A stretch of 39,248 bases of DNA from an uncultured Bacilli bacterium (GTDB lineage: Bacteria; Bacillota_I; Bacilli_A; RF39; UBA660): assembly GCA_947630585.1 (NCBI GenBank), contig CANRIE010000002.1, positions 1 through 39,248 of the forward strand, in the 5' to 3' direction. The notes below the pieces were generated by a model. That model was not told the origin of the DNA. It saw nothing but the letters and a program-made list of their open reading frames with translations, and did not search any database. Shown here piece by piece: positions 1 through 39,248 of this stretch. The position numbers and the translations under genes are program-made. Positions within the stretch are counted from its first letter, which is position 1; every line of letters begins with the position of its first letter.

Positions 1-358
1 TTGGATCGCTACTTTCGTAAACGACATTTTTAGCTGTTGTTTTTTCAGGATATATTTGATAGTCATATTGATATTCTTTTCCTCTTTTTACACCTACAGT
101 ACTCGTATTTAAAAGTATTGCTTTAGGTTCTACACCTTCTATTTTTATAATACCAGTGTAAACAAGAGCAAAACCACCAAGAGATATTACAACTAAAGCT
201 GCTATTACTATCATAACAATTTTTAATGTCTTTTTCCCCTTAGGTTTAGAATTATTATAATTTTCTCCATTTACCATATCTTTCTTTTGGTAATTAGAAG
301 TATTATTCTGATAATTTCCATAAACATTATCAGCTTGATTATTATTTTGATTTTGCAT
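1..358 (-). CDS. Partial CDS (3' end outside the window): membrane-anchored protein with an Asn/Gln-rich N-terminus, one TM helix and the start of an Ig-like (Big_2-type) domain
   Basis: The ORF runs off the left edge and is absent from the ORF track because no stop lies in the window. ATG at 358 is preceded by a GGAGGAGA RBS. Translation is MQNQNNNQADNVYGNY...KKTLKIVMIVIAALVVISLGGFALVY (TM), then VKRGKEYQYDYQIYPEKTTAKNVVYESSDP, with no internal stops. Confidence 0.55.
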   Translation of the reverse strand, partial: MQNQNNNQADNVYGNYQNNTSNYQKKDMVNGENYNNSKPKGKKTLKIVMIVIAALVVISLGGFALVYTGIIKIEGVEPKAILLNTSTVGVKRGKEYQYDYQIYPEKTTAKNVVYESSDP

Positions 359-546
359 TTTCTCCTCCTATTATCATCATAATCTTATCATATTATCATT
401 TTTTATTCAAGATAATTTACAATTTTTTTAATAATTTCTATTTTTTCCTTTTTTGTATTACAATGTCATCTTTAATTTCAAAAGTGTAAATAGTTACATT
501 TTTGATGTAGTAAATTAGATATATATTAATATAAAATTTTATACGT

Positions 547-589
547 AAAAAACTTTATGAATATTTTTATCACCTTTCATAAAGTTTTT
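547..589 (-). terminator. Rho-independent terminator closing the T7SS operon
   Basis: Stem AAACTTTATGA / TCATAAAGTTT is flanked by an A-run and a T-run, about 40 nt downstream of the yukD-like stop. Confidence 0.55.
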
Positions 590-630
590 CGTTTTATTTT
601 TCAATAGTAGATATTTATTAATAGTTACTA

Positions 631-885
631 TTAAATTAAAATTAATTTAGTTCCATTTAATATTTTGGCTTCTTTTAAATTCAAATCAGCATTATAAAAT
701 TCACACGTGTCACTATTCATTAAAGCATGATTGTTACCAATTGGATAAGCTCCTTGAGATAACTCATGAGCCCCCTTGACAAGGTTAATAATTACATTCC
801 CAATCTTTTTATTAACAGGAATAAATAAATTATATTTAATATCAAGTTCAGGTACATAAACTTCAACTAAAACTTTATATTTCAT
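631..885 (-). CDS. esaB: YukD/EsaB-like ubiquitin-fold type VII secretion protein
   Basis: The 84 aa product has the size and pattern typical of the YukD/EsaB family (MKYKVLVEVYVPELDIKYNLFIPVNKKIGNVI...). Its start overlaps the essC stop by 4 nt (ATGA coupling). Confidence 0.7.
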   Translation of the reverse strand: MKYKVLVEVYVPELDIKYNLFIPVNKKIGNVIINLVKGAHELSQGAYPIGNNHALMNSDTCEFYNADLNLKEAKILNGTKLILI

Positions 886-3800
886 AATAACTCCTCTACA
901 CTGCTTTCCATTTTTTTATTTACTTCATTAAAATTATTAGAATCAAACGTTAAAACTTTCATTAAAGCATGCTTACCATTAACAACACTATATCCAAAAT
1001 CATTTGAAAGTGGTGTTTGTAAAGCCCTATCACTACTTCTTGTTAATTTAATTGTAAATTGGTTTGCAATTCCTTCTCCTATCCAAATAGCATTATCAGG
1101 ACTTGAGACAGTTTTAAACCAACTTTCATATTCAATTTTCTTAAAGTTATCAACAGCATCAATAACAACAAAATTAATAATTGGTAATTTAATTGCTTTA
1201 TTAAATAAATTAGTCATTGTTGCTCCAATATCAATTGTTAGCTTCGTTTTAAAGTTATTAAAATCATATATAACAAATAACATAGGTTGATATTTAGAAG
1301 CAATATTATTGTCAAATCCACTTGCTTCAAATTCAGCATAAATCTTATCAACATTCTCAGTTACACTATTTAATACTTCATCAAACTTGTTATTGTATTT
1401 AGTTATATTAACATAGTTTTCTTTAATAGTATCACTTGAATCAAATAAGTAAGTTTTAAATTTTGTTAAACTATTAAATTCACTTAGTAATTCTTTTGTG
1501 AATGATAAAGTATTTTCAAGCTCACTAGCAGTAATTTTATTAAAGAATTCTCGTTTAAAGTCATATAAGGAAACTTCTAAGGTATCTTTATAAATTCCAA
1601 CTGGAATATTATTTAAGTTATCTAACTTATCGCTTACTAAAGCCATATTAACTTTTTCAGGTAAAACTGGAATCTTAATTGCTTTAGTTTTATATTTAGC
1701 ATTTAATTCAATTGCTAACTTCTTAAAGAATTCAGCACTTTCAGCTTGTTTAGATGGATGAGCTGTTTGGAATTCATATATTCCTTCTCCAACCTTAACT
1801 AAACCACGGCCAACAGCTTTTGACGGCATAATATTGGTTTTTCCAAGAACGGAATAGTAATCGCTTTTATCATTTAATTCAAGGGCTAAAATTAGTTTGA
1901 AGTTTTGAGATAGTTTAAAGCGAACACTATTTGTTCCATTGGCTGTTAGCATAAAGTATATTCCAAATCTTGGACATTCTCTTGCATATTTACTTAATAA
2001 CTCAACGTAATCAGGATAAAGTTCTGAGAAAGAATCAAAGCCATTTATCATAACTATAACAGCCGGAATATTTTTCTTAGTTGATTTTTTATATTCATTT
2101 ATATTACCACCATAATTTAAGAATAAACGTTTTCTATCTTCTAAATAAGTATTAATTAATTTAAATAAATTTTCAAGTTTATCTTTATCATTAGATAGAA
2201 TTACATCTCCAACATGAGGTAAATTTCTTAAAGCCGTCATAGTTTCTGATGAAAAATCTAAAATATAGAAGTTTACTTCTTCAGGCGAATAAGTTGTTGC
2301 ACATGAGTAAACAACAGTTGTTAAAACTAATTCTTTACCACTTCCAGATACTCCGTAGACAATCGTATTTCCTGACTCGCTTATTGGAAGTGTTAAAATA
2401 TGTTGTTGTTGGTTAACTGGATCATCAAATTCTCCAATAACTGGATTAATATATAAGTCACTTTTGTAGTTATATTTATTCTTTAAGGAATCAAGTTTAA
2501 TAAAATTAGGAATCCTATTAAGCCATAATTGTGGCACCATAATATTTTCTTTATAAGCAACTTCATCAAGATATTTAACAATACTTGTAATTTCTTCACC
2601 TTGACTTTTAACGTTATTATTTTTAATATTATCAATCGTTTTATAAACGGCTCCATAGTTATTAATAAAGTCCATTGCTGTATCAATTTTTTTTATTCTA
2701 AAATCACTTGGATAATAAGGGGCTCCAGACCAAGCTGATTGTCCATAATAGAAATATTCATTAAAACCTACTTGTAAGTAGAAAGCACCAGTATTAGTAA
2801 TACTTGCAGCATCATCTCTTTTTAACATATCCATCGAGTCACTTCTATCTTGAACTTTTAAGCAGACTTTAAACCTAGAGTTACTCCAAATCTGATCATT
2901 TACAACTCCACTTGGTTTTTGGGTTGCTAGAATTAGGTGAACTCCTAAACTACGACCAATTCGGGCTATTGACATTAATTCATCCATAAATTCTGGTTGT
3001 TGCATTTTTAGTTCTGCAAACTCATCACTTATAATAATTAAGTGACTCATTGGTTCATCAACTTGCCCATTTCGATATAATTTTTGGTACTTATAAATAT
3101 CAATTGTTGATTCGTTTAATTTATCACGAGCTGCATTAAATATTTTTTGACGTCTTCTAAGTTCTGAATTCAAACTTGACAAGGCTCTTGTTATTTCTGA
3201 TTGGTCAAGGTTTGTGATTGTTCCGGCAAGATGTGGGAGTTTAACTCCTGTATCTTTATTTTCAAAAGCTCCAGCAAGTCCTCCACCTTTATAATCAATT
3301 AGGACGAAACTCACTTCATCTGGATGATAATTAACAGCCATTGATAAAATATAAGTAATAATAAACTCTGATTTACCGGAACCAGTCATACCAGCAATTA
3401 AACCATGTGGTCCATGAACTTTTTCATGAACATCAAGACTTAATAAATCCCCTGTTTCACTTATTCCAACGGGCGCTTGTAAACTATTAATTGGGTTAGA
3501 ATCCCTCCATCTATTGATAACATTTAATTGTTCAACCCGTCCTACATTATACATTTCAAGGAACGTATACGTTGCAGGTAAACTAAATCTTCCTTCTTGA
3601 AATTCAATTGGAACATTAGCAACCTTAGTTGTTAATAATTTCATATTCAAAGTATTTAAATCAGCTTTAAATTCTTGTTTGGTGCCTTTTGTTAAGTCTG
3701 GCTCTAACATTAAACTATTATTTTCATTAACATCAATAAATACTTTAGCTGAATCAGGAAGGCGTCTTAAACTTCTATCAATTGTGATAAGTGAAAAACC

Positions 3801-5519
3801 ATAATTAGCATTATCATGTAAAATTCTTGTTAATATTTCAACATTTCTCATATTTTTATAATCATCAGTAATAATAACAAAATATGGCATATAATTTCGA
3901 AAATCAGGATTATCAACAACATTAGTTCTTTCTTTATCACGATATCTTCTACTCATATATACTTCCATTAAGTATAAAGATATTTGATTAATTTCTTCTT
4001 TGCAAGTTCCAAAAAATCTAAATGTTTTTTCATTATTCCATACAAATGGCGTTAATTTTAAATATTCAAAATAACCTTGATTCTCTTCACTTGTTAAAAC
4101 AACTATTTTCAAGTCTTCAAAACTATGATAAGAAATCATTTGTAAAACCATTGTATCTAAAAATTGATAACCAAGCTTAATGTCTGATGTGATTGCCATA
4201 ATATATTTTTCCGTTAAATTAACTGTAACCGGAACATTTTCTAATTTTTTTTCATCTCCACCAACTTGAAATAATAAGTTTTTTAAATTATCATCAACTA
4301 AGGTAAATCTTTCTTTTTCATATTCAACCTCAATATCAGCATCAATATTTCCAATTCCAATTCTGATATTTAAAAAATCATCATGACTTAGTTTTCTCTC
4401 CCACATATTCGTTTGTTTATTTATAAGAATTTCAAAACATTTATCATTACTTAAATTATTTTCAAGTAATATAAACTTTTGTTCTTCCATTTTATCAGTT
4501 ATATCTTTAGCTCTTTCATTTACATAATTAGTATATTTTTCTTGACGTAATTTTTCTTTCTTTTTGTTATGATTTTTTTGCCATATTCTGGAAATCAAAG
4601 GAACAACAAATGATGCGAATAATGTAATAAATGTAATTATCAAAGTTGGAGCAATATCCTTGAATGTTACACCATTTTGTCCTACCCTAGATATTGTTGT
4701 ATATAAAGTCATACTACTACTTGCTGCCATCGTCATAGAGGATGCTAATGTCAAAAAGAATGGCATTCCTTCTGGATCTTGATTTTCAGGAGGTGAATCA
4801 ATATGAATTTTATCTGACACGATATTTCTTTTAAATCTTGGAGTCCTAAAGAAGTAATCCTCTTCAGAATAAATATCTAATTCTTCATCAATTTCACTTT
4901 TAGGAGAAACTGTACTAAGTCCTATTGGTTTTAATTTATTATTATTAATGCTTACCGTATTAAAAGGATTATTAATAATCATATAGTTTCCAAGTACAAC
5001 TATTCTAAGCCCTAAAATAAATATTACATCTCCATTATAAAGTCTTTCTTTTTTAACGCTTTTATTATTTAAATATACTAAATAAGTATCTGTTAAAACT
5101 TCAATAAACCAAGCATTATCATAATAGATCCGAACACTAAAATTATTTAAATAGTTATTTCGGTAGTAAATATCTGAGTTATTAGTTCCTATCATAATTG
5201 ATGCATCTTGAACATTATATAATGTTGTTTTATCATAAGTTGGTAGGCAATATAAAATATACTTGTAATCACTTTTTCGATATAATATTTCACATGAAAA
5301 ATAATCAGTTAAATTAATACTTCCAACTGGAGTATTATTAACAATGATAGCAGTATCAGCAGTATTAGTAAGTAACCATTTGCCATCTTTTTCTTTAATC
5401 GTAATCAAATCAATTTGATTACCATTTTCATCTATGTCAACAATTTGAAAGTCACCATAAATTGTATTTGGTAATGTTGTTGTTATAATTCTTTCTTTCT
5501 TAAGAATTAATATCTTCAT
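882..5519 (-). CDS. essC: EssC/YukB-type FtsK-SpoIIIE family T7SS ATPase
   Basis: 1545 aa. The N-terminal region is FHA-like and is followed by a TM segment (FFLTLASSMTMAASSSMTLY, LIITFITLFASFVVPLI). Repeated P-loop ATPase domains are present (GMTGSGKSEF, VSGSGKELV; Walker B IISDEFAEL). It sits next to WXG100-like and YukD-like genes. Confidence 0.9.
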   Translation of the reverse strand: MKILILKKERIITTTLPNTIYGDFQIVDIDENGNQIDLITIKEKDGKWLLTNTADTAIIVNNTPVGSINLTDYFSCEILYRKSDYKYILYCLPTYDKTTLYNVQDASIMIGTNNSDIYYRNNYLNNFSVRIYYDNAWFIEVLTDTYLVYLNNKSVKKERLYNGDVIFILGLRIVVLGNYMIINNPFNTVSINNNKLKPIGLSTVSPKSEIDEELDIYSEEDYFFRTPRFKRNIVSDKIHIDSPPENQDPEGMPFFLTLASSMTMAASSSMTLYTTISRVGQNGVTFKDIAPTLIITFITLFASFVVPLISRIWQKNHNKKKEKLRQEKYTNYVNERAKDITDKMEEQKFILLENNLSNDKCFEILINKQTNMWERKLSHDDFLNIRIGIGNIDADIEVEYEKERFTLVDDNLKNLLFQVGGDEKKLENVPVTVNLTEKYIMAITSDIKLGYQFLDTMVLQMISYHSFEDLKIVVLTSEENQGYFEYLKLTPFVWNNEKTFRFFGTCKEEINQISLYLMEVYMSRRYRDKERTNVVDNPDFRNYMPYFVIITDDYKNMRNVEILTRILHDNANYGFSLITIDRSLRRLPDSAKVFIDVNENNSLMLEPDLTKGTKQEFKADLNTLNMKLLTTKVANVPIEFQEGRFSLPATYTFLEMYNVGRVEQLNVINRWRDSNPINSLQAPVGISETGDLLSLDVHEKVHGPHGLIAGMTGSGKSEFIITYILSMAVNYHPDEVSFVLIDYKGGGLAGAFENKDTGVKLPHLAGTITNLDQSEITRALSSLNSELRRRQKIFNAARDKLNESTIDIYKYQKLYRNGQVDEPMSHLIIISDEFAELKMQQPEFMDELMSIARIGRSLGVHLILATQKPSGVVNDQIWSNSRFKVCLKVQDRSDSMDMLKRDDAASITNTGAFYLQVGFNEYFYYGQSAWSGAPYYPSDFRIKKIDTAMDFINNYGAVYKTIDNIKNNNVKSQGEEITSIVKYLDEVAYKENIMVPQLWLNRIPNFIKLDSLKNKYNYKSDLYINPVIGEFDDPVNQQQHILTLPISESGNTIVYGVSGSGKELVLTTVVYSCATTYSPEEVNFYILDFSSETMTALRNLPHVGDVILSNDKDKLENLFKLINTYLEDRKRLFLNYGGNINEYKKSTKKNIPAVIVMINGFDSFSELYPDYVELLSKYARECPRFGIYFMLTANGTNSVRFKLSQNFKLILALELNDKSDYYSVLGKTNIMPSKAVGRGLVKVGEGIYEFQTAHPSKQAESAEFFKKLAIELNAKYKTKAIKIPVLPEKVNMALVSDKLDNLNNIPVGIYKDTLEVSLYDFKREFFNKITASELENTLSFTKELLSEFNSLTKFKTYLFDSSDTIKENYVNITKYNNKFDEVLNSVTENVDKIYAEFEASGFDNNIASKYQPMLFVIYDFNNFKTKLTIDIGATMTNLFNKAIKLPIINFVVIDAVDNFKKIEYESWFKTVSSPDNAIWIGEGIANQFTIKLTRSSDRALQTPLSNDFGYSVVNGKHALMKVLTFDSNNFNEVNKKMESSVEELL

Positions 5520-5554
5520 ACAAATCCCTCTATTCTCTATATATAGAGTATATC

Positions 5555-5585
5555 AAAAAAAACTAACTTTAGCAATTAGTTTTTT
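5555..5585 (-). terminator. Hairpin with T-run between the 220-aa gene and essC (internal attenuator or terminator)
   Basis: On the minus strand, stem AAAACTAA / TTAGTTTT with a 9-nt loop is followed by a T-run. Confidence 0.4.
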
Positions 5586-5610
5586 AATTATTTCTATTTT
5601 TTCTATTTTT

Positions 5611-6273
5611 TTACCCTTTTTTTAATCCTTTGTTTAACGTATCTACCATTTGGCTTACATCGCTTGCCAATTGAGGGATACTTACCTTTAATTGATCAAC
5701 CAAACTATTTCTTTGAGTCAACTCGTTACTTGCTTCTGCATCATATTGATTAGCTGAATACATATCTCCCTCATTACGTTTAAGATTAGCATTATCGTGA
5801 TAGTTATTATAATTTGCATCATGAGCTTTAGCACTATCTATATCTGCTTTAATATTGCTTTTTTTAGTAACATAATCGCTATTTAATTCTGAAAATTTTT
5901 CATTTAACTCAGTAAAAACCTCCTTAGATTTTTCCTCAATTAAAGTTTTGTATTCGTTAAACGAAAGAACACATTTACTAATCATCTCAAACATTTGATT
6001 TAAATCATCCTTAGTATTTTTATATTGCTCAGGCCATTTAGAATAAATACTACTAATATTAGTTTTTATCATTTCAGTATCGGCTATAAATTTTTCTAAT
6101 GATTTTAATAAATTTGAATCTTCTAAACTAACATTTGAACTTTCATAATCACTAGCATTTTTATTTGCAACATTATCATCATAATTTCTAACTATTCTCT
6201 TATAAGAAGCATCAGCAGAATCAACACTATTTATATTAATACTATTATCAATAATATTTTGAACCATTACCAT
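5611..6273 (-). CDS. Hypothetical all-helical protein, T7SS-associated (possible substrate or accessory)
   Basis: 220 aa with a GGAGGG RBS 6 nt upstream of the ATG. It is Asn/Asp/Lys-rich with a coiled-coil-like sequence and no TM segment, and lies between the membrane component and essC. Confidence 0.5.
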   Translation of the reverse strand: MVMVQNIIDNSININSVDSADASYKRIVRNYDDNVANKNASDYESSNVSLEDSNLLKSLEKFIADTEMIKTNISSIYSKWPEQYKNTKDDLNQMFEMISKCVLSFNEYKTLIEEKSKEVFTELNEKFSELNSDYVTKKSNIKADIDSAKAHDANYNNYHDNANLKRNEGDMYSANQYDAEASNELTQRNSLVDQLKVSIPQLASDVSQMVDTLNKGLKKG

Positions 6274-6284
6274 AATTAGCCCTC

Positions 6285-7880
6285 CTATCCTACAGTCTCT
6301 ATTTTTTCTTCTGTATTAACTTTTAAATTAGCAGACAAATTTTTAACAAAATCTTCTAAGTTAACTAACTCAACTGAACTACTTAGTGGAACATAATAAT
6401 CTTTTCCATCTGATGAATCATTAATTAAAGCAAATTTAATGCCATTATCTTCAAGAGTTCCTTTAACAAAATAAACAGCATCTGGATTAGAATATTTTGT
6501 TAATACATCATCACCAATTTTAGTCGATGTCATTAGCATTGCTTCTTCATTCATCTTCAATACTTGTGAATAATTAGTAGTAAATGCCGTCGTATTATTA
6601 ATTTCAGCATAATAATATTTTTTTAAATCTTGATCATAAATTTTATAAAAATACTTATTATCGTATAAATAAATTCCTACAACATCATATTTTCCTGTTA
6701 AATTAGATTGTATAGTTGATGTTGCTCCTAATGTTTCGTATAATGGAGCTATAGCAGTAAATGTTAAACTTCCAACTACCCCTATTATACTTTCAGTAGG
6801 TTTTTCAGGTGGTTTAGAATTAGAACCGCCACCATCGCCAGGAATATTTATAAAACCAGAACTTCCACCAGAACCTCCACCTGGAGATGGTACCCTATCT
6901 GTCCCTTCTGCTGTTTTGATTGATTTTTCAATTTTTCCATATATGTCTGAAAGACAATCACTAAGATATTTTAAAACCTTATTAATCTTAGTTTTAAACA
7001 TAACAGAATCACTAAACTCTTCTGATATATCTTTTAATTTATTTTTAGTTTCATCATTTAATTCATCAAACAATAAATCAAACTTATATGGTGCAGCTTT
7101 TTCATCATATAAAATTTCAATATCATCTAAAATATTATATAATTTTCCATTCAATTCTTTTAACTCATCAGTATCAAATTTAGAAAATTTATCAGTTGCA
7201 TCTTTATCAACAAAACTTTCCTCAGGAACAACAAAGCCTGTAAATGTAAAAGGCAATTCATTAGTTGGTGGTTCTTCATTTAAAATTTCCGTTTCAGATG
7301 GCTCAGGTTCATCATTTATGTCAGAAATTGAATTTGCAGTCGGTTGGGCATTAAACATTGCATTCAACGTTTCAGGTGAAGTGCCAGGATTTTTTGCTGC
7401 ATAGGCAGTAATTGCATTATTATAAGCCTCTGTATCAGTACCAAACTCCTGAATTAAAAGTGCTGAAATAGGTAATCCCTGAGCTTCAGCAGCTGGTATA
7501 AGAGTATTTCTAACATAATCTTCATTACATTTTCCATCTAGAAAATCAACAACAAATTGCTTTTCAGCATCACTATAACTACCAGCTATTGATTGGGGCT
7601 GAGTTGGTGCTGAAGGAGTTTCTGGTGCCACTGGCTCAGAAGCAATTCTACTATTTAAATCTGCCTCTGACATATTGTGCCGTTCAGCATATAGATTTAT
7701 TGCTCTAGTATCCTGATTTGGCAAGTAACAGTTTTCACTTAAAAGTTCTTTGATTGATAATCCTTGTTCTTCACCAGATGGTATAATCATATCATTTACA
7801 TAAAGTTCATCATAACCCCATCCAAAAGCATTTTTAAAAAGTTCCCGTATAATTTCTTTATCTTCATCACTATATTGCAT
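6285..7880 (-). CDS. Single-pass membrane protein with a duplicated N-terminal module, T7SS-associated
   Basis: The start is taken at the ATG of MQYSDEDKE (AAAGGAG RBS); the ORF-track start is an upstream TTG. Two ~80-aa internal repeats are present (YSDEDKEII...IPSGEEQGLSIKELL and YSDAEKQFV...IPAAEAQGLPISALL). These are followed by a helical region, a Gly/Ser/Pro linker, a TM segment (IIGVVGSLTFTAIAPLY) and a beta-rich C-terminal domain. Confidence 0.6.
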   Translation of the reverse strand: MQYSDEDKEIIRELFKNAFGWGYDELYVNDMIIPSGEEQGLSIKELLSENCYLPNQDTRAINLYAERHNMSEADLNSRIASEPVAPETPSAPTQPQSIAGSYSDAEKQFVVDFLDGKCNEDYVRNTLIPAAEAQGLPISALLIQEFGTDTEAYNNAITAYAAKNPGTSPETLNAMFNAQPTANSISDINDEPEPSETEILNEEPPTNELPFTFTGFVVPEESFVDKDATDKFSKFDTDELKELNGKLYNILDDIEILYDEKAAPYKFDLLFDELNDETKNKLKDISEEFSDSVMFKTKINKVLKYLSDCLSDIYGKIEKSIKTAEGTDRVPSPGGGSGGSSGFINIPGDGGGSNSKPPEKPTESIIGVVGSLTFTAIAPLYETLGATSTIQSNLTGKYDVVGIYLYDNKYFYKIYDQDLKKYYYAEINNTTAFTTNYSQVLKMNEEAMLMTSTKIGDDVLTKYSNPDAVYFVKGTLEDNGIKFALINDSSDGKDYYVPLSSSVELVNLEDFVKNLSANLKVNTEEKIETVG

Positions 7881-7945
7881 ACTTTTTACTCCTTTCAAAA
7901 GTTCGCTAGTATCACACTAGCAATCCCTTTTTATATAATTTAGAA

Positions 7946-7970
7946 AAGACACATAAAGTGTATGTGTCTT
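7946..7970 (-). terminator. Intrinsic terminator or attenuator directly after the second WXG100-like gene
   Basis: A perfect 10-bp stem AAGACACATA / TATGTGTCTT with a 5-nt loop overlaps the stop codon. T-rich sequence follows on the minus strand. Confidence 0.5.
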
Positions 7971-8244
7971 AAGCTTGATCTGTTTCTTCAATAGCTGTTA
8001 CATACTTACCAACTTTATTTTGAATAGTCGCAACATTTTCAGCAATTGTTTTAGCTTTCTCGGATAATTCATTCATTGTTTCAGCTTGACGTTCTGAATT
8101 ACTACTTGCATATCCTTCTTGTTGATTTGAATATGTATTTTTTAAATTATTAAAACTTTCTTCAATTCTTTTAGCTACACTATCAATTCTTGCTAAATCT
8201 GATTTTAATTCGTCTGGACTATTAACATTAAAATCTTTACTCAT
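7969..8244 (-). CDS. WXG100-like small helical-hairpin protein (motif degenerate)
   Basis: 91 aa with two predicted helices around a central turn (NQQEGYASSN). An AGGAGAAATAAGAT RBS region precedes it, and it is adjacent to another Esx-like gene and essC. Confidence 0.65.
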   Translation of the reverse strand: MSKDFNVNSPDELKSDLARIDSVAKRIEESFNNLKNTYSNQQEGYASSNSERQAETMNELSEKAKTIAENVATIQNKVGKYVTAIEETDQA

Positions 8245-8260
8245 ATCTTATTTCTCCTTT

Positions 8261-8530
8261 CTATAATCCTACAGTTGCTTGATCAAAACCTTGTTGTTTA
8301 GCTTTTAAATTTTCGCGATTAGAATTTTGAGTTTCAATTACTTGTTGTAAACTTTTTTCCATTTCTTCTAACTTAGCATAAGCTTGATCTGCTTCTTCTC
8401 CAGATAAATTGCTTTGCATGCTTTGTTTGATTTTTTGAACTTCATCTAATTCAACTTGAAGATCATTAATTCCTTTTGAAATTTCATTAATTGTTCGTTG
8501 CATACTTTCAGAATTGTATCTTACACTCAT
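8261..8530 (-). CDS. WXG100/EsxA-like protein
   Basis: The start is taken at MSVRYNSESMQRT, with an AAAGGAGAAATAAT RBS just upstream; the ORF-track start is 11 codons further upstream. The 89 aa product has a helix-turn-helix hairpin pattern (turn LSGEEADQAY) and is the first gene of the T7SS operon. Confidence 0.7.
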   Translation of the reverse strand: MSVRYNSESMQRTINEISKGINDLQVELDEVQKIKQSMQSNLSGEEADQAYAKLEEMEKSLQQVIETQNSNRENLKAKQQGFDQATVGL

Positions 8531-8558
8531 ATTATTTCTCCTTTCTATTTTCATAATA

Positions 8559-8587
8559 ATCATACATTATTTTTTTTAAAAAGTAAA
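8559..8587 (-). promoter_or_regulatory. Putative sigma-A promoter of the esx/T7SS operon
   Basis: On the minus strand, TTTACT, a 17-nt spacer and TATGAT end about 28 nt upstream of the esx-like start codon. Confidence 0.4.
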
Positions 8588-8599
8588 TACCAAATTACA

Positions 8600-10018
8600 T
8601 TATTTGACATTTTTTATTTTAATATCATATTTAGACGGACCTGAAATAATATTGCCTTCTAAATCAAATCGTGAACCATGACATGGACAATCCCATGTTT
8701 TTTCAACTAAATTAAATAGTAAATTACATTTTAAATGAGGACATTTTCTTTTTACAATATAATTATGTCCTTGATTATCAATATACATAATCTTATCTTT
8801 ACTGTAAAAAATTAATTTATTCTTAGTAATCATACCTTTAAAGTAACCATTCATACTTTCATAAATATTAATACTTGAATTAACAAATTTCTTTAAAGTT
8901 ATTTTTCTTCTTGGTTTAAATAACTCTTTATATTCTTTATAACTTTTATTCTTCATGATTAAACTTGCTATTACTTTAGCACCTATATGACTTGAAAGTA
9001 AACCCCAAGTATTAAAACCCGTTATTATATACATATCTTTAAATATACTTCCAATAATTGGTAAATAATCATTCGTTACAATATCAATATTACTCCATAA
9101 ATTATCAATATTAGATAAGAAATTACTATTAATAACTTTATCAAATCCTAACTTATCATTTACTTTATTAGCAATCATTCGTGATCCTGTTAAATAAATT
9201 AATTTATCATCATAGAATCTTATTGAATGAACATCTTTATCTATATTAATAGCATTTATATGGTTCATTTCTAAATAAGATTCACCATACCCAATATAAG
9301 ATTTTTCAAGTCTTACTTTTAAAGGAAAGAATAAAGGTTTTAAAAAATAAGGATAATTAGTTGCAAAGATAATAATCTTACTTTGATAATCTTTTCTATT
9401 AGTTTTAATATTATAAATATCATTTTCTTTAGTAACTTCTAAAACATTAGTATCTTCTATAATTCTAACATAGTTAAGTAAATCAACTATCTTATTTAAA
9501 TATTTAATCGGATTTATTTCATATGATTCACTTGTTTTTAAACTGGCTTTAATATCTAAATTATTAAGTTTTAAATCGCTAAATTCAACTTTAAATTTAT
9601 TTTTATCTAAACTTGTTTTTATATTATTTAATTTCTTAATATTACTTTTACAAGTTGTAAATAAGTAAGAATCATTTTTAAAAAAATCACAATCAATATT
9701 ATATTCTTGAATATTACTTTCAAGTAGTTTCATACCATCAATTTGACTCTTGATATATGAGTCTATTTCCTTATCACTTATCTTACTTAAGATATCTTGT
9801 AAAACTGTAACTTTTGCAGTCATCTTAGAAGTTACTCCAGCAAGTATTTTATTTCTTTCTAAAATGGCTATTTTTAAATTACTTTTTTGAAGATAAAAAG
9901 CACTTAAGATTCCTGCTATTCCACCTCCAATAATAATAACATCAAAGTTATCTTCATTACTACTTTTTAAATCATTTTTTAAATAATTATTCCATAAACT
10001 TTCATTTTTCATATTCAT
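8600..10018 (-). CDS. FAD-dependent oxidoreductase fused to a C-terminal Rieske [2Fe-2S] domain (YhfW-like)
   Basis: A dinucleotide-binding motif DVIIIGGGIAGILSAFYL lies near the N-terminus. The C-terminal Rieske signature is CPHLKC...CPCHGSRFDLEGNIISGP. The start is uncertain (ATG at 10018, 10012 or 10051). Confidence 0.75.
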   Translation of the reverse strand: MNMKNESLWNNYLKNDLKSSNEDNFDVIIIGGGIAGILSAFYLQKSNLKIAILERNKILAGVTSKMTAKVTVLQDILSKISDKEIDSYIKSQIDGMKLLESNIQEYNIDCDFFKNDSYLFTTCKSNIKKLNNIKTSLDKNKFKVEFSDLKLNNLDIKASLKTSESYEINPIKYLNKIVDLLNYVRIIEDTNVLEVTKENDIYNIKTNRKDYQSKIIIFATNYPYFLKPLFFPLKVRLEKSYIGYGESYLEMNHINAINIDKDVHSIRFYDDKLIYLTGSRMIANKVNDKLGFDKVINSNFLSNIDNLWSNIDIVTNDYLPIIGSIFKDMYIITGFNTWGLLSSHIGAKVIASLIMKNKSYKEYKELFKPRRKITLKKFVNSSINIYESMNGYFKGMITKNKLIFYSKDKIMYIDNQGHNYIVKRKCPHLKCNLLFNLVEKTWDCPCHGSRFDLEGNIISGPSKYDIKIKNVK

Positions 10019-10073
10019 CTTTATTAGTATTAACAAAACTAAAAAAAACATCCCTAAATTAGGGAGTTTTCAC

Positions 10074-11396
10074 TTATAATTCATAAGTTTTAATATCTGG
10101 TAATTCTCTTTCCTCAAATTGGACTTCGATATTACTATCTGGATTAAGTTTATAATCAGGTGTTAATTTAGTTTTATAAGGTAAAAGTCTTGGAAGTAAG
10201 ATAATCGCTTCAAATATTTTCATATCTTTTAATTCTTGAACACTAATTAACCGTTCATGTTTTTCAGTTTCGCCACACATTATACTAATTTCATCCATTG
10301 TAGAAAAGTCATTACTTCTTAAATAAATAATATTACTAAAACCTAATTTAAGAATATTTATATCATTATAGTTAGCTTTTAATTCCGTGAAACTTTTAAT
10401 AGCACATAAGAATCTTATTTTAATACTTCTTGCATAATTAAGAATATTAGAAAAATCTTTAATTGGAGCTATTTCATCAAAATTATCTAAGATAAAATTA
10501 ACCATATCTTTAACACCATAATATTTAATAGCCTCATATAATTGATTTAATAAAAGTGAGGTTAAAGAATTAGCATATAAACTATCTCCAACTATAACAA
10601 TGGCAAATTTTTCTTTTAGTATTTCTTCAAATTTAAATTCACTTTTAGAAAGTAATTTTGATAAATTAGTTCTAGATACATAAGCTTTAATTTTATAATT
10701 GAAAACGGATATGATACTATTTTTAACATCATCTGGTGCATTTAAAGTACCTGTTAATAGCATATAAATTGAATTAGTTTTACTTAAACTATTCATTAAT
10801 TTTAAACTTTTTTCATTATCACTTAAACTATTAACAATTAAATAAATACTATTTAAGTTAATCTCTTCTTCCTTAGCATTTTCGAATAAATATAAACTTA
10901 TTCCTTTAAAGAAATCAATTGTTACATTAGTCCAATAAGGATCTGATTCATTAGTATCCGAAAATAGATAGTAACCTATTTCATCAAGTAAGTTATAAGC
11001 TAAATCAAAGTTATCTTTTTTATAAAGTTCATATGGTAAACTTAATGGATTAAAGCAAGTACTTAATTTTGGATTTTCAAAATTAAAAATATAAGTTTTA
11101 TAGTTTGATGCTTCAAGTTCATTTTTAACCTTCGCATATTCTTCACCTTTCTTATCAATTATAACCATTGATTCTCCTGATTTAATTGTTGTTCTCATAA
11201 ATGGCAAGACAACACTTTGAGTTTTCCCACTTCCGGTTCCTGCTATAACAAGCGTGTGGCCATCCTTACCTTCGACATAAACTTTGTCCTTATCATAGAT
11301 AAGTGGAATTCCATTTTTAAAATTTCCTGATGTTAAATTATTTTCAGTTAAACTATCAAGTATTTCTCTGGTTGTTGCTAATCTAGCATATTTCAT
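10074..11396 (-). CDS. VirD4/TraG-family (type IV coupling protein-like) P-loop NTPase lacking an N-terminal TM anchor
   Basis: Walker A is VIAGTGSGKTQSVVLPF, with FNPL and DPYW motifs and a Walker-B-like FILDNFDEI. At 440 aa it is shorter than canonical coupling proteins. The weak hairpin TCCCT/AGGGA plus a T-run follows its stop. Confidence 0.65.
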   Translation of the reverse strand: MKYARLATTREILDSLTENNLTSGNFKNGIPLIYDKDKVYVEGKDGHTLVIAGTGSGKTQSVVLPFMRTTIKSGESMVIIDKKGEEYAKVKNELEASNYKTYIFNFENPKLSTCFNPLSLPYELYKKDNFDLAYNLLDEIGYYLFSDTNESDPYWTNVTIDFFKGISLYLFENAKEEEINLNSIYLIVNSLSDNEKSLKLMNSLSKTNSIYMLLTGTLNAPDDVKNSIISVFNYKIKAYVSRTNLSKLLSKSEFKFEEILKEKFAIVIVGDSLYANSLTSLLLNQLYEAIKYYGVKDMVNFILDNFDEIAPIKDFSNILNYARSIKIRFLCAIKSFTELKANYNDINILKLGFSNIIYLRSNDFSTMDEISIMCGETEKHERLISVQELKDMKIFEAIILLPRLLPYKTKLTPDYKLNPDSNIEVQFEERELPDIKTYEL

Positions 11397-11508
11397 TTTT
11401 CATCCCTCCAACACTTACCATTAAATCATAAAATTATAGAACTTTTTTAAACAAAATTGACTTATTTTCTAAATTATGATAAAATATCTCCCATAAAAAG
11501 GAGTTATT

Positions 11509-11976
11509 ATGTATTCAAATTCTTTAATAATTAAAGTTTTAAATTATTTAAATTCCAATTTATATCAAAAAATAGAATTAGATTCTCTAGCTCAAGTATT
11601 TCATTATAATAAGTTTTATTTGATAAGACTATTTAAGAAAGAACTTGGGATAACTATCAATGACTATCTTAATCAAATGCGAATTTATAATTCTTTAGAG
11701 CTAATTGTTAATCCTAATTATTCTTGTTTAAAAGCTGCTCTTACGTTTGGATTTTCAAGTTTAGAATATTACTCTGAAACATTCAAAGATATAATTGGCA
11801 TTAGTCCTTTAAAATATCGAGCATTTTATTTAAAGAAAGATAACTTAACTGATGATACTAAAAATTTAGTAATTAACAAAGTTATTAATCTTCATAATCT
11901 AAAAGAAAAAAGTAATTATTATCTTAGAAATACTAAACCTAAAAGTTTTGTTAAAGTTAAAAAAAGATTTACTTAA
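11509..11976 (+). CDS. AraC-family HTH transcriptional regulator (DNA-binding domain only)
   Basis: 155 aa with an AAAGGAG RBS. It carries the tandem HTH pattern LDSLAQVFHYNKFYLIRLFKKELGITINDYLNQMRI...FGFSSLEYYSETFKDIIGISPLKYR. Confidence 0.8.
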   Translation: MYSNSLIIKVLNYLNSNLYQKIELDSLAQVFHYNKFYLIRLFKKELGITINDYLNQMRIYNSLELIVNPNYSCLKAALTFGFSSLEYYSETFKDIIGISPLKYRAFYLKKDNLTDDTKNLVINKVINLHNLKEKSNYYLRNTKPKSFVKVKKRFT

Positions 11977-13636
11977 GGCTCTCAAGGCACTTTGTAAATC
12001 TTTCTTTTATTTTACCTTTTCCAAGTAAAGTCATGATTATAAATAAATCAGGGGTATTAGTTTTACTAGTTAAACTAACGCGAATTACACCGGTTACATC
12101 AGCTATATTTCCTTTATAGGCATCAGGATTCTTTTTATAGTCTTTAATGTTTGCTGCGTATCCTAGTTTTTCACACATTTCTTTGACTTTATTAAACCAA
12201 ATATCTTTATCAGATAAATCTAAATATTCATCATAATAAGTATTTAAAATTGTTTTTATTTCTTCTTTATCAGTTATTTTAGTAAATTCATAATTAATAT
12301 CTTTAAATAATTCATCAAACATATAGAATACGAATCCTCTAATACTTGAATAACTAACATAATCTTTCCGTGGTTTCTCTCCTTCTCTTTCAATATTGAA
12401 AACTTTAATTGCATATTCTTTATTATTTACTAACACATCATGAAACTCTTTATCGAATTCATTGGTCCAAATAAGTAAATTATCATATATTTCACTTGCT
12501 TTCATCTTACCAAAGTAATTTTTAGAAATATTAAATAATTTTGCTGTATCAAATAAAGTTCCACTGGCACTTATCTTTTTAAAATCATATTTAAAATCAT
12601 TGATATCCCCGTCAGGATTATTATCAAGCCATTCTTCAAAGTTTGAGTTTGCTATTGTCATTAAATATAGTTTAACTGCTTCTTTAGGAATTCCTTCTTT
12701 ATGATAATATTCAACACTTGCTTCTGGATCTTTTCTTTTAGATAATTTTCGTCTTACTCCGTTTTCATCAATTTTCATGACTAACCCAAGGTGAGCATAC
12801 TTTGGTTTTTCAAAGCCAAATATCTCAAATAATTGGTCATGAATTGGAAATGATGCAATCCATTCTTCTCCTCTCATAATATGAGTAGTTCGCATTAAAT
12901 GATCATCTACTAAATGAGCAAAGTGATAAGTTGGTAATTTATCAGTTGATTTAATCAAAACAACATCTAAATCATTTTCAGGAAATTCTATATCTCCTCT
13001 TGCTAAATCATTTAAAATAATTTTTTTGTTGAAGTTGCCAGGTGATTTTAATCTTACAACGAACTCTTCCCCATTTTTAATTCTTGTAATTGCTTCATCA
13101 ATATCCATACTCCTACACTTAGCAAATGAACCGTAATAACCTATTCTTTCTTTATTTAATTCTTGAATTTCTCTCGTTTCATCAAGTTCATGGGATGTGC
13201 AAAAGCAAGGATAAGCAAGTCCTCTTAAAACTAAGTCTTTCGCGAAAGTATGATAAATTTCCATTCTTTCACTTTGAATATAAGGTCCATATTCTCCTAT
13301 ACTATGTTCTTCATCAATCATTCCTTCATCTGGTATAATATCAAAGTTTTTTAAATCGTTAAGTATTCCAGTTATACCATTTTCAACACTTCTTTTTTGG
13401 TCTGTATCTTCAATTCGAAGATAAAAAACTCCATCCGTTTCTTTAGCTACCTTATAGGCTTGAAATGCTCCAAGTAAGCTTCCCATATGAACAAAACCAG
13501 TTGGACTTGGTGCAAACCTAGTTACAATTGCCCCCTCTTTTAGATTCCTTTTTGGATACATTGCTTCATAGTCAGCTACTGTCTTAGTAACATCTGGAAA
13601 CATCGCATCAGCAAGCTCCCTTAATTTATTTTCCAT
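11969..13636 (-). CDS. gltX: Glutamate--tRNA ligase (long class-I GluRS-type form)
   Basis: The HIGH-region analogue is RFAPSPTGFVHMGS and the KMSKS analogue is KLSKRK. YLRIEDTD is also present, and an AAGGAGAG RBS precedes the start. Confidence 0.8.
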   Translation of the reverse strand: MENKLRELADAMFPDVTKTVADYEAMYPKRNLKEGAIVTRFAPSPTGFVHMGSLLGAFQAYKVAKETDGVFYLRIEDTDQKRSVENGITGILNDLKNFDIIPDEGMIDEEHSIGEYGPYIQSERMEIYHTFAKDLVLRGLAYPCFCTSHELDETREIQELNKERIGYYGSFAKCRSMDIDEAITRIKNGEEFVVRLKSPGNFNKKIILNDLARGDIEFPENDLDVVLIKSTDKLPTYHFAHLVDDHLMRTTHIMRGEEWIASFPIHDQLFEIFGFEKPKYAHLGLVMKIDENGVRRKLSKRKDPEASVEYYHKEGIPKEAVKLYLMTIANSNFEEWLDNNPDGDINDFKYDFKKISASGTLFDTAKLFNISKNYFGKMKASEIYDNLLIWTNEFDKEFHDVLVNNKEYAIKVFNIEREGEKPRKDYVSYSSIRGFVFYMFDELFKDINYEFTKITDKEEIKTILNTYYDEYLDLSDKDIWFNKVKEMCEKLGYAANIKDYKKNPDAYKGNIADVTGVIRVSLTSKTNTPDLFIIMTLLGKGKIKERFTKCLESLK

Positions 13637-13682
13637 AGTTCATCTCTCCTTAAAAACTTTTATTATTTTATCTAAATATATC

Positions 13683-15140
13683 TTATTTGTCAACACTTTC
13701 TGATGCTTTTATAAACTCTAAAATTTTATTTCTCGCGGTTGGCGTTACAACTTTATCAAGCCATTCTTCTTTTGGAATATACGCTTCACTATCAGTTATA
13801 ATTCTTACTCTATCTTGATTTCCTAAAACATAGTCAACAGGAACGGCTTCATCATTTACAATAGCTGCAACCATCGTATTTCCTATATCCGTATGAATTT
13901 TATAAGCAAAATCAATAACTGTTGCTCCATCAGGAAGTTCTATAACTTCACCACTTGTTGTATAAACATAAATATTACTTGAAAATAATTCTTTTTTAAT
14001 ACTAGTAACAAACTCTATATTATCAAGAATCGTACTATCGAGTTCTTTAATTGATTTAAAGAATTGAAAATTATCTTCTAAATCTTTTTGCATTAAATTC
14101 CTGGCATTATTTTTATACTTAAACCAATAAGATGTAAGACCAAAAATAGCCACTCTTTCCATATCAAAAGTTCTAATTTGAAATTGTAATAAATGGTTAT
14201 CTCTCCCAAATACTGTTGTATGAATTGATTTATACATATTAGTCTTTGGCTTTGCTATATAATCTTTAAATCTACTATTAATTGGAGTAAAATGTTCATG
14301 AATTAGCATTAAAGCAAGATAACAATCTTTAACGTTTTTAGTTAAAACTTTAATACACATTAAATCATGTATCATTTCAAAATTAACTTTCGTAAGTAAT
14401 TTTTTATATATACTATAATTATCTTTATATCTTATTTCAAATTTAGCTTTAACCCCATTCTTTTTAAATATTGCTTCAACTTCCTTTTTAGTTTCTTCAA
14501 GTATTTCTTTCGTCTCTTTTTTTAAGTCTTCGCGTTGTTTATTAATATCTCCATATAAACTAGGTTTTAAATATTTAAAAGCAATATTTTCAAGTTCATC
14601 TTTTATTTTACATGCTCCAATATAATATGCTAATGGAACATAAATTTCTAACGTTTCCAAAGCCTTTGATTGTTGTTTTTCTAAACTTTTATATTCAAGT
14701 GTTCTCATATTATGTAGTCTATCTGATAATTTTATAATAATAATTCTTGGATCTTTCGCAAGACTTACTATTAATCTTCGAAGATTAATTGCTGATAATT
14801 CTTTTTTATCATTAAAGTCAATTTTAGTCATCTTGGTAACTCCATCAACTAAATCGCGAACGGTTTTATTAAATCTTTTTTCAACATCTTCTAAAGTTGA
14901 TTCGGTATCTTCAACAACATCATGAAGCATTCCAGCACATAATGTATCAATATCAGCATGCATTTCAGCTAAAAAATAAGTTACATACAAGGGATGGATA
15001 ATATAAGGCTCCCCACTTGCTCTTTTTTGGTCTTGATGATACCTTCTAGCATAATCATAGGCTTTTCTTAATTTAGGTACATCAAACGGAGCATAACTTA
15101 TAACCAATTTTTCTAAATCATTATATGAAATGTTACTCAT
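13683..15140 (-). CDS. rel: Bifunctional RelA/SpoT-homolog (p)ppGpp synthetase/hydrolase, ending shortly after the TGS domain
   Basis: The HD hydrolase motif is HPLYVTYFLAEMHADIDTLCAGMLHDVVEDT. The synthetase core is YKSIHTTVFG...QFQIRT and the TGS domain is IYVYTTSGEVIELPDGATVIDFAYKIH. The start is taken at the ATG following the AGGTGA RBS. Confidence 0.85.
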   Translation of the reverse strand: MSNISYNDLEKLVISYAPFDVPKLRKAYDYARRYHQDQKRASGEPYIIHPLYVTYFLAEMHADIDTLCAGMLHDVVEDTESTLEDVEKRFNKTVRDLVDGVTKMTKIDFNDKKELSAINLRRLIVSLAKDPRIIIIKLSDRLHNMRTLEYKSLEKQQSKALETLEIYVPLAYYIGACKIKDELENIAFKYLKPSLYGDINKQREDLKKETKEILEETKKEVEAIFKKNGVKAKFEIRYKDNYSIYKKLLTKVNFEMIHDLMCIKVLTKNVKDCYLALMLIHEHFTPINSRFKDYIAKPKTNMYKSIHTTVFGRDNHLLQFQIRTFDMERVAIFGLTSYWFKYKNNARNLMQKDLEDNFQFFKSIKELDSTILDNIEFVTSIKKELFSSNIYVYTTSGEVIELPDGATVIDFAYKIHTDIGNTMVAAIVNDEAVPVDYVLGNQDRVRIITDSEAYIPKEEWLDKVVTPTARNKILEFIKASESVDK

Positions 15141-15226
15141 ATCCATCACCTACCATTAATATTATATAGAAAAAATGACTTAAAATCAACATTTTAAATC
15201 ACTTTCTTAATATTTTCTTAATATTT

Positions 15227-17197
15227 TTATTCAGGCAAACCTATTGTGTAGGCAGTATCAGGACTCATCCCATCTCCCGAAGTTATTATTACTTCAGACT
15301 TTAGAAAAATAGTAGGACGTGTGGCTTGAAGATCATATGGTTGAACAGTAGTAAGACCACCATCATAATTTGCTCGAAATACTTGATAAGATGAGGTATT
15401 TGTAGTAGCTGGTGTTATTAACCATAAATTTTGTAGAGTATCATTACTACCACCTCCTAATATTGCTGAAAACATTTCTCCTACTCGAGGTAGTCCAACG
15501 AGTCCTGTCCATGTACTACTTGTTTTTGTACAATTTTTAGTTGTTTCGTTAATATCTTCTTCTAAACATATAGCTATTTTATAATTTCCTTTCGATGAAT
15601 ATGTACTTACAGTTCCTAAATAATATGTTCCTTCTGTTATATATTTTTTTAAATTATCAGTTAGCCACACGTTATTTAAATAATAACCCCACCAACTATC
15701 ATTACCATTCACTGAGTGTTCCCAACTTGTATCGTTTAAAATATATGAATAACTTTTTCTTAATATATTATTTTTTTCATCTCTTACATAATCTGTACTT
15801 ATTAATTTAGTTGTTCCATTATCTTCTACATTAATTATTCTATAAATTTTATCATCTACTTTGACATACTCCCCACTTAATCTTGTATTTACTTTTTCAT
15901 TCGCTTTTCCAATTTCTTTATCCACTTTTATACGATAAGGATTGTCCTTGCTTCCATCTCCAACGTCTGTAATCAAAACTTTAGATTTTAAATTAACAAC
16001 AGGACGCGGAGATGCACTAGAAAGAGAGCTTTGACAAGCATTATGATAACCATTAGTATCTACTATTTGAATCATATTTTTACTTTCACATGGAGTTATT
16101 AATTTCCAATAATAGCCTATATTTAAATATCCATTTTTATAAGCATCAGAAGTAGTGCCTAATTTTAGATAACTTTGATAATATTCATATGTATTTAATA
16201 AACCAACAGCTCCATTTACTATTTTTCCCGTAATTGGTGGTTTTTTTGGCGTAGTACCAAGATAAGATGAATTCCAACTAGCATCTTCTACAATTGTTTC
16301 TTCATAATTATATAAGGTACTCAAGAAATCTTCATTTAACCATTGATATATCCATGAACCTTCATAGGTTGAAGTTTCATTCCAGTGTAACGATCCCATT
16401 AAATCTTGAGTAATTATTTTTATTGTCTCATCAGGATTAATTGCTACTATTCTCCATAGTTTTCCGGAATACCAGATATAATTGAAATTAATTGTCTCAT
16501 TACTACCTGATAAATAAATTGTTCCATCCGTATCTGTTATAGAATTGCTATCATTTATCTTTTCTTTAATAGTTTTATATAATGATATACCAACAGATTT
16601 TTCTTCAAAATCTCCATTTACTGATACTTTGATACTTGCAAATACATCATTATTCCATACTTTACTTGAGTAATCAGCACCTTCTATATCTCCAATACTA
16701 ACTTCATCTGTTATCCACATATATAATCTATATTTAATACTTGTCTTAGTTTTAGTATTAGATGCAATTGTATTAACCCATATTTTTGTGTTATCTATCT
16801 CCTCATAAGTTCCATCTTCAATAACTGGAGTAACTTCATCACCTACTATTTCTTCAAGTCTAAATCTTAAGAATTTATCATCAAGTCTTGTTTTTCTTGT
16901 TTCATGTTCTTCTCCATGATTTATTAATATTTCATAATAAATATCTTTAGAATATGTATTCTTGCCTTCAATTGTAAATTCAAAATAAGTTTCAGGGTCA
17001 TAACTACTCCTTGGCATCATTAATTCAGCATTAATGACAGTATTACTTTCGGTATATTTCATAAATACATCGCCTGCAACTAAGACTTGATTTTCAGTTG
17101 TATTTACAAATATAAAATAAGCAAAAGCTCCACTTATTACCCCTACCATAACTAATAAGGTTATTAGTCCTACTATTAATATTTTTTTATTATTCAT
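15227..17197 (-). CDS. Paralog 1 of a secreted/surface protein family (TasA-like signal region plus two WLITP...RP lectin-like modules)
   Basis: 656 aa with a GGAG RBS. The N-terminus is a KK-hydrophobic stretch ending GAFAYF, followed by VLVAGDVFMKYTESN. There are two modules ending YYWKLITP...SPRPVVNLKS and NLWLITP...ATRPTIFLKS. The N-terminal third is similar to 36318-37958 and the remainder is similar to 24828-26777. Confidence 0.8.
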   Translation of the reverse strand: MNNKKILIVGLITLLVMVGVISGAFAYFIFVNTTENQVLVAGDVFMKYTESNTVINAELMMPRSSYDPETYFEFTIEGKNTYSKDIYYEILINHGEEHETRKTRLDDKFLRFRLEEIVGDEVTPVIEDGTYEEIDNTKIWVNTIASNTKTKTSIKYRLYMWITDEVSIGDIEGADYSSKVWNNDVFASIKVSVNGDFEEKSVGISLYKTIKEKINDSNSITDTDGTIYLSGSNETINFNYIWYSGKLWRIVAINPDETIKIITQDLMGSLHWNETSTYEGSWIYQWLNEDFLSTLYNYEETIVEDASWNSSYLGTTPKKPPITGKIVNGAVGLLNTYEYYQSYLKLGTTSDAYKNGYLNIGYYWKLITPCESKNMIQIVDTNGYHNACQSSLSSASPRPVVNLKSKVLITDVGDGSKDNPYRIKVDKEIGKANEKVNTRLSGEYVKVDDKIYRIINVEDNGTTKLISTDYVRDEKNNILRKSYSYILNDTSWEHSVNGNDSWWGYYLNNVWLTDNLKKYITEGTYYLGTVSTYSSKGNYKIAICLEEDINETTKNCTKTSSTWTGLVGLPRVGEMFSAILGGGSNDTLQNLWLITPATTNTSSYQVFRANYDGGLTTVQPYDLQATRPTIFLKSEVIITSGDGMSPDTAYTIGLPE

Positions 17198-17222
17198 TTT
17201 ATCATACTCCTATTCTATTTAT

Positions 17223-17251
17223 ATTTTAACATGTTCTGCCCCTAAATACAA
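17223..17251 (-). promoter_or_regulatory. Putative gene-proximal promoter of paralog 1
   Basis: On the minus strand, TTGTAT, a 17-nt spacer and TAAAAT with an upstream TGt (extended -10) lie between the terminator and the RBS. The same arrangement is conserved upstream of paralog 2. Confidence 0.4.
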
Positions 17252-17260
17252 ATCATATTT

Positions 17261-17306
17261 AAAAAGACATATAAAACCTAGTATTATTCTACCAGTTTTA
17301 TATGTC
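17261..17306 (-). terminator. Intrinsic terminator inside the upstream cassette of paralog 1
   Basis: A perfect 12-bp stem GACATATAAAAC / GTTTTATATGTC with a 17-nt loop is followed by TTTTT on the minus strand. The same stem sequence occurs at 26848-26891, and a related stem occurs at 38058-38112. Confidence 0.7.
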
Positions 17307-17339
17307 GAAATTCATCGTTTATTGTAATTTCATTTTGTA

Positions 17340-17414
17340 TTAATTTTGATACACCCCCCCCATTGTTATCAAATTGTCAACATATTTTCTTGATACATTA
17401 ATTAATTTTAACAT
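17340..17414 (-). CDS. Conserved 24-codon sORF containing a G8 tract (MLKLINVSRKYVDNLITMGGVYQN)
   Basis: A strong AAAGGTAGGTGA RBS lies 5 nt upstream of the ATG. The homopolymer at 17354-17361 encodes Gly-Gly. Paralogous sORFs with the same peptide core (YV-N/D-x-L-x-T-x-GG-x-Y) lie at 26919-26999 and 38138-38209. Confidence 0.6.
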   Translation of the reverse strand: MLKLINVSRKYVDNLITMGGVYQN

Positions 17415-17442
17415 GAGGGTCACCTACCTTTAATCTATTACT

Positions 17443-17471
17443 ATGATATCATGTTTAATTAGTTTTGACAA
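17443..17471 (-). promoter_or_regulatory. Putative promoter of the sORF cassette (paralog 1)
   Basis: On the minus strand: TTGTCA, a 17-nt spacer and TGaTATCAT (extended -10). The TGATAT(C/G)AT element is conserved in all three cassettes. Confidence 0.45.
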
Positions 17472-17504
17472 CTACTAATTTTTTATAATTTACATTATTA
17501 TAAT

Positions 17505-18023
17505 TTAGATAATTTCTTTTTTAATCTTATATTTCTTTTTTAATATTTCTCTAGTTCTTGCAAATATTTCATCTTTATATTCTTTATATTTATCTCCAAT
17601 TTCAAAAGCTGATTTAAATATATCATCAACTGATGTATTTGCATTTTCTAAAATATAATTTTGAAAACATTCAAATCCAAATATATTAGCAATTCCTTCA
17701 ATTATAGCATCTTTTTTATAATTTACATCACCTTGCATAGCCATATATATCTTTTTAACTTTAATATAATCAGCATCACTTAACAAAATATAATTTTTCT
17801 TATTAGGATCCAAATTAATATATTCTTCTAAATAATCATCTCCATCAGGAAAGCATTTAACTATTTTTTCAAACTTTCCATGTTTTAATGGAATAAATAA
17901 AAGTTCTACTCCCCAATATTCAAAGTTTAGTTTTGTTGCTAAACCTTGTAAAGTCTCATTTCTTTTCCAAAGTTTATTTTTTGGAATTTCAAAAAGCTCA
18001 TTGCCATTTGTAACTACTATCAT
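17505..18023 (-). CDS. Hypothetical cytoplasmic protein (172 aa)
   Basis: A long ORF in an AT-rich context with a GGGAGG-like RBS (TTGGGAGGTTTTT). I could not recognise a family. Confidence 0.5.
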   Translation of the reverse strand: MIVVTNGNELFEIPKNKLWKRNETLQGLATKLNFEYWGVELLFIPLKHGKFEKIVKCFPDGDDYLEEYINLDPNKKNYILLSDADYIKVKKIYMAMQGDVNYKKDAIIEGIANIFGFECFQNYILENANTSVDDIFKSAFEIGDKYKEYKDEIFARTREILKKKYKIKKEII

Positions 18024-18182
18024 AAAAACCTCCCAAAATAGTATATTAAATATACATTTTTAAATAAAATATCATAATAATTGAATTATAGCAAATGTCA
18101 AATTTAAAGTCAACCGATATCCGTGGATATTTTAGAAATTTTTTTGTTAAAATTTTTTTTAGATTATATAGGAGATGGAATT

Positions 18183-18422
18183 ATGCTGTATAAAGAAGCG
18201 GTTAGTAAAAGAATAATTGAGTTATGTACAATCTACGACTATACCCCAAATCGTCTAGCAGAATTATCTGCTGTTCCCCCATCAACCTTAAGAGCTTTAA
18301 TTATTTGTACCGTTGATAATCCAAGTTCTTATGTAATATTTAAAATCTGTAGGACTTTAAAAATTGAACAACAAGAATTTTTTAATTCAAGTTTATTTGA
18401 TGAAGATAATATTGATAATTAA
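18183..18422 (+). CDS. Small XRE-type HTH protein
   Basis: The start is taken at the ATG after the GGAGATGG RBS. The sequence is LYKEAVSKRIIELCTIYDYTPNRLAELSAVPPSTLRALI, and a hairpin with T-run follows (AAGAGA...TCTCTT at about 18424-18456). Confidence 0.6.
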   Translation: MLYKEAVSKRIIELCTIYDYTPNRLAELSAVPPSTLRALIICTVDNPSSYVIFKICRTLKIEQQEFFNSSLFDEDNIDN

Positions 18423-18494
18423 AAAGAGACTTAATTTTTGAAAAAATCTCTTTTTCTTATATCTTTAATTATAATAAATAGCACATAGAAAAAT

Positions 18495-18517
18495 AAAAAT
18501 CCTTATAAAATAAGGAT
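18495..18517 (-). terminator. Terminator after tRNA-Ser
   Basis: Stem ATCCTTAT / ATAAGGAT with a 3-nt loop is followed by TTTTATTT on the minus strand. Confidence 0.5.
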
Positions 18518-18528
18518 AATTAACATTA

Positions 18529-18621
18529 TGGCGGAGCGGGAGGGATTTGAACCCTCGCACCAGTTTAACCCGATCTACTCCCTTAGCAGGGGAGCCTCTT
18601 CAGCCTCTTGAGTACCACTCC
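18529..18621 (-). tRNA. tRNA-Ser (anticodon GCU), class II with long variable arm, CCA encoded
   Basis: The acceptor stem is GGAGTGG/CCGCTCC with G73 and CCA. The anticodon stem CTCCC/GGGAG carries the loop CTGCTAA. The T arm is GAGGG-TTCAAAT-CCCTC, with a long extra arm. Confidence 0.85.
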
Positions 18622-18746
18622 AAATGAGAACATATTAATAATATCAAAAGTTCGGCTAATTGTCAATTTAATTTCAAAAATTTTTATCACTTTTTTTAGT
18701 TTACACTAAAAATTAAAAAATATGCATTAAGATTACTCCTAATGCA

Positions 18747-19091
18747 TTAATTTAAAACTTTTTGAATTTTTGAGATTGATTTAGGAATTGACCTAATAAT
18801 TTTTTTGTATAATTGAGGTTTATTTTTCAATTCTTTAAGTAATTCAAGGTCACTTTTATTAATTCGAAGATCTTTAACTTGCTCAGGATTATAAGGTTCA
18901 ATCCCAACAAGATAGTCAATACTTACTTTAAAATAAACTGACAATGAAATTAGCATTTCAACTGATGGTTGCCTCGTTCCACTTTCATAACATGATATAC
19001 ATGACTTAGTGACACCTAAAATATAACCTAAATCATCTTGAGTCAATCCTTTCTCAAATCTCAATAATTTCAATTTTTCGCCAAAGCGCAT
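18747..19091 (-). CDS. XRE-family HTH transcriptional regulator
   Basis: MRFGEKLKLLRFEKGLTQDDLGYILGVTKSCISCYESGTRQPSVEMLISLSVYFKVSIDYLVG is a canonical Cro/C1-type HTH. The terminator hairpin ATGCATTA/TAATGCAT overlaps the stop. Confidence 0.8.
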   Translation of the reverse strand: MRFGEKLKLLRFEKGLTQDDLGYILGVTKSCISCYESGTRQPSVEMLISLSVYFKVSIDYLVGIEPYNPEQVKDLRINKSDLELLKELKNKPQLYKKIIRSIPKSISKIQKVLN

Positions 19092-19168
19092 ATCATCACT
19101 CCAAATAGTATTTTAACTTATATTTCTAAATTAGTAAATACTATTTTGCCCCTCTTTATAAGTTTTTT

Positions 19169-19528
19169 TTAACATCCAGCTTCTAATTCTATTAATTGTT
19201 CTTTATTTTTAGCTGTTGTTAAAAAAGTAAGACTTTCAACAACTACATCAATAGCTTTACGTTTGGTTCCATCATCTTTTTCAAAAGATTCAATTTGAAT
19301 TCTTCCTCGAACACCAATTAAATCGCCTTTTTTGCAATATTCATTGACATTAACGGCAAAGTTATTCCATAAAACGCAATCTATAAAGTCCGTATGATAA
19401 ATTCCATCACTGCTTTTAAATTTCCTATTAACAGCTAAAGTTATTCGGGAAATTTTTTTACCATTTTCACATTCAACAATCTCAGGATCGCGAACTAATC
19501 TCCCGATTAACATTACAACATTAACCAT
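19169..19528 (-). CDS. ssb: Single-stranded DNA-binding protein (OB fold) without an acidic C-terminal tail
   Basis: VNVVMLIGRLVRDPE...GKKISRITLAVNR...DFIDCVLWNNFAVNVNEYCKKGDLIGVRGRIQ shows the typical SSB pattern. At 119 aa it ends ...IELEAGC rather than with a DDDxPF-type tail. Confidence 0.7.
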   Translation of the reverse strand: MVNVVMLIGRLVRDPEIVECENGKKISRITLAVNRKFKSSDGIYHTDFIDCVLWNNFAVNVNEYCKKGDLIGVRGRIQIESFEKDDGTKRKAIDVVVESLTFLTTAKNKEQLIELEAGC

Positions 19529-19734
19529 ACAAAACCTCCTTTCGCGTTAACTATACTAAAGTTTTTTTGTAATCGTCAAAGTCCGGGTTTTCGAGAGAAT
19601 TTTAAGTTTTCAAAATATTTTAGGCTAAAATTTAAAATTTGCTCTTAGGGAAAAATGTGAATTTAAACAAAAAAAATTCTTAAATTATTATTTTTTAAGA
19701 ATTTCTAATTGACTAAATTTGACAGATATTTTTT

Positions 19735-21099
19735 TTATAAGACTTGTTTTATTAACCGATTTAACTCAACAGCATATTCAACTGGTAGTTCTTCTTTAAA
19801 TTTATCAATGAAACCTAAGATAATTAACTCCATGGCTTTTTCGTATGGTATTCCTCTACTCATCAAATAAAACAAAGTTTCTTCATTTACTTTTGAGGTT
19901 GTTGCTTCATGATATAAATTACTACTAGAATTACGATTAATATTAACAGGATAAGTATCACTTTTACTTTTACTATCAAGAATTAAAGTATCACATTTTA
20001 AACTTGCTTCACTGTTTAATGCCGATTCTTTTATATCGATTTTTCCTCGATAAGTTGCATTTCCTCCATTTGTTGCTATACTTTTAGAAATAATTTTACT
20101 TTTCGTGTTTTTTCCTATATGAATCATTCTGCTTCCTGTATCTTGAAATTGACCGTTTCCTGCCATACTAACAGTTATACAAGTACCACTTGCATTATCA
20201 CCTTTTAATATACAAGCCGGATATTTCATAGTATTTAAACTGCCAACATTCCCATCAATCCATTCCATAATGCCATTTTCTAAAACTAATGCTCTTTTCG
20301 TTACTAAATTATTAACGTTAACTGCCCAATTCTGAATTGTTGAATAACGACATTTACTATTTTTACCAACAAATATTTCAACTACGGCTGCATGTAAACT
20401 AGAATCACTATAACTTGGAGCCGTACATCCTTCAATATAATGAAGACTACTATTATCAGAAACAATAATTAAAGTTCTTTCAAATTGCCCCATATCTTTA
20501 CTATTAATTCGGAAATAACTTTGTAAAGGTCGCTCTAAAGTAGTATTCTCAGGAACATAAATAAAGCTTCCTCCCGAAAAAACAGAAGAATTAAGTGCAG
20601 CAAACTTATTATCATTACTTGGTACTAATTTACCAAAATATTTCTTAACTAACTCTGGATACTTCTTTATTGCTTCATCAATAGATGTAAAGATAACATT
20701 CTTACTTTCAAGTTCTTTTAACATATTATGATAAATTACTTCACTTTCATATTGAATTCCCATTCCATCTAAATTAGCTTCACTCTCAATTACTCCCAGT
20801 GGTTTAAATTCATCTTGAATTTTCTTGTTAACCATTTTCCAATCATTCTTAATACTATCTTGAACACTCTTAAAATAAATTATCTTATCATAATCTATTT
20901 TATATTTAGGTCCAAAATCTGGATCTTTTAACTTTAAGAACTCTTGATAAGCCTTAACTCTATAATTTAAAAAATATTCATCCTCATTCTTATACTTAGA
21001 TATTTTTTTAATATTATCTAAGTTTAATCCCCTAACTTCTATTTTAATCACCTTATTTCTTACTATTTTTCTTTTTAATAGTTTCAATCTTGTTATCAA
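19735..21099 (-). CDS. sufB: Fe-S cluster assembly protein SufB
   Basis: Signatures present are SRMIHIGKNTKSKIISKSIATNGGNATYRGKIDI and HEATTSKVNEETLFYLMSRGIPYEKAMELIILGF. The start is uncertain: the annotated ATG overlaps the upstream gene by 47 nt. The terminator hairpin AAATTCTTAAA/TTTAAGAATTT plus a T-run lies at about 19670-19710. Confidence 0.85.
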   Translation of the reverse strand: MITRLKLLKRKIVRNKVIKIEVRGLNLDNIKKISKYKNEDEYFLNYRVKAYQEFLKLKDPDFGPKYKIDYDKIIYFKSVQDSIKNDWKMVNKKIQDEFKPLGVIESEANLDGMGIQYESEVIYHNMLKELESKNVIFTSIDEAIKKYPELVKKYFGKLVPSNDNKFAALNSSVFSGGSFIYVPENTTLERPLQSYFRINSKDMGQFERTLIIVSDNSSLHYIEGCTAPSYSDSSLHAAVVEIFVGKNSKCRYSTIQNWAVNVNNLVTKRALVLENGIMEWIDGNVGSLNTMKYPACILKGDNASGTCITVSMAGNGQFQDTGSRMIHIGKNTKSKIISKSIATNGGNATYRGKIDIKESALNSEASLKCDTLILDSKSKSDTYPVNINRNSSSNLYHEATTSKVNEETLFYLMSRGIPYEKAMELIILGFIDKFKEELPVEYAVELNRLIKQVL

Positions 21100-22153
21100 T
21101 CGTTTTATTTTTATTTACATTATCTTTTTTGTTTACATCTTTTTTAACCTTAGCAACTTCTTTCTTTAAACTTTCTTTTTCTTTTTCAAGACTACTATTA
21201 CTTTTCTTTTTAACTTCATTTTTTTCTTTATTAGTTTCTTTTTTTATTTTTTTCTTAGGTATATATTCTTCTTCTTTCCTTACTTTCTCTTTTTCTTTCT
21301 CTTTAATTTCCTTAATCTTACCTTTAACCATTGCTTCACTTATTATTAAATCAAATATAAATGTTACTATTAATAATATTATAAAAGTTAAAATAATTGT
21401 TAATATTAAATTCCATAAATTATTATCAAATATAACTAACATATCTAAAGTCTTAGTTTCATAAAAAGATATAAAATCTAAAATTGTAAATATTATTGTA
21501 AATAACAAAGCTTCTTTTAAATATATAAACTTTCTTTTTCTTTTACCATTTTTAATATCAGAAATTGGTAATATTTTCCCAGTTAAGCTTTTTAAAATAA
21601 CTTCTTCTTTTTTATTTTTATCTTTCTTATTATCTTTTTCTACTTTAACTTTATCATTTTTCTTTTTTAAAGATACTTTTTTCCTATTCTTAAACTTATT
21701 TTTAATTTTAATTATAAATAATTTAATATTACCAAATATTTTTTTAATACCTAACCCAAACTTAATTCCTAAATTTTTAATTATTGACCCTAACTTTAAA
21801 AAGAATTTCTTTATTTTAACTAAAAGACTATGTAAGAATACTTTTATTTTATTAGAAATTTTTTTATTTTCAATTTCTATTTCTTTTTTTTGAATTTTAA
21901 TTTCTTGTTTTTTCTTTTTATTTTCTTGTTTTTTTATTTCTTGTTCTTCTTTTTTCTTAGTATCCTGATTTATTTTCTTTTGAACTTTTTGATAATTGCT
22001 TTTTTTAACAGGAGTATTACTTTGATTTTTAGTAGTTTTTTTATTCTTACTATTATTAGTCTTTTTAGGAGTATTTTTAGAATTTGTTTTCTTTTTAGGA
22101 TTATTATTAGTCTTTTTTGGATTTTTATTAACCTCTTTTAAAGCATTTGCCAT
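21053..22153 (-). CDS. Extremely Lys-rich membrane protein with low-complexity tails flanking two TM helices
   Basis: The start is taken at MANALKEV after the GGGAGTGA RBS. Long K/N/E/T low-complexity stretches flank the TM segments LLFTIIFTILDFISFY and LILTIILTFIILLIVTFIFDLII. Confidence 0.6.
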   Translation of the reverse strand: MANALKEVNKNPKKTNNNPKKKTNSKNTPKKTNNSKNKKTTKNQSNTPVKKSNYQKVQKKINQDTKKKEEQEIKKQENKKKKQEIKIQKKEIEIENKKISNKIKVFLHSLLVKIKKFFLKLGSIIKNLGIKFGLGIKKIFGNIKLFIIKIKNKFKNRKKVSLKKKNDKVKVEKDNKKDKNKKEEVILKSLTGKILPISDIKNGKRKRKFIYLKEALLFTIIFTILDFISFYETKTLDMLVIFDNNLWNLILTIILTFIILLIVTFIFDLIISEAMVKGKIKEIKEKEKEKVRKEEEYIPKKKIKKETNKEKNEVKKKSNSSLEKEKESLKKEVAKVKKDVNKKDNVNKNKTIDNKIETIKKKNSKK

Positions 22154-22238
22154 ATTATCACTCCCAACACGTAATATTATATAAAAAAAAATAATAATTG
22201 ACAAGTGAAAAAAATAATGTTAAACTAATTATTGTGTT

Positions 22239-22312
22239 AGGGGATTAGTTTAATGGTAAAATAGGGGTCTCCAAAACCTTAGATGGGAGTTCGATTCTCT
22301 CATCCCCTGCCA
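22239..22312 (+). tRNA. tRNA-Trp (anticodon CCA), CCA encoded
   Basis: The acceptor stem is AGGGGAT/ATCCCCT with G73 and CCA. The anticodon loop is CTCCAAA and the T arm is GGGAG-TTCGATT-CTCTC. Confidence 0.85.
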
Positions 22313-22344
22313 ATAAGTGTTTAATCCATATATTAATCTATCAG

Positions 22345-22374
22345 AAAAAAATTGATTAATTTCAATTTTTTTTT
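22345..22374. terminator. Bidirectional terminator between tRNA-Trp and the collagen-like operon
   Basis: Stem AAATTGA / TCAATTT is flanked by an A-run and a long T-run. Confidence 0.5.
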
Positions 22375-22413
22375 ATTATTAATTTTTCACTACTAATATA
22401 TGAATAGTTTTAA

Positions 22414-22908
22414 TTAATTATTATTTATTTTTTTAACAGTTAAGGTTGCATTAACTCCACTACTTAGATTTACTCCTAATGAGACTAGTGCCGAAAGTGC
22501 CATATCAATTACATTGCCACTACTTAAATTAACAATTGTACTACCACTATAAACGGAACTGGTTCCAACTGATAAGACTCTGGAAATGACAGTTGAGGGG
22601 ATATTCGTTCCGTTATTTCTAACTGCAAGAGTTAACGTAGTTCCAACTGATGCTGAGACATTTAAAAAGTAATTTATTTCATAAACACCTGTTTGGTTTA
22701 TCGTGATACTATTGTTAGTTGTATAGCTAGTGTTCGAGCCTGGCATCGTTGTTGGAAGAGGGATTTGACTTTGGGTTAGTATTCCTAGGTTAAGAGTACT
22801 AGCTGTATTGTTGAAACGTCCTCCATAGGCTTGAAGTCCCCCAGCGGGGCCCGCAGGGCCAGTTGGCCCTTGGGGAATAACAAAATTTAGAGTATACCCT
22901 GAATTCAT
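22414..22908 (-). CDS. BclA-like protein: short collagen-like repeat plus C1q/TNF-like beta-sandwich C-terminal domain
   Basis: It has an AGGAG RBS. The N-terminus is [19 protein letters not shown] (GXY repeats), followed by a ~135-aa Ser/Thr/Asn/Val-rich domain with the BclA C-terminal pattern (GVYEINYFLNVS...LAVRNNGTNI...LSSGNVIDMAL...ATLTVKKI). Confidence 0.7.
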   Translation of the reverse strand: MNSGYTLNFVIPQGPTGPAGPAGGLQAYGGRFNNTASTLNLGILTQSQIPLPTTMPGSNTSYTTNNSITINQTGVYEINYFLNVSASVGTTLTLAVRNNGTNIPSTVISRVLSVGTSSVYSGSTIVNLSSGNVIDMALSALVSLGVNLSSGVNATLTVKKINNN

Positions 22909-22916
22909 AGAAACTC

Positions 22917-23162
22917 CTAGTTAGTAGTTGGAGTTATTGTAACACTTGCGTTAGTTCCGGGAGCACCGGTTGTAACTGTTCCAATTGTAAGAGTTGGAGC
23001 TGGTCCGGTTGCACCCGTTGCCCCAGTTGCTCCTGTTGCGCCTGTTGCGCCTGTAGCACCTGCTGGTCCTTGAATTCCTTGGGCACCACTAGCGCCAGCT
23101 GGCCCGGTTGGGCCTTGAGGTATAACAAAATCAATAACATAGCTTTTCGCATTTTCATTCAT
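22917..23162 (-). CDS. Collagen-like repeat protein (GXY with a (GAT)6 run)
   Basis: It has an AAGGAGA RBS. The sequence is [47 protein letters not shown] followed by [21 protein letters not shown]. The region is locally GC-rich. Confidence 0.7.
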
Positions 23163-23176
23163 AATTAATCATCTCC

Positions 23177-23386
23177 TTAAATAGATTTAGTAGTTATTTC
23201 ATTTCTACTATTAACTTGGCGGATAAAAACCATGGCTTGGCTTCCGGGAACACCCGTTACAACTTCACCAATTGCTAAGCTAGGCGTATCTCCTTCATCC
23301 CCTTTAGGTCCCGTTGGCCCCGTGGGTCCTGCAAAACTACTGCCAATAATATAATAACTATTTGGACATGGGCATTTATTGTTCAT
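23177..23386 (-). CDS. Small collagen-like repeat protein
   Basis: NNKCPCPNSYYIIGSSFAGPTGPTGPKGDEGD is followed by PSLAIGEVVTGVPGSQAMV, the same post-collagen motif as the neighbouring gene. The start is taken at the ATG about 10 nt after the GGAAGGA RBS. Confidence 0.6.
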   Translation of the reverse strand: MNNKCPCPNSYYIIGSSFAGPTGPTGPKGDEGDTPSLAIGEVVTGVPGSQAMVFIRQVNSRNEITTKSI

Positions 23387-23578
23387 ATTCACCATTTCCT
23401 TCCTATACTTTAAAATCTATTTCATTATAATATATGTCATTTTATTTATAATGTCCAATATTCCTATTACCATATTTTGGAAATTTGTTCATATATTGCT
23501 TCAATTAATCGTATTACGGGGGCAAAAAGTGCAAATATATCAATATAATGAGACAATTATATTGGTGGTGAAATTATA

Positions 23579-24040
23579 ATGAATTTTTCAAAATTATCGT
23601 TATTAAGAATAAAAAAAGGATTGAGTCAAAGAGAACTAGCTAAAATTATTGGCGTTGCTAAATCTACTTATGCTCGTTGGGAAACCCAAGAAGATATAAT
23701 TCCTCTTTGGCATATAGTTAAATATTGTAATTATTTTAAAGTTTCAATTGACTATCTTTTAGGTGTCAGTGATTATAATACTTATAGTAATTATGATTAT
23801 ACAAGAACAATTGATAAAAAAATAATTGGAAATAATATAAAGTATTTAAGAAAGCAACATAATTTAACGCAAAGAGATTTGGCTTTATTGTTAAATACCT
23901 CTCAATCAACAATATGTGCTTATGAAAGTGGGAAAACCCTAATTCTAACTGCTTTTGCTTATGCCCTTTCTAAAACTTTCAATGAATCAATTGATGATAT
24001 ATGTGGTCTTAATAAGAAAGGTGTTAATATTCAAAGTTAA
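23579..24040 (+). CDS. XRE-family regulator with two tandem HTH domains
   Basis: The two HTH units are LRIKKGLSQRELAKIIGVAKSTYARWE...VSIDYLLGVSD and LRKQHNLTQRDLALLLNTSQSTICAYESG. It is divergent from the collagen-like operon. Confidence 0.8.
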   Translation: MNFSKLSLLRIKKGLSQRELAKIIGVAKSTYARWETQEDIIPLWHIVKYCNYFKVSIDYLLGVSDYNTYSNYDYTRTIDKKIIGNNIKYLRKQHNLTQRDLALLLNTSQSTICAYESGKTLILTAFAYALSKTFNESIDDICGLNKKGVNIQS

Positions 24041-24103
24041 TAAAAAATAGACTTTATCTTTAATAATTGTTATAATAATTTTATATTATTAAATGGAGGC
24101 AAT

Positions 24104-24817
24104 ATGAAATTATTAGTAAGTGACTTTGATGGTACCTATTATTTAAATGATTTAGATATTTTAAATAATAATAATTTAATAAAAGAATTTCAAGCTAATG
24201 GCAATTTATTCATGTTATCGTCAGGAAGAAGTTTTAAGTCTTTAAAAGATATGACTAAAAAGTATAATATTCCTTATGATTATTTATCTTGTTCAGATGG
24301 ATCTATTCTTTATGATAAATTTGATAATATTATTATTAAATTTGATTTAGAGCCAAGTATTAAAGACGAATTTTTATCTTTATCTAAATATGCTAATGTT
24401 AGAAAAATCCAACACTCATATCCTTATGATTATTCAGATACTACTTTAAATGATACTTTATTAGGTTTAAATATTGTAATTGATAATCAAAATATAACTG
24501 ATTTATTTTTAGATAAGTATAATGAAATGAAAAATAATTATCCAAATTATGATTTTTTAGTTTATTCTTATAATGACATAACTTATTTTTGTTTAAAGAA
24601 TAAAGGTATTAATAAATCATCAACTATTTTTTCTTTAAAAGATAAACTTGGTTTAATAAATAATAATATTTATACAGTTGGTGATAATGAAAATGATTAT
24701 TATATGTTAAAGTTATTTAATGGTTATTATATTGGTAATCCTAATGATAGAATTAAAAAGATATGTATTTCTGGATATAATAATGTTTCTGAACTTATTC
24801 TCAATATAAAAAATTAG
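24104..24817 (+). CDS. HAD-superfamily (Cof-like, subfamily IIB) hydrolase
   Basis: HAD motif I is LVSDFDGTY, with SSGRS and GDNENDYYMLK also present. A GGAGG RBS precedes the start. Confidence 0.8.
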   Translation: MKLLVSDFDGTYYLNDLDILNNNNLIKEFQANGNLFMLSSGRSFKSLKDMTKKYNIPYDYLSCSDGSILYDKFDNIIIKFDLEPSIKDEFLSLSKYANVRKIQHSYPYDYSDTTLNDTLLGLNIVIDNQNITDLFLDKYNEMKNNYPNYDFLVYSYNDITYFCLKNKGINKSSTIFSLKDKLGLINNNIYTVGDNENDYYMLKLFNGYYIGNPNDRIKKICISGYNNVSELILNIKN

Positions 24818-24827
24818 AACCTGAATT

Positions 24828-26777
24828 CTAATTTTTTTTATTATTTTCACTTGGTAACCCAATTGTATAGGCACTTTCAGGACTCATTCCATCTCCTCCA
24901 GTTATTTTAACTTCTGGTTTTAGATAAATGGATGGCCGCGTGCCATGTTGATCCGAAGAAGGGCCGGTGCTGCCGAGACTTCCATTGTTAAAGACAAAGG
25001 ACATGTTCGAGCCACTATATGGTGTTATTAACCATATATCTGCTAAGGTATCATTATAACCTTTACCTAGCATTGCCGAAAACATTTCTCCCATTCTTGG
25101 TAATCCTACTAAACCTCGCCAAGTAGTTGTTGTTTTTTCACAACTACTTGCTGGTTCTGTTGTATTGCTTGCTCTACATATTGAATTTTTAAAACTCGTA
25201 ACCTCTCCTACTTGTCCCAAATAATAAGTCCCATCTGTTATATATTTTTGAAGTTCAGTTGTTAACCATGTATTATTCAAGTAATAACCCCAATGCCACA
25301 CGTTGCCGTTTGATACTACTGTTCCATAATTTCTTATTGAATTAGAACTGGAAAAATTTTTAGTTAAGACTGTATCACCATCTCTTACATAATCGACACT
25401 TGTTAATTTGGTTATGTTATTACCCTCATCATCTTTATCTATTCCTACTATTCTATATATTTTATTATCTACTTCGACATACTCACCACTTAATCTCGTA
25501 TTGATTAAATCTCCATTATTTCCTGATTCTTTATCATCATTTATTCGATATGGATTAGTCTCACTTCCATCTCCACCTGCTACTATTCCGATATTTGATT
25601 TTAGATTTATAGATGGACGAACACCCTTTGCTCCCGAAAAGGGATTGTTATTGCTGAGATTGCCATATTCGCTGACGTACCATACATTCGAACTAACTGG
25701 TGTTATTAACCACCAATTATATCCATTTTTCAAATATCCTCTTGAAGAAATTGTATTTTTATAACTTTGATATTGTTCATACGCATTTAATAATCCTACA
25801 TCTCCAGTTACCATTGTTGTTTCAGGTATTTTCGTAGTATAACTTGTAGTTTCTGTTGCATTCCAAGAGGCATCTTTGACTATTATATTCTCATAATTAT
25901 ATAAGGTATCCTTAAAATCTTCATTTAACCATTGATATATCCAGGAAGCTTTATAGTTATCTTTATCTTTATTTTTATATATTGTATCTTCTCCCCAAGA
26001 TATTGCTGTTATTTCATCTTGGGTTATTAATTTCATGGAACCATCTGAATTAATTGCTACTATTCTCCATAGTTTTCCGGAATACCAGACATAATTGAAA
26101 TTAACACATTCGTTATCTCCTGAAAAATAGATTATATCATCACTTGGATCACTTGGGGTTCCATTATCATCTGTTAAAGTTGGAGTACATGTATCAGTTG
26201 TATGACTTGCAATTGCTTCTATTAAAGTATCTTTTAAAGGCATAGTCTTATCTAAATTTTGATTACCTTCTACTACTACTTTAGCTTTAAACTCTTTATT
26301 CATATAAGTATTATCGGCAGTTTCCATAAGCCATACTTTAACATGATATTCACTTGTTTCTCCTACTTTTAATTTACCTTCACTTTCTATATATTTATCT
26401 TCACTTAATATTTTAGGTTCAGAATAACCTTTATTATCTTTATTTACTATATATTTTATAACTGTTTTAAATTCAGGATCAGTAGATAACTCTTCAATAT
26501 AAACATTATAATTAGCAACTAAGTTACCTGTATTTTTTACTTGGAATACTAATTCTTGTTCTAAACTCTCACCTTCTTCATCAGTCATAGGATACATATT
26601 AGATAGATTTAAAAACTGAGTTTTCGAGTCCTCAAATGTAACTTCTAATGTACCTACATTAATTACATAATTATTAGTAGATTCTTTAGTATACATTAAA
26701 TAAGCATAACTAGAGCCTAGTATTAATACTAAACTTAATGTTATTATCATTATTAATAAATTTCTTTTATTATTCAT
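24828..26777 (-). CDS. Paralog 2 of the secreted/surface protein family (TasA/camelysin-like N-terminal domain plus two WLITP...RP modules)
   Basis: 649 aa. The N-terminus GSSYAYLMYTKESTNNYVINVGTLEVTF...LNLSNMYP...VFQVKNTGNL parallels the TasA/CalY pattern. The C-terminal two thirds are collinear with paralog 1, including a 56-nt block with a single mismatch (26049-26104 versus 16436-16491). Confidence 0.8.
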   Translation of the reverse strand: MNNKRNLLIMIITLSLVLILGSSYAYLMYTKESTNNYVINVGTLEVTFEDSKTQFLNLSNMYPMTDEEGESLEQELVFQVKNTGNLVANYNVYIEELSTDPEFKTVIKYIVNKDNKGYSEPKILSEDKYIESEGKLKVGETSEYHVKVWLMETADNTYMNKEFKAKVVVEGNQNLDKTMPLKDTLIEAIASHTTDTCTPTLTDDNGTPSDPSDDIIYFSGDNECVNFNYVWYSGKLWRIVAINSDGSMKLITQDEITAISWGEDTIYKNKDKDNYKASWIYQWLNEDFKDTLYNYENIIVKDASWNATETTSYTTKIPETTMVTGDVGLLNAYEQYQSYKNTISSRGYLKNGYNWWLITPVSSNVWYVSEYGNLSNNNPFSGAKGVRPSINLKSNIGIVAGGDGSETNPYRINDDKESGNNGDLINTRLSGEYVEVDNKIYRIVGIDKDDEGNNITKLTSVDYVRDGDTVLTKNFSSSNSIRNYGTVVSNGNVWHWGYYLNNTWLTTELQKYITDGTYYLGQVGEVTSFKNSICRASNTTEPASSCEKTTTTWRGLVGLPRMGEMFSAMLGKGYNDTLADIWLITPYSGSNMSFVFNNGSLGSTGPSSDQHGTRPSIYLKPEVKITGGDGMSPESAYTIGLPSENNKKN

Positions 26778-26804
26778 ATTCTTTTACTCCTCTATTCTAT
26801 TTAT

Positions 26805-26833
26805 ATTTTAACATATTATGTCCCGTTTTACAA
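26805..26833 (-). promoter_or_regulatory. Putative gene-proximal promoter of paralog 2
   Basis: On the minus strand, TTGTAA, a 17-nt spacer and TAAAAT with TGt (extended -10), matching the position in paralog 1. Confidence 0.4.
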
Positions 26834-26842
26834 ATCAAAATT

Positions 26843-26891
26843 AAAAAGACATATAAAACCTAGTAGTATTATTCTACCAGTTTTATATGTC
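26843..26891 (-). terminator. Intrinsic terminator inside the upstream cassette of paralog 2
   Basis: The stem GACATATAAAAC / GTTTTATATGTC is identical to the 17266-17306 stem. TTTTT follows on the minus strand. Confidence 0.7.
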
Positions 26892-26918
26892 GAAAATTAT
26901 CATTAATTGTAATTTTAA

Positions 26919-26999
26919 TTAGATGATTTTTTGATACACCCCCCCCGTAGTTATCAAATTGTTAACATATTTATTTGATACAAAAATCATTTTTAACAT
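26919..26999 (-). CDS. Conserved 26-codon sORF containing a G8 tract (MLKMIFVSNKYVNNLITTGGVYQKII)
   Basis: The AAAGGTAGGTGA RBS lies 5 nt upstream of the ATG. The homopolymer at 26939-26946 encodes Gly-Gly. The peptide is collinear with the sORFs at 17340-17414 and 38138-38209. Confidence 0.6.
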   Translation of the reverse strand: MLKMIFVSNKYVNNLITTGGVYQKII

Positions 27000-27027
27000 G
27001 AGGGTCACCTACCTTTAATCTATTAAC

Positions 27028-27036
27028 ATGATATCA
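27028..27036 (-). promoter_or_regulatory. Extended -10 element TGATATCAT of the sORF cassette (paralog 2)
   Basis: This is the same TGATATCAT element, at the same distance from the sORF RBS, as in paralog 1. The -35 is poor (TTTCCA). Confidence 0.35.
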
Positions 27037-27096
27037 TATTATTTCAAAAATGGAAAGAGAAAAAATAATTAAATTGACAAATTCATGTCAACTTAA

Positions 27097-28569
27097 TTAT
27101 TTATCTTCTGGTCTCATAAGTGGGAATAAGATATTATCTTTAATATTTTCAACTCCTGTTAATACTTGTAATACTCTATCGATTCCCATACCCCATCCTG
27201 ATATAGGTGGCATACCATATTCCATAGCATTAATATAATCGTAATCCATCATCATAGCGTCTGCATCACCCTGAGCTTTAAGTTCAGCTTGATGTAATAA
27301 TCTTGCCTCTTGGTCAATTGGATCAACAAGTTCTGAATAAGCATTAATAATTTCAGCTCCATTGATAACTAATTGGAATCTATCTGTTAAAGTTTTATCA
27401 TCATCATTTGCTCTTGCTAAAGGTGATAATTCAATTGGATGTTCAACTAAGAATACTGGTTCAATTAAATGAGGCCGAGCAACTTTCTTATATAAAGCAT
27501 CAACTAAATTACCATATCCTAAATCTTCAATGTTATCTTCAGTTTCAAACTTAATATCTTTATCTTTAATAGCATTCAATAAATCTTCTTTCGTAGTAAC
27601 TTCTCGAATATCAATATCAGCATATTTTAAAATTAAATCCCGGAATGATACTGATTCCCATTTTTTAGATAAATCAACTTCTTTATCATTAATAGTTATT
27701 TTTAAAGTTCCAAAAACTTTTTCAATAACTGTTTTTAACATATCTTCAAGGAAAACCATATTATCTTTATAGTTATAATAAGCAGCATATCCTTCAACCA
27801 TTGTAAAGTCTTGTAAGTGAGTGGCATCAATTCCTTCATTTCTAAAACATCTTGCAAATTCAAATACTTTTGTAAATCCTCCAACAACGGCTCTTTTTAA
27901 ATAAGTTTCAGGTGCAATTCTTAAATAAACATCAATATCAAGAGCATTATGATGAGCAACGAATGGTCTTGCGCTTGCACCACTGGCTTTATTAGATAAA
28001 ACAGGAGTTTCAATCTCAATATAGCCTCTATCTTCTAGGTATCTTCTCATCTCTTTAATAAATTGATATTTAAGTAAAAATCTTTTTCTAGTTTCTTCAT
28101 TCATGATTAAATCAAGATAACGATTTCTGTAACAAATTTCAGGATCAGTTACCCCATGGAATTTTTCAGGAAGCGGTTTTAAAGCTTTTCCTAAGAAAGT
28201 AAAATCACTGCAACGTAAAGTCTTTTCTCCCGTTTGAGTTGTAAATATCTCTCCACTTGCTCCAATAAAATCTCCAACATCAATTAAAGTCTTAAAGAAA
28301 TTATATTTTTCTTCTCCTACCATATCTATTTTAATTGATAATTGTAAATCTCCTTCTAAATCTCTTATTTTAAGAAAACTCATTTTCCCCATTTTTCGCA
28401 TGAAAACAATTCTACCTGCCACTTTAACATCTTTTGTCTCATCAGGTAAAACACTTGCTTCTTTTAAAGTATAATTAGTTTCATATTTTTCAGGATAAGG
28501 ATTACAATATTTTCTAATTTCATCAACTTTTCCTCTTCTAACCATTTCTTGTTCTGTAAATTCTCTCAT
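27097..28569 (-). CDS. lysS: Lysine--tRNA ligase (class II)
   Basis: Signatures present are FMRKMGKMSFLKIRDLEGDLQL, RYLDLIMNEETRKRF, CFRNEGIDATHLQDFTMVE and GWGMGIDR. The start is taken at MREFTEQE after the GGAGG RBS; the longer ORF-track start overlaps trmL. Confidence 0.93.
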   Translation of the reverse strand: MREFTEQEMVRRGKVDEIRKYCNPYPEKYETNYTLKEASVLPDETKDVKVAGRIVFMRKMGKMSFLKIRDLEGDLQLSIKIDMVGEEKYNFFKTLIDVGDFIGASGEIFTTQTGEKTLRCSDFTFLGKALKPLPEKFHGVTDPEICYRNRYLDLIMNEETRKRFLLKYQFIKEMRRYLEDRGYIEIETPVLSNKASGASARPFVAHHNALDIDVYLRIAPETYLKRAVVGGFTKVFEFARCFRNEGIDATHLQDFTMVEGYAAYYNYKDNMVFLEDMLKTVIEKVFGTLKITINDKEVDLSKKWESVSFRDLILKYADIDIREVTTKEDLLNAIKDKDIKFETEDNIEDLGYGNLVDALYKKVARPHLIEPVFLVEHPIELSPLARANDDDKTLTDRFQLVINGAEIINAYSELVDPIDQEARLLHQAELKAQGDADAMMMDYDYINAMEYGMPPISGWGMGIDRVLQVLTGVENIKDNILFPLMRPEDK

Positions 28570-28619
28570 AATAACCTCCAAAATTTCTAAGTAAATAATA
28601 TCATTAAAGTTACTACTTG

Positions 28620-29156
28620 TCAATCATGTTTTTCAATTCCATCAATGATATAATCTTCACTTTTATGTGGTTCAACCCTTAATAAATCTAAATAATCAAG
28701 TTGTCTTAACACTTCATAAACAACAATTGCACAGCAATTTGATAAGTTTAAACTTCTTACATTCTTAGTCATTGGTATTCGCATACAATGATCTAAATCT
28801 TTTTGTAATATCTCTCGTGGAATGCCAGTTGATTCTTTCCCAAAAATTAAATAGATATCACCTTCAAGATAACTTTTCTTATAATCAAAACTAGTATGAG
28901 GCTTCTTACCATATCTTGTAAAATAATAATAAGTTCCTTTATTTTTACTTTTAAATTCTCGAAAATCTTTATAAACATAATATTCCAACTTATCAATATA
29001 ATTAACTCCACTTCTTTTAATACTAGCAGAATCTAATTTAAAACCTAAAGGTTCAATTAAATGTAATCTTGTATTAGTTGCAACACAAGTTCTCATAATA
29101 TTTCCTGTATTAGTTGGAATCTCAGGTTCATATAAAACTATATTTATCACAAACAT
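28620..29156 (-). CDS. trmL: tRNA (cytidine(34)-2'-O)-methyltransferase, SpoU/TrmL family
   Basis: IVLYEPEIPTNTGNIMRTC...LHLIEPLGF...LIFGKESTGIP...MRIPM...RSLNLSN is the typical TrmL signature. The start codon is ambiguous (ATG at 29156 or GTG at 29159). Confidence 0.8.
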   Translation of the reverse strand: MFVINIVLYEPEIPTNTGNIMRTCVATNTRLHLIEPLGFKLDSASIKRSGVNYIDKLEYYVYKDFREFKSKNKGTYYYFTRYGKKPHTSFDYKKSYLEGDIYLIFGKESTGIPREILQKDLDHCMRIPMTKNVRSLNLSNCCAIVVYEVLRQLDYLDLLRVEPHKSEDYIIDGIEKHD

Positions 29157-29217
29157 CACCAGAAAAAATTATAACGTAATTAAAGTAAAAAAGCAAGAAT
29201 TAACGAGATTCTCGCTT

Positions 29218-30132
29218 TTACATTTCCATAATAAACGTTAAAAAACAAATATTTGGTAGTTGTTTACCACTTTTAATATCAATATCTAGTATAGATAACT
29301 TATAAAGTAATTTTAAAAGTTCCTTTTTACTATAATTAAGTCCCTTCCCTCTTGCTAACTTAACCGGATACTCTTTAACTCCTAATATCTCACTTATTCT
29401 AGCATCACTTAAATTAGCTAAAACTTTAACATTATAAATTAATCTAATTTGATTACTTAAAATAACTAATATTTGAAATATTTCAGTTCCAGTTTCTATA
29501 AAATGATTATAAAGATTATAACTTTTCTTTTTATCTTTTTTAATAATTGCATCAATTAAATCAAAGATAGTATTTTCAATTGTTTCTCTAGTTATTAAAT
29601 CAATATCTTCTTTTTTTATAACTTTATCATCTAATTTATACATCTTTAATTTATTAAGTTCCATTTGAACATTATTTAAATCATGTCCTACTTTACTTAA
29701 GAAATAATTTAAAGTAACCATATCCATCTTATAATCTTCTAAATTATCTTTAATAAAACTTTCTAAATTAGTATCACTTATTTTAATTATTTTAAAATAT
29801 TTACTAATCATTTTAACTATCTTTAAAACATTATTTATTTTAGGTGTTACTAATATTAGAATATTATCACTTGGATTATCAAGATATTTTAAGAATCCTT
29901 CAAGATTAAAATCATCATCTTTTTGACTTAAAAACAAAGGGTTATTTCCAACAACAACTTTCATTTGACTAAACAAGCCATAAGTATCTAAAGCCTCTAT
30001 AATATCATCTATCGTATTAGTTTCTAAATCATATTTAATTAAATCATATTCTTTTATATTCTTAGTTATTTTAGCAATCTCTTTCTCAATTAAAGTATTA
30101 TTAGTGCCTTCAATTATATACAACTTATCCAT
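29218..30132 (-). CDS. holA: DNA polymerase III subunit delta (HolA-like)
   Basis: The 304-aa size, helical C-terminus, clamp-loader delta N-terminal pattern (YIIEG...LIEKEI..., GLFSQMKVVV, ILILV) and a position common for holA support the call. It rests on weak sequence memory only. Confidence 0.6.
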   Translation of the reverse strand: MDKLYIIEGTNNTLIEKEIAKITKNIKEYDLIKYDLETNTIDDIIEALDTYGLFSQMKVVVGNNPLFLSQKDDDFNLEGFLKYLDNPSDNILILVTPKINNVLKIVKMISKYFKIIKISDTNLESFIKDNLEDYKMDMVTLNYFLSKVGHDLNNVQMELNKLKMYKLDDKVIKKEDIDLITRETIENTIFDLIDAIIKKDKKKSYNLYNHFIETGTEIFQILVILSNQIRLIYNVKVLANLSDARISEILGVKEYPVKLARGKGLNYSKKELLKLLYKLSILDIDIKSGKQLPNICFLTFIMEM

Positions 30133-30134
30133 TC

Positions 30135-32813
30135 TTAAATACCGTTTTTAACACACTCAAAAGCATCATCTAATTTATCTATTAAAGTACCAGAGCCTTG
30201 TGCAAATTTTATACTTCCGCCACCATTACCATTAGTTAGGCTTGTTACTTTCTTAATGATACTTGAGGCATCAATTCTTGAGTTACTTCTTGCAATAAAG
30301 GTTATTTTATCATTAATCATATTAGCAACTAATATAAATATATCTTCATATTTATTAGCAAGAGTATCTAAAATATTTTTTAAAGTATTATTATCTTCAT
30401 TACTAACTTTTAATAATAATAACTTAATATCTTTAATAGTTTCTATTTTTTCTTCATAACTTGAAATATCTAAAGTAATATTTTCTGTTTTCATCTTTTG
30501 ATATTTTTTCTCGAATTCTCTAACCTCTTTAGAAACTTCTAAATCTTTTTGTTTAAGTTCAACTAAATCTTTATAAGAATCTACTTTAGGTGCTATATAT
30601 TTAATATTTAAATTAAGTTTTAAATTATCTCGTTTAGCCATTAGATTTATATCTTTAGCTTTCATAATATTTTTAACAATATTATCATTATAAGGAGCAG
30701 CTACTTTTAACATAGCATCTTCTATTTTTTCTCTTGTAACACCAGTTATTCTCCAAGTATTACTTCCTTTATTTTCTAAAGATGTAATTGCAAACTTTTT
30801 AATATCTTTAGTGTTTTTAACGTGACACCCTCCACATAACTCATGAGAGTCTCCAATTGTTACAAGTCTTACTTTATCTTTATATTTGTCTGTAAATAAA
30901 GCCATTACTTCATCCTTATTAATATCTTTATAGTCTTTTAATTCAGTTACTCTATCAATTGACTTTTTGATATAATCATTAACAAATTCTTCTACTTTGA
31001 TTAACTCAGAATCACTTATTTTACCACGGTAATTAAAGTCAAATCGCATATAAGAATCTGCTACATAACTTCCTGCTTGATGAATATCTTTATCAATTAA
31101 AGTTTGAAGAGCAAGTTGTAAAATATGAACAGTTGAGTGATTTGCTTCAATATTAATCCGTCTTTCTTTATCAACTAATAAATCAAATTCCATACCTTCT
31201 TCAATTTTTCCACTTAAGACTTTAATTTTATGAATATGTTGTCCATTAGGTGCTTTAAAAACATCTAAAACTCTGGCTTTTGCTTTATCACTGATAATCA
31301 TTCCCGTATCGCTTATCTCGCCACCAGATTCTGCATAAAAGATAGTTTTATCAAAGACAATATAGCCATCTTTACTTAAACTTGAAACTAACTTATCATT
31401 TTTAATTAAACTAATAGCTTTACCCTTTAATTCATAAGCCTCATAAATAAACTCTGATTTTTCTTTATAATTAAGTAAAAATTCATTTTGATTTTGCATT
31501 GATTCATTTTCTTTTCTAGCATTTTTAGATAATTCTTTTTGTTTCTCCATACATTTATCGAATTCACTTCTACTTGTTGTGAATCCTGCTTCTTCTAAAT
31601 ATTCAAGAGTTAATTCAAATGGAAAACCATAAGTATCATAAAGTTTAAAAGCATCATTTCCACTTATTGTATTATCAATTGATAAATCCATTAATTCAGC
31701 TAATTTCTTTTCACCATTATCAAGAGTTTTTAAGAATAATTCTTCTTCTTCTTTAATTAATTCTTTAACCAATTCTTTCTTTTCTTTTAAATAAGGATAC
31801 ACATCTTCCATATTAGCAACAACTGAATCAACTAGTTTATACATAAATGTTCCTTTTAGCCCTAGTTTACGACCATATCTAACACTTCTTCTTAATAAAC
31901 GTCTTATAATATATCCTCGTCCAACATTATCAAAAGATGCTCCATCTGCAAGTGAGAATGTTAAGGCTCTTATATGGTCTGCCATTACTTTATATGGCAT
32001 TGAACCATCATAAATAGTTCCACTTAATTCTTCAATTTGATTTATAATTGGTAAGAATAAATCTGTATCAAAGTTGCTATCAGCATCTTGAAATATACAA
32101 GCCCATCTTTCAAGACCTGCTCCAGTATCAATATTTTTACTAGGTAGTTCTTTGTACTCGCATCTTTCTACTCCTTCTTTAGAGTTAAATTGACTAAAGA
32201 CATTATTCCAAATTTCTACGTAACGCTCGTTATCTTCACCTTTTGTAAAGTGTTCTAAAGCCTTCCCATCATAATCATATTTTTCTCCTCTATCAAAGAA
32301 AATCTCACTATCAGGTCCACAAGGTCCTTCTCCTATCTCCCAAAAGTTATCTTCAAGTTTAACAATATGACTAACTGGTACCCCTAAACTTTTCCATTTA
32401 TTAAACGTAAACTCATCATCTGGATAAACTGTAAAATATAGTTTCTCAATTGGAATATTAAACCACTTATCACTTGTTAATAATTCAATTACAAATTCAC
32501 AAGCTTCATTTTTAAAATAATCTCCAATTGAAAAATTACCCATCATTTCAAAGAAAGTATGATGTCTCCTTGTTACTCCAACATTTTCAATATCATTAGT
32601 TCTAATACATTTTTGAATATTAGTAATTCTTCTTGATTCTGGCACAACACTACCATCAAAGTATTTCTTTAATGGTGTAACTCCCGCATTAATCCATAAC
32701 AAAGAATCATCATCTTTAGGTATTAATGGAGCTGATGCAACAACCTTATGTCCTTTACTTACAAAATAATCTAACCACATTTTTCTAATTTCTTTACTTG
32801 TCATTTTTTTCAT
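30135..32813 (-). CDS. alaS: Alanine--tRNA ligase
   Basis: The sequence includes MTSKEIRKMWLDYFVSKGH...SAPLIP.DD.SLLWINAGV, FFEMMGNFSIGDYFK and HSTVHIL...CGGCHV (editing-domain Zn motif). The C-terminus is DHHA1-like with GNGGGS. The start overlaps the cmk stop (ATGA). Confidence 0.95.
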   Translation of the reverse strand: MKKMTSKEIRKMWLDYFVSKGHKVVASAPLIPKDDDSLLWINAGVTPLKKYFDGSVVPESRRITNIQKCIRTNDIENVGVTRRHHTFFEMMGNFSIGDYFKNEACEFVIELLTSDKWFNIPIEKLYFTVYPDDEFTFNKWKSLGVPVSHIVKLEDNFWEIGEGPCGPDSEIFFDRGEKYDYDGKALEHFTKGEDNERYVEIWNNVFSQFNSKEGVERCEYKELPSKNIDTGAGLERWACIFQDADSNFDTDLFLPIINQIEELSGTIYDGSMPYKVMADHIRALTFSLADGASFDNVGRGYIIRRLLRRSVRYGRKLGLKGTFMYKLVDSVVANMEDVYPYLKEKKELVKELIKEEEELFLKTLDNGEKKLAELMDLSIDNTISGNDAFKLYDTYGFPFELTLEYLEEAGFTTSRSEFDKCMEKQKELSKNARKENESMQNQNEFLLNYKEKSEFIYEAYELKGKAISLIKNDKLVSSLSKDGYIVFDKTIFYAESGGEISDTGMIISDKAKARVLDVFKAPNGQHIHKIKVLSGKIEEGMEFDLLVDKERRINIEANHSTVHILQLALQTLIDKDIHQAGSYVADSYMRFDFNYRGKISDSELIKVEEFVNDYIKKSIDRVTELKDYKDINKDEVMALFTDKYKDKVRLVTIGDSHELCGGCHVKNTKDIKKFAITSLENKGSNTWRITGVTREKIEDAMLKVAAPYNDNIVKNIMKAKDINLMAKRDNLKLNLNIKYIAPKVDSYKDLVELKQKDLEVSKEVREFEKKYQKMKTENITLDISSYEEKIETIKDIKLLLLKVSNEDNNTLKNILDTLANKYEDIFILVANMINDKITFIARSNSRIDASSIIKKVTSLTNGNGGGSIKFAQGSGTLIDKLDDAFECVKNGI

Positions 32814-33484
32814 AATTCAATTCCCCTATCTTTACATAAATTTAATATTTTATTAATTACTTCTTCTATTTCCATATTAGTTGTATCAATTAAAATAGCA
32901 TCACTCGCTTGTTTTAAGGGACTAACACTTCTATTCATATCCCTATAGTCTCTTTCTTCAATATCTTTTTTAATATCTTCTAAATTAACCTTCATACCCT
33001 TTTTAGTTTGTTCAAGATATCGCCTTTTAGCACGTTCTTCGACACTTGCTGTTAAATAAACTTTCAAGTTAGCATTAGGTAATACTACTGTTCCTATATC
33101 TCTTCCATCCATAACAACACTATTTTTCAAAGCCATTTCTTGTTGTAACTCAACCATTTTTTCTCGAACATGCGTATAAACACTTACTTTACTTGCTCCT
33201 CTACTTGCTTCTTCTGTTCGAATATCAAGACTTATATCTTCATTATTTAAATATATTTTATTTTCACCATCTATATTTTTCATTTCAATTTTAACTAATG
33301 AAACTTTACTATTAACTAATTCTTCATCATCAAGTGATAACCCATTATTTAAATAATATAATCCAAACGCTCGATACATAGCTCCCGTATCAATATAAAT
33401 AAATCCTAATCTTTTAGCAATTTCTTTAGCAACTGTACTTTTTCCGGCACCTGCAGGTCCATCAATTGCAATACTATAATTCAT
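32810..33484 (-). CDS. cmk: Cytidylate kinase
   Basis: The start is taken at MNYSIAIDGPAGAGKSTVAK after the GAGAGGAG RBS. The 20 extra codons of the ORF-track version lie across the T-box terminator. Confidence 0.9.
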   Translation of the reverse strand: MNYSIAIDGPAGAGKSTVAKEIAKRLGFIYIDTGAMYRAFGLYYLNNGLSLDDEELVNSKVSLVKIEMKNIDGENKIYLNNEDISLDIRTEEASRGASKVSVYTHVREKMVELQQEMALKNSVVMDGRDIGTVVLPNANLKVYLTASVEERAKRRYLEQTKKGMKVNLEDIKKDIEERDYRDMNRSVSPLKQASDAILIDTTNMEIEEVINKILNLCKDRGIEL

Positions 33485-33494
33485 AATAATTACT

Positions 33495-33790
33495 CCTCTC
33501 ATAAAAAAGACCAACCTAGGAGTGAGAAAATCCCACGTTACCATCCTACTTTGGTCTTAATTTTTATAACGGTATCCCGAAATCCTAAATAAGCAGCCTT
33601 TCATATTAACAAACTATTAAGTCCCATCAACCCTTAACTTTCTTTAAATTCATTAATATTACTTCGAATATTTAATAGATTTTAAAATTACAAGAATTAT
33701 TCTATCACAAAACTCTATTAAATGCTACTATTTTTTTATTTTTTTTACTTGAATTATTTTCAAAGTAATAAAATCTATCATTTTAATTTT
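33495..33790 (-). promoter_or_regulatory. T-box riboswitch leader with probable Ala (GCU) specifier, controlling cmk-alaS
   Basis: On the minus strand, the T-box sequence AAAGUAGGAUGGUAACGUGGGA (33531-33553) contains a UGGU bulge that could pair with an ACCA 3' end. The terminator AAGACCAA...UUGGUCUU plus U-run (33503-33558) lies directly upstream of the cmk RBS. A specifier-loop-like UGAAAG-GCU-G has its codon at 33595-33597. Confidence 0.7.
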
Positions 33791-33798
33791 CTAGGAAT

Positions 33799-33827
33799 TT
33801 TATATAATTTTTCCTAGAAAATGTCAA
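33799..33827 (-). promoter_or_regulatory. Sigma-A promoter for the T-box/cmk-alaS transcript
   Basis: On the minus strand, TTGACA, exactly 17 nt and TATAAA. The inverted repeat TTTCTAGGA/TCCTAGAAA (33788-33820) flanks the -10 hexamer and its upstream arm fills most of the spacer. Confidence 0.6.
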
Positions 33828-33905
33828 TTTTTATTTTAAACATTATATTATACAAAGTATCAAAAAGTCCATATTAAAACTAGAGATGTCTCTAGTTTAA
33901 CAAAT

Positions 33906-34157
33906 TTATTTAATTATATAATCTAATATTTTTAATATTAAATTAATCTTATAATAATAATTATATTTATTATCTATAACATTATATAATTTAATATCTA
34001 ATCCATCTAATATTAAATAATTAATATTATTAATACCAAATAAATTAAATATATCTAAATCCTCATCAAAACTTACTAACTTATCTTTATTTTTAATTAA
34101 GATAAGATAATCTTTATATAAATTCTTACAAAATATAAATCTTTTATATTTACTCAT
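33906..34157 (-). CDS. Small hypothetical protein downstream of the DGR TR (possible second MutS-domain-I-like accessory)
   Basis: An 83-codon ORF is long for chance in such AT-rich DNA. No clear RBS is present. The segment LILIKNKDKLVSFDEDLDIFNLFGI loosely resembles the GDFYE-F--DA----LGI core of MutS domain I. A hairpin AAACTAGAGA/TCTCTAGTTT follows the stop. Confidence 0.4.
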   Translation of the reverse strand: MSKYKRFIFCKNLYKDYLILIKNKDKLVSFDEDLDIFNLFGINNINYLILDGLDIKLYNVIDNKYNYYYKINLILKILDYIIK

Positions 34158-34283
34158 ATAGTTCTAAACTTAAGTACGTATACTTAAGTTATCTATACCT
34201 TTCTTCTGATAAACTCAAGGATAGGATTGTCCTTTACACGATTAATATTAAACCTTAATCTAATATTCAAGTAATAAAGGTCT

Positions 34284-34388
34284 CGGGCGAACGGCATTAT
34301 TATTGTTCACGTTGTTCGAACTTACGTTCCCAGTCGTATTCCAATTAGCAACATTATTAGAGTTGTTAGAGGACGGAGACAAAAGCCA
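34284..34388 (-). repeat. DGR template repeat (TR)
   Basis: This 105 nt starts 12 nt after the RT stop and aligns without gaps to 36399-36503. The coding-strand sense reads WLLSPSSNNSNNVANWNTTGNVSSNNVNNNNAVRP, dominated by AAC/AAT codons. Confidence 0.9.
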
Positions 34389-34400
34389 CAACTCGCCAAT

Positions 34401-35507
34401 TTAATTTATCCTACCCCAAAAATATTTATTAACAATATTTTTAACTTTAATATTATTTGTATATTTAAAACTATAAAGATAAGTATTAATACTTGAAAAA
34501 CATTTTTCAAAACTAATATAACCTTTATTATATAAATACTTAACTTCTTTAACTCTTCTTTTTATTTTCTTTAAAGTATCTTTTTTTATTTTTATAATTG
34601 TTTTATTATTTTTAATAATAAAACGATATCCTAAAAAACAAAATCCTTCTTTACTACTTACTATTTTTGTTTTCTTTTTATTTATTTCTAATTTATAATC
34701 ATTATTTAATATCTTTTCAATTTTATTTAAACATTCTTCTAAATATTTCTTATTAGGATGCATGATTATAAGGTCATCCATGTACACTATTGTGTATTTA
34801 AGATGTAAATCATGAACAATATAATGAATTAATCTTGATAAATAAAATATTGATAGAAATTGACTAGTCATAGCTCCAAGTCCTAACCCTTTACCATCTT
34901 TATATCTTGGTAAATCATTTAATTTATCTTTATCATAAGGTCTTTTCTTAATCATTTCAACAATCCTAGAATCAATATCAGAATTTATATAACTACTATT
35001 AGTACTATCAATTATTCTACTAATTAATGTATATTCATCATTATCTAATTTGCATTTAATCAAACTCTTTAATACATCATGGTCTATATTATAAAAATAC
35101 TTTTTAATATCAATTTTTAATATATAAAAATTACCATATTTCTTACATTTTTCTAAATACTTTTTAACTAACTTAATTCCATAATCTACACCATATCCAC
35201 TTCTAGTTGCAACTATTCTATTATCTAAATATTTATCTAATTTTGGAATTAAAACATATCTTGCTAAATAATGATTAATAACTTTATCTTTAATTCTTAA
35301 AGACATTACTATTCTATACTTAGGTTCTCTAATTATAAATATATTATATTTACTAGGATAATAACTCATATTAGTAAGTTCATTATAGATATTTATGATA
35401 TTTTGCATTTTATTTCTTTCAAATACATAAACTTTTTTCTTATTCTTAGTATTCTTTCTAATTTCTAAATCATAAATATCTATTAAATCTTTAATATTAA
35501 CTTTCAT
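34401..35507 (-). CDS. DGR-type reverse transcriptase
   Basis: 368 aa with the catalytic motif VYMDDLIIMH and GLGAMTSQFLS (the [I/L]GxxxSQ signature characteristic of DGR RTs). No maturase/endonuclease domain or intron RNA is present. It overlaps the Avd-like gene by 11 nt, and TR lies immediately downstream. Confidence 0.9.
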   Translation of the reverse strand: MKVNIKDLIDIYDLEIRKNTKNKKKVYVFERNKMQNIINIYNELTNMSYYPSKYNIFIIREPKYRIVMSLRIKDKVINHYLARYVLIPKLDKYLDNRIVATRSGYGVDYGIKLVKKYLEKCKKYGNFYILKIDIKKYFYNIDHDVLKSLIKCKLDNDEYTLISRIIDSTNSSYINSDIDSRIVEMIKKRPYDKDKLNDLPRYKDGKGLGLGAMTSQFLSIFYLSRLIHYIVHDLHLKYTIVYMDDLIIMHPNKKYLEECLNKIEKILNNDYKLEINKKKTKIVSSKEGFCFLGYRFIIKNNKTIIKIKKDTLKKIKRRVKEVKYLYNKGYISFEKCFSSINTYLYSFKYTNNIKVKNIVNKYFWGRIN

Positions 35508-35835
35508 CTTGAATCCATTTAAACAACATCTTATTAATACTAAGTAATCTATTACTTAATTTAATAGATTGTTTTTCACTTATTATCCTCTTCTTAAAAC
35601 TTTGCTCTATATAAAAGTCAATTAAATTAACTTTCATAATAGTTTTAATTTGAATATCTTTTCTTTTATCTATATTAGTATAATTAGCAGTATAAACTAG
35701 TTCTAATAATTCATAACTATCATTAACTAATCTATTTCTAAGTTCAAAGTATTTTCTAGGATAATTAATTAAATAATCATCAAGTATCATAATAAATTCT
35801 TTAATATATTTAGCAATAACAAACTTATCATTCAT
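35497..35835 (-). CDS. avd: Avd-like (accessory variability determinant) four-helix-bundle protein
   Basis: 112 aa, basic and predicted all-helical. The YPRKYFELRNRL and EKQSIKLSNRLLSINKMLFKWI pattern resembles the Avd / 23S-rRNA-IVS protein family. It is translationally coupled to the RT. Confidence 0.75.
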   Translation of the reverse strand: MNDKFVIAKYIKEFIMILDDYLINYPRKYFELRNRLVNDSYELLELVYTANYTNIDKRKDIQIKTIMKVNLIDFYIEQSFKKRIISEKQSIKLSNRLLSINKMLFKWIQDES

Positions 35836-36187
35836 TTACAATACTAGATATAGTTTCTAGTATTCTATCTAATTTTTCAGGACTTACTTTTTTAACCTTT
35901 TCAACTAAATCTTTATAATTAGTATCTTTCTCATATTTTTCTTTTCCTAATCTTACAAATTTTAAATATTTATTTAAGTTCTTAAAGTTATTATTGTTAT
36001 CTTCTCCTATAACTTCATAACTAATCTTATTTTCTTCTAATTTATTTATTACTTTATTAAGTGCTGATTTAGGAAACCCTACTTTATTATTTTTAATTTG
36101 ATAGTTAAAAAGATAATAAAGAATATAACAATCATCATCATAAGTACTATAAAAAGTACCACTTCTTCTTATCTTGATAACATTCAT
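35828..36187 (-). CDS. Small MutS-domain-I-like protein (MSL-type DGR accessory candidate)
   Basis: 119 aa. RRSGTFYSTYDDDCYILYYLFNYQI...KVGFPKSALNKVINKLEENKISYEVI parallels the MutS mismatch-binding domain core (GDFYE-F--DA...G-P...L...KL...GY-V-I). It overlaps the avd start by 8 nt. Confidence 0.5.
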   Translation of the reverse strand: MNVIKIRRSGTFYSTYDDDCYILYYLFNYQIKNNKVGFPKSALNKVINKLEENKISYEVIGEDNNNNFKNLNKYLKFVRLGKEKYEKDTNYKDLVEKVKKVSPEKLDRILETISSIVNE

Positions 36188-36287
36188 ATAACTATAAAAC
36201 TATTCCTTTCTTTTATTAATTTATATAGTTAAACTTTCAATCAAAACCATTTCTACTAATGGTTAAACCCCTTGATATATAAGGCGG

Positions 36288-36315
36288 TTTCCGGACGTCT
36301 TTGCCGTCCAGGAAA
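36288..36315 (-). other. GC-rich hairpin 3 nt downstream of the DGR target stop codon
   Basis: Stem TTTCCGGACG / CGTCC(A)GGAAA has one bulged A and a 7-nt loop, and is unusually GC-rich for this genome. No T-run follows. Confidence 0.5.
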
Positions 36316-36317
36316 CT

Positions 36318-37958
36318 CTATGCTATTTCAGGGTAATATGGAGTATTCAAACTTCCATCTCCATCTGTTATTTTTATATCGGATATTAGATTAACGGACG
36401 GGCGAACGGCAATATTAGAGCTCACGTTGAGCGAACTTACGCTCTCAGTCGTATCCCAATTAGCAACATCAGTAGAGTCGTGAGAGGACGGAGACAAAAG
36501 CCATCCATAGTTACTTGGCATACTATTCATCCAACTTGCTGATTTTATACTACTAAAATCTTTTAATTGCTTATCCCAATTATCATTTTCACTGCTTACT
36601 GAAAAGCCATAATCGCTTGGATACATTAAGGCAATTTTTCCTTCCCAGGTTGCTTGATTTTCTTTCCACACTTTACATCCATTTTCACTTTCAGATTTTC
36701 CAGTATTTTCAACGCAACTTGCAACATCTCTTTCATTCGCATAGGCTTCTTTTGGATTATCAATTATTCCTGTATAACTTTCAGGATCATAAGTTACTGT
36801 TCCCAAATAATATTTGGTGTCTTTTATCATATCTTTGGCATTTTTACTTAAGTAACTCATGTACCCATCACTTGGTTGTTTTGTATATTTATCAATTCCA
36901 GCATTTAACCAATATTGGAGTCCTGCTGTTGCCCAGTCATTATTGTATGTTCCACTTGTTTTTTTATTCCAATAAGCATAGTTCCCACTTGTATATTGAA
37001 TATTATATTCAGTTCCACTTGCAGAAAAAGTTGCAGGGAACATATCTCTTGTTAAAACTTTATTATTAACTATTTTTAAGTGTTCTTCTCCACTTTCATC
37101 TTTGAATACTCCGATTATTCTCCATATTTCACAATTAGAACTTGCAGTTTCATAAGTTGTATTATCACTACAATTAAAATAAATATAATTCTTTATTCCA
37201 TCATTTCCAGAATAACGATATTCTCTTACCTCATCATCTTTTGAAGTTGTTGGAGTATTATCAGATTTTACTCCAATTACTCCTCCTGCTTGGCCTATAG
37301 TATCTTTAACAACATCAGTTCCAATTTCACTTTTAATTTCTTTCTCATCAAAGTCACCATTTACGGATACTTTGATACTTGCAAAAACATTATCATTCCA
37401 TGTTTCCATATCATAATCAGCAAGACTTGTATTTCCTATATTAGTCTTAGGGGATATCCACATATATAATTTATACGTTATTTCTACATTATCTGTATTT
37501 GCATCTATTGTATTTATCCATATTGCTTTTCCATCTTTTATATTACTATAACTTGCATTATCTAATACTGTTTTATCAACTCCATCTTTGGTTTCTACTA
37601 ACCTAAACATTAATAAGTTATCTTTTATTCTTTCTGTTCTTTCTGTATTTTCATCTCCTGTTGGTTCTTCTCCCCAATTTAAAACTATTTCATACCAAAT
37701 TGGTTTTGAATATTTATTCCTTCCTTCGATTGTAAACTCGAAATAATCATCATCACCTGGTTCAGCTTTAGGTAAAGCATTTGTAATTGATAGTTCATTA
37801 GATTCCGTATATTTCATGAATACATCTCCGCTTATCAAAACTTGATTTTGGAGCGTATTTGAATATGTCCATATTGCAAATGTTACTCCGAATATTAGAA
37901 CTAAACAAATCGCTGCTATAACTCCAACTATAACTCCCTTTTTACGTTTATTTTCCAT
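36318..37958 (-). CDS. Paralog 3 of the secreted/surface protein family; DGR target (variable protein)
   Basis: 546 aa with a GGAGGAAATAG RBS. The signal-like N-terminus and N-terminal domain are closely similar to paralog 1 (NQVLISGDVFMKYTESN, YFEFTIEGRNKYSK, ASIKVSVNGDFDEK). The C-terminal module GWLLSPSSHDSTDVANWDTTESVSSLNVSSNIAVRPSVNL carries the VR. Confidence 0.85.
   Translation of the reverse strand: MENKRKKGVIVGVIAAICLVLIFGVTFAIWTYSNTLQNQVLISGDVFMKYTESNELSITNALPKAEPGDDDYFEFTIEGRNKYSKPIWYEIVLNWGEEPTGDENTERTERIKDNLLMFRLVETKDGVDKTVLDNASYSNIKDGKAIWINTIDANTDNVEITYKLYMWISPKTNIGNTSLADYDMETWNDNVFASIKVSVNGDFDEKEIKSEIGTDVVKDTIGQAGGVIGVKSDNTPTTSKDDEVREYRYSGNDGIKNYIYFNCSDNTTYETASSNCEIWRIIGVFKDESGEEHLKIVNNKVLTRDMFPATFSASGTEYNIQYTSGNYAYWNKKTSGTYNNDWATAGLQYWLNAGIDKYTKQPSDGYMSYLSKNAKDMIKDTKYYLGTVTYDPESYTGIIDNPKEAYANERDVASCVENTGKSESENGCKVWKENQATWEGKIALMYPSDYGFSVSSENDNWDKQLKDFSSIKSASWMNSMPSNYGWLLSPSSHDSTDVANWDTTESVSSLNVSSNIAVRPSVNLISDIKITDGDGSLNTPYYPEIA
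36399..36503 (-). repeat. DGR variable repeat (VR)
   Basis: The 105 nt show 13 mismatches to TR. Twelve are at positions that are A in the TR coding strand (30 A in total). The VR ends 26 codons before the stop. The A-free GC-rich 3' end GCCGTTCGCCCG is identical to TR. Confidence 0.9.
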
Positions 37959-38005
37959 TTCTATTTCCTCCTTCTGGGCTTACGCCCCTCTACTATTACA
38001 TTTTC

Positions 38006-38034
38006 ATTATAAAATATTTTTAGGATTTTAGCAA
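38006..38034 (-). promoter_or_regulatory. Putative gene-proximal promoter of paralog 3
   Basis: On the minus strand, TTGCTA, a 17-nt spacer and TATAAT lie between the cassette terminator and the RBS. A small GGGC-GTAA-GCCC hairpin follows. Confidence 0.45.
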
Positions 38035-38057
38035 GTCTTTTTTTAAATCCTCATGTG

Positions 38058-38112
38058 AAAAAAGACATATTTAAAATAAGTATTATCAATACCATATTTT
38101 ATATGTCTTTTT
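38058..38112 (-). terminator. Intrinsic terminator inside the upstream cassette of paralog 3
   Basis: Stem AAAAAGACATAT / ATATGTCTTTTT has additional inner pairing AAAATA/TATTTT, and a T-run follows on the minus strand. It shares the GACATAT core with the other two cassettes. Confidence 0.65.
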
Positions 38113-38137
38113 GTATCTTTTACTATACTTTGAATAA

Positions 38138-38209
38138 CTAAAAGTGGTAGCCCCCCCCCAATGTCGACAAGTAGTTAACATACATATTTATCATATTTAC
38201 TATATTCAT
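38138..38209 (-). CDS. Conserved 23-codon sORF containing a G9 tract (MNIVNMINMYVNYLSTLGGGYHF)
   Basis: The AAAGGAAGTG RBS lies 6 nt upstream of the ATG. The homopolymer at 38151-38159 encodes Gly-Gly-Gly. The nucleotide sequence has diverged from the other two cassettes, but the peptide core YVN-L-T-GG-Y and the reading frame are kept. Confidence 0.55.
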   Translation of the reverse strand: MNIVNMINMYVNYLSTLGGGYHF

Positions 38210-38244
38210 AAACTACACTTCCTTTATTCTTAAAATACAACTTA

Positions 38245-38253
38245 ATCATATCA
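38245..38253 (-). promoter_or_regulatory. Extended -10 element TGATATGAT of the sORF cassette (paralog 3)
   Basis: It occupies the same position relative to the sORF RBS as TGATATCAT in the other two cassettes. Confidence 0.35.
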
Positions 38254-38296
38254 TATAATTTGAATTAAGGGAAGAGTATATTTTTCTAATTAGACA

Positions 38297-38701
38297 TTAT
38301 TTGACATATAATTTATTATTCTTTTTAAACTTAATATTTTTTAAGATAATACTTAAAAGAATAAAATAACTAATATTTAAAATAATACTATTTTTAAATT
38401 TATATATTAAATCACTTATAGTAACTATATTATAATTACTTAATTTAACTAATAAAAATAATATTAAATCATATAAAAAGATAAATATAATTACTAATAT
38501 TAAACTTATAAAATAATTACATCTTATAAATTTATCTATCTTTTTTATTATTTTAGCAAATAATAAAAATATTAAACTATTAAATAATAAAATATATGAA
38601 AATAATAAATCATAGATTAAACCTATTATAAATACAGTTTGTAAGTATTTTTTATTATCAATTTTATTATATAAAAATACAATTAAAGTTAAAGTTAACA
38701 T
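38297..38701 (-). CDS. mreD: MreD-like rod-shape membrane protein (apparently short at the N-terminus)
   Basis: This polytopic hydrophobic 134-aa ORF lies directly downstream of mreC and has an IIGLIYDLLF motif like the MreD GxxYD motif. No RBS precedes the ATG, and TM-like coding remnants lie upstream in other frames. Confidence 0.5.
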   Translation of the reverse strand: MLTLTLIVFLYNKIDNKKYLQTVFIIGLIYDLLFSYILLFNSLIFLLFAKIIKKIDKFIRCNYFISLILVIIFIFLYDLILFLLVKLSNYNIVTISDLIYKFKNSIILNISYFILLSIILKNIKFKKNNKLYVK

Positions 38702-38798
38702 TGGATAAAATAAATTTAAATTATTAAAGTAACTAGGAATAAAATACGTTATTAAATAATCTAATATTATTGTTATTAAAATAATAATATAAATAATA

Positions 38799-39248
38799 TC
38801 ACTTCCTTATTAAAACATTTACAAATTTAAAATCATTAAAGCTACTAGCTGGTTTAATTTTAATTATTTTAGATACATCATATTTATCAGGAGTAGTTTC
38901 AATTACACTTCCAATTAAAATACCACTTGGAAATATTCCTCCCATTCCACTTGTATAAACTAAACTATCTTTTTTAATATCAACAACTTTATTAGTTCCG
39001 GTTACTTCAAGAGTATTACTGTTTGCATCATATCCTGACATTATTCCATAGATAGTATCATCACCATTTTTTATCATAACTGATATTTTACTATTAATAT
39101 CATTTGTTGTTATTAACTTAATTTCACTTGTGAGTTTGGATACACGATTAACTCTTCCAATTAACCCACTTCCGGTAATCACTGCCATATCTTCTTTTAA
39201 CCCATCGTTACTACCTTTATTAATTGTAATTGTATTAAACCAATACAT
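38799..39248 (-). CDS. mreC: Rod shape-determining protein MreC, C-terminal part (5' end outside the window)
   Basis: The sequence GLKEDMAVITGSGLIGRVNRVSKLTSEIKLITTNDINSKISVMI...VYTSGMGGIFPSGILIGSV is the typical MreC beta-domain signature. Confidence 0.85.
   Translation of the reverse strand: MYWFNTITINKGSNDGLKEDMAVITGSGLIGRVNRVSKLTSEIKLITTNDINSKISVMIKNGDDTIYGIMSGYDANSNTLEVTGTNKVVDIKKDSLVYTSGMGGIFPSGILIGSVIETTPDKYDVSKIIKIKPASSFNDFKFVNVLIRK

Follow-up and report, generated by a model that had tools for sequence, protein, structure and literature searches.

The window, that is, the whole 39,248-nt stretch of DNA that was analysed, harbors three homologous cassettes, all of them on the minus strand. 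Each is constructed in the same order from an extended -10 promoter, a Shine-Dalgarno site, a leader sORF, an intrinsic terminator and a DUF6273 gene whose product carries a TasA-like N-terminal domain (Table 1). The leader sORFs comprise 23-26 codons and contain runs of G8, G8 and G9, respectively, with the intrinsic terminator lying about 45 nt downstream. These elements had been listed for cassette 1 from the letters alone, and sequence inspection and folding located all of them on the minus strand at the positions tabulated below; the proposal that the same architecture recurs at all three paralogs was borne out by alignment, in which cassettes 2 and 3 show a part order identical to that of cassette 1, although cassette 3 is far more diverged than the other two. 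The downstream genes encode a family of TasA-like/DUF6273 proteins with SipW-type signal anchors, for which the fold search alone was informative, as searches of NCBIfam and of PDB sequences with the paralogs returned no match. Paralog 3 is in addition the target of a DGR, whose variable region (36399-36503) is located in the C-terminal part of the protein.

Table 1. Cassette elements and downstream genes in the window (positions in nt; P1, promoter; P2, second promoter-like motif)
Feature	Position	Strand	Details
Cassette 1, P1	17443..17471	-	TTGTCA 17471-17466, 17-nt spacer, TGaTATCAT as extended -10 TGATATCAT 17451-17443
Cassette 1, Shine-Dalgarno site	17420..17431	-	AAAGGTAGGTGA
Cassette 1, leader sORF (short frame)	17340..17414	-	24 codons + stop; product MLKLINVSRKYVDNLITMGGVYQN; stop ends 34 nt before terminator stem
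Cassette 1, G8 tract within sORF	17354..17361	-	codons ATG GGG GGG GTG
Cassette 1, intrinsic terminator	17261..17306	-	stem 17306-17266, T5 17265-17261; -18.5 kcal/mol, z = -7.2
Cassette 1, P2	17223..17231	-	TGTTAAAAT; between terminator and gene
Paralog 1	15227..17197	-	656 aa; signal anchor, TasA-like N-terminal domain, DUF6273 region
Cassette 2, P1 extended -10	27028..27036	-	TGATATCAT
Cassette 2, RBS	27016-27005	-	
Cassette 2, leader sORF	26919..26999	-	MLKMIFVSNKYVNNLITTGGVYQKII; 26 codons + stop; stop ends 28 nt before stem
Cassette 2, G8 tract	26939..26946	-	
Cassette 2, terminator	26843..26891	-	stem 26891-26848, T5 26847-26843; -19.9 kcal/mol, z = -6.8
Cassette 2, P2-like motif	26805..26813	-	TGTTAAAAT
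Paralog 2	24828..26777	-	649 aa; DUF6273
Cassette 3, P1 extended -10	38245..38253	-	TGATATGAT
Cassette 3, RBS	38225-38216	-	
Cassette 3, leader sORF	38138..38209	-	MNIVNMINMYVNYLSTLGGGYHF; 23 codons + stop; stop ends 31 nt before stem
Cassette 3, G9 tract	38151..38159	-	
Cassette 3, terminator	38058..38107	-	stem 38107-38064, T6 38063-38058; -12.8 kcal/mol, z = -3.8
Cassette 3, P2-like motif	38025..38033	-	TGCTAAAAT
Paralog 3	36318..37958	-	546 aa; N-terminal domain as in paralog 1, different C-terminal part

The hairpins of the window were not flagged by a simple terminator scan because their stems are A+U-rich, and it is folding that supports them. The covariance models of Rfam 15, applied at gathering and at permissive thresholds, contained no family for the cassette and gave nothing better than E = 5 in 17150-17520, the gathering score being reached in the window by two tRNAs only.

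About thirty further cassettes were disclosed upstream of approximately 30% of the homologous genes in MAGs of uncultured gut Bacilli. A search of related genomes, by which the sequence-only reading had proposed that the cassette be checked, located it at 17 of the 57 assessable homologous loci, upstream of homologous genes, always on the strand of the gene and with runs of G8-G11; about two thirds of the homologous genes have no cassette. At least eight copies are present in one rabbit-gut MAG, compared with the three in the window. The extended -10 (TGnTAnnnT) is situated 28-35 nt 5' of the sORF ATG in 28 of 29 distinct cassettes, a Shine-Dalgarno-like site precedes the sORF in every cassette with an assigned start, and an intrinsic terminator separates the leader ORF from the gene in nearly all relatives. 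RNAalifold detected no consensus structure in a MAFFT alignment of 23 cassettes; the terminators of different clades cannot be aligned, and single-sequence folds were therefore used. Scanning metagenomes for the DNA pattern gave 39 loci, about nine of which are cassette-like, the rest being chance matches in G+C-rich or eukaryote-like DNA, and the same kind of scan of viral contigs gave 0 matches. The classical arrangement, with the G run within the ORF, was encountered at two loci (L065 and L089). It was also observed that contigs frequently break at cassettes.

The cassette runs are the only G runs of seven or more in the window. They account for seven G7 matches, against 0.34 expected by shuffling, and none of 100 shuffles reached seven, in agreement with the earlier suspicion that a G8-G9 run would hardly arise here by chance. 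Across approximately 480 kb of the relatives' loci, no C run of seven or more was found. A sequencing artefact was rejected as the origin of the poly-G, since the runs are internal to contigs, their flanks are conserved and the assemblies are independent.

The relationship between the run and the terminator becomes apparent from the reading frames. In all 32 cassettes analysed, at least one frame after the run enters or passes the terminator stem or stops no more than 1 nt short of it, and the remaining frames stop early (+3 to +33), except in L041 and window cassette 3, each of which has two long frames. Twenty-two cassettes are in the short state, with a stop 28-62 nt 5' of the stem. Insertion of one G into cassette 1 generates exactly the frame that had been written out beforehand, with its TAA at 17286-17284 in the terminator loop, and the same insertion in cassette 2 places the TAA at 26871-26869, again in the loop. 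In cassette 3, the frame obtained by loss of one G stops in the loop (+65) and that obtained by gain of one G passes the terminator (+108). The step from the short to the long frame differs by cassette, being +1 in some and -1 in others. Shuffling yields, for single clusters, probabilities of 0.16-0.94 that an open frame reaches the terminator; multiplied over ten spacer clusters, which share ancestry, they give about 1e-3, a moderate value.

Both states occur in nature. Seven cassettes (L006, L035, L037, L040a, L040b, L041 and L117) are in the long state, and the closely related L001 and L035 differ in this respect, the former being G8 and short and the latter G9 and long; likewise, L118 and L095 (G8, short) are close relatives of L117 (G9, long). 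L023 is short despite its G9 because ccat became cct. A looser comparison is offered by L037 and L040a (G9, long), which carry ...gtcaaccat directly 5' of the run as does L007 (G8, short), their wider flanks being just about 60-70% identical to those of L007. One Hadza-gut locus is G10 in all three samples in which it was found, by a search that merges similar places. From the paralog and strain differences, we infer that the runs are hypermutable. Variants of the architecture were also encountered: in L040b, an RBS-sequestering hairpin takes the place of the terminator and 4 nt separate the stop of the long sORF from the main ATG, and L081 and L015 are devoid of a G run, with an sORF that reads into the terminator.

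On these grounds, each cassette is proposed to be a cis-acting, phase-variable transcription attenuator, a reading to which we assign a probability of about 0.62, and a change of the G run by one base probably switches the gene concerned from low to high expression or back. Transcription of a short leader would begin at P1, and its sORF would be translated. At the run lengths now present (G8, G8 and G9), translation would stop 28-34 nt before the stem, the hairpin would form, and most P1 transcripts would end there, which corresponds to the low or off state. Slipped-strand mispairing at replication would alter the run by one base and direct ribosomes into the sole frame that is open up to the terminator, with predicted stops in the loop at +1 G in cassettes 1 and 2, and in the loop at -1 G or beyond the terminator at +1 G in cassette 3. 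A ribosome close behind RNA polymerase would then cover the 5' arm, no hairpin would form, and transcription would proceed into the gene for the TasA-like/DUF6273 surface protein, giving the high or on state. The sequences show the anatomy of the cassettes, its conservation, the geometry of the frames and natural alleles of both states; the coupling of translation to termination and the direction of the effect are inferred. Against the proposal, not all Firmicutes couple translation tightly to transcription. The paralogs would switch independently, and a clonal population would therefore display mixed surface repertoires.

The sequence-only reading had placed three explanations side by side without choosing among them. 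Its slipped-strand antitermination switch is favoured here, as a terminator-reaching frame is kept in every cassette, both states are natural, alleles differ by one G, and in many relatives nothing but the terminator separates the sORF from the RBS of the gene; its glycine-sensing leader and its independent peptide gene are disfavoured for the reasons given below.

In ten cassettes (L007, L012, L016, L020, L023, L038, L040a, L041, L043 and L123), only 24-39 nt, holding the RBS, lie between the T run and the gene ATG, and the gene is therefore transcribable only through the terminator. The gaps in the window are 68-105 nt, and each contains a conserved TGyTAAAAT extended -10-like motif. The second promoter-like element noticed earlier at cassette 1 is thus present as a conserved motif, to which no weight had been given at the time. 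The motif is shared by cassettes 1-3, L017, L063 and L081, and L001 and L035 contain TTGAAA-17-TATAAT between terminator and gene; it is absent in about ten related cassettes, which have no room for it. If P2 is active, the gene would be expressed whatever the switch state and the switch would merely modulate it, so that the window copies may alternate between low and high rather than between off and on.

The P2-like motif also enters into a different explanation, namely that P1, sORF and terminator constitute an independent small gene for a protein or RNA acting in trans, with the main gene expressed from P2 and the terminator merely ending the small transcript and upstream read-through. The unit indeed owns a promoter, an RBS and a terminator, and the extended -10 after the terminator is conserved in the three window copies and several relatives, but the cassettes without promoter room argue against such a division of labor. 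The peptide itself speaks against it as well: 12 pairs of cassettes showed 11 synonymous versus 66 non-synonymous differing codons, with 22% synonymous expected by chance, so that no purifying selection on the sORF peptide was detected in this comparison, and its sequence varies widely between clades. It follows that translation matters rather than its product. This explanation, which additionally finds no Rfam match, leaves unaccounted for both the constantly open frame up to the terminator and the retention of a G run over ordinary GGA or GGT glycine codons, and it is considered quite unlikely.

Another explanation retains the link between frame and terminator and moves the slippage to the RNA level: if RNA polymerase slipped, or ribosomes shifted frame, on the G run, a fraction of ribosomes would enter the long frame in every cell with no DNA mutation, yielding a fixed or tunable read-through rather than heritable switching. 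Its point of departure is a palindrome (GTTGACAAATTGTCAAC) that ends 2-3 nt 5' of the run and would serve as a pause or slippage-stimulating hairpin, adjacent to a G GGG GGG that is formally a slippery heptamer. Stem-loop-stimulated transcriptional slippage beside a homopolymeric stretch in an IS element was reportedly described by Penno et al. in 2015. The palindrome nucleotides are conserved beyond coding need, and the palindrome folds significantly in about one third of the distinct cassettes (-7 to -11 kcal/mol, p < 0.01); nevertheless, the three window copies form just a weak, non-significant hairpin (-0.6 to -3.4 kcal/mol), and the Hadza-gut clade has none. Since the fold is significant in about a third of cassettes only and weak in the window, a universal RNA hairpin was rejected. 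Recoding is further opposed by the shift needed for the long frame, which is +1 or -1 depending on the cassette, and by the near-identical cassettes whose run lengths do differ at the DNA level, which renders it decidedly unlikely.

Several features around the run deserve mention in their own right. The 18 conserved nt 5' of it are left unexplained by the attenuator switch. The minimum-free-energy structures of cassettes 1 and 2 pair the G run with the C-rich spacer that separates the AUG from the Shine-Dalgarno site, and such a spacer is present in some clades only. Promoter-spacer homopolymer switches are known, for example from Neisseria porA/opc and Treponema tpr. A model of this type was ruled out by spacing, as the run is neither between nor next to a -35 and a -10: the P1 -10 precedes it by about 85 nt, and the P2-like motif follows at a distance of about 120 nt. 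Counted from the TTGACA or TTGTCA within the palindrome, the spacer to the TATA following the run would measure 21 or 13 nt.

Sensing of glycine or of a rare codon, by which ribosome speed over GGG would report charged tRNA-Gly and set termination (the same-frame sequences to be contrasted are GGGGGGGG and GGAGGTGG), was found very improbable. The premise that GGG would be rare is correct, as it makes up 32 of 452 glycine codons (7%, the rarest), and any frame across the run holds two to three GGG codons. However, no antiterminator is available: until the 3' arm has been transcribed, the 5' arm is unpaired in cassettes 1 and 3 and engaged in just a weak structure in cassette 2. A ribosome that stalls on the run, or leaves the RNA at the short stop, would be at least 28 nt from the stem, too distant to act on the terminator. 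Moreover, the downstream genes encode surface proteins rather than glycine metabolism, run lengths range from 8 to 11, and flank changes that restore the short frame, as in L023, would be needless for sensing. Least credible of all is that nothing special is present: the hairpin would simply end transcription of the gene upstream, as an ordinary terminator, and sORF and run would be functionless passengers of a duplicated intergenic region. In favour of this, the genes 5' of the window cassettes lie in the same orientation, no other terminator is obvious for them, and the frame statistics are just moderate. Against it, the cassette accompanies its downstream family in many genomes in which the genes upstream are unrelated, promoter, RBS, run and terminator all persist where spacer identity has dropped below 65%, and G runs of seven or more are otherwise almost absent from these genomes.

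If the phase-variable attenuator is real, it would be just the second known phase variation in which a leader reading frame acts on a terminator, the first based on a homopolymer, and the first deployed as a repeated module over a large surface-protein family, in uncultured gut commensals represented by rabbit, human Hadza and ruminant MAGs. The mechanism of Streptococcus gallolyticus would then be a general design rather than a one-off, and on and off states could be predicted from metagenomes by the run length modulo 3 relative to the terminator position; assembly errors in homopolymer length would change the states predicted for these organisms. A group of TasA-like/DUF6273 proteins would also be marked out as variable structures of the cell surface that face the host or phages, and a DGR further diversifies one of them.

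A bolder extension, which is speculative and unlikely, would go beyond a homopolymer version of the pil1 switch and regard the cassette as a modular, family-wide device for stochastic expression, in which the palindrome-plus-G-run core, conserved at the nucleotide level, is a programmed slippage site for DNA and/or RNA polymerase, its rate set by the adjacent hairpin or operator; the device would act jointly with the DGR on paralog 3. Variation in the organism would then extend to the production of each TasA-like adhesin as well as to its binding target, and the presence of the same core before or within unrelated genes on termite-gut and rodent-gut contigs (L089 and L087) would mark a portable switch.

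Among known systems, the classical poly-G contingency loci of Campylobacter, Neisseria and Haemophilus resemble the proposed attenuator in the G run within an A+T-rich genome, the surface-exposed proteins and the stochastic, reversible switching that is expected. Their run lies in the coding region or the promoter spacer, whereas that of the window lies in a separate upstream sORF and its predicted output is terminator read-through. With E. coli pyrBI, a ribosome-mediated attenuator that has no antiterminator, and with leader peptides of the trp/his type, the cassettes would share a translating ribosome that follows RNA polymerase closely and blocks the terminator hairpin, but the signal here would reside in the reading frame and be genetic, theirs being metabolic and given by the supply of nucleotides or charged tRNA, and no alternative RNA structures are involved. 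The cwpV gene of Clostridioides difficile is controlled by a site-specific DNA inversion switch; it represents likewise phase variation of a Firmicute surface protein via an intrinsic terminator in the 5' leader, in contrast with the repeat slippage and translation proposed here.

The closest counterpart is found in the pil1 and pil3 loci of S. gallolyticus, and the impression of the sequence-only reading that this is no described element has to be corrected, as the same logic was shown there with non-homologous sequences and GCAGA repeats (PMC3894217). In that organism, a leader peptide ending at least 28 nt before the terminator leads to low expression, and an out-of-frame repeat change that moves the stop within or after the hairpin leads to high expression, as demonstrated genetically (Danne et al. 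2014, PMC3894217). The differences are considerable: a G8-G11 homopolymer stands here in place of 13-23 GCAGA units, and the leader peptide is therefore not repeat-encoded; there is no sequence homology; the products are TasA-like/DUF6273 proteins with SipW-type signal anchors instead of sortase pili; the cassette recurs at numerous paralogs within one genome, and in many copies the terminator is followed by a second promoter-like motif; and the pil1/pil3 switch was established by experiment, the present one being proposed from sequence. The likenesses concern the design itself, namely a promoter, a translated leader ORF bearing an SSR, a terminator tens of nt further on and a gene for a surface structure, be it a fibre or an adhesin, together with a short stop at least 28 nt before the hairpin (34, 28 and 31 nt in the window) and another frame that runs into or past it. 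In leader ORF, SSR, terminator and frame geometry, the cassettes thus match what a pil1-type attenuation switch with an SSR in its leader peptide would be predicted to look like.

In the window, leader cassettes precede the genes of paralogs 1, 2 and 3, and all the parts that the sequence-only reading had listed for the first of them, namely promoter, ribosome-binding site, 24-codon leader reading frame (sORF), G8 run and terminator with a 12-bp stem, could be located, the order of parts being identical in the other two. The cassette 1 hairpin folds at -18.5 kcal/mol (z = -7.2 against shuffles), and it escaped a consensus terminator scan solely on account of its A+U-rich stem. Runs of at least seven G are confined in the 39-kb window to the three cassettes; seven G7 matches were observed against 0.34 expected from shuffles, and 0 of 100 shuffles reached seven, which bears out the claim that such runs are improbable by chance. 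As had been anticipated, GGG is the rarest Gly codon in the window genes (7% of Gly codons), and the frame predicted for cassette 1 upon insertion of one G was reproduced exactly, ending at a TAA inside the terminator loop. The finding is real and non-random.

Cassette parts and retroelement components in the window
Feature	Position	Strand	Remark
Cassette 1 P1 (promoter before the sORF)	17471-17443	minus	TTGTCA, 17-nt spacer, TGATATCAT
Cassette 1 Shine-Dalgarno site	17431-17420	minus	AAAGGTAGGTGA
Cassette 1 sORF	17414-17340	minus	24 codons
Cassette 1 G8 run	17361-17354	minus	within sORF
Cassette 1 terminator	17306-17261	minus	hairpin, perfect 12-bp base, then T5
Cassette 2	26778-27036	minus	G8 at 26946-26939; same order of parts as cassette 1
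Cassette 3	37959-38253	minus	G9 at 38159-38151; same order of parts as cassette 1
119-aa ORF	36187-35828	minus	downstream of paralog 3
bAvd-like gene	35835-35497	minus	downstream of paralog 3
Reverse transcriptase	35507-34401	minus	downstream of paralog 3
Template repeat, 105 nt	34284-34388		matches paralog 3 3' end, 36399-36503

A C-rich spacer (CCCTC and variants), unusual for DNA of 27% G+C, separates the sORF Shine-Dalgarno site from the AUG at 17415-17421 and 27000-27006 and also in homologous loci L001, L006, L012, L020, L035, L038 and L123, other clades being devoid of it; when cassettes 1 and 2 are folded to minimum free energy, this spacer and the G run form a long-range helix that encloses the entire sORF. 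The motif AATGTAAAT(T), found at about 17490-17500, recurs in many cassettes at a distance of 40-60 nt before the P1 -10 (equivalent positions in L001, L006, L007, L020, L035, L038, L111 and L118) and may be a regulator site or UP element.

The paralogs belong to a family of more than 1,700 matches, several members of which can occur in one genome among the uncultured gut Bacilli sampled from rabbit, Hadza human and ruminant hosts. Where G7-G11 runs occur among 80 homologous loci, they stand 120-230 nt before the family gene, always on its strand, and no run of seven or more C was found in about 480 kb of these loci. When the cassette was sought at the 57 loci with an assessable upstream region, a full copy was encountered at 17, a run within the gene's 5' end at one, a decayed or G-less cassette at two and an ordinary promoter region at 37; a pattern scan of metagenome DNA yielded about nine more cassette-like loci. 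Over about 29 distinct cassettes, the Shine-Dalgarno site, the start codon, a short sORF of 19-28 codons with its G run, and a hairpin and T run 43-65 nt after that run are kept, and in 28 of 29 an extended -10 (TGnTAnnnT) precedes the sORF start by 28-35 nt; the terminators are unrelated in sequence between clades, yet folding is always present.

The 18 nt preceding the run (GTTRACAAnTTGTCAAC) are conserved at the nucleotide level, their hairpin being significant in only about one third of cassettes, and the Hadza-gut clade carries a direct repeat instead; this element might govern how often slippage occurs, cause RNA polymerase to pause or serve as a protein-binding site. Other layouts were also noticed. 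In L065 (2783-2793) and L089 (G12; rc position 7126-7154) the family gene itself carries the G run, within its 5' coding part, which is the layout of classical in-ORF phase variation, and L089 retains the same palindrome, GTTAACAAATTGTTAAC, directly before it. In L102 (4171-4215; G10-TATA-CCCC-T7) the run itself supplies the 5' half of a small stem-loop with T run, and the gene that follows closely encodes a type IV prepilin-like N-terminus (MKKNGFTLVELLAVIVIL). The near-identical sORFs of L086 (rc about 840-852) and L095 (8760-8770) carry A8 and A7, respectively, just before the palindrome, so that the L086 start codon is out of frame, owing either to a second slippery run or to an assembly error. 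Contigs L007, L117, L102, L005 and L040 end in or beside a cassette, which suggests that short-read assembly of these genomes breaks at the repeated cassettes and homopolymers.

The stop position after the run was computed for three frames in each of 32 cassettes, and in all 32 at least one frame is open to the terminator stem edge, into the stem or past it; the remaining frames stop early (+3 to +33), except in L041 and cassette 3, which have two long frames each. The short state is seen in twenty-two cassettes, window cassettes 1-3 (34, 28 and 31 nt) among them, where 28-62 nt separate the stop from the stem that follows, and the long state in seven (L006, L035, L037, L040a, L040b, L041 and L117). 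Near-identical cassettes one G apart occupy opposite states: L001 (G8, short) versus L035 (G9, long), and L118 and L095 (G8, short) versus L117 (G9, long). L037 and L040a (G9, long) are looser cases, sharing with L007 (G8, short) only ...gtcaaccat immediately 5' of the run, with wider flanks about 60-70% identical; L023 has G9 yet is short, owing to a flanking change from ccat to cct. When the terminator was kept fixed and the spacer permuted, the probability that any frame reaches the stem was 0.16-0.94 per spacer cluster, with a product of about 1e-3 over ten clusters that share ancestry; the frame geometry therefore backs the switch model in a supportive but not overwhelming manner.

Ten loci (L007, L012, L016, L020, L023, L038, L040a, L041, L043 and L123) have only 24-39 nt, RBS included, between T run and gene ATG, which leaves no room for a promoter, so the gene must be transcribed from P1 through the terminator. 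The same logic is obeyed by L040b, where a hairpin sequesters the gene's RBS in place of a terminator and 4 nt separate the stop of the long-frame sORF from the gene ATG, and by the G-less cassettes of L081 and L015, whose sORF reads into the terminator. In the latter two (about 880-1200 and about 2700-3000, respectively), a 38-codon sORF with an internal A7 run enters the terminator 5' arm, giving a 'locked long' form.

Slipped-strand, phase-variable antitermination is the best supported of the three readings originally offered, and the cassettes are probably phase-variable attenuators (probability roughly 0.6). The remaining confidence is shared among slippage at the RNA level, an autonomous small gene beside a main gene driven by its own promoter (P2), codon sensing and chance. 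Pertinent to P2, the gap between T run and gene is longer (63-117 nt) in window cassettes 1-3 and in L001, L035, L017, L063 and L081, and holds a promoter-like motif that is conserved as TGyTAAAAT or TTGAAA-17-TATAAT; if this promoter is active, the window switch would shift expression between low and high instead of turning it off and on, and this is the chief reservation as regards the window. The differing sORF codons of 12 cassette pairs comprise 11 synonymous and 66 non-synonymous ones, with 22% synonymous expected, and reveal no purifying selection on the peptide, which makes a trans-acting peptide unlikely. Sensing of glycine or rare codons is likewise unlikely, since neither on the run nor at the short stop would a ribosome be near enough to the stem to matter; no alternative antiterminator was found, and Rfam returned no family match for the cassette. 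Nor is the run located in a promoter spacer.

The window is chromosomal, because the paralogs stand among genes for tRNA synthetases, RelA/SpoT, MreD, SufB and DNA polymerase III delta. At 882-8563 and 10074-11396 it also holds a 1545-aa FtsK/SpoIIIE-family ATPase near a WXG100 protein, resembling a type VII secretion locus, and a T4SS coupling-protein homologue; a BclA C-terminal-domain protein is encoded at 22414-22908. Paralogs 1, 2 and 3 (656, 649 and 546 aa) each possess an N-terminal signal anchor. The last residues of the anchor, noted with paralog 1 as ...AYF or ...AIW, recall SipW-type signal peptides. In the AlphaFold model of paralog 1 (15227-17197; mean pLDDT 81.6), the fold of the N-terminal domain corresponds to that of TasA fibre structure 8aur (probability 1.00, TM 0.44 on target) and also resembles chaperone-usher pilin domains (FimG, PapG and CS20); proteins of this kind may serve as subunits of a fibre or as tip adhesins. 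Both paralog 1 and paralog 2 match DUF6273, which published literature ties to targets of diversity-generating retroelements. Paralog 3 is such a target (34284-37958, minus strand): the template repeat is 88% identical to its 3' end, with 12 of 13 mismatches at template adenines, and one gene therefore has both a retroelement and a G9 cassette.

The cassette had been put forward as undescribed, and the literature search found no paper describing it, but the mechanism proposed for it has precedent. The pil1 and pil3 loci of Streptococcus gallolyticus are controlled by GCAGA repeats in a leader-peptide gene followed by a terminator; a leader peptide ending at least 28 nt before the hairpin gives low expression, whereas with an out-of-frame repeat change the stop falls inside or beyond the hairpin and expression is high, an effect that requires both leader translation and the terminator (PMC3894217). 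These loci are a direct mechanistic precedent, and the present cassette shares the anatomy of that mechanism; it is not homologous to pil1 and pil3 and differs from them in that it uses a homopolymer, governs surface proteins of another kind and forms a repeated module, which occurs three times in the window and eight or more times in a single rabbit-gut MAG.

Follow-up and report, generated by a model that had tools for sequence, protein, structure and literature searches.

A short leader ORF with a poly-G tract and a terminator hairpin form a candidate phase-variable attenuator upstream of secreted-protein genes in uncultured gut Bacilli

In a 39,248-nt stretch of DNA from an uncultured Bacilli bacterium (contig CANRIE010000002.1; the whole stretch is referred to as the window), three paralogous genes are each preceded by a cassette consisting of a promoter, an SD sequence, a short open reading frame (sORF) with a run of G, and a hairpin followed by a T run. 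Judging from the sequences, this cassette is probably (at a probability of about 0.7) a phase-variable, translation-dependent transcription attenuator, whose terminator would be blocked by a ribosome translating the long frame of the sORF. In the proposed mechanism, a constitutive extended -10 promoter (P1) would start a leader transcript of ~180 nt, on which the very strong SD would put a ribosome onto the short leader ORF with its G8 or G9 run. In two of the three frames, translation would stop 7-29 nt past the run, at a distance of 17-41 nt from the terminator, and the hairpin with its T run would form and end transcription (OFF or low). In the third frame, no stop is met until the hairpin foot, the 5' arm or the loop; when close behind RNA polymerase, a ribosome in this frame would cover the arm, no terminator would form and the secreted DUF6273-family gene would be transcribed (ON or high). 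Slipped-strand gain or loss of one G in DNA replication would shift a lineage between the two states heritably and reversibly, presumably at a high rate in populations, and the several cassettes of one genome would each switch independently. Terminator blocking of this kind needs a ribosome close behind RNA polymerase, and such coupling is weak in Bacillus subtilis.

The features of the three window copies and of the genes that they precede are listed in Table 1. Every sequence element that the original prediction had assigned to copy 2 was found on the minus strand at the position given for it. With G8 as assembled, 28 nt separate the short-frame stop of copy 2 from the 5' arm of the hairpin, which has a folding energy of -19.9 kcal/mol (z -7.9). 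With G9, the frame ends with CGA CAT ATA AAA CTG GTA GAA TAA, the TAA (26871-26869) being located in the hairpin loop. The claim that one added G takes the copy 2 sORF into the terminator was therefore borne out, and the same geometry was found in 15/15 cassettes surveyed. In copy 1, G9 places the stop (17286-17284) in the hairpin loop as well; in copy 3, G8 leads to a stop in the loop, and with G10 the whole hairpin is read through. The cassette at copy 2 had been described as a second copy, and copies 1 and 2 are indeed real, but the total is three, the third (G9) lying upstream of paralog 3. G runs of at least 7 within the window occur solely at the three cassettes, with 7 pattern matches, all in the tracts, versus 0.34 expected by chance.

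Table 1 Cassette parts and downstream genes in the window (positions are those of the window; all features are on the minus strand)
Feature	Start	End	Strand	Description
Copy 2 cassette, whole	26778	27056	-	order: extended -10 promoter, SD, sORF with G8, hairpin + T5 terminator, second promoter
Copy 2 promoter P1	27028	27056	-	TTTCCA-17-TATCAT with upstream TG (promoter scan); extended -10 TATGATATCAT at 27038-27028
Copy 2 long SD for the sORF	27005	27016	-	AAAGGTAGGTGA
Copy 2 C-rich spacer and AUG	26997	27004	-	CCCTCATG; complementary to the G tract and neighbouring bases
Copy 2 leader sORF, G8 short frame as assembled	26919	26999	-	26 codons + TAA; encodes MLKMIFVSNKYVNNLITTGGVYQKII
Copy 2 G8 homopolymer	26939	26946	-	proposed slippage site; tract length polymorphic at a homologous locus
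Copy 2 sORF extension	26869	26938	-	read only with G9 (or G6 or G12); open across the 5' arm
Copy 2 predicted intrinsic terminator	26843	26891	-	stem GACATATAAAAC/GTTTTATATGTC at 26891-26848, then T5 at 26847-26843; terminator scan
Copy 2 P2	26805	26833	-	promoter-like site between terminator and main gene; TTGTAA-17-(TG)TAAAAT
Copy 1 cassette	17261	17471	-	P1 17471-17443; sORF 17414-17340; G8 17361-17354; hairpin 17306-17266 + T5
Copy 1 P2	17223	17251	-	TTGTAT-17-(TG)TAAAAT
Copy 3 cassette, diverged	38055	38255	-	extended -10 TATGATATGAT at 38255-38245; hairpin ~38108-38063 + T run
Copy 3 sORF	38138	38209	-	23 codons + stop; G9 at 38159-38151
Copy 3 P2	38006	38034	-	TTGCTA-17-TATAAT
Paralog 1	15227	17197	-	656 aa
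Paralog 2	24828	26777	-	649 aa; N-terminal hydrophobic leader, weak Peptidase_M73-like N-terminal match, DUF6273
Paralog 3	36318	37958	-	546 aa; DGR target; variable repeat ~36399-36503

The survey comprised 15 distinct cassettes, three from the window and the others from four rabbit-gut MAGs and ENA assemblies of related bacteria ("uncultured Bacilli"). The order of P1, SD, sORF with G tract, hairpin with T run and gene is kept in 15/15 cassettes, each with a strong SD before the sORF ATG. The P1 element TRTGnTAnnnT is located 37-46 nt 5' of this ATG in 12/15 cassettes, and near-variants (CATG or CGTG) are found in the other three. In each of the 15 cassettes, exactly one frame (in window copy 3, two frames) reaches the hairpin, the gap from stop to arm being at most 0 nt; all other frames end 17 nt or more ahead of the hairpin. 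Among seven lineage representatives, the long frame contains 0 stops in 88 codons, compared with 29 in 218 (13%) for the other frames. One or more open frames would arise by chance with a probability of ~0.5-0.65 per lineage, giving a product of 0.013 over lineages, these lineages being not fully independent because they share ancestry. The cassette was seen only before members of one secreted-protein family. Two homologues of ~50% identity (P0049 and P0081) lie directly after a glucosaminidase gene without a cassette, and the device is therefore not universal in the protein family. A scan of metagenome contigs with a 19-base cassette pattern returned just three chance matches, in GC-rich contigs, and the same pattern had no match in viral contigs.

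The assembled tract is G8 or G9, both being common, with G8 in 9/15 cassettes. At one locus present in two assemblies (L016 with G8, L027 with G9), 3,401 nt differ by one mismatch and one gap, and the gap is the G8/G9 difference itself; this contrast rests on low-coverage contigs (~4x) and compares assemblies rather than members of one population. Closest homologues elsewhere differ likewise (W2 with G8 versus L029 with G9; L006 and L007 with G8 versus L037 with G9). Both states also occur within single genomes: in CANRHS, L001 is in the short frame and L028 and L035 are in the long frame, and in CANRDV, L014, L015 and L016 are short and L030 is long. G8 gives the long frame in L030, and the tract length that corresponds to the long frame differs between cassettes. 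In public data, 11 long-frame sORFs have been called as genes of 38-68 aa. Six of the cassettes were found through such called long-frame sORFs, because of which the ON/OFF ratio in this subset is biased. In L032-L034, the tract has decayed to GGGGTGGGTGGGTG with the long frame intact in three samples, representing a locked variant.

Differences between sORFs were distributed evenly over the three codon positions, both before the tract (0.31/0.35/0.33) and after it (0.38/0.38/0.37). There is no third-position excess and therefore no sign of selection on the sORF peptide, and the reading of the sORF as a gene for a functional peptide was rejected on the basis of these equal substitution rates. 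Only the openness of the frame appears to be kept, which fits a leader ORF whose translation would matter rather than its product.

Each hairpin is followed by at least 4 T, and the z-scores range from -3.6 to -9.0 over all cassettes. Because the bulged stems were misaligned by MAFFT/RNAalifold when the raw hairpins were used, and the consensus was weak, a hand-anchored alignment of the base of the stem was used instead. In this alignment, 5/10 base-of-stem pairs carry compensatory changes between lineages, and the observed covariation score was reached in 0/500 shuffles. As a hand-anchored alignment leans to pairing by construction, weight was placed on the compensatory pair types and on slid controls. 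These data speak for real hairpins. An alternative pairing of ATATGT in the sORF with ACATAT in the 5' arm had also been proposed, which our analysis does not support. Just one partner is kept in 7/15 cassettes, five of which (L001, L006, L007, L014 and L035) have ATATGT in the sORF and an arm without ACATAT, the two others being mixed. Furthermore, the energies of this duplex were no better than those of shuffled sequence (z -2.6 to +1.2, centred near 0), and no covariation between the two partners was detected.

A separate observation, absent from the original prediction, concerns the start region of the sORF, which is complementary to the G tract. The duplex of the two has an energy of -10.4 kcal/mol in copy 2 and of -8 to -14 kcal/mol in 12/15 cassettes, a level matched by 0/24 ordinary start regions in the window. 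Within 10 nt 5' of the sORF AUG there are 3-4 C, compared with a mean of 0.375 in ordinary genes. In Rfam 15, nothing in the window save two tRNAs matched at gathering score, and nothing in 26760-27070 matched at E up to 1.

A near-consensus second promoter (P2) lies between terminator and gene in 9/15 cassettes, including all three window copies, and the downstream gene therefore need not depend on read-through there. In 5/15 cassettes, the spacer from hairpin to ATG is 24-30 nt (the SD and its spacer), leaving no room for P2, and the gene would therefore be transcribed solely by read-through. Since all three window copies carry P2, read-through from P1 probably adds to a basal P2 level in the window, making the switch there modulatory rather than all-or-none.

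The cassettes of copies 1 and 2 are 84% identical over 262 aligned nt, whereas identity is 56% upstream of the cassette, 48% in the first 600 nt of the downstream CDS and 65% in the remaining CDS. The pairwise alignment thus agrees with the earlier expectation that the cassette is conserved as a unit, far closer between copies 1 and 2 than the flanking DNA (84% versus 48-65%). Its exchange as a unit by gene conversion, which had been suggested on the same grounds, is weakly supported, with 86% identity between W1 and W2 compared with 79-82% to the cassettes before their closest homologues in another assembly; this margin is small, and selection on functional elements could yield the same pattern. 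Regarding the downstream proteins, paralog 2 has an N-terminal domain differing from the one that paralogs 1 and 3 share, as had been noticed before, but the label TasA-like given to it is weak: the N-terminus matched Peptidase_M73 (camelysin) at 24 bits (cut-off 22.5), with an E value of 3.9e-5. Searching the PDB by sequence with this protein gave no useful match, and exact-protein look-ups found neither paralog 2 nor its closest homologues P0002 and P0003. Beside paralog 3, a reverse transcriptase (RVT_1, E 8e-20), an Avd-like protein (bAvd, E 4.4e-7, under the Pfam cut-off) and a TR/VR pair (TR ~34284-34388; VR ~36399-36503) were found, with 12/13 internal mismatches of the pair at TR adenines, indicating that copy 3 lies in the context of a DGR.

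The closest known system, which the original prediction did not mention, is found at the pil1 and pil3 loci of S. gallolyticus. Expression there is low when the leader peptide is short and ends 39 nt before a hairpin (in other isolates, at least 28 nt), and high in out-of-frame variants, in which the stop is located inside or past the hairpin; a start-codon mutation abolishes the effect and deletion of the terminator locks expression ON (Danne et al. 2014, PLoS Pathog, PMC3894217). Shared with pil1/pil3 are the series of promoter, SD and ATG leader ORF with a simple-sequence repeat, stem-loop terminator and surface-structure gene, a short-frame stop tens of nt before the hairpin (17-41 nt here), a longer leader ORF stopping within or beyond the hairpin after an out-of-frame repeat change, the presence of the device at several loci of one genome and a similar hairpin strength (-18.7 and -28 kcal/mol in pil1/pil3; -13 to -23 kcal/mol here). 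In contrast, the repeat is a G8/G9 homopolymer here and 13-22 GCAGA units, absent here, in pil1/pil3, and the leader ORF is therefore 22-35 codons long (short frame, as assembled) with a peptide that is not repeat-encoded. The downstream genes encode DUF6273/C-type-lectin-like secreted proteins, one of them also a DGR target, instead of sortase pili; a second promoter follows the terminator in the cassettes described above; and the conserved C/U-rich start region complementary to the G tract has no reported counterpart in pil1. Moreover, the attenuator role is a prediction from sequence here, whereas it was shown by experiment in pil1/pil3. With no sequence similarity between the two and a host that is an uncultured low-GC gut Bacilli member, the relation to pil1/pil3 appears to be one of mechanism, not descent.

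In E. coli pyrBI, the leader ORF runs through the intrinsic terminator, and a ribosome close behind RNA polymerase prevents the hairpin without an antiterminator hairpin, the coupling being tuned physiologically via UTP-sensitive pausing. The cassette would likewise use a ribosome-blocked terminator that needs no alternative antiterminator hairpin, but its deciding variable would be the genotype, that is, the frame set by tract length. As in trp-type attenuation, translation of a leader peptide would decide whether the terminator forms; unlike trp-type leaders, which have regulatory codons and mutually exclusive antiterminator and terminator hairpins, the cassette shows no conserved alternative pairing with the 5' arm and has no regulatory codon run in the sORF. 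The 8-9 nt tract resembles the hypermutable G/C tracts of classical homopolymer phase variation (poly-G/C in Campylobacter and Neisseria; poly-G in Treponema tpr), which are found before or within surface-protein genes at several independent loci per genome. However, the tract here lies outside the structural gene and does not separate the hexamers of a promoter; it is found in a distinct leader ORF whose sole apparent role would be to place a ribosome relative to a terminator.

Several other explanations of the cassette have to be weighed. The G run might act at the RNA level, through transcriptional slippage or -1 ribosomal frameshifting on G GGG GGG, placing a fixed fraction of ribosomes in the long frame and giving constant, leaky read-through. 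Long homopolymers can promote both processes, and G8 is the commonest assembled length, but we consider this unlikely as the whole explanation, given the DNA differences of G8 versus G9 at the same or closest homologous loci and the variation of the long frame between cassettes of equal tract length, as in L030. In addition, no frameshift-stimulating structure is present 5-9 nt past the run, the conserved hairpin beginning 41-50 nt downstream. RNA-level slippage is compatible with slippage of the DNA, and both could operate together. The sORF might instead be an independent phase-variable small-protein gene (long form 43-46 aa) with the hairpin as its own terminator and the large gene served by P2 only. 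The near-consensus P2 in 9/15 cassettes and the long-form sORFs called as genes in public assemblies agree with this, yet it is rather improbable in view of the codon-position data, the 5/15 cassettes without room for P2, the restriction of the cassette to one secreted-protein family and the location of the long-frame stop inside the hairpin, which would be odd for a free-standing gene.

A regulatory RNA is a very unlikely identity for the cassette: here the terminated leader transcript would regulate other targets through its start-region/G-tract helix or its G run, with the ORF being incidental. Although the transcript has its own promoter and terminator and the C/U-rich start region is complementary to the tract in 12/15 cassettes, a strong SD and the frame geometry recur throughout, each cassette lies directly 5' of a member of one gene family, no Rfam match was obtained even at E up to 1 and no candidate target was identified. 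It is more improbable still that changes in the poly-G alter promoter or operator spacing. TTGATA and TATCAA flank the tract in copies 1 and 2, and TTGACA lies upstream of it in copy 1; however, the P1 -10 element lies ~90-100 nt before the tract and P2 >100 nt beyond it, and a transcript begun at the tract would still meet the terminator. As a specific form of this idea, a promoter-spacer role in TTGATA-N15-TATCAA was rejected, the hexamers not being conserved in other lineages.

Beyond the attenuator itself, a wider scheme can be sketched, which we regard as tentative and rather doubtful. The cassette may be a portable switch that, within one lineage, came to lie before several lectin-like secreted proteins with varied N-termini, perhaps through duplication or gene conversion; combinatorial ON/OFF expression would result. 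Pairing of the start region with the G tract might serve as a kinetic gate or pause element, the leader being translatable only if a ribosome loads ahead of tract transcription and thus travels close behind the polymerase. At paralog 3, the switch lies upstream of a co-oriented DGR set (target, Avd and RT), and its phase variation could also gate targeted hypermutation.

So far, gene switching by a phase-variable leader ORF with a coupled terminator has been proven experimentally in one species, for the pili of S. gallolyticus, and no report of a homopolymer version was found in the literature searched. Here, the device uses a single-base run, is present in several copies per genome and is conserved across several uncultured gut Bacilli; that the same logic was built independently suggests a design which recurs and is under-recognised. 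Genome-wide screens for phase-variable genes would miss such a device if limited to repeats within annotated genes or promoter spacers, since its tract is located in an ORF of 22-35 codons that carries no annotation. In this gene family, two layers of variation would come together, since sequence is diversified at paralog 3 by a DGR and expression would vary through the poly-G switch, and these two layers point to strong diversifying pressure on the secreted proteins in the gut.

On the minus strand, as are all genes surrounding it, copy 2 carries each element of the original prediction in place: a promoter (P1), an SD, a small ORF (sORF) containing a G tract, a hairpin with a T run and a second promoter-like site (P2) before the large gene. 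Translation showed that with G9 the sORF would have 43 codons and end at a TAA (26871-26869) in the hairpin loop. Runs of at least seven G occur at only three sites in the window, while 0.34 pattern matches were expected by chance. Pairwise alignment of copies 1 and 2 bore out the claim that the cassettes are more alike than their flanks: identity is 84% across the cassette, 56% in the upstream DNA, 48% over the opening 600 nt of the coding regions and 65% over their remainder. Exchange of the cassette as a unit, also proposed, is hinted at weakly, as copies 1 and 2 share 86% identity versus 79-82% to the cassette of each one's closest homologue elsewhere.

Positions of the cassette elements and of the diversity-generating retroelement (DGR) components in the window
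Feature	Position	Strand	Remark
Copy 2 interval	lysS stop 27097 to ATG 26777 of 649-aa ORF	minus	
Copy 2 P1, TTTCCA-17-TATCAT, TG before it (TATGATATCAT)	27038-27028	minus	promoter scan
Copy 2 sORF SD, AAAGGTAGGTGA	27016-27005	minus	
Copy 2 sORF, 26 codons	26999-26919	minus	
Copy 2 G8	26946-26939	minus	inside sORF
Copy 2 hairpin, GACATATAAAAC...GTTTTATATGTC	26891-26848	minus	then T5
Copy 2 P2, TTGTAA-17-(TG)TAAAAT	26833-26805	minus	then SD and ATG of large gene
Copy 2 start/tract pairing	26997-27004 with 26939-26950		
Copy 1 cassette	17471-17261	minus	layout as copy 2
Copy 1 start/tract pairing	17412-17419 with 17354-17365		
Copy 3 cassette, G9	38255-38055	minus	diverged; third G-run site, 5' of paralog 3
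DGR TR	~34284-34388	minus	
DGR reverse transcriptase	34401..35507	minus	
DGR Avd-like protein	35497..35835	minus	
DGR accessory ORF, 119 aa	35828..36187	minus	
DGR VR	~36399-36503	minus	3' end of paralog 3

In a scan of species-representative genomes, the three paralogs matched 17 loci, all from four rabbit-gut "uncultured Bacilli bacterium" MAGs, and at 7 of these loci the match is preceded at 130-380 nt by a tract of G8 or G9, in each case embedded in a cassette with this design. Moreover, a profile of the predicted long-frame peptides, in which the sORF reads through to the hairpin, matched 11 already annotated public proteins of 38-68 aa, and further cassettes were taken from the contigs encoding them. 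Together with the window, this gave 15 distinct cassettes in ~7 sequence lineages with 52-91% mutual identity. An nhmmer cassette profile found no additional copies in the window or at the other paralog loci, the cassette was absent from the JGI metagenome collection and IMG/VR, and it matched no Rfam family; within the window, Rfam models matched just two tRNA genes (18532-18621, minus; 22239-22309, plus). The closest paralog 2 homologue (L029) and its cassette follow a radical-SAM gene while the window counterpart (26778-27097) follows lysS, and therefore the cassette-plus-gene unit is differently placed in related genomes. More distant family members (~50% identity; L021-L026) are preceded at 37 nt by a large glucosaminidase/SH3 gene and have no cassette, which argues from sequence that the device is confined to one lineage and not obligatory for the protein family. 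The switch is acquired by, or retained in, part of the family only.

The cassette parts are conserved in order and spacing. P1 (TRTGnTAnnnT) lies 37-46 nt 5' of the sORF ATG in 12 of the 15 cassettes, the remaining three have near-variants, and a TTGAT-type -35 is often present. The SD is of unusual length and reads (A)GAAAGGAGTGA. The G8 or G9 tract follows 50-59 nt past the ATG (92 nt in one cassette), and the hairpin and T run end 81-94 nt past the tract. In every cassette the hairpin is far more stable than its own shuffles (z -3.6 to -9.0), and stems of different lineages are distinguished by compensatory changes, with 5 of the 10 basal pairs altered on both sides. In a hand-anchored alignment, 93% of the cells of these ten pairs are paired; such an alignment is biased to pairing by construction, so the informative points are the pair types, whose covariation was reached by 0/500 shuffles, and the slid controls, in which pairing drops to 27-67%. 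The alternative pairing of ATATGT in the sORF with ACATAT in the terminator, suggested earlier, did not survive comparison: several lineages retain just one of the two partners, and the predicted duplexes are energetically no better than those of shuffled sequence.

We translated the sORF of each cassette with the tract at -1 G, as assembled and at +1 G. In every cassette one frame only (two in copy 3) is open to the hairpin foot, into the 5' arm or to the loop TAA, and the remaining frames stop 7-29 nt past the tract, 17-41 nt short of the 5' arm. Across seven lineage representatives, stops between tract and hairpin number 0/88 codons in the long frame and 29/218 in the others. The probability of at least one open frame is ~0.5-0.65 per lineage and the product is 0.013, which is a guide rather than a strict probability because the lineages share ancestry. 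sORF differences are flat by codon position (0.31/0.35/0.33 before the tract, 0.38/0.38/0.37 after), and therefore the amino-acid sequence drifts while frame openness alone is maintained. By these sequence patterns, the sORF has the hallmark of a leader ORF, one that serves through the act of translation and not through its product.

G8 and G9 are both common among the cassettes. A MAG locus (L016) and its counterpart in an independent ENA assembly (L027) differ across 3,401 aligned nt by a single mismatch and a single gap; the gap, G8 versus G9, places L016 in a short frame and L027 in the long frame. Closest homologues elsewhere also differ as G8 versus G9 (copy 2 versus L029; L006 and L007 versus L037), and states are mixed within single MAGs: CANRHS has one short (L001) and two long (L028, L035), and CANRDV three short and one long (L030). 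In one lineage from three independent samples (L032-L034), the tract has decayed to GGGGTGGGTGGGTG with the long frame intact, which looks like a naturally locked-ON allele 5' of a paralog-1-like gene. This sORF is annotated at 68 aa because the gene caller chose a start farther upstream.

A phase-variable leader-ORF attenuator in poly-G form is the best explanation for the cassette. In the long frame, a ribosome behind RNA polymerase would sit on the 5' arm so that the terminator could not form, and in the short frames the ribosome would depart early and the terminator would act; this scheme assumes close transcription-translation coupling in this lineage. The same attenuation logic is experimentally proven for pil1 and pil3 of S. 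gallolyticus (PMC3894217). There, the GCAGA-repeat leader ORF of low expressers has its stop 39 nt upstream of a stem-loop of -18.7 kcal/mol, out-of-frame repeat changes put the stop in or past the stem-loop and raise transcription, and start-codon, stop-codon and terminator-deletion mutants confirmed the model; isolates whose leader stop lies at least 28 nt before the hairpin are low expressers (PMC3894217). The stop-to-hairpin gaps of our cassettes (at least 17 nt in short frames, 0 or less in the long frame) fall on the same two sides.

How far the attenuator would govern each gene depends on P2. In five cassettes (L006, L007, L015, L016/L027 and L035/L036), and also in L037 at a contig end, only ~20-30 nt, occupied by SD and spacer, separate the hairpin from the ATG, and therefore the gene is transcribable by read-through only. 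These cassettes and the pil1/pil3 proof make the attenuator reading more than a resemblance. A near-consensus P2 lies between terminator and gene in nine cassettes, among them the three window copies (e.g. TTGAAA-17-TATAAT, TTGCTA-17-TATAAT); here the switch could at most add P1 read-through to a basal level, and confidence that copy 2 controls its gene is therefore lower than for the whole family. In P2-bearing cassettes (L001, L014, L028, L030 and window 37966-37990), a small GC-rich hairpin (e.g. GGGGCGTAAGCCC, GGGGCATATCCC, GAGACGATATCTC) just before the main-gene SD may stabilise the P2 transcript at its 5' end. Slippage on the G run at the RNA level could occur alongside DNA slippage. 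A heritable, stochastic attenuator is the simplest reading of the cassette sequence.

In addition, the start region is complementary to the tract. In a window of 26.5% GC, C and U are abundant in the 10 nt that precede the sORF AUG: these contain 3-4 C, whereas 24 ordinary genes average 0.375. This spacer and the AUG are complementary to the (C)AUG-G-tract sequence, with a predicted duplex of -8 to -14 kcal/mol in 12/15 cassettes, matched by 0/24 background start regions. In predicted full-leader folds, this helix brackets the first half of the sORF. We suggest a kinetic gate, in which the helix would close the start site once the tract is transcribed and only an early-loaded ribosome, close behind polymerase, would translate; alternatively, the helix may serve as a pause hairpin.

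The controlled proteins have an N-terminal hydrophobic leader, read by eye as a putative signal peptide, and carry DUF6273, described as a C-type-lectin-like scaffold for DGR variable regions (PMC10743442). Paralogs 1 and 3 share an N-terminal domain as predicted, and the TasA-like label of the paralog 2 N-terminus found weak Pfam support (Peptidase_M73, E 3.9e-5). A complete DGR occupies 34284-37958 (minus); its genes directly follow paralog 3, its target, in the same orientation, and 12/13 internal TR/VR mismatches fall at TR adenines. Because all DGR parts are co-oriented downstream of copy 3, its switch might also gate DGR expression. Elsewhere in the window, a further possible pair of surface or exosporium-like proteins comprises a 164-aa protein (22414..22908, minus) that carries a BclA C-terminal domain and a downstream 383-aa ORF (21053..22204, minus) with internal direct repeats (21602-21952, 22035-22130). 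The mechanism itself is known from a single experimental system; what is new is its predicted poly-G variant, a conserved module carried in several copies by uncultured gut Bacilli.

Follow-up and report, generated by a model that had tools for sequence, protein, structure and literature searches.

Does the short repeat beside a reverse transcriptase (RT) gene at this locus belong to a complete diversity-generating retroelement (DGR), and if so what does the element diversify, with which helper genes, and is it still at work? We analysed the 39,248-nucleotide stretch of DNA that carries it, referred to here as the window; its host is an uncultured low-GC gut bacterium and the GC content of the window is 26.5%. 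An earlier note on this DNA had proposed a complete chromosomal DGR acting on one member of a surface-protein family. Our analysis leaves us highly confident that the element is a complete chromosomal DGR of the type containing a MutS-domain-I-like (MSL) gene (Architecture D, Wu et al. 2017), resident in the chromosome.

Anatomy of the cassette

On the minus strand the cassette runs target, conserved hairpin, MSL, Avd, RT, structured TR RNA and ORF83 (Table 1), and all five of its ORFs are intact; the gene order given earlier (target, MutS-domain-I-like ORF, Avd-like ORF, RT, TR, 83-aa ORF) and the absence of a frameshift are therefore as the earlier note had stated. A repeat search returned a single ungapped 105-nt direct repeat, TR and VR, of 88% identity. 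Our recount agrees with the 13 mismatches reported earlier, 12 of which lie at the TR adenines (30 A in 105 nt; hypergeometric p 4.7e-7), so that mismatches are not spread evenly over the four bases. The one non-adenine mismatch is a TR G that is A in VR, at 36445. All 13 fall at codon positions 1 or 2, both copies decode exactly as previously given, and a TR with 13 AAY codons allows a theoretical ~1e17 protein variants. VR has a GC content of 50%, against 26.5% for the window, and no second VR emerged when the window was searched from end to end with wildcards in place of the TR adenines. TR and VR share the A-free GC-rich 3' end, GCCGTTCGCCCG, without a single difference, and homology stops directly past it, as had been noted; it is the likely 3' boundary of the transferred information and is similar to the GC-rich part of an IMH. 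The description of this end as IMH-like thus holds for the GC-rich stretch, but the diverged IMH/IMH* pair of the BPP-1 DGR is not visible in the window DGR.

Table 1. Features of the DGR cassette, in minus-strand order.
Feature	Position	Strand	Remarks
Target (variable protein) gene, 546 aa	36318..37958	-	ORF; VR in C-terminal DUF6273-like domain
VR	36399..36503	-	Target residues 486-520; in frame
A-free GC-rich VR 3' end, GCCGTTCGCCCG	36399..36410	-	Identical to TR 3' end 34284-34295
GC-rich conserved hairpin, GTTTCC-T-GGACG-[GCAAAGA]-CGTCC-GGAAAC	36287..36316	-	Covariation in relatives
MSL accessory gene, 119 aa	35828..36187	-	MutS domain I fold in N-terminal half (~60 residues), then two long helices
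Avd accessory gene, 112 aa	35497..35835	-	Pfam bAvd E 4.4e-7; NCBIfam DivGenRetAVD E 2.4e-8
DGR reverse transcriptase, 368 aa	34401..35507	-	RVT_1 E 8e-20
5' strand of TR-enclosing long-range RNA helix, GGGUAGGAU	34408..34416	-	Within last RT codons
TR	34284..34388	-	Non-coding; begins 12 nt past RT stop codon; 30 adenines, 13 AAY codons
Structured spacer 3' of TR	34167..34280	-	Strongly conserved in alignment of 8 relatives
CCUUUAU:GUAAAGG pairing	34280-34274 : 34237-34231	-	Within post-TR spacer
3' strand of TR-enclosing helix, AUCCUAUCC	34227-34219	-	In post-TR spacer
Terminal hairpin of post-TR spacer	34190-34167	-	Consensus structure
ORF83, 83 aa	33906..34157	-	Conserved fifth cassette gene

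The RT carries YMDD at residue 242 and LGLGAMTSQ (LGxxxSQ) at residues 208-216. Its best PDB match is 8ub7_A, a 328-aa RT (E 7e-16) that we take to be the Bordetella phage bRT, with group II maturases at 3e-6 or worse, and it is on these best matches and motifs that we place it in the DGR clade together with the RT of BPP-1. Its dN/dS of 0.17-0.29 against relatives indicates that the RT is under purifying selection. Avd is basic (pI 9.35) and its gene overlaps MSL by 8 nt and RT by 11 nt; the Pfam bAvd match spans 105 of 107 model positions, and both Avd scores in Table 1 lie under the curated cut-offs. Adenine-specific mismatches, an RT with 8ub7 as its best solved relative and an Avd model covered over its full length together bear out the DGR reading.

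The target is acidic (pI 4.55), and in its AF2 model (mean pLDDT 88) an N-terminal membrane anchor (helix 4-34) is followed by a beta-sandwich domain (~40-205) and the C-terminal DUF6273-like domain. The best match of a fold search in BFVD is a DUF6273 phage protein (E 1.9e-8). DUF6273 is matched by 13 of 64 members of the target family, the window target itself scoring under the Pfam threshold (E 0.017). Phage DUF6273 proteins have been described as CLec-like (PMC10743442), and the modelled C-terminal module would thus be CLec-like by indirect evidence. The C-type-lectin fold suggested earlier is accordingly supported through these phage proteins, but no solved Mtd/TvpA-type CLec variable protein appears among the best 50 PDB fold matches. 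Neither of the two target paralogs in the window (15227-17197 and 24828-26777) was found to contain a VR, consistent with the claim that one member of the family is diversified.

Among the closest known systems are the DUF6273 DGR variable proteins of gut phages, namely the tentaclins and the Faecalibacterium prophage targets (PMC10743442, PMC11792537). Unlike these, the window target is a cellular protein with non-diversified paralogs, in which the DUF6273-like domain is fused to a membrane anchor and a beta-sandwich. Similar to the window element, the DGRs of Treponema denticola (TvpA) and Legionella (LdtA) are chromosomal or cellular and act on a surface-exposed protein by varying its C-terminal module. 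Both of these proteins are lipoproteins bearing DUF1566/FGE-type CLec domains, and the window target gave neither a sequence nor a fold match to them; moreover, the Treponema DGR has HRDC instead of MSL.

MSL and a second, probably MutS-like gene

The AF2 model of MSL (mean pLDDT 88.8) has only MutS or MSH domain I among its top Foldseek matches in the PDB, with rmsd 1.2-1.9 Å over ~60 residues. In hhalign MSL aligns with residues 1-117 of E. coli MutS (P 1.9e-4), placing F12, a residue present in all 61 of 61 sequences, on F36 of the E. coli protein. Structure prediction, fold search and profile alignment thus corroborate the earlier description of this ORF as MutS-domain-I-like. The MSL family comprises 913 representatives; of 32 members, 3 match Pfam MutS_I. 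The MSL-containing DGRs that make up Architecture D, the Legionella DGR among them (Wu et al. 2017, PMC5758913), likewise have a small MutS-like accessory protein, of 112-283 aa, a range that includes the length found here, and as in the window it occurs alongside avd and without HRDC. The window protein is more basic (pI 9.1 versus 7.2 ± 1.7), and in contrast to these DGRs the window's clade keeps a second, shorter MSL-related ORF, ORF83.

ORF83 is a conserved gene of the cassette and no bystander. It encodes a basic protein (pI 8.9; GC of the gene 10.7%) and has a dN/dS of 0.34-0.84. DGRs located elsewhere in the chromosome have a 40-55% identical homolog in the equivalent position, and a seed HMM found 75 such ORFs among 98 loci (97 relatives' loci and the window cassette). 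Against the MSL family hhalign gave P 7.6e-6 and a score of 33.2, compared with at most 13.6 in 21 controls, of which 20 were column shuffles and one a reversal, and judged from these profiles ORF83 is probably a truncated MSL relative. In the publications consulted we found no description of an ORF83-type second MSL-related gene.

Activity, setting and alternative readings

We found 483 related RT loci in genome bins and retrieved 80 of them. Dozens of genome bins from uncultured gut "Bacilli" share this architecture, at differing housekeeping sites and most commonly in the order target-MSL-Avd-RT-ORF83; 27 loci have a TR-like repeat pair, nearly all A-biased, and at one (L018) all 22 of 22 TR/VR mismatches are at adenines. 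Activity in the window's clade is seen in a sister element whose RT is 67% identical and in which variation is restricted to VR: its ten contigs share one TR and have three VR alleles. Between contigs with one and the other of the two main alleles there are 18 differences in the 112-nt VR and 0-1 in ~2,900 flanking nt, and of the 19 columns that vary in VR, 5 do not correspond to TR adenines.

For the window copy it is possible, if the less favoured view, that the DGR is fossil or dormant, its VR having been diversified in the past and being now a fixed allele of an element that is silent or very rarely active. Comparison with a second strain from another sample (L098) gave no sign of activity, as its VR is identical to that of the window, the non-A G-to-A change included, despite 14 differing sites in MSL and RT. 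However, the grouping of 12 of these 14 inside 88 nt points to a recombination tract; the strains may thus be very close to each other, and the identical VR is therefore weak evidence. The low number of alleles in the sister element, with each main one common to several samples, would also fit dormancy, as would a remnant of the same cassette without RT in a related genome bin (L003), which shows that cassettes of this lineage do decay. In the window, by contrast, the five ORFs and catalytic motifs are in place, dN/dS of RT and MSL together spans 0.17-0.37, the cis RNA and DNA structures are intact, and so is the TR, which is identical in a second assembly (L001) where the adjoining ORF83 has 5 substitutions. 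The adenine-specific mismatches record that the DGR has already rewritten the tip of its target. We favour a resident DGR whose window copy may still be active.

That the DGR is instead borne by a phage or ICE and diversifies the receptor-binding protein of a mobile element is improbable. The C-terminal domain of the target is structurally like phage DUF6273 proteins, but the protein is anchored in the membrane at its N terminus and has paralogs in the chromosome; the window does contain an FtsK/SpoIIIE-type ATPase (882-5519) and a VirD4-like coupling protein (10074-11396), but these conjugation-type genes lie >20 kb off with housekeeping genes between, and a search of the window for capsid, tail, terminase and integrase genes came up empty. 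The cassette does occupy differing chromosomal sites across genomes, but relatives adjoin gatAB/gyrBA and hrcA-grpE-dnaK, and here cmk-alaS-holA and mreCD are directly adjacent, with a class II aminoacyl-tRNA synthetase, sufB, ssb, relA and gltX also among the neighbours, in keeping with the chromosomal, non-phage setting described before. Effectively refuted is ordinary duplication or gene conversion beside an unrelated group II intron, retron or defence RT, for which sub-threshold NCBIfam matches of the RT to group II RT/maturase (E 4e-25, 88.6 bits versus a cut-off of 300) and to Drt3a could be cited, but against which stand the adenine-specific mismatches, the Avd gene overlapping RT, the lead of 8ub7 by ten orders of magnitude among solved relatives, the dozens of relatives with the same cassette and A-biased TR/VR pairs, and the lack of any intron or retron RNA family found in the window.

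Conserved structures and a proposed mechanism

Returning to the resident DGR, the GC-rich hairpin begins 2 nt past the target stop codon and 82 nt past the VR end. In 11 relatives 93.4% of cells are paired versus 71.7% in shuffles, both-sided changes occur at 7 of 11 pairs, and pairing is at most 55% with partners slid. It is a candidate target-recognition hairpin or cruciform; it could instead be an RNA or terminator element, although it has no U-tract. The helix enclosing TR, between GGGUAGGAU and AUCCUAUCC, comprises 9 base pairs, and compensatory changes occur at 3 of these (RNAalifold, 8 relatives); the consensus structure of these relatives shows covariation both here and in the terminal hairpin. 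By analogy, the helix is a candidate counterpart of the BPP-1 'cPRT Stop' duplex (bioRxiv 10.1101/2023.10.23.563531), and CCUUUAU:GUAAAGG a candidate template:primer duplex.

The prototype BPP-1 DGR (mtd-avd-TR-brt) has in common with the window adenine-specific TR-to-VR information transfer, an Avd partner, a VR with GC-rich terminus at the target 3' end, a GC-rich hairpin downstream of it, and a TR RNA enclosed by upstream-spacer pairing, with a short duplex alongside, at the 3' end of TR. The hairpins differ in that the window's has a 7-nt loop and lies 82 nt from VR, compared with a 4-nt GRNA loop and 4-34 bp in BPP-1 and phage DGRs. In addition, the window DGR is chromosomal rather than phage-borne, is ordered target-MSL-avd-RT-TR rather than target-avd-TR-RT, has two extra MutS-like genes, and acts on a membrane-anchored cell-surface protein rather than a tail-fibre tip.

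We propose that the overlapping MSL, Avd and RT genes probably form one translation unit, with the TR RNA directly after RT and held in a scaffold in which the long-range helix would pair the last RT codons with the spacer. Beside this helix, just 3' of TR, the short CCUUUAU:GUAAAGG duplex would position the primer, by analogy with the Bordetella phage bRT-Avd-RNA complex. Reverse transcription would begin a few nucleotides beyond the TR 3' end and halt at the enclosing helix, the RT-Avd complex copying TR into cDNA with misincorporation opposite adenines. The cDNA would then take the place of VR in the 3'-terminal part of the target gene, probably guided by the common GC-rich end and the conserved hairpin past the stop codon. 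Because GC skew makes the minus strand the leading strand, the target is co-directional with replication, an orientation favoured in DGRs (PMC12875486), and its coding strand would therefore be the lagging-strand template, open to cDNA annealing. The outcome would be variation at up to 17 codons (13 AAY) of an exposed C-terminal DUF6273 (CLec-like) module, presumed to bind ligand, on a membrane-anchored surface protein. DGRs of this kind are already known; the element carries two small MutS-like helper genes, whose MutS-domain-I-like products probably both act on the mismatched cDNA:VR heteroduplex.

The repeat pair and the cassette genes

The window element is a complete, intact chromosomal diversity-generating retroelement (DGR) of the MSL type, named for its MutS-like gene, and it has clearly rewritten the variable repeat (VR) in a single paralog belonging to a surface-protein family. 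A repeat search of the 39,248-nt window (26.5% GC) returned a single 105-nt direct repeat, gap-free and of 88% identity, whose two copies are the template repeat (TR) and the VR. On the minus strand 13 positions distinguish the copies, and at 12 of these the TR has an adenine and the VR C, G or T; with adenine content in the TR at 30 of 105 nt, the probability that at least 12 of 13 mismatches fall on A by chance is p = 4.7e-7. The earlier note had described the pair in these terms (105 nt, no gaps, 13 mismatches, 12 at A) and was accurate in every checkable detail; realignment did not spread the mismatches over the four bases. The lone exception is a TR G that is A in the VR, and all 13 mismatches fall at codon position 1 or 2. 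The VR lies in frame in the 3' part of the target gene, where it encodes residues 486-520 of a 546-aa variable protein, and the 13 AAY codons of the TR would in theory give about 1e17 protein variants, the TR itself being non-coding and outside every listed ORF. The final 12 nt of both repeats, GCCGTTCGCCCG, are A-free, GC-rich and identical, with similarity stopping right beyond them. The earlier description of this end as IMH-like fits its GC-rich composition, but no diverged IMH/IMH* pair was seen. Scanning the whole window with TR adenines as wildcards revealed no second VR.

The minus-strand gene order proposed previously, from the target through MSL, Avd (the accessory protein), RT and TR to ORF83, was confirmed, with MSL and Avd each overlapping the next gene (see table).

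Features of the DGR cassette and of other loci discussed in the window
Feature	Position	Strand	Remarks
FtsK/SpoIIIE-family ATPase	882-5519	minus	1,545 aa
VirD4/TraG-like type IV coupling protein	10074-11396	minus	
Paralog 1	15227-17197	minus	656 aa, target N-terminal domain
BclA C-terminal domain protein	22414-22908	minus	164 aa
Paralog 2	24828-26777	minus	649 aa, target N-terminal domain
Target	36318-37958	minus	then 130-nt gap
VR	36399-36503	minus	105 nt
Post-target hairpin	36316-36287		2 nt past target stop codon, 82 nt past VR
ORF119 (MSL)	35828-36187	minus	119 aa; 8-nt overlap with Avd
Avd	35497-35835	minus	112 aa; 11-nt overlap with RT
RT	34401-35507	minus	stop codon 12 nt before TR
TR	34284-34388	minus	105 nt; then 126-nt spacer
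TR-enclosing helix	34416-34408 with 34227-34219		last RT codons with spacer, 9 bp
TR 3' duplex	34280-34274 with 34237-34231		CCUUUAU:GUAAAGG
Terminal hairpin of TR spacer	34190-34167		just ahead of ORF83 start codon
ORF83	33906-34157	minus	83 aa; last in order, after TR spacer

The RT matches Pfam RVT_1 (E 8e-20) and carries the motifs LGLGAMTSQ and YMDD, which fit the [ILV]GxxxSQ and YxDD of the DGR clade. Its top solved relative in a PDB search is 8ub7_A, a 328-aa "Reverse transcriptase" (E 7e-16) which we take to be the Bordetella phage bRT, as its length and its IGSLTSQ/YMDD motifs fit; in the same search group II maturases and a Cas6-RT-Cas1 protein scored 3e-6 or worse, and no retron or Abi RT was matched. 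By these best PDB matches, by its motifs and by the A-biased TR/VR pairs of its relatives, the RT is most readily placed in the DGR clade. Avd, a basic protein (pI 9.35), matches Pfam bAvd (E 4.4e-7) and NCBIfam DivGenRetAVD (E 2.4e-8) over the full model length, both under curated cut-offs. Compared with relatives, dN/dS is 0.17-0.29 for RT, 0.19-0.37 for MSL, 0.26-0.52 for Avd and 0.34-0.84 for ORF83, indicating weaker selective constraint on ORF83 than on RT, MSL or Avd.

The cassette sits between mreCD and cmk-alaS, and no phage structural genes were found in the window, in keeping with the resident chromosomal, non-phage setting suggested before. GC skew marks the minus strand as the leading strand, so that the target is co-directional with replication, an orientation reported to favour DGR editing (PMC12875486). 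An Rfam scan of the window found two tRNAs only, and a terminator scan found none near the cassette. Among housekeeping genes (gltX, relA) sit the FtsK/SpoIIIE-family ATPase and the VirD4/TraG-like coupling protein, perhaps relics of a conjugative element or a specialised secretion system. Another window protein carries a BclA C-terminal domain (E 3e-16), named after the exosporium protein BclA of Bacillus in which the domain is known.

The variable protein and its paralogs

The target is a DUF6273-domain protein whose VR sits at the C-terminal end of that domain: the window protein matches Pfam DUF6273 at E 0.017 over residues 332-524, 13 of 64 members of its family match (best 4e-7), and a fold search of a viral structure library (BFVD) gave as best match a phage DUF6273 protein (E 1.9e-8), and a further four proteins of this kind were among the top 30. 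The family numbers more than 3,000 homologs, and the window member is acidic (pI 4.55). In its AlphaFold2 (AF2) model (mean pLDDT 88) an N-terminal membrane helix (residues 4-34) is followed by a beta-sandwich (about 40-205) and then by a C-terminal domain of mixed alpha/beta type, whose last strands and loops are those of the VR. The C-type-lectin (CLec) fold proposed earlier for the diversified module is thus plausible, though supported only by way of the DUF6273 intermediate: solved CLec variable proteins of the Mtd/TvpA type were absent from the best 50 PDB fold matches of the full-length target model, and sequence and profile searches against the PDB gave no C-type-lectin match. Foldseek against the PDB with the full-length target returned weak beta-sandwich and adhesin matches only.

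Two window paralogs, 40% identical to each other, share the target's N-terminal domain, and the three proteins have in common a C-terminal end of the form "WL[IL][ST]P ... RP[ST] ... L" ("WLITP ... TRP[ST]I ... L" in the paralogs). In neither did the wildcard scan find a VR for the window TR, which bears out the earlier claim that the DGR acts on one member of a surface-protein family.

A MutS-like gene and a probable second one in the cassette

On its own the MSL protein matches Pfam MutS_I at chance level only (E 0.05), and the case for a MutS-domain-I-like ORF, raised in the earlier note, comes through its fold and its family. The AF2 model is confident (mean pLDDT 88.8), and in a Foldseek search of the PDB the best 50 matches listed were all domain I of MutS, MSH6 or MSH3, superposing at 1.2-1.9 Å rmsd across about 60 residues. 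Alignment of the MSL family with E. coli MutS 1-117 (hhalign) pairs MSL 4-60 with MutS 28-93 at P 1.9e-4. Moreover, 2 of the 54 clusters in the first family search already had a Pfam MutS_I match, as did 3 of 32 family members; a profile search widened the family to 913 representatives out of 1.84 billion, nearly all of them 110-150 aa long. Residue F12, invariant in 61 of 61 sequences, aligns with the mismatch-stacking Phe36 of E. coli MutS, whereas the position of MutS Glu38 is mostly Asn or Ser and is Glu in only 4 of the 61, so that in these sequences the Phe of the Phe-X-Glu mismatch-binding motif is kept and its Glu mostly absent. The window gene is of the type for which Wu et al. 2017 (PMC5758913) defined the MSL accessory gene of Architecture D, namely a small stand-alone homolog of the mismatch-binding domain of MutS that accompanies avd in a DGR, and the window gene lies next to avd; they found MSL in 16 DGRs including the Legionella DGR, always with avd and never with HRDC. 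Sequence searches of MSL against the PDB gave only RbfA matches at chance level, and a Pfam CH-domain match (E 1e-3) was judged spurious, being sub-cut-off, located on the C-terminal helices and without fold-search support. The MSL module also occurs as the C-terminal part of longer proteins, P0414 (489 aa; residues 371-486), P0433 (507 aa) and P0440 (322 aa), which may be fusions of MSL to another DGR component.

ORF83 is a real gene, the conserved fifth gene of the cassette. Homologs 40-55% identical occupy the same cassette position in DGRs at other chromosomal sites, and a seed HMM found 75 such ORFs among 98 loci (97 fetched ones and the window cassette), usually after RT-TR and in 13 loci between target and MSL. 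It is likely, though not certain, to be an MSL relative on the strength of profile comparison: hhalign aligned it with the MSL family over 53 columns at P 7.6e-6 and a score of 33.2, against at most 13.6 in 20 column shuffles and one reversal. The alignment implies that a central beta-alpha unit was deleted, and the MutS Phe position is not conserved; a direct hhalign comparison of ORF83 with E. coli MutS was not significant (P 0.03). On iteration the HMMs of the two genes grew into one another; this was not relied on by itself, and the controlled hhalign comparison took its place. ORF83 has 10.7% GC and no recognisable Shine-Dalgarno sequence, and because the conserved terminal hairpin of the TR spacer leads straight into its ATG, its translation may be tied to DGR RNA folding.

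The MutS dimer is asymmetric, the mismatch being contacted by one subunit only. We can offer, as a speculation that we think improbable, that MSL (stacking Phe kept) and ORF83 (a shortened copy without it) might jointly mimic this dimer and bind the A-derived mismatches in the cDNA:VR heteroduplex, which would hide them from host mismatch repair or bias resolution to the cDNA strand. Were this true, a retroelement would encode its own block or redirection of mismatch repair, and the dense mutations fixed by cellular DGRs would be explained.

Predicted RNA structure, relatives and VR variation

A GC-rich 30-nt hairpin, with a 7-nt loop on an interrupted stem of 11 bp, follows the target gene. 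The same hairpin stands after the target gene in relatives and shows clear covariation, with 93.4% of cells paired compared with 71.7% in shuffles; both sides change in 7 of 11 pairs, and slid partners give at most 55% pairing. Phage DGR hairpins have a 7-10 bp GC-rich stem, a 4-nt GRNA loop and a distance of 4-34 bp from the VR, so that the window hairpin differs in its bigger loop and in lying farther away. In one related locus (L008:3731-3815) two substitutions (GTTTCC to GCTTCC and TTGATG to TTGCTG) each break a base pair of this hairpin, and its VR is the same as that of L009 (compared with L009 and L010); the changes could be sequencing error or mark a disabled target site.

In the alignment of relatives the TR flanks are better conserved than the proteins. 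RNAalifold predicts a 9-bp helix that encloses the TR, with three compensatory pairs, and an invariant duplex immediately 3' of the TR, and the terminal hairpin ahead of ORF83 covaries. In the ribonucleoprotein of BPP-1, the Bordetella phage prototype, the spacer and the TR 3' end form a template:primer duplex, adjoined by a "cPRT Stop" duplex with a segment upstream of the TR (bioRxiv 10.1101/2023.10.23.563531). The window layout parallels this, with an enclosing helix and an adjoining short duplex at the TR 3' side, and the predicted folds suggest that the cassette contains a structured DGR RNA of the BPP-1 kind. By analogy, the TR-flank helices may provide a priming site and act in stopping.

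Scanning one genome for each species with an RT profile gave 483 related loci, of which 80 were fetched. RT relatives are almost all in uncultured "Bacilli", "Tenericutes" or "Mycoplasma sp." gut genome bins, from rabbit, roe deer, goat, sheep and Hadza people, and some bins hold several DGR copies. The dominant order is target-MSL-Avd-RT-ORF83. Cassettes occupy varying housekeeping sites, gatAB/gyrBA or hrcA-grpE-dnaK outside the window, and the TR-like repeat pairs seen in 27 loci are nearly all A-biased. A related genome bin holds a cassette remnant (L003:8001-11468 of MAG GCA_947624175.1, compared with window 35544-38179), in which the target homolog shows 62% identity, the MSL shows 97% and Avd is truncated to 101 aa; homology ends at 35544, with an Abi_2 gene in place of RT, TR and ORF83, and its flanking genes differ (FTHFS/DUF308). 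That the accessory genes are far more alike than the targets suggests that the accessory module was transferred or recombined recently. The same MAG, which also holds contigs L002 and L004, carries an intact DGR (L018:4937-5042 and 7124-7229) with an RT 81% identical and 22 of 22 TR/VR mismatches at adenines. The TR of this DGR does not account for the VR-like ends of the paralogs in L002, L003 and L004: with L004 the best alignment left 17 non-adenine mismatches, and with L002 and L003 no alignment fell within the 20-mismatch limit.

Variation concentrated in the VR was seen in a sister element, known from ten contigs of different samples with one RT (67% identical to that of the window), one TR and three VR alleles. 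Contigs of its two main alleles show 18 differences in the 112-nt VR but only 0-1 over some 2,900 nt of flanking sequence; of the 19 variable VR columns, 14 lie at TR adenines. Its commonest allele (L010-L012, L014-L017) also has four clustered non-A differences from the TR in columns 18-29 (C to A, T to G, C to A and G to T), for which simple adenine mutagenesis does not account. For the window element itself the comparison of strains gave no sign of activity: L098, from another sample, has the exact Avd and a VR, and it agrees with the window throughout the VR and the 3' end of the target, the G-to-A exception included. Between L098 and the window there are 14 differences in MSL and RT, 12 of them within 88 nt (35388-35475) at the RT gene's 5' end and 2 in the rest of 1.25 kb, which looks like a short recombination tract, and with the differences so clustered the two strains may be very close. 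The exact RT was found elsewhere only in L001, a 1.8-kb contig without VR, where the TR is identical while the adjoining ORF83 carries five substitutions; the exact MSL is not on record elsewhere. Two assemblies with the same RT (L006 and L007) come from one strain; 7 SNPs separate them over 17 kb, all outside the VR, so the pair is uninformative. Several contigs break near the target or VR, L005 and L020 just upstream of MSL and L002 just past the target, as one would expect were assembly interrupted by VR heterogeneity within the population.

DGRs of this kind are already known, the MSL type having been defined by Wu et al. 2017. What goes beyond routine annotation is the conserved and probably MutS-like second gene, the covarying hairpin of unusual geometry, the TR scaffold that mirrors BPP-1 and the abundance of the clade, here represented by a complete cellular DGR in a little-known, uncultured, low-GC gut lineage rich in such cassettes, sometimes several per bin. 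With many copies that carry the covarying hairpin and the TR scaffold, the models of priming, termination and target recognition derived from BPP-1 can be put to a comparative test outside phages. A 2026 preprint remarks that the MutS-like genes of DGRs have implicated mismatch repair in retrohoming, and dominant-negative MutL has been added in engineered DGR systems; with its two MutS-like genes, present consistently, the clade suits the question of how retrohoming copes with mismatch repair. The membrane-anchored target, together with its non-diversified paralogs, points to variable surface recognition in small-genome gut bacteria.

Follow-up and report, generated by a model that had tools for sequence, protein, structure and literature searches.

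The window, meaning the whole 39,248-nt stretch of DNA that was analysed, is bacterial chromosome from an uncultured Bacilli bacterium and encodes AlaRS, LysRS and MreD. A phage origin was rejected. Megablast against a phage collection gave merely a 200-nt match of 79% identity covering 1% of the query, and the cassette motif described below has no match in viral contigs. In the Rfam analysis of the window, two tRNAs alone are above the gathering thresholds. The MreD protein cluster has one member, and exact-protein look-ups of the neighbours of cassette copies 1 and 2 and of the DGR accessory gene found no match.

Three copies of a short module, here called the cassette, stand in front of larger genes in the window (Table 1). 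Runs of at least G7 occur only three times in the 39 kb, all on the minus strand and one per cassette (at 17.3, 26.9 and 38.1 kb). These three runs give 7 overlapping matches to the G7 pattern, compared with 0.34 in shuffled sequence. Copies 1 and 2 are 78% identical to one another, and copy 3 is 57-58% identical to each of them. The copy 3 cassette lies between mreD and a gene associated with a diversity-generating retroelement (DGR).

Table 1. Features of the copy 3 locus, of the adjoining DGR and of the two other cassettes in the window.
Feature	Position	Strand	Remark
mreD, upstream neighbour of the copy 3 cassette	38297-38701		
Copy 3 P1, extended -10 promoter element TGATATGAT	38245-38253	-	Exact match
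Copy 3 Shine-Dalgarno (SD) of the leader sORF, AAAGGAAGTG	38216-38225	-	Read in sequence
Copy 3 leader sORF, ATG to TAG	38138-38209	-	23 codons + TAG; encodes MNIVNMINMYVNYLSTLGGGYHF
Copy 3 palindrome GTTAAC-N5-GTCGAC	38163-38179	-	Degenerate form of the family palindrome GTTGACAA-N-TTGTCAAC
Copy 3 G9 homopolymeric tract	38151-38159	-	3' end of the sORF
Copy 3 intrinsic terminator	38057-38112	-	Hairpin GACATAT..ATATGTC + T6
Copy 3 P2, TTGCTA-17-TATAAT	38006-38034	-	Between terminator and main gene; 10/12 consensus positions
Small G+C hairpin GGGGCGTAAGCCC in the 5' UTR	37976-37988	-	Directly 5' of the main SD; read in sequence
Main gene, DGR variable protein	36318-37958	-	546 aa, N-terminal signal anchor; main ATG at 37958
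DGR variable repeat (VR)	36399-36503	-	
bAvd-like DGR accessory protein	35497-35835	-	PF22296, E = 4.4e-7, 30.8 bits (under the family's 40-bit gathering cut-off)
DGR reverse transcriptase (RT)	34401-35507	-	Pfam RVT_1, E = 8e-20
DGR template repeat (TR)	34284-34388	-	
Cassette copy 2	26843-27036	-	P1 27028-27036, sORF 26919-26999, G8 26939-26946, terminator 26843-26891
Downstream of copy 2, outside the cassette interval	24828-26833	-	P2 26805-26833, gene 24828-26777
Cassette copy 1	17261-17451	-	P1 17443-17451, sORF 17340-17414, G8 17354-17361, terminator 17261-17306
Downstream of copy 1, outside the cassette interval	15227-17251	-	P2-like 17223-17251, gene 15227-17197

The main gene behind copy 3 is confirmed as a true DGR target. 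It carries the VR at its 3' end, and the TR/VR pair adjoins genes for a reverse transcriptase and an Avd-type accessory protein. The TR and the VR are 88% identical, and their mismatches fall nearly all at TR adenines.

Every copy 3 element named in the original prediction was confirmed on the minus strand at the position given there: promoter, SD, sORF, G9 tract, terminator and second promoter. P1 has no -35 element. The leader SD gives the best anti-SD duplex, at -9.2 kcal/mol, and lies 7 nt 5' of the ATG. The palindrome is 3 nt upstream of the G9 tract. Recoding of GGGGGGGGG to GGAGGTGGC would give an identical peptide without the homopolymer. The terminator folds at -15.5 kcal/mol (z = -4.8), and none of 200 shuffled sequences is equally stable. 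The small G+C hairpin in the 5' UTR of the main gene has the variants GGGGCAAAACCCC in L003 and L004 and GGGGCAAAACCCT in L075. A permissive Rfam scan of the cassette gave merely meaningless miRNA and snoRNA matches and no family match at the gathering or E-value threshold.

The copy 3 cassette is one of a large multi-copy family that is not limited to the three copies of the window. The scan pattern GTTRACNNNTTGNNNACNNNGGGGGGG, applied to one genome per species, yielded 75 loci, 68 of which belong to AT-rich MAGs of uncultured Bacilli or Clostridia, most of them from the gut of rabbits. The core motif is present in at least 12 AT-rich MAG species, and single genomes contain many copies (27 matches in Lapin-012 bin89, 16 loci in Lapin-033 bin8, 10 in Lapin-032 bin104 and 7 in BRZ_EL bin60). 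The 508 kb of AT-rich DNA from these loci holds only three further runs of at least G7, two of which are variant cassettes. A scan of JGI metagenomes found six true cassettes; the rest are mostly chance matches in GC-rich DNA. Homologues with the same architecture were also found through the protein alone: L150 and L151 (Hadza human gut), L152 and L153 (GCA_017472015), and L154 and L155 (both JGI). Since these were found independently of the DNA pattern, they are unbiased by the motif search. Two members of the cargo family (L157 and L158) have no cassette.

The order of elements is constant in the family. P1 (TTGnnA-17-TGnTAnnAT) is followed by an SD and ATG, an ORF of 16-43 codons, a G8-G12 run at the 3' end of the ORF, and a terminator. 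All subfamilies have conserved the TGnTAnnAT element at this position, often preceded by TTGnnA at a distance of 17 nt. A small hairpin often lies between the run and a strong two-tier intrinsic terminator. Most copies have a terminator hairpin of -10 to -23 kcal/mol with a T run after it; in a few, the call is weak or absent. In approximately two thirds of the copies, just 18-35 nt separate the T run of the terminator from the SD and ATG of the main gene. This gap leaves no room for a promoter, so these genes need read-through. Where the SD and ATG directly follow the terminator in this way, the cassette is, from its layout, an attenuator. The remaining third, including all three copies of the window, has an insert of 50-105 nt after the terminator. 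Most of these inserts, again including those of all window copies, hold a near-consensus promoter, P2 (TTGnnA-17-TGnTATAAT). Further variants are L077, in which the cassette module is in frame with the main ORF, and L082, L066 and L019, in which the long frame overlaps the start codon of the main gene.

The genes behind the cassettes belong to one mosaic superfamily of secreted proteins. These share an N-terminal signal anchor, a ...SYALF/FAFFTYS... motif and a first domain of the AGDIYMKYT type. The family has 1306 homologues, and among the matches listed the sole named one is hypothetical. Pfam matches are limited to DUF6273 and a sub-threshold match to the camelysin N-terminus, and no NCBIfam match was found for the cargo proteins. 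A few cassettes stand before acyltransferase-like genes, which are a classical phase-variable cargo.

The leader frame was analysed in 23 representatives in all, made up of cassettes below 80% identity together with the three unbiased ones found through the protein, and the leader ATG was picked solely by the best anti-SD duplex. The frame picked in this manner is open up to the tract in 23 of the 23 representatives. It has no stop in 424 codons, compared with 54 stops in each of the two alternative frames, and the chance of an open leader frame is 0.04-0.5 per cassette. Length differences in the N-terminal part of the leader are indels in multiples of three. By this pattern the leader sORF is a genuine open frame, and its translation is presumed. 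In 8 of 20 cassettes the spacer between SD and ATG is C-rich and complementary to the tract.

The peptide is a different matter. The original prediction had described a translated, selected sORF rather than a fortuitous one; the frame is indeed open, but selection on the peptide does not follow from the substitution pattern. Between copies 1 and 2, pN is 0.147 and pS is 0.107, so that the peptide is not preserved in spite of DNA divergence, as had been proposed. The suggested dN/dS comparison of the sORFs gives a pN/pS of about 1 between the sORFs (about 1.4 for copy 1 versus copy 2, on approximately 10 substitutions) and no peptide conservation. The first Y of the supposedly selected core Y-V-N-x-L-x-T-x-G-G-x-Y is Y, R or S among strains at the same locus, and codon 10 of the copy 3 leader is hypervariable between strains (TAT, CGT or AGT).

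At the nucleotide level, most copies contain the palindrome GTTGACAA-N-TTGTCAAC at 3 nt before the tract, with the general form GTYRAC-N5-GTYRAC. In L152 it is kept by a double compensatory change (GTTGACTC-T-GAGTCAAC) that replaces Leu with Glu. In the BRZ, L077 and L082 cassettes, another frame is used to read the same DNA motif. The hairpin upstream of the tract is absent from the BRZ, L150 and L154 cassettes. The Gly residues at the tract are always encoded by an unbroken G run, despite the AT-rich genome. By this comparison, what is conserved in the leader appears to be the open frame and the nucleotide palindrome, not the peptide.

The stop positions of the three frames leaving the tract have a regular geometry. 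In all 46 cassettes analysed, the leader of one tract-length class stops 1-17 nt past the tract, and this short-class stop precedes the hairpin by at least 22 nt, mostly by 29-60 nt. In the same 46 cassettes, the stop of one or more other classes lies from -9 to +82 relative to the hairpin start. Among the 23 representatives the long-class stop is at -5 or later, and none of their stops is between -21 and -7. This binary design is found in 23 of 23 representatives, compared with 8.6 expected from spacer shuffles. Its joint probability over 10 lineages is approximately 1e-4, with thresholds that were set after the data were seen. A stop 1-6 nt before the hairpin is observed in 7 of 23 representatives, and 3.2 are expected. 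A shuffle test for a single open frame did not reach significance (P = 0.5-0.9 for each cassette, with a product of 10^-1.1), and one open alternative frame over approximately 45 nt is not rare by chance. Approximately 80% of the assembled copies are in the short state.

At copy 3 the stops are at -33 (G9), +19 (G8) and +62 (G10) relative to the hairpin start. The G8 frame stops at TGG TAT TGA in the hairpin loop and the G10 frame reads through the whole hairpin to the TGA in CACATGAGG, both as originally predicted. Either direction of change thus gives a long frame in copy 3; in other lineages the long frame requires +1G in some and -1G in others. As the direction is not conserved, the geometry fits DNA indels and not directional ribosomal or transcriptional slippage. 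An antiterminator helix was sought in 21 cassettes, in which the duplex of the upstream sequence with the 5' arm is no better than in shuffles (mean z 0.08). Its absence fits direct melting of the hairpin by the ribosome.

The premise that the tract is mutable agrees with the strain comparison at copy 3, in which consensus assemblies have G8, G9 or G10. Orthologues of copy 3 were taken from contigs with the exact MreD protein. The tract is G9 in five contigs, among them L001, L002, L003 and L008. It is G8 in L004 (3.3x coverage, with other SNPs present), where the leader enters the terminator loop, and G10 in L009, at the contig end. In the family, tract length differs in 8 of 59 cassette pairs with at most 10 mismatches in 80 flanking nt and is the same in the other 51. 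Allelic differences include L140 versus L141, L031 versus its paralogues, and L155 (G12) versus L154 (G10). All of these differences were read from consensus assemblies, in part with only 1.5-5x coverage, and Illumina G-homopolymer error is possible in individual cases.

A leader with the same parts and distances is known from the pil1 and pil3 loci of S. gallolyticus, where the reading frame of a leader-peptide ORF is altered by the GCAGA repeats inside it (Danne et al. 2014, PMC3894217). When the leader is short, it stops 39 bp ahead of the terminator (28 nt or more in other isolates) and pilus expression is low; long, out-of-frame leaders stop adjoining, within or past the hairpin, and expression is high, since the ribosome blocks hairpin formation (PMC3894217). 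The mechanism was demonstrated with terminator-deletion, start-codon and stop-codon mutants (PMC3894217). Like pil1 and pil3, the cassette has a promoter, a putatively translated leader ORF with a simple-sequence repeat, an intrinsic terminator and a gene for a surface structure, and neither system uses an antiterminator helix. Copy 3 itself has the leader SD and start, the strain-variable repeat, the terminator and the short versus long stop geometry. As pil1 has the same parts and distances, its mechanism is the best supported one for the cassette.

The following sequence of events is proposed on this basis. P1, a constitutive-looking sigma-A promoter, would transcribe a short leader holding a translated sORF whose 3' end is the G8-G12 homopolymer. 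The intrinsic terminator would lie 30-60 nt further on, ahead of the gene for a secreted or surface protein. Replication slippage would alter the tract by at least one G and change the frame of the ribosome leaving it. In the short class, the ribosome would halt 1-17 nt past the tract and at least 22 nt before the hairpin, and the terminator would form with little read-through. In the long class, the ribosome would reach the base of the hairpin, its interior or beyond, the 5' arm would be covered, and transcripts from P1 would reach the gene. For copy 3, G9 would be the short (low) state and G8 and G10 the long (high) states.

This family-level mechanism, a multi-copy phase-variation (contingency) leader attenuator, is considered somewhat more probable than all other readings taken together. 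It is consistent with the anatomy, the open frame, the frame geometry, the tract differences between strains and the family distribution. Translation itself, the slippage rate and the effect on transcription are carried over from S. gallolyticus pil1 and pil3. In Bacilli, transcription frequently runs uncoupled from translation, which counts against a switch that depends on ribosome position. Results from S. gallolyticus and L. lactis show that such a mechanism can work in Firmicutes despite uncoupling. The palindrome beside the tract is left unexplained by the switch model. A broader version, which appears rather improbable, would make the cassette a portable, lineage-wide contingency module in which the palindrome is the functional partner of the tract, either programming its instability or pausing RNA polymerase for coupling to the leader ribosome; stacked on the DGR, it would subject one surface protein to both expression switching and hypermutation.

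P2 complicates the interpretation at copy 3. The original prediction had listed TTGCTA-17-TATAAT as a part of the cassette, and it is present, but its place 3' of the terminator had been overlooked. Expression by read-through alone, with no promoter after the terminator, applies to approximately two thirds of the family and not to copy 3. As P2 lies downstream of the terminator, the DGR target is probably transcribed at any tract length. The cassette could then be bypassed altogether, with P2 driving the DGR target constitutively and tract changes having no meaningful effect on it. P1, the sORF and the terminator would be an inherited 5' module, whose only possible use would be to shield P2 from mreCD transcription arriving from upstream. 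P2 is closer to the consensus than P1 with its missing -35, is part of the module in all three window copies, and is identical in L003, L004 and L075 although the UTR that follows it diverges. A relic, however, is expected to decay or to have its tract interrupted. The sORF, SD, unbroken tract and terminator are kept in the P2-bearing copies (those of the window, L075, L024, L150, L152 and L154), and the copy 3 tract is still variable between strains. This persistence of intact leaders and tracts alongside P2, in several species, argues against a pure relic, and bypass is judged unlikely, though it has a real share of the probability. Under the attenuator model, the tract in copies 1-3 most likely adds read-through from P1 to expression from P2 and would not act as a full on/off switch. 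The proposed on/off layer above hypermutation is thus upheld for the tract, the frame logic and the strain polymorphism, but not for complete on/off control, given the bypass by P2. How far the tract affects expression of the DGR target is uncertain; it may plausibly act as a modulating layer, and on/off switching is doubtful.

Two other readings dispense with mutation of the tract. Ribosomal frameshifting or RNA-polymerase slippage on the G run could tune read-through, with a fixed or condition-dependent fraction of ribosomes entering the long frame and the upstream hairpin possibly stimulating this. The run provides a perfect slippery heptamer (G GGG GGG), IS elements offer known cases of hairpin-stimulated transcriptional slippage, and in most copies a hairpin of 7-8 bp ends 3 nt before the run, which itself ends 11 nt after the hairpin. 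Such slippage is very unlikely, as no single direction explains lineages that need +1G, lineages that need -1G and copy 3, where either serves; moreover, BRZ, L150 and L154 have no hairpin and genomic tract lengths differ between alleles. Alternatively, the leader could be a sensing peptide (a ribosome-arrest or Gly-codon attenuator) or contain a binding site for a regulator, and the G run would not be a mutable tract. The C-terminal motif V-[ND]-x-L-S-T-x-G-G recurs in many copies, and in L154, which has no palindrome, synonymous codons specify a similar peptide (VSDLSLGGGA); the compensatory change in L152 points to the palindrome as a possible site. Against these stand the pN/pS of about 1 between sORFs, the hypervariable codon 10, the unbroken G run for Gly, and the lack of an antiterminator helix or Rfam family match. 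L150 has neither the peptide motif nor the palindrome and nonetheless has the full architecture, and the cargo consists of surface proteins, not glycine metabolism. A sensing leader or regulator site is accordingly held to be highly improbable, and a conserved functional peptide was rejected given the pN/pS, the reading of the motif in other frames in BRZ, L077 and L082, and the lack of an NCBIfam match to the cargo proteins.

Two known types of promoter switch were also assessed. A homopolymer switch in a promoter spacer (vlp, porA or tpr type) does not fit, as the candidate spacers are 13 or 21-23 nt on either strand, not near 17, and the tract sits inside an ORF with an SD. An invertible P1 (fimS or mpl type) was considered for L006, a single contig at 1.5x in which a 42-bp P1 segment is inverted between CTTCCCTT and AAGGGAAG. 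The last 54 nt of L006 are the reverse complement of an internal stretch, so this is a fold-back contig; the inversion is probably an artefact, and the segment is very short. No inverted repeats flanking P1 are visible in the other cassettes read.

Relative to a pil1-type attenuator, several properties of the cassette appear to be new, namely the homopolymer, the short leader, the many copies, the other cargo, the palindrome, the optional P2 and the DGR cargo. The repeat in pil1 and pil3 consists of 13-22 GCAGA units, whereas the cassette has a homopolymer of G8-G12, placed at the extreme 3' end of a leader of 16-43 codons. The pil system has two loci and the cassette occurs in tens of copies per genome. 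In place of sortase pili, the cargo comprises TasA/camelysin-like signal-peptide proteins and some acyltransferases. Unlike in pil1 and pil3, a palindrome flanks the tract, one third of the copies have a second promoter and one copy fronts a DGR target. The pil system is proven experimentally, whereas the cassette is known from sequence alone. A literature search found no further example of a leader-ORF repeat attenuator beyond S. gallolyticus, and a search combining DGRs with phase variation found no paper.

Other systems share single aspects of the cassette. The vlp genes of Mycoplasma hyorhinis have a poly(A) tract in the promoter spacer that acts on transcription initiation. As in vlp, many paralogous surface-protein genes each have a conserved 5' homopolymer module, which would allow independent combinatorial on/off switching; in the cassette, however, the tract is in a putatively translated leader upstream of a terminator. 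The cwpV switch of Clostridioides difficile, said to have been described by Emerson and colleagues in 2009, is reportedly a recombinase-driven DNA inversion with no leader translation. The likeness to cwpV is in phase variation after initiation, with an intrinsic terminator forming or not forming in the leader of a surface-protein gene. The difference is that the cassette would use a slippage-prone tract and depend on ribosome position. In trp, his and pyrBI attenuation, a leader ORF also precedes an intrinsic terminator and the position of the ribosome decides termination. The variable in those operons is ribosome stalling, whereas in the cassette it would be the reading frame. Unlike those leaders, the cassette has no run of regulatory codons tied to cargo function and no 2:3 antiterminator helix. 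Campylobacter and Neisseria have intragenic poly-G contingency loci with frameshift switching and surface-related cargo. The cassette resembles these in its G8-G12 tract, AT-rich genome and surface cargo, and in L077 the module is used intragenically. In most copies, copy 3 included, the tract is instead in a separate leader ORF that would control a terminator.

If the attenuator model is correct, a clade of uncultured small-genome gut Bacilli (rabbit, ruminant and Hadza human) would operate dozens of stochastic switches, each independent of the others, on a mosaic family of surface proteins. So far the mechanism is documented at only two loci of one streptococcus, and leader-ORF attenuation would then be a general contingency strategy, with a search signature for metagenomes of SD-ATG, short ORF, at least G8 and terminator. 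Copy 3 would be a natural case of expression switching and DGR diversification on one gene. For annotation, the 16-43 codon ORFs and their G tracts would be functional elements and would also cause assembly breaks. The low-coverage contigs L002, L007, L009, L010, L011 and L156 end at the tract or within approximately 20 nt of it.

Most cassettes among the many loci read carry the palindrome GTTGACAA-N-TTGTCAAC 3 nt 5' of the leader G tract. The palindrome is a pair of GTYRAC hexamers with a spacing of 11 bp. At locus L152, it is retained through a double compensatory change, and the peptide is altered from Leu to Glu. It is absent from the cassettes of BRZ_EL bin60 and from those at L150 and L154. 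The palindrome may serve as a pause hairpin or a protein site, or it may influence slippage.

A C-rich stretch (CCCC, CCTCCC or ACCCTC) occurs in 8 of the 20 representative cassettes, in the spacer from the Shine-Dalgarno sequence (SD) to the leader ATG. Elsewhere, just 2.2% of 6-nt windows reach this C content. This stretch is complementary to the G tract and could thereby sequester the leader start. Copy 3, the cassette preceding the DGR target gene, does not contain the C-rich stretch. In its minimum free energy (MFE) fold, GUGUAG pairs with CUACCAC, 3' of the tract.

Positions of features in the window and at other loci
Feature	Locus	Positions	Remark
Palindrome	window	38163-38179	
Palindrome	L152	about 975-991	
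GACCCTC preceding leader ATG	window	17415-17421; 27000-27006	
C-rich SD-ATG spacer	L020, L035, L036, L046, L066, L075, L079		
Leader codon 10, copy 3	window	38180-38182	
A run 5' of P2 -35 and inverted-repeat region	window	38035-38050	
Inverted P1 segment	L006	1100-1251	orthologue of window 38215-38300
Module at 5' end of main ORF	L077	5942-6300	plus orientation
Leader overlapping main start codon	L082	4022-4260	
Copy-3-type cassette and target homologue region	L075	3578-6011	Lapin-032 bin104

Codon 10 of the copy-3 leader is TAT, CGT or AGT (Y, R or S) across strains when the window is compared with L002, L003, L004, L007 and L009, and the flanks are otherwise nearly identical. The ODAI contigs L088 and L107 have near-identical leaders, distinguished by a single A in an A7/A8 run directly 5' of GTTAAC, which places the L088 leader out of frame. 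This run may be a second homopolymer within the same leader. The leader motif V-D-K-L-S-T of Lapin-012 bears an apparent resemblance to the ErmBL stalling region N-V-D-K-T-S-T. Since the K is not conserved in other cassette subfamilies, this resemblance is probably a coincidence.

Immediately 5' of the -35 element of P2, the promoter between the copy-3 terminator and the main gene, the A run is A7, A8 or A9 among relatives (window, L003, L004 and L075). An inverted repeat, AGGATTT...AAATCCT, flanks this -35 element on both sides. These features may represent an UP element or an operator. At L006, a contig with 1.5x coverage, the 42-bp segment with the cassette promoter P1 lies in inverted orientation between CTTCCCTT and AAGGGAAG, after which the contig doubles back on itself. 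Either the contig is a fold-back chimera or it hints at an invertible promoter. The repeat on the left, CTTCC(C)TTT, additionally resembles an anti-SD sequence and is complementary to the leader SD.

At L077, the SD-ATG-motif-G10 module serves as the main ORF's 5' end. The product of this ORF is SGNH/DltD-like and has a TM helix. With the present G10 the ORF is truncated, and the full protein is regained with another tract length. L077 is a classical intragenic switch made from the same module. In the long frame, the leaders of L082, L066 and L019 cross the terminator and end in an ATGA-type overlap with the main start codon. This overlap suggests translational coupling on top of antitermination. 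The cargo of L082 is an acyltransferase-3-like membrane protein.

Lapin-032 bin104 (L075) carries the copy-3-type cassette and a target homologue with 62% identity. The 119-aa gene and the Avd-like gene are also present there, at 95-97% identity, and no RT was found beside them by tblastn. The DGR may have decayed, or the RT may work in trans.
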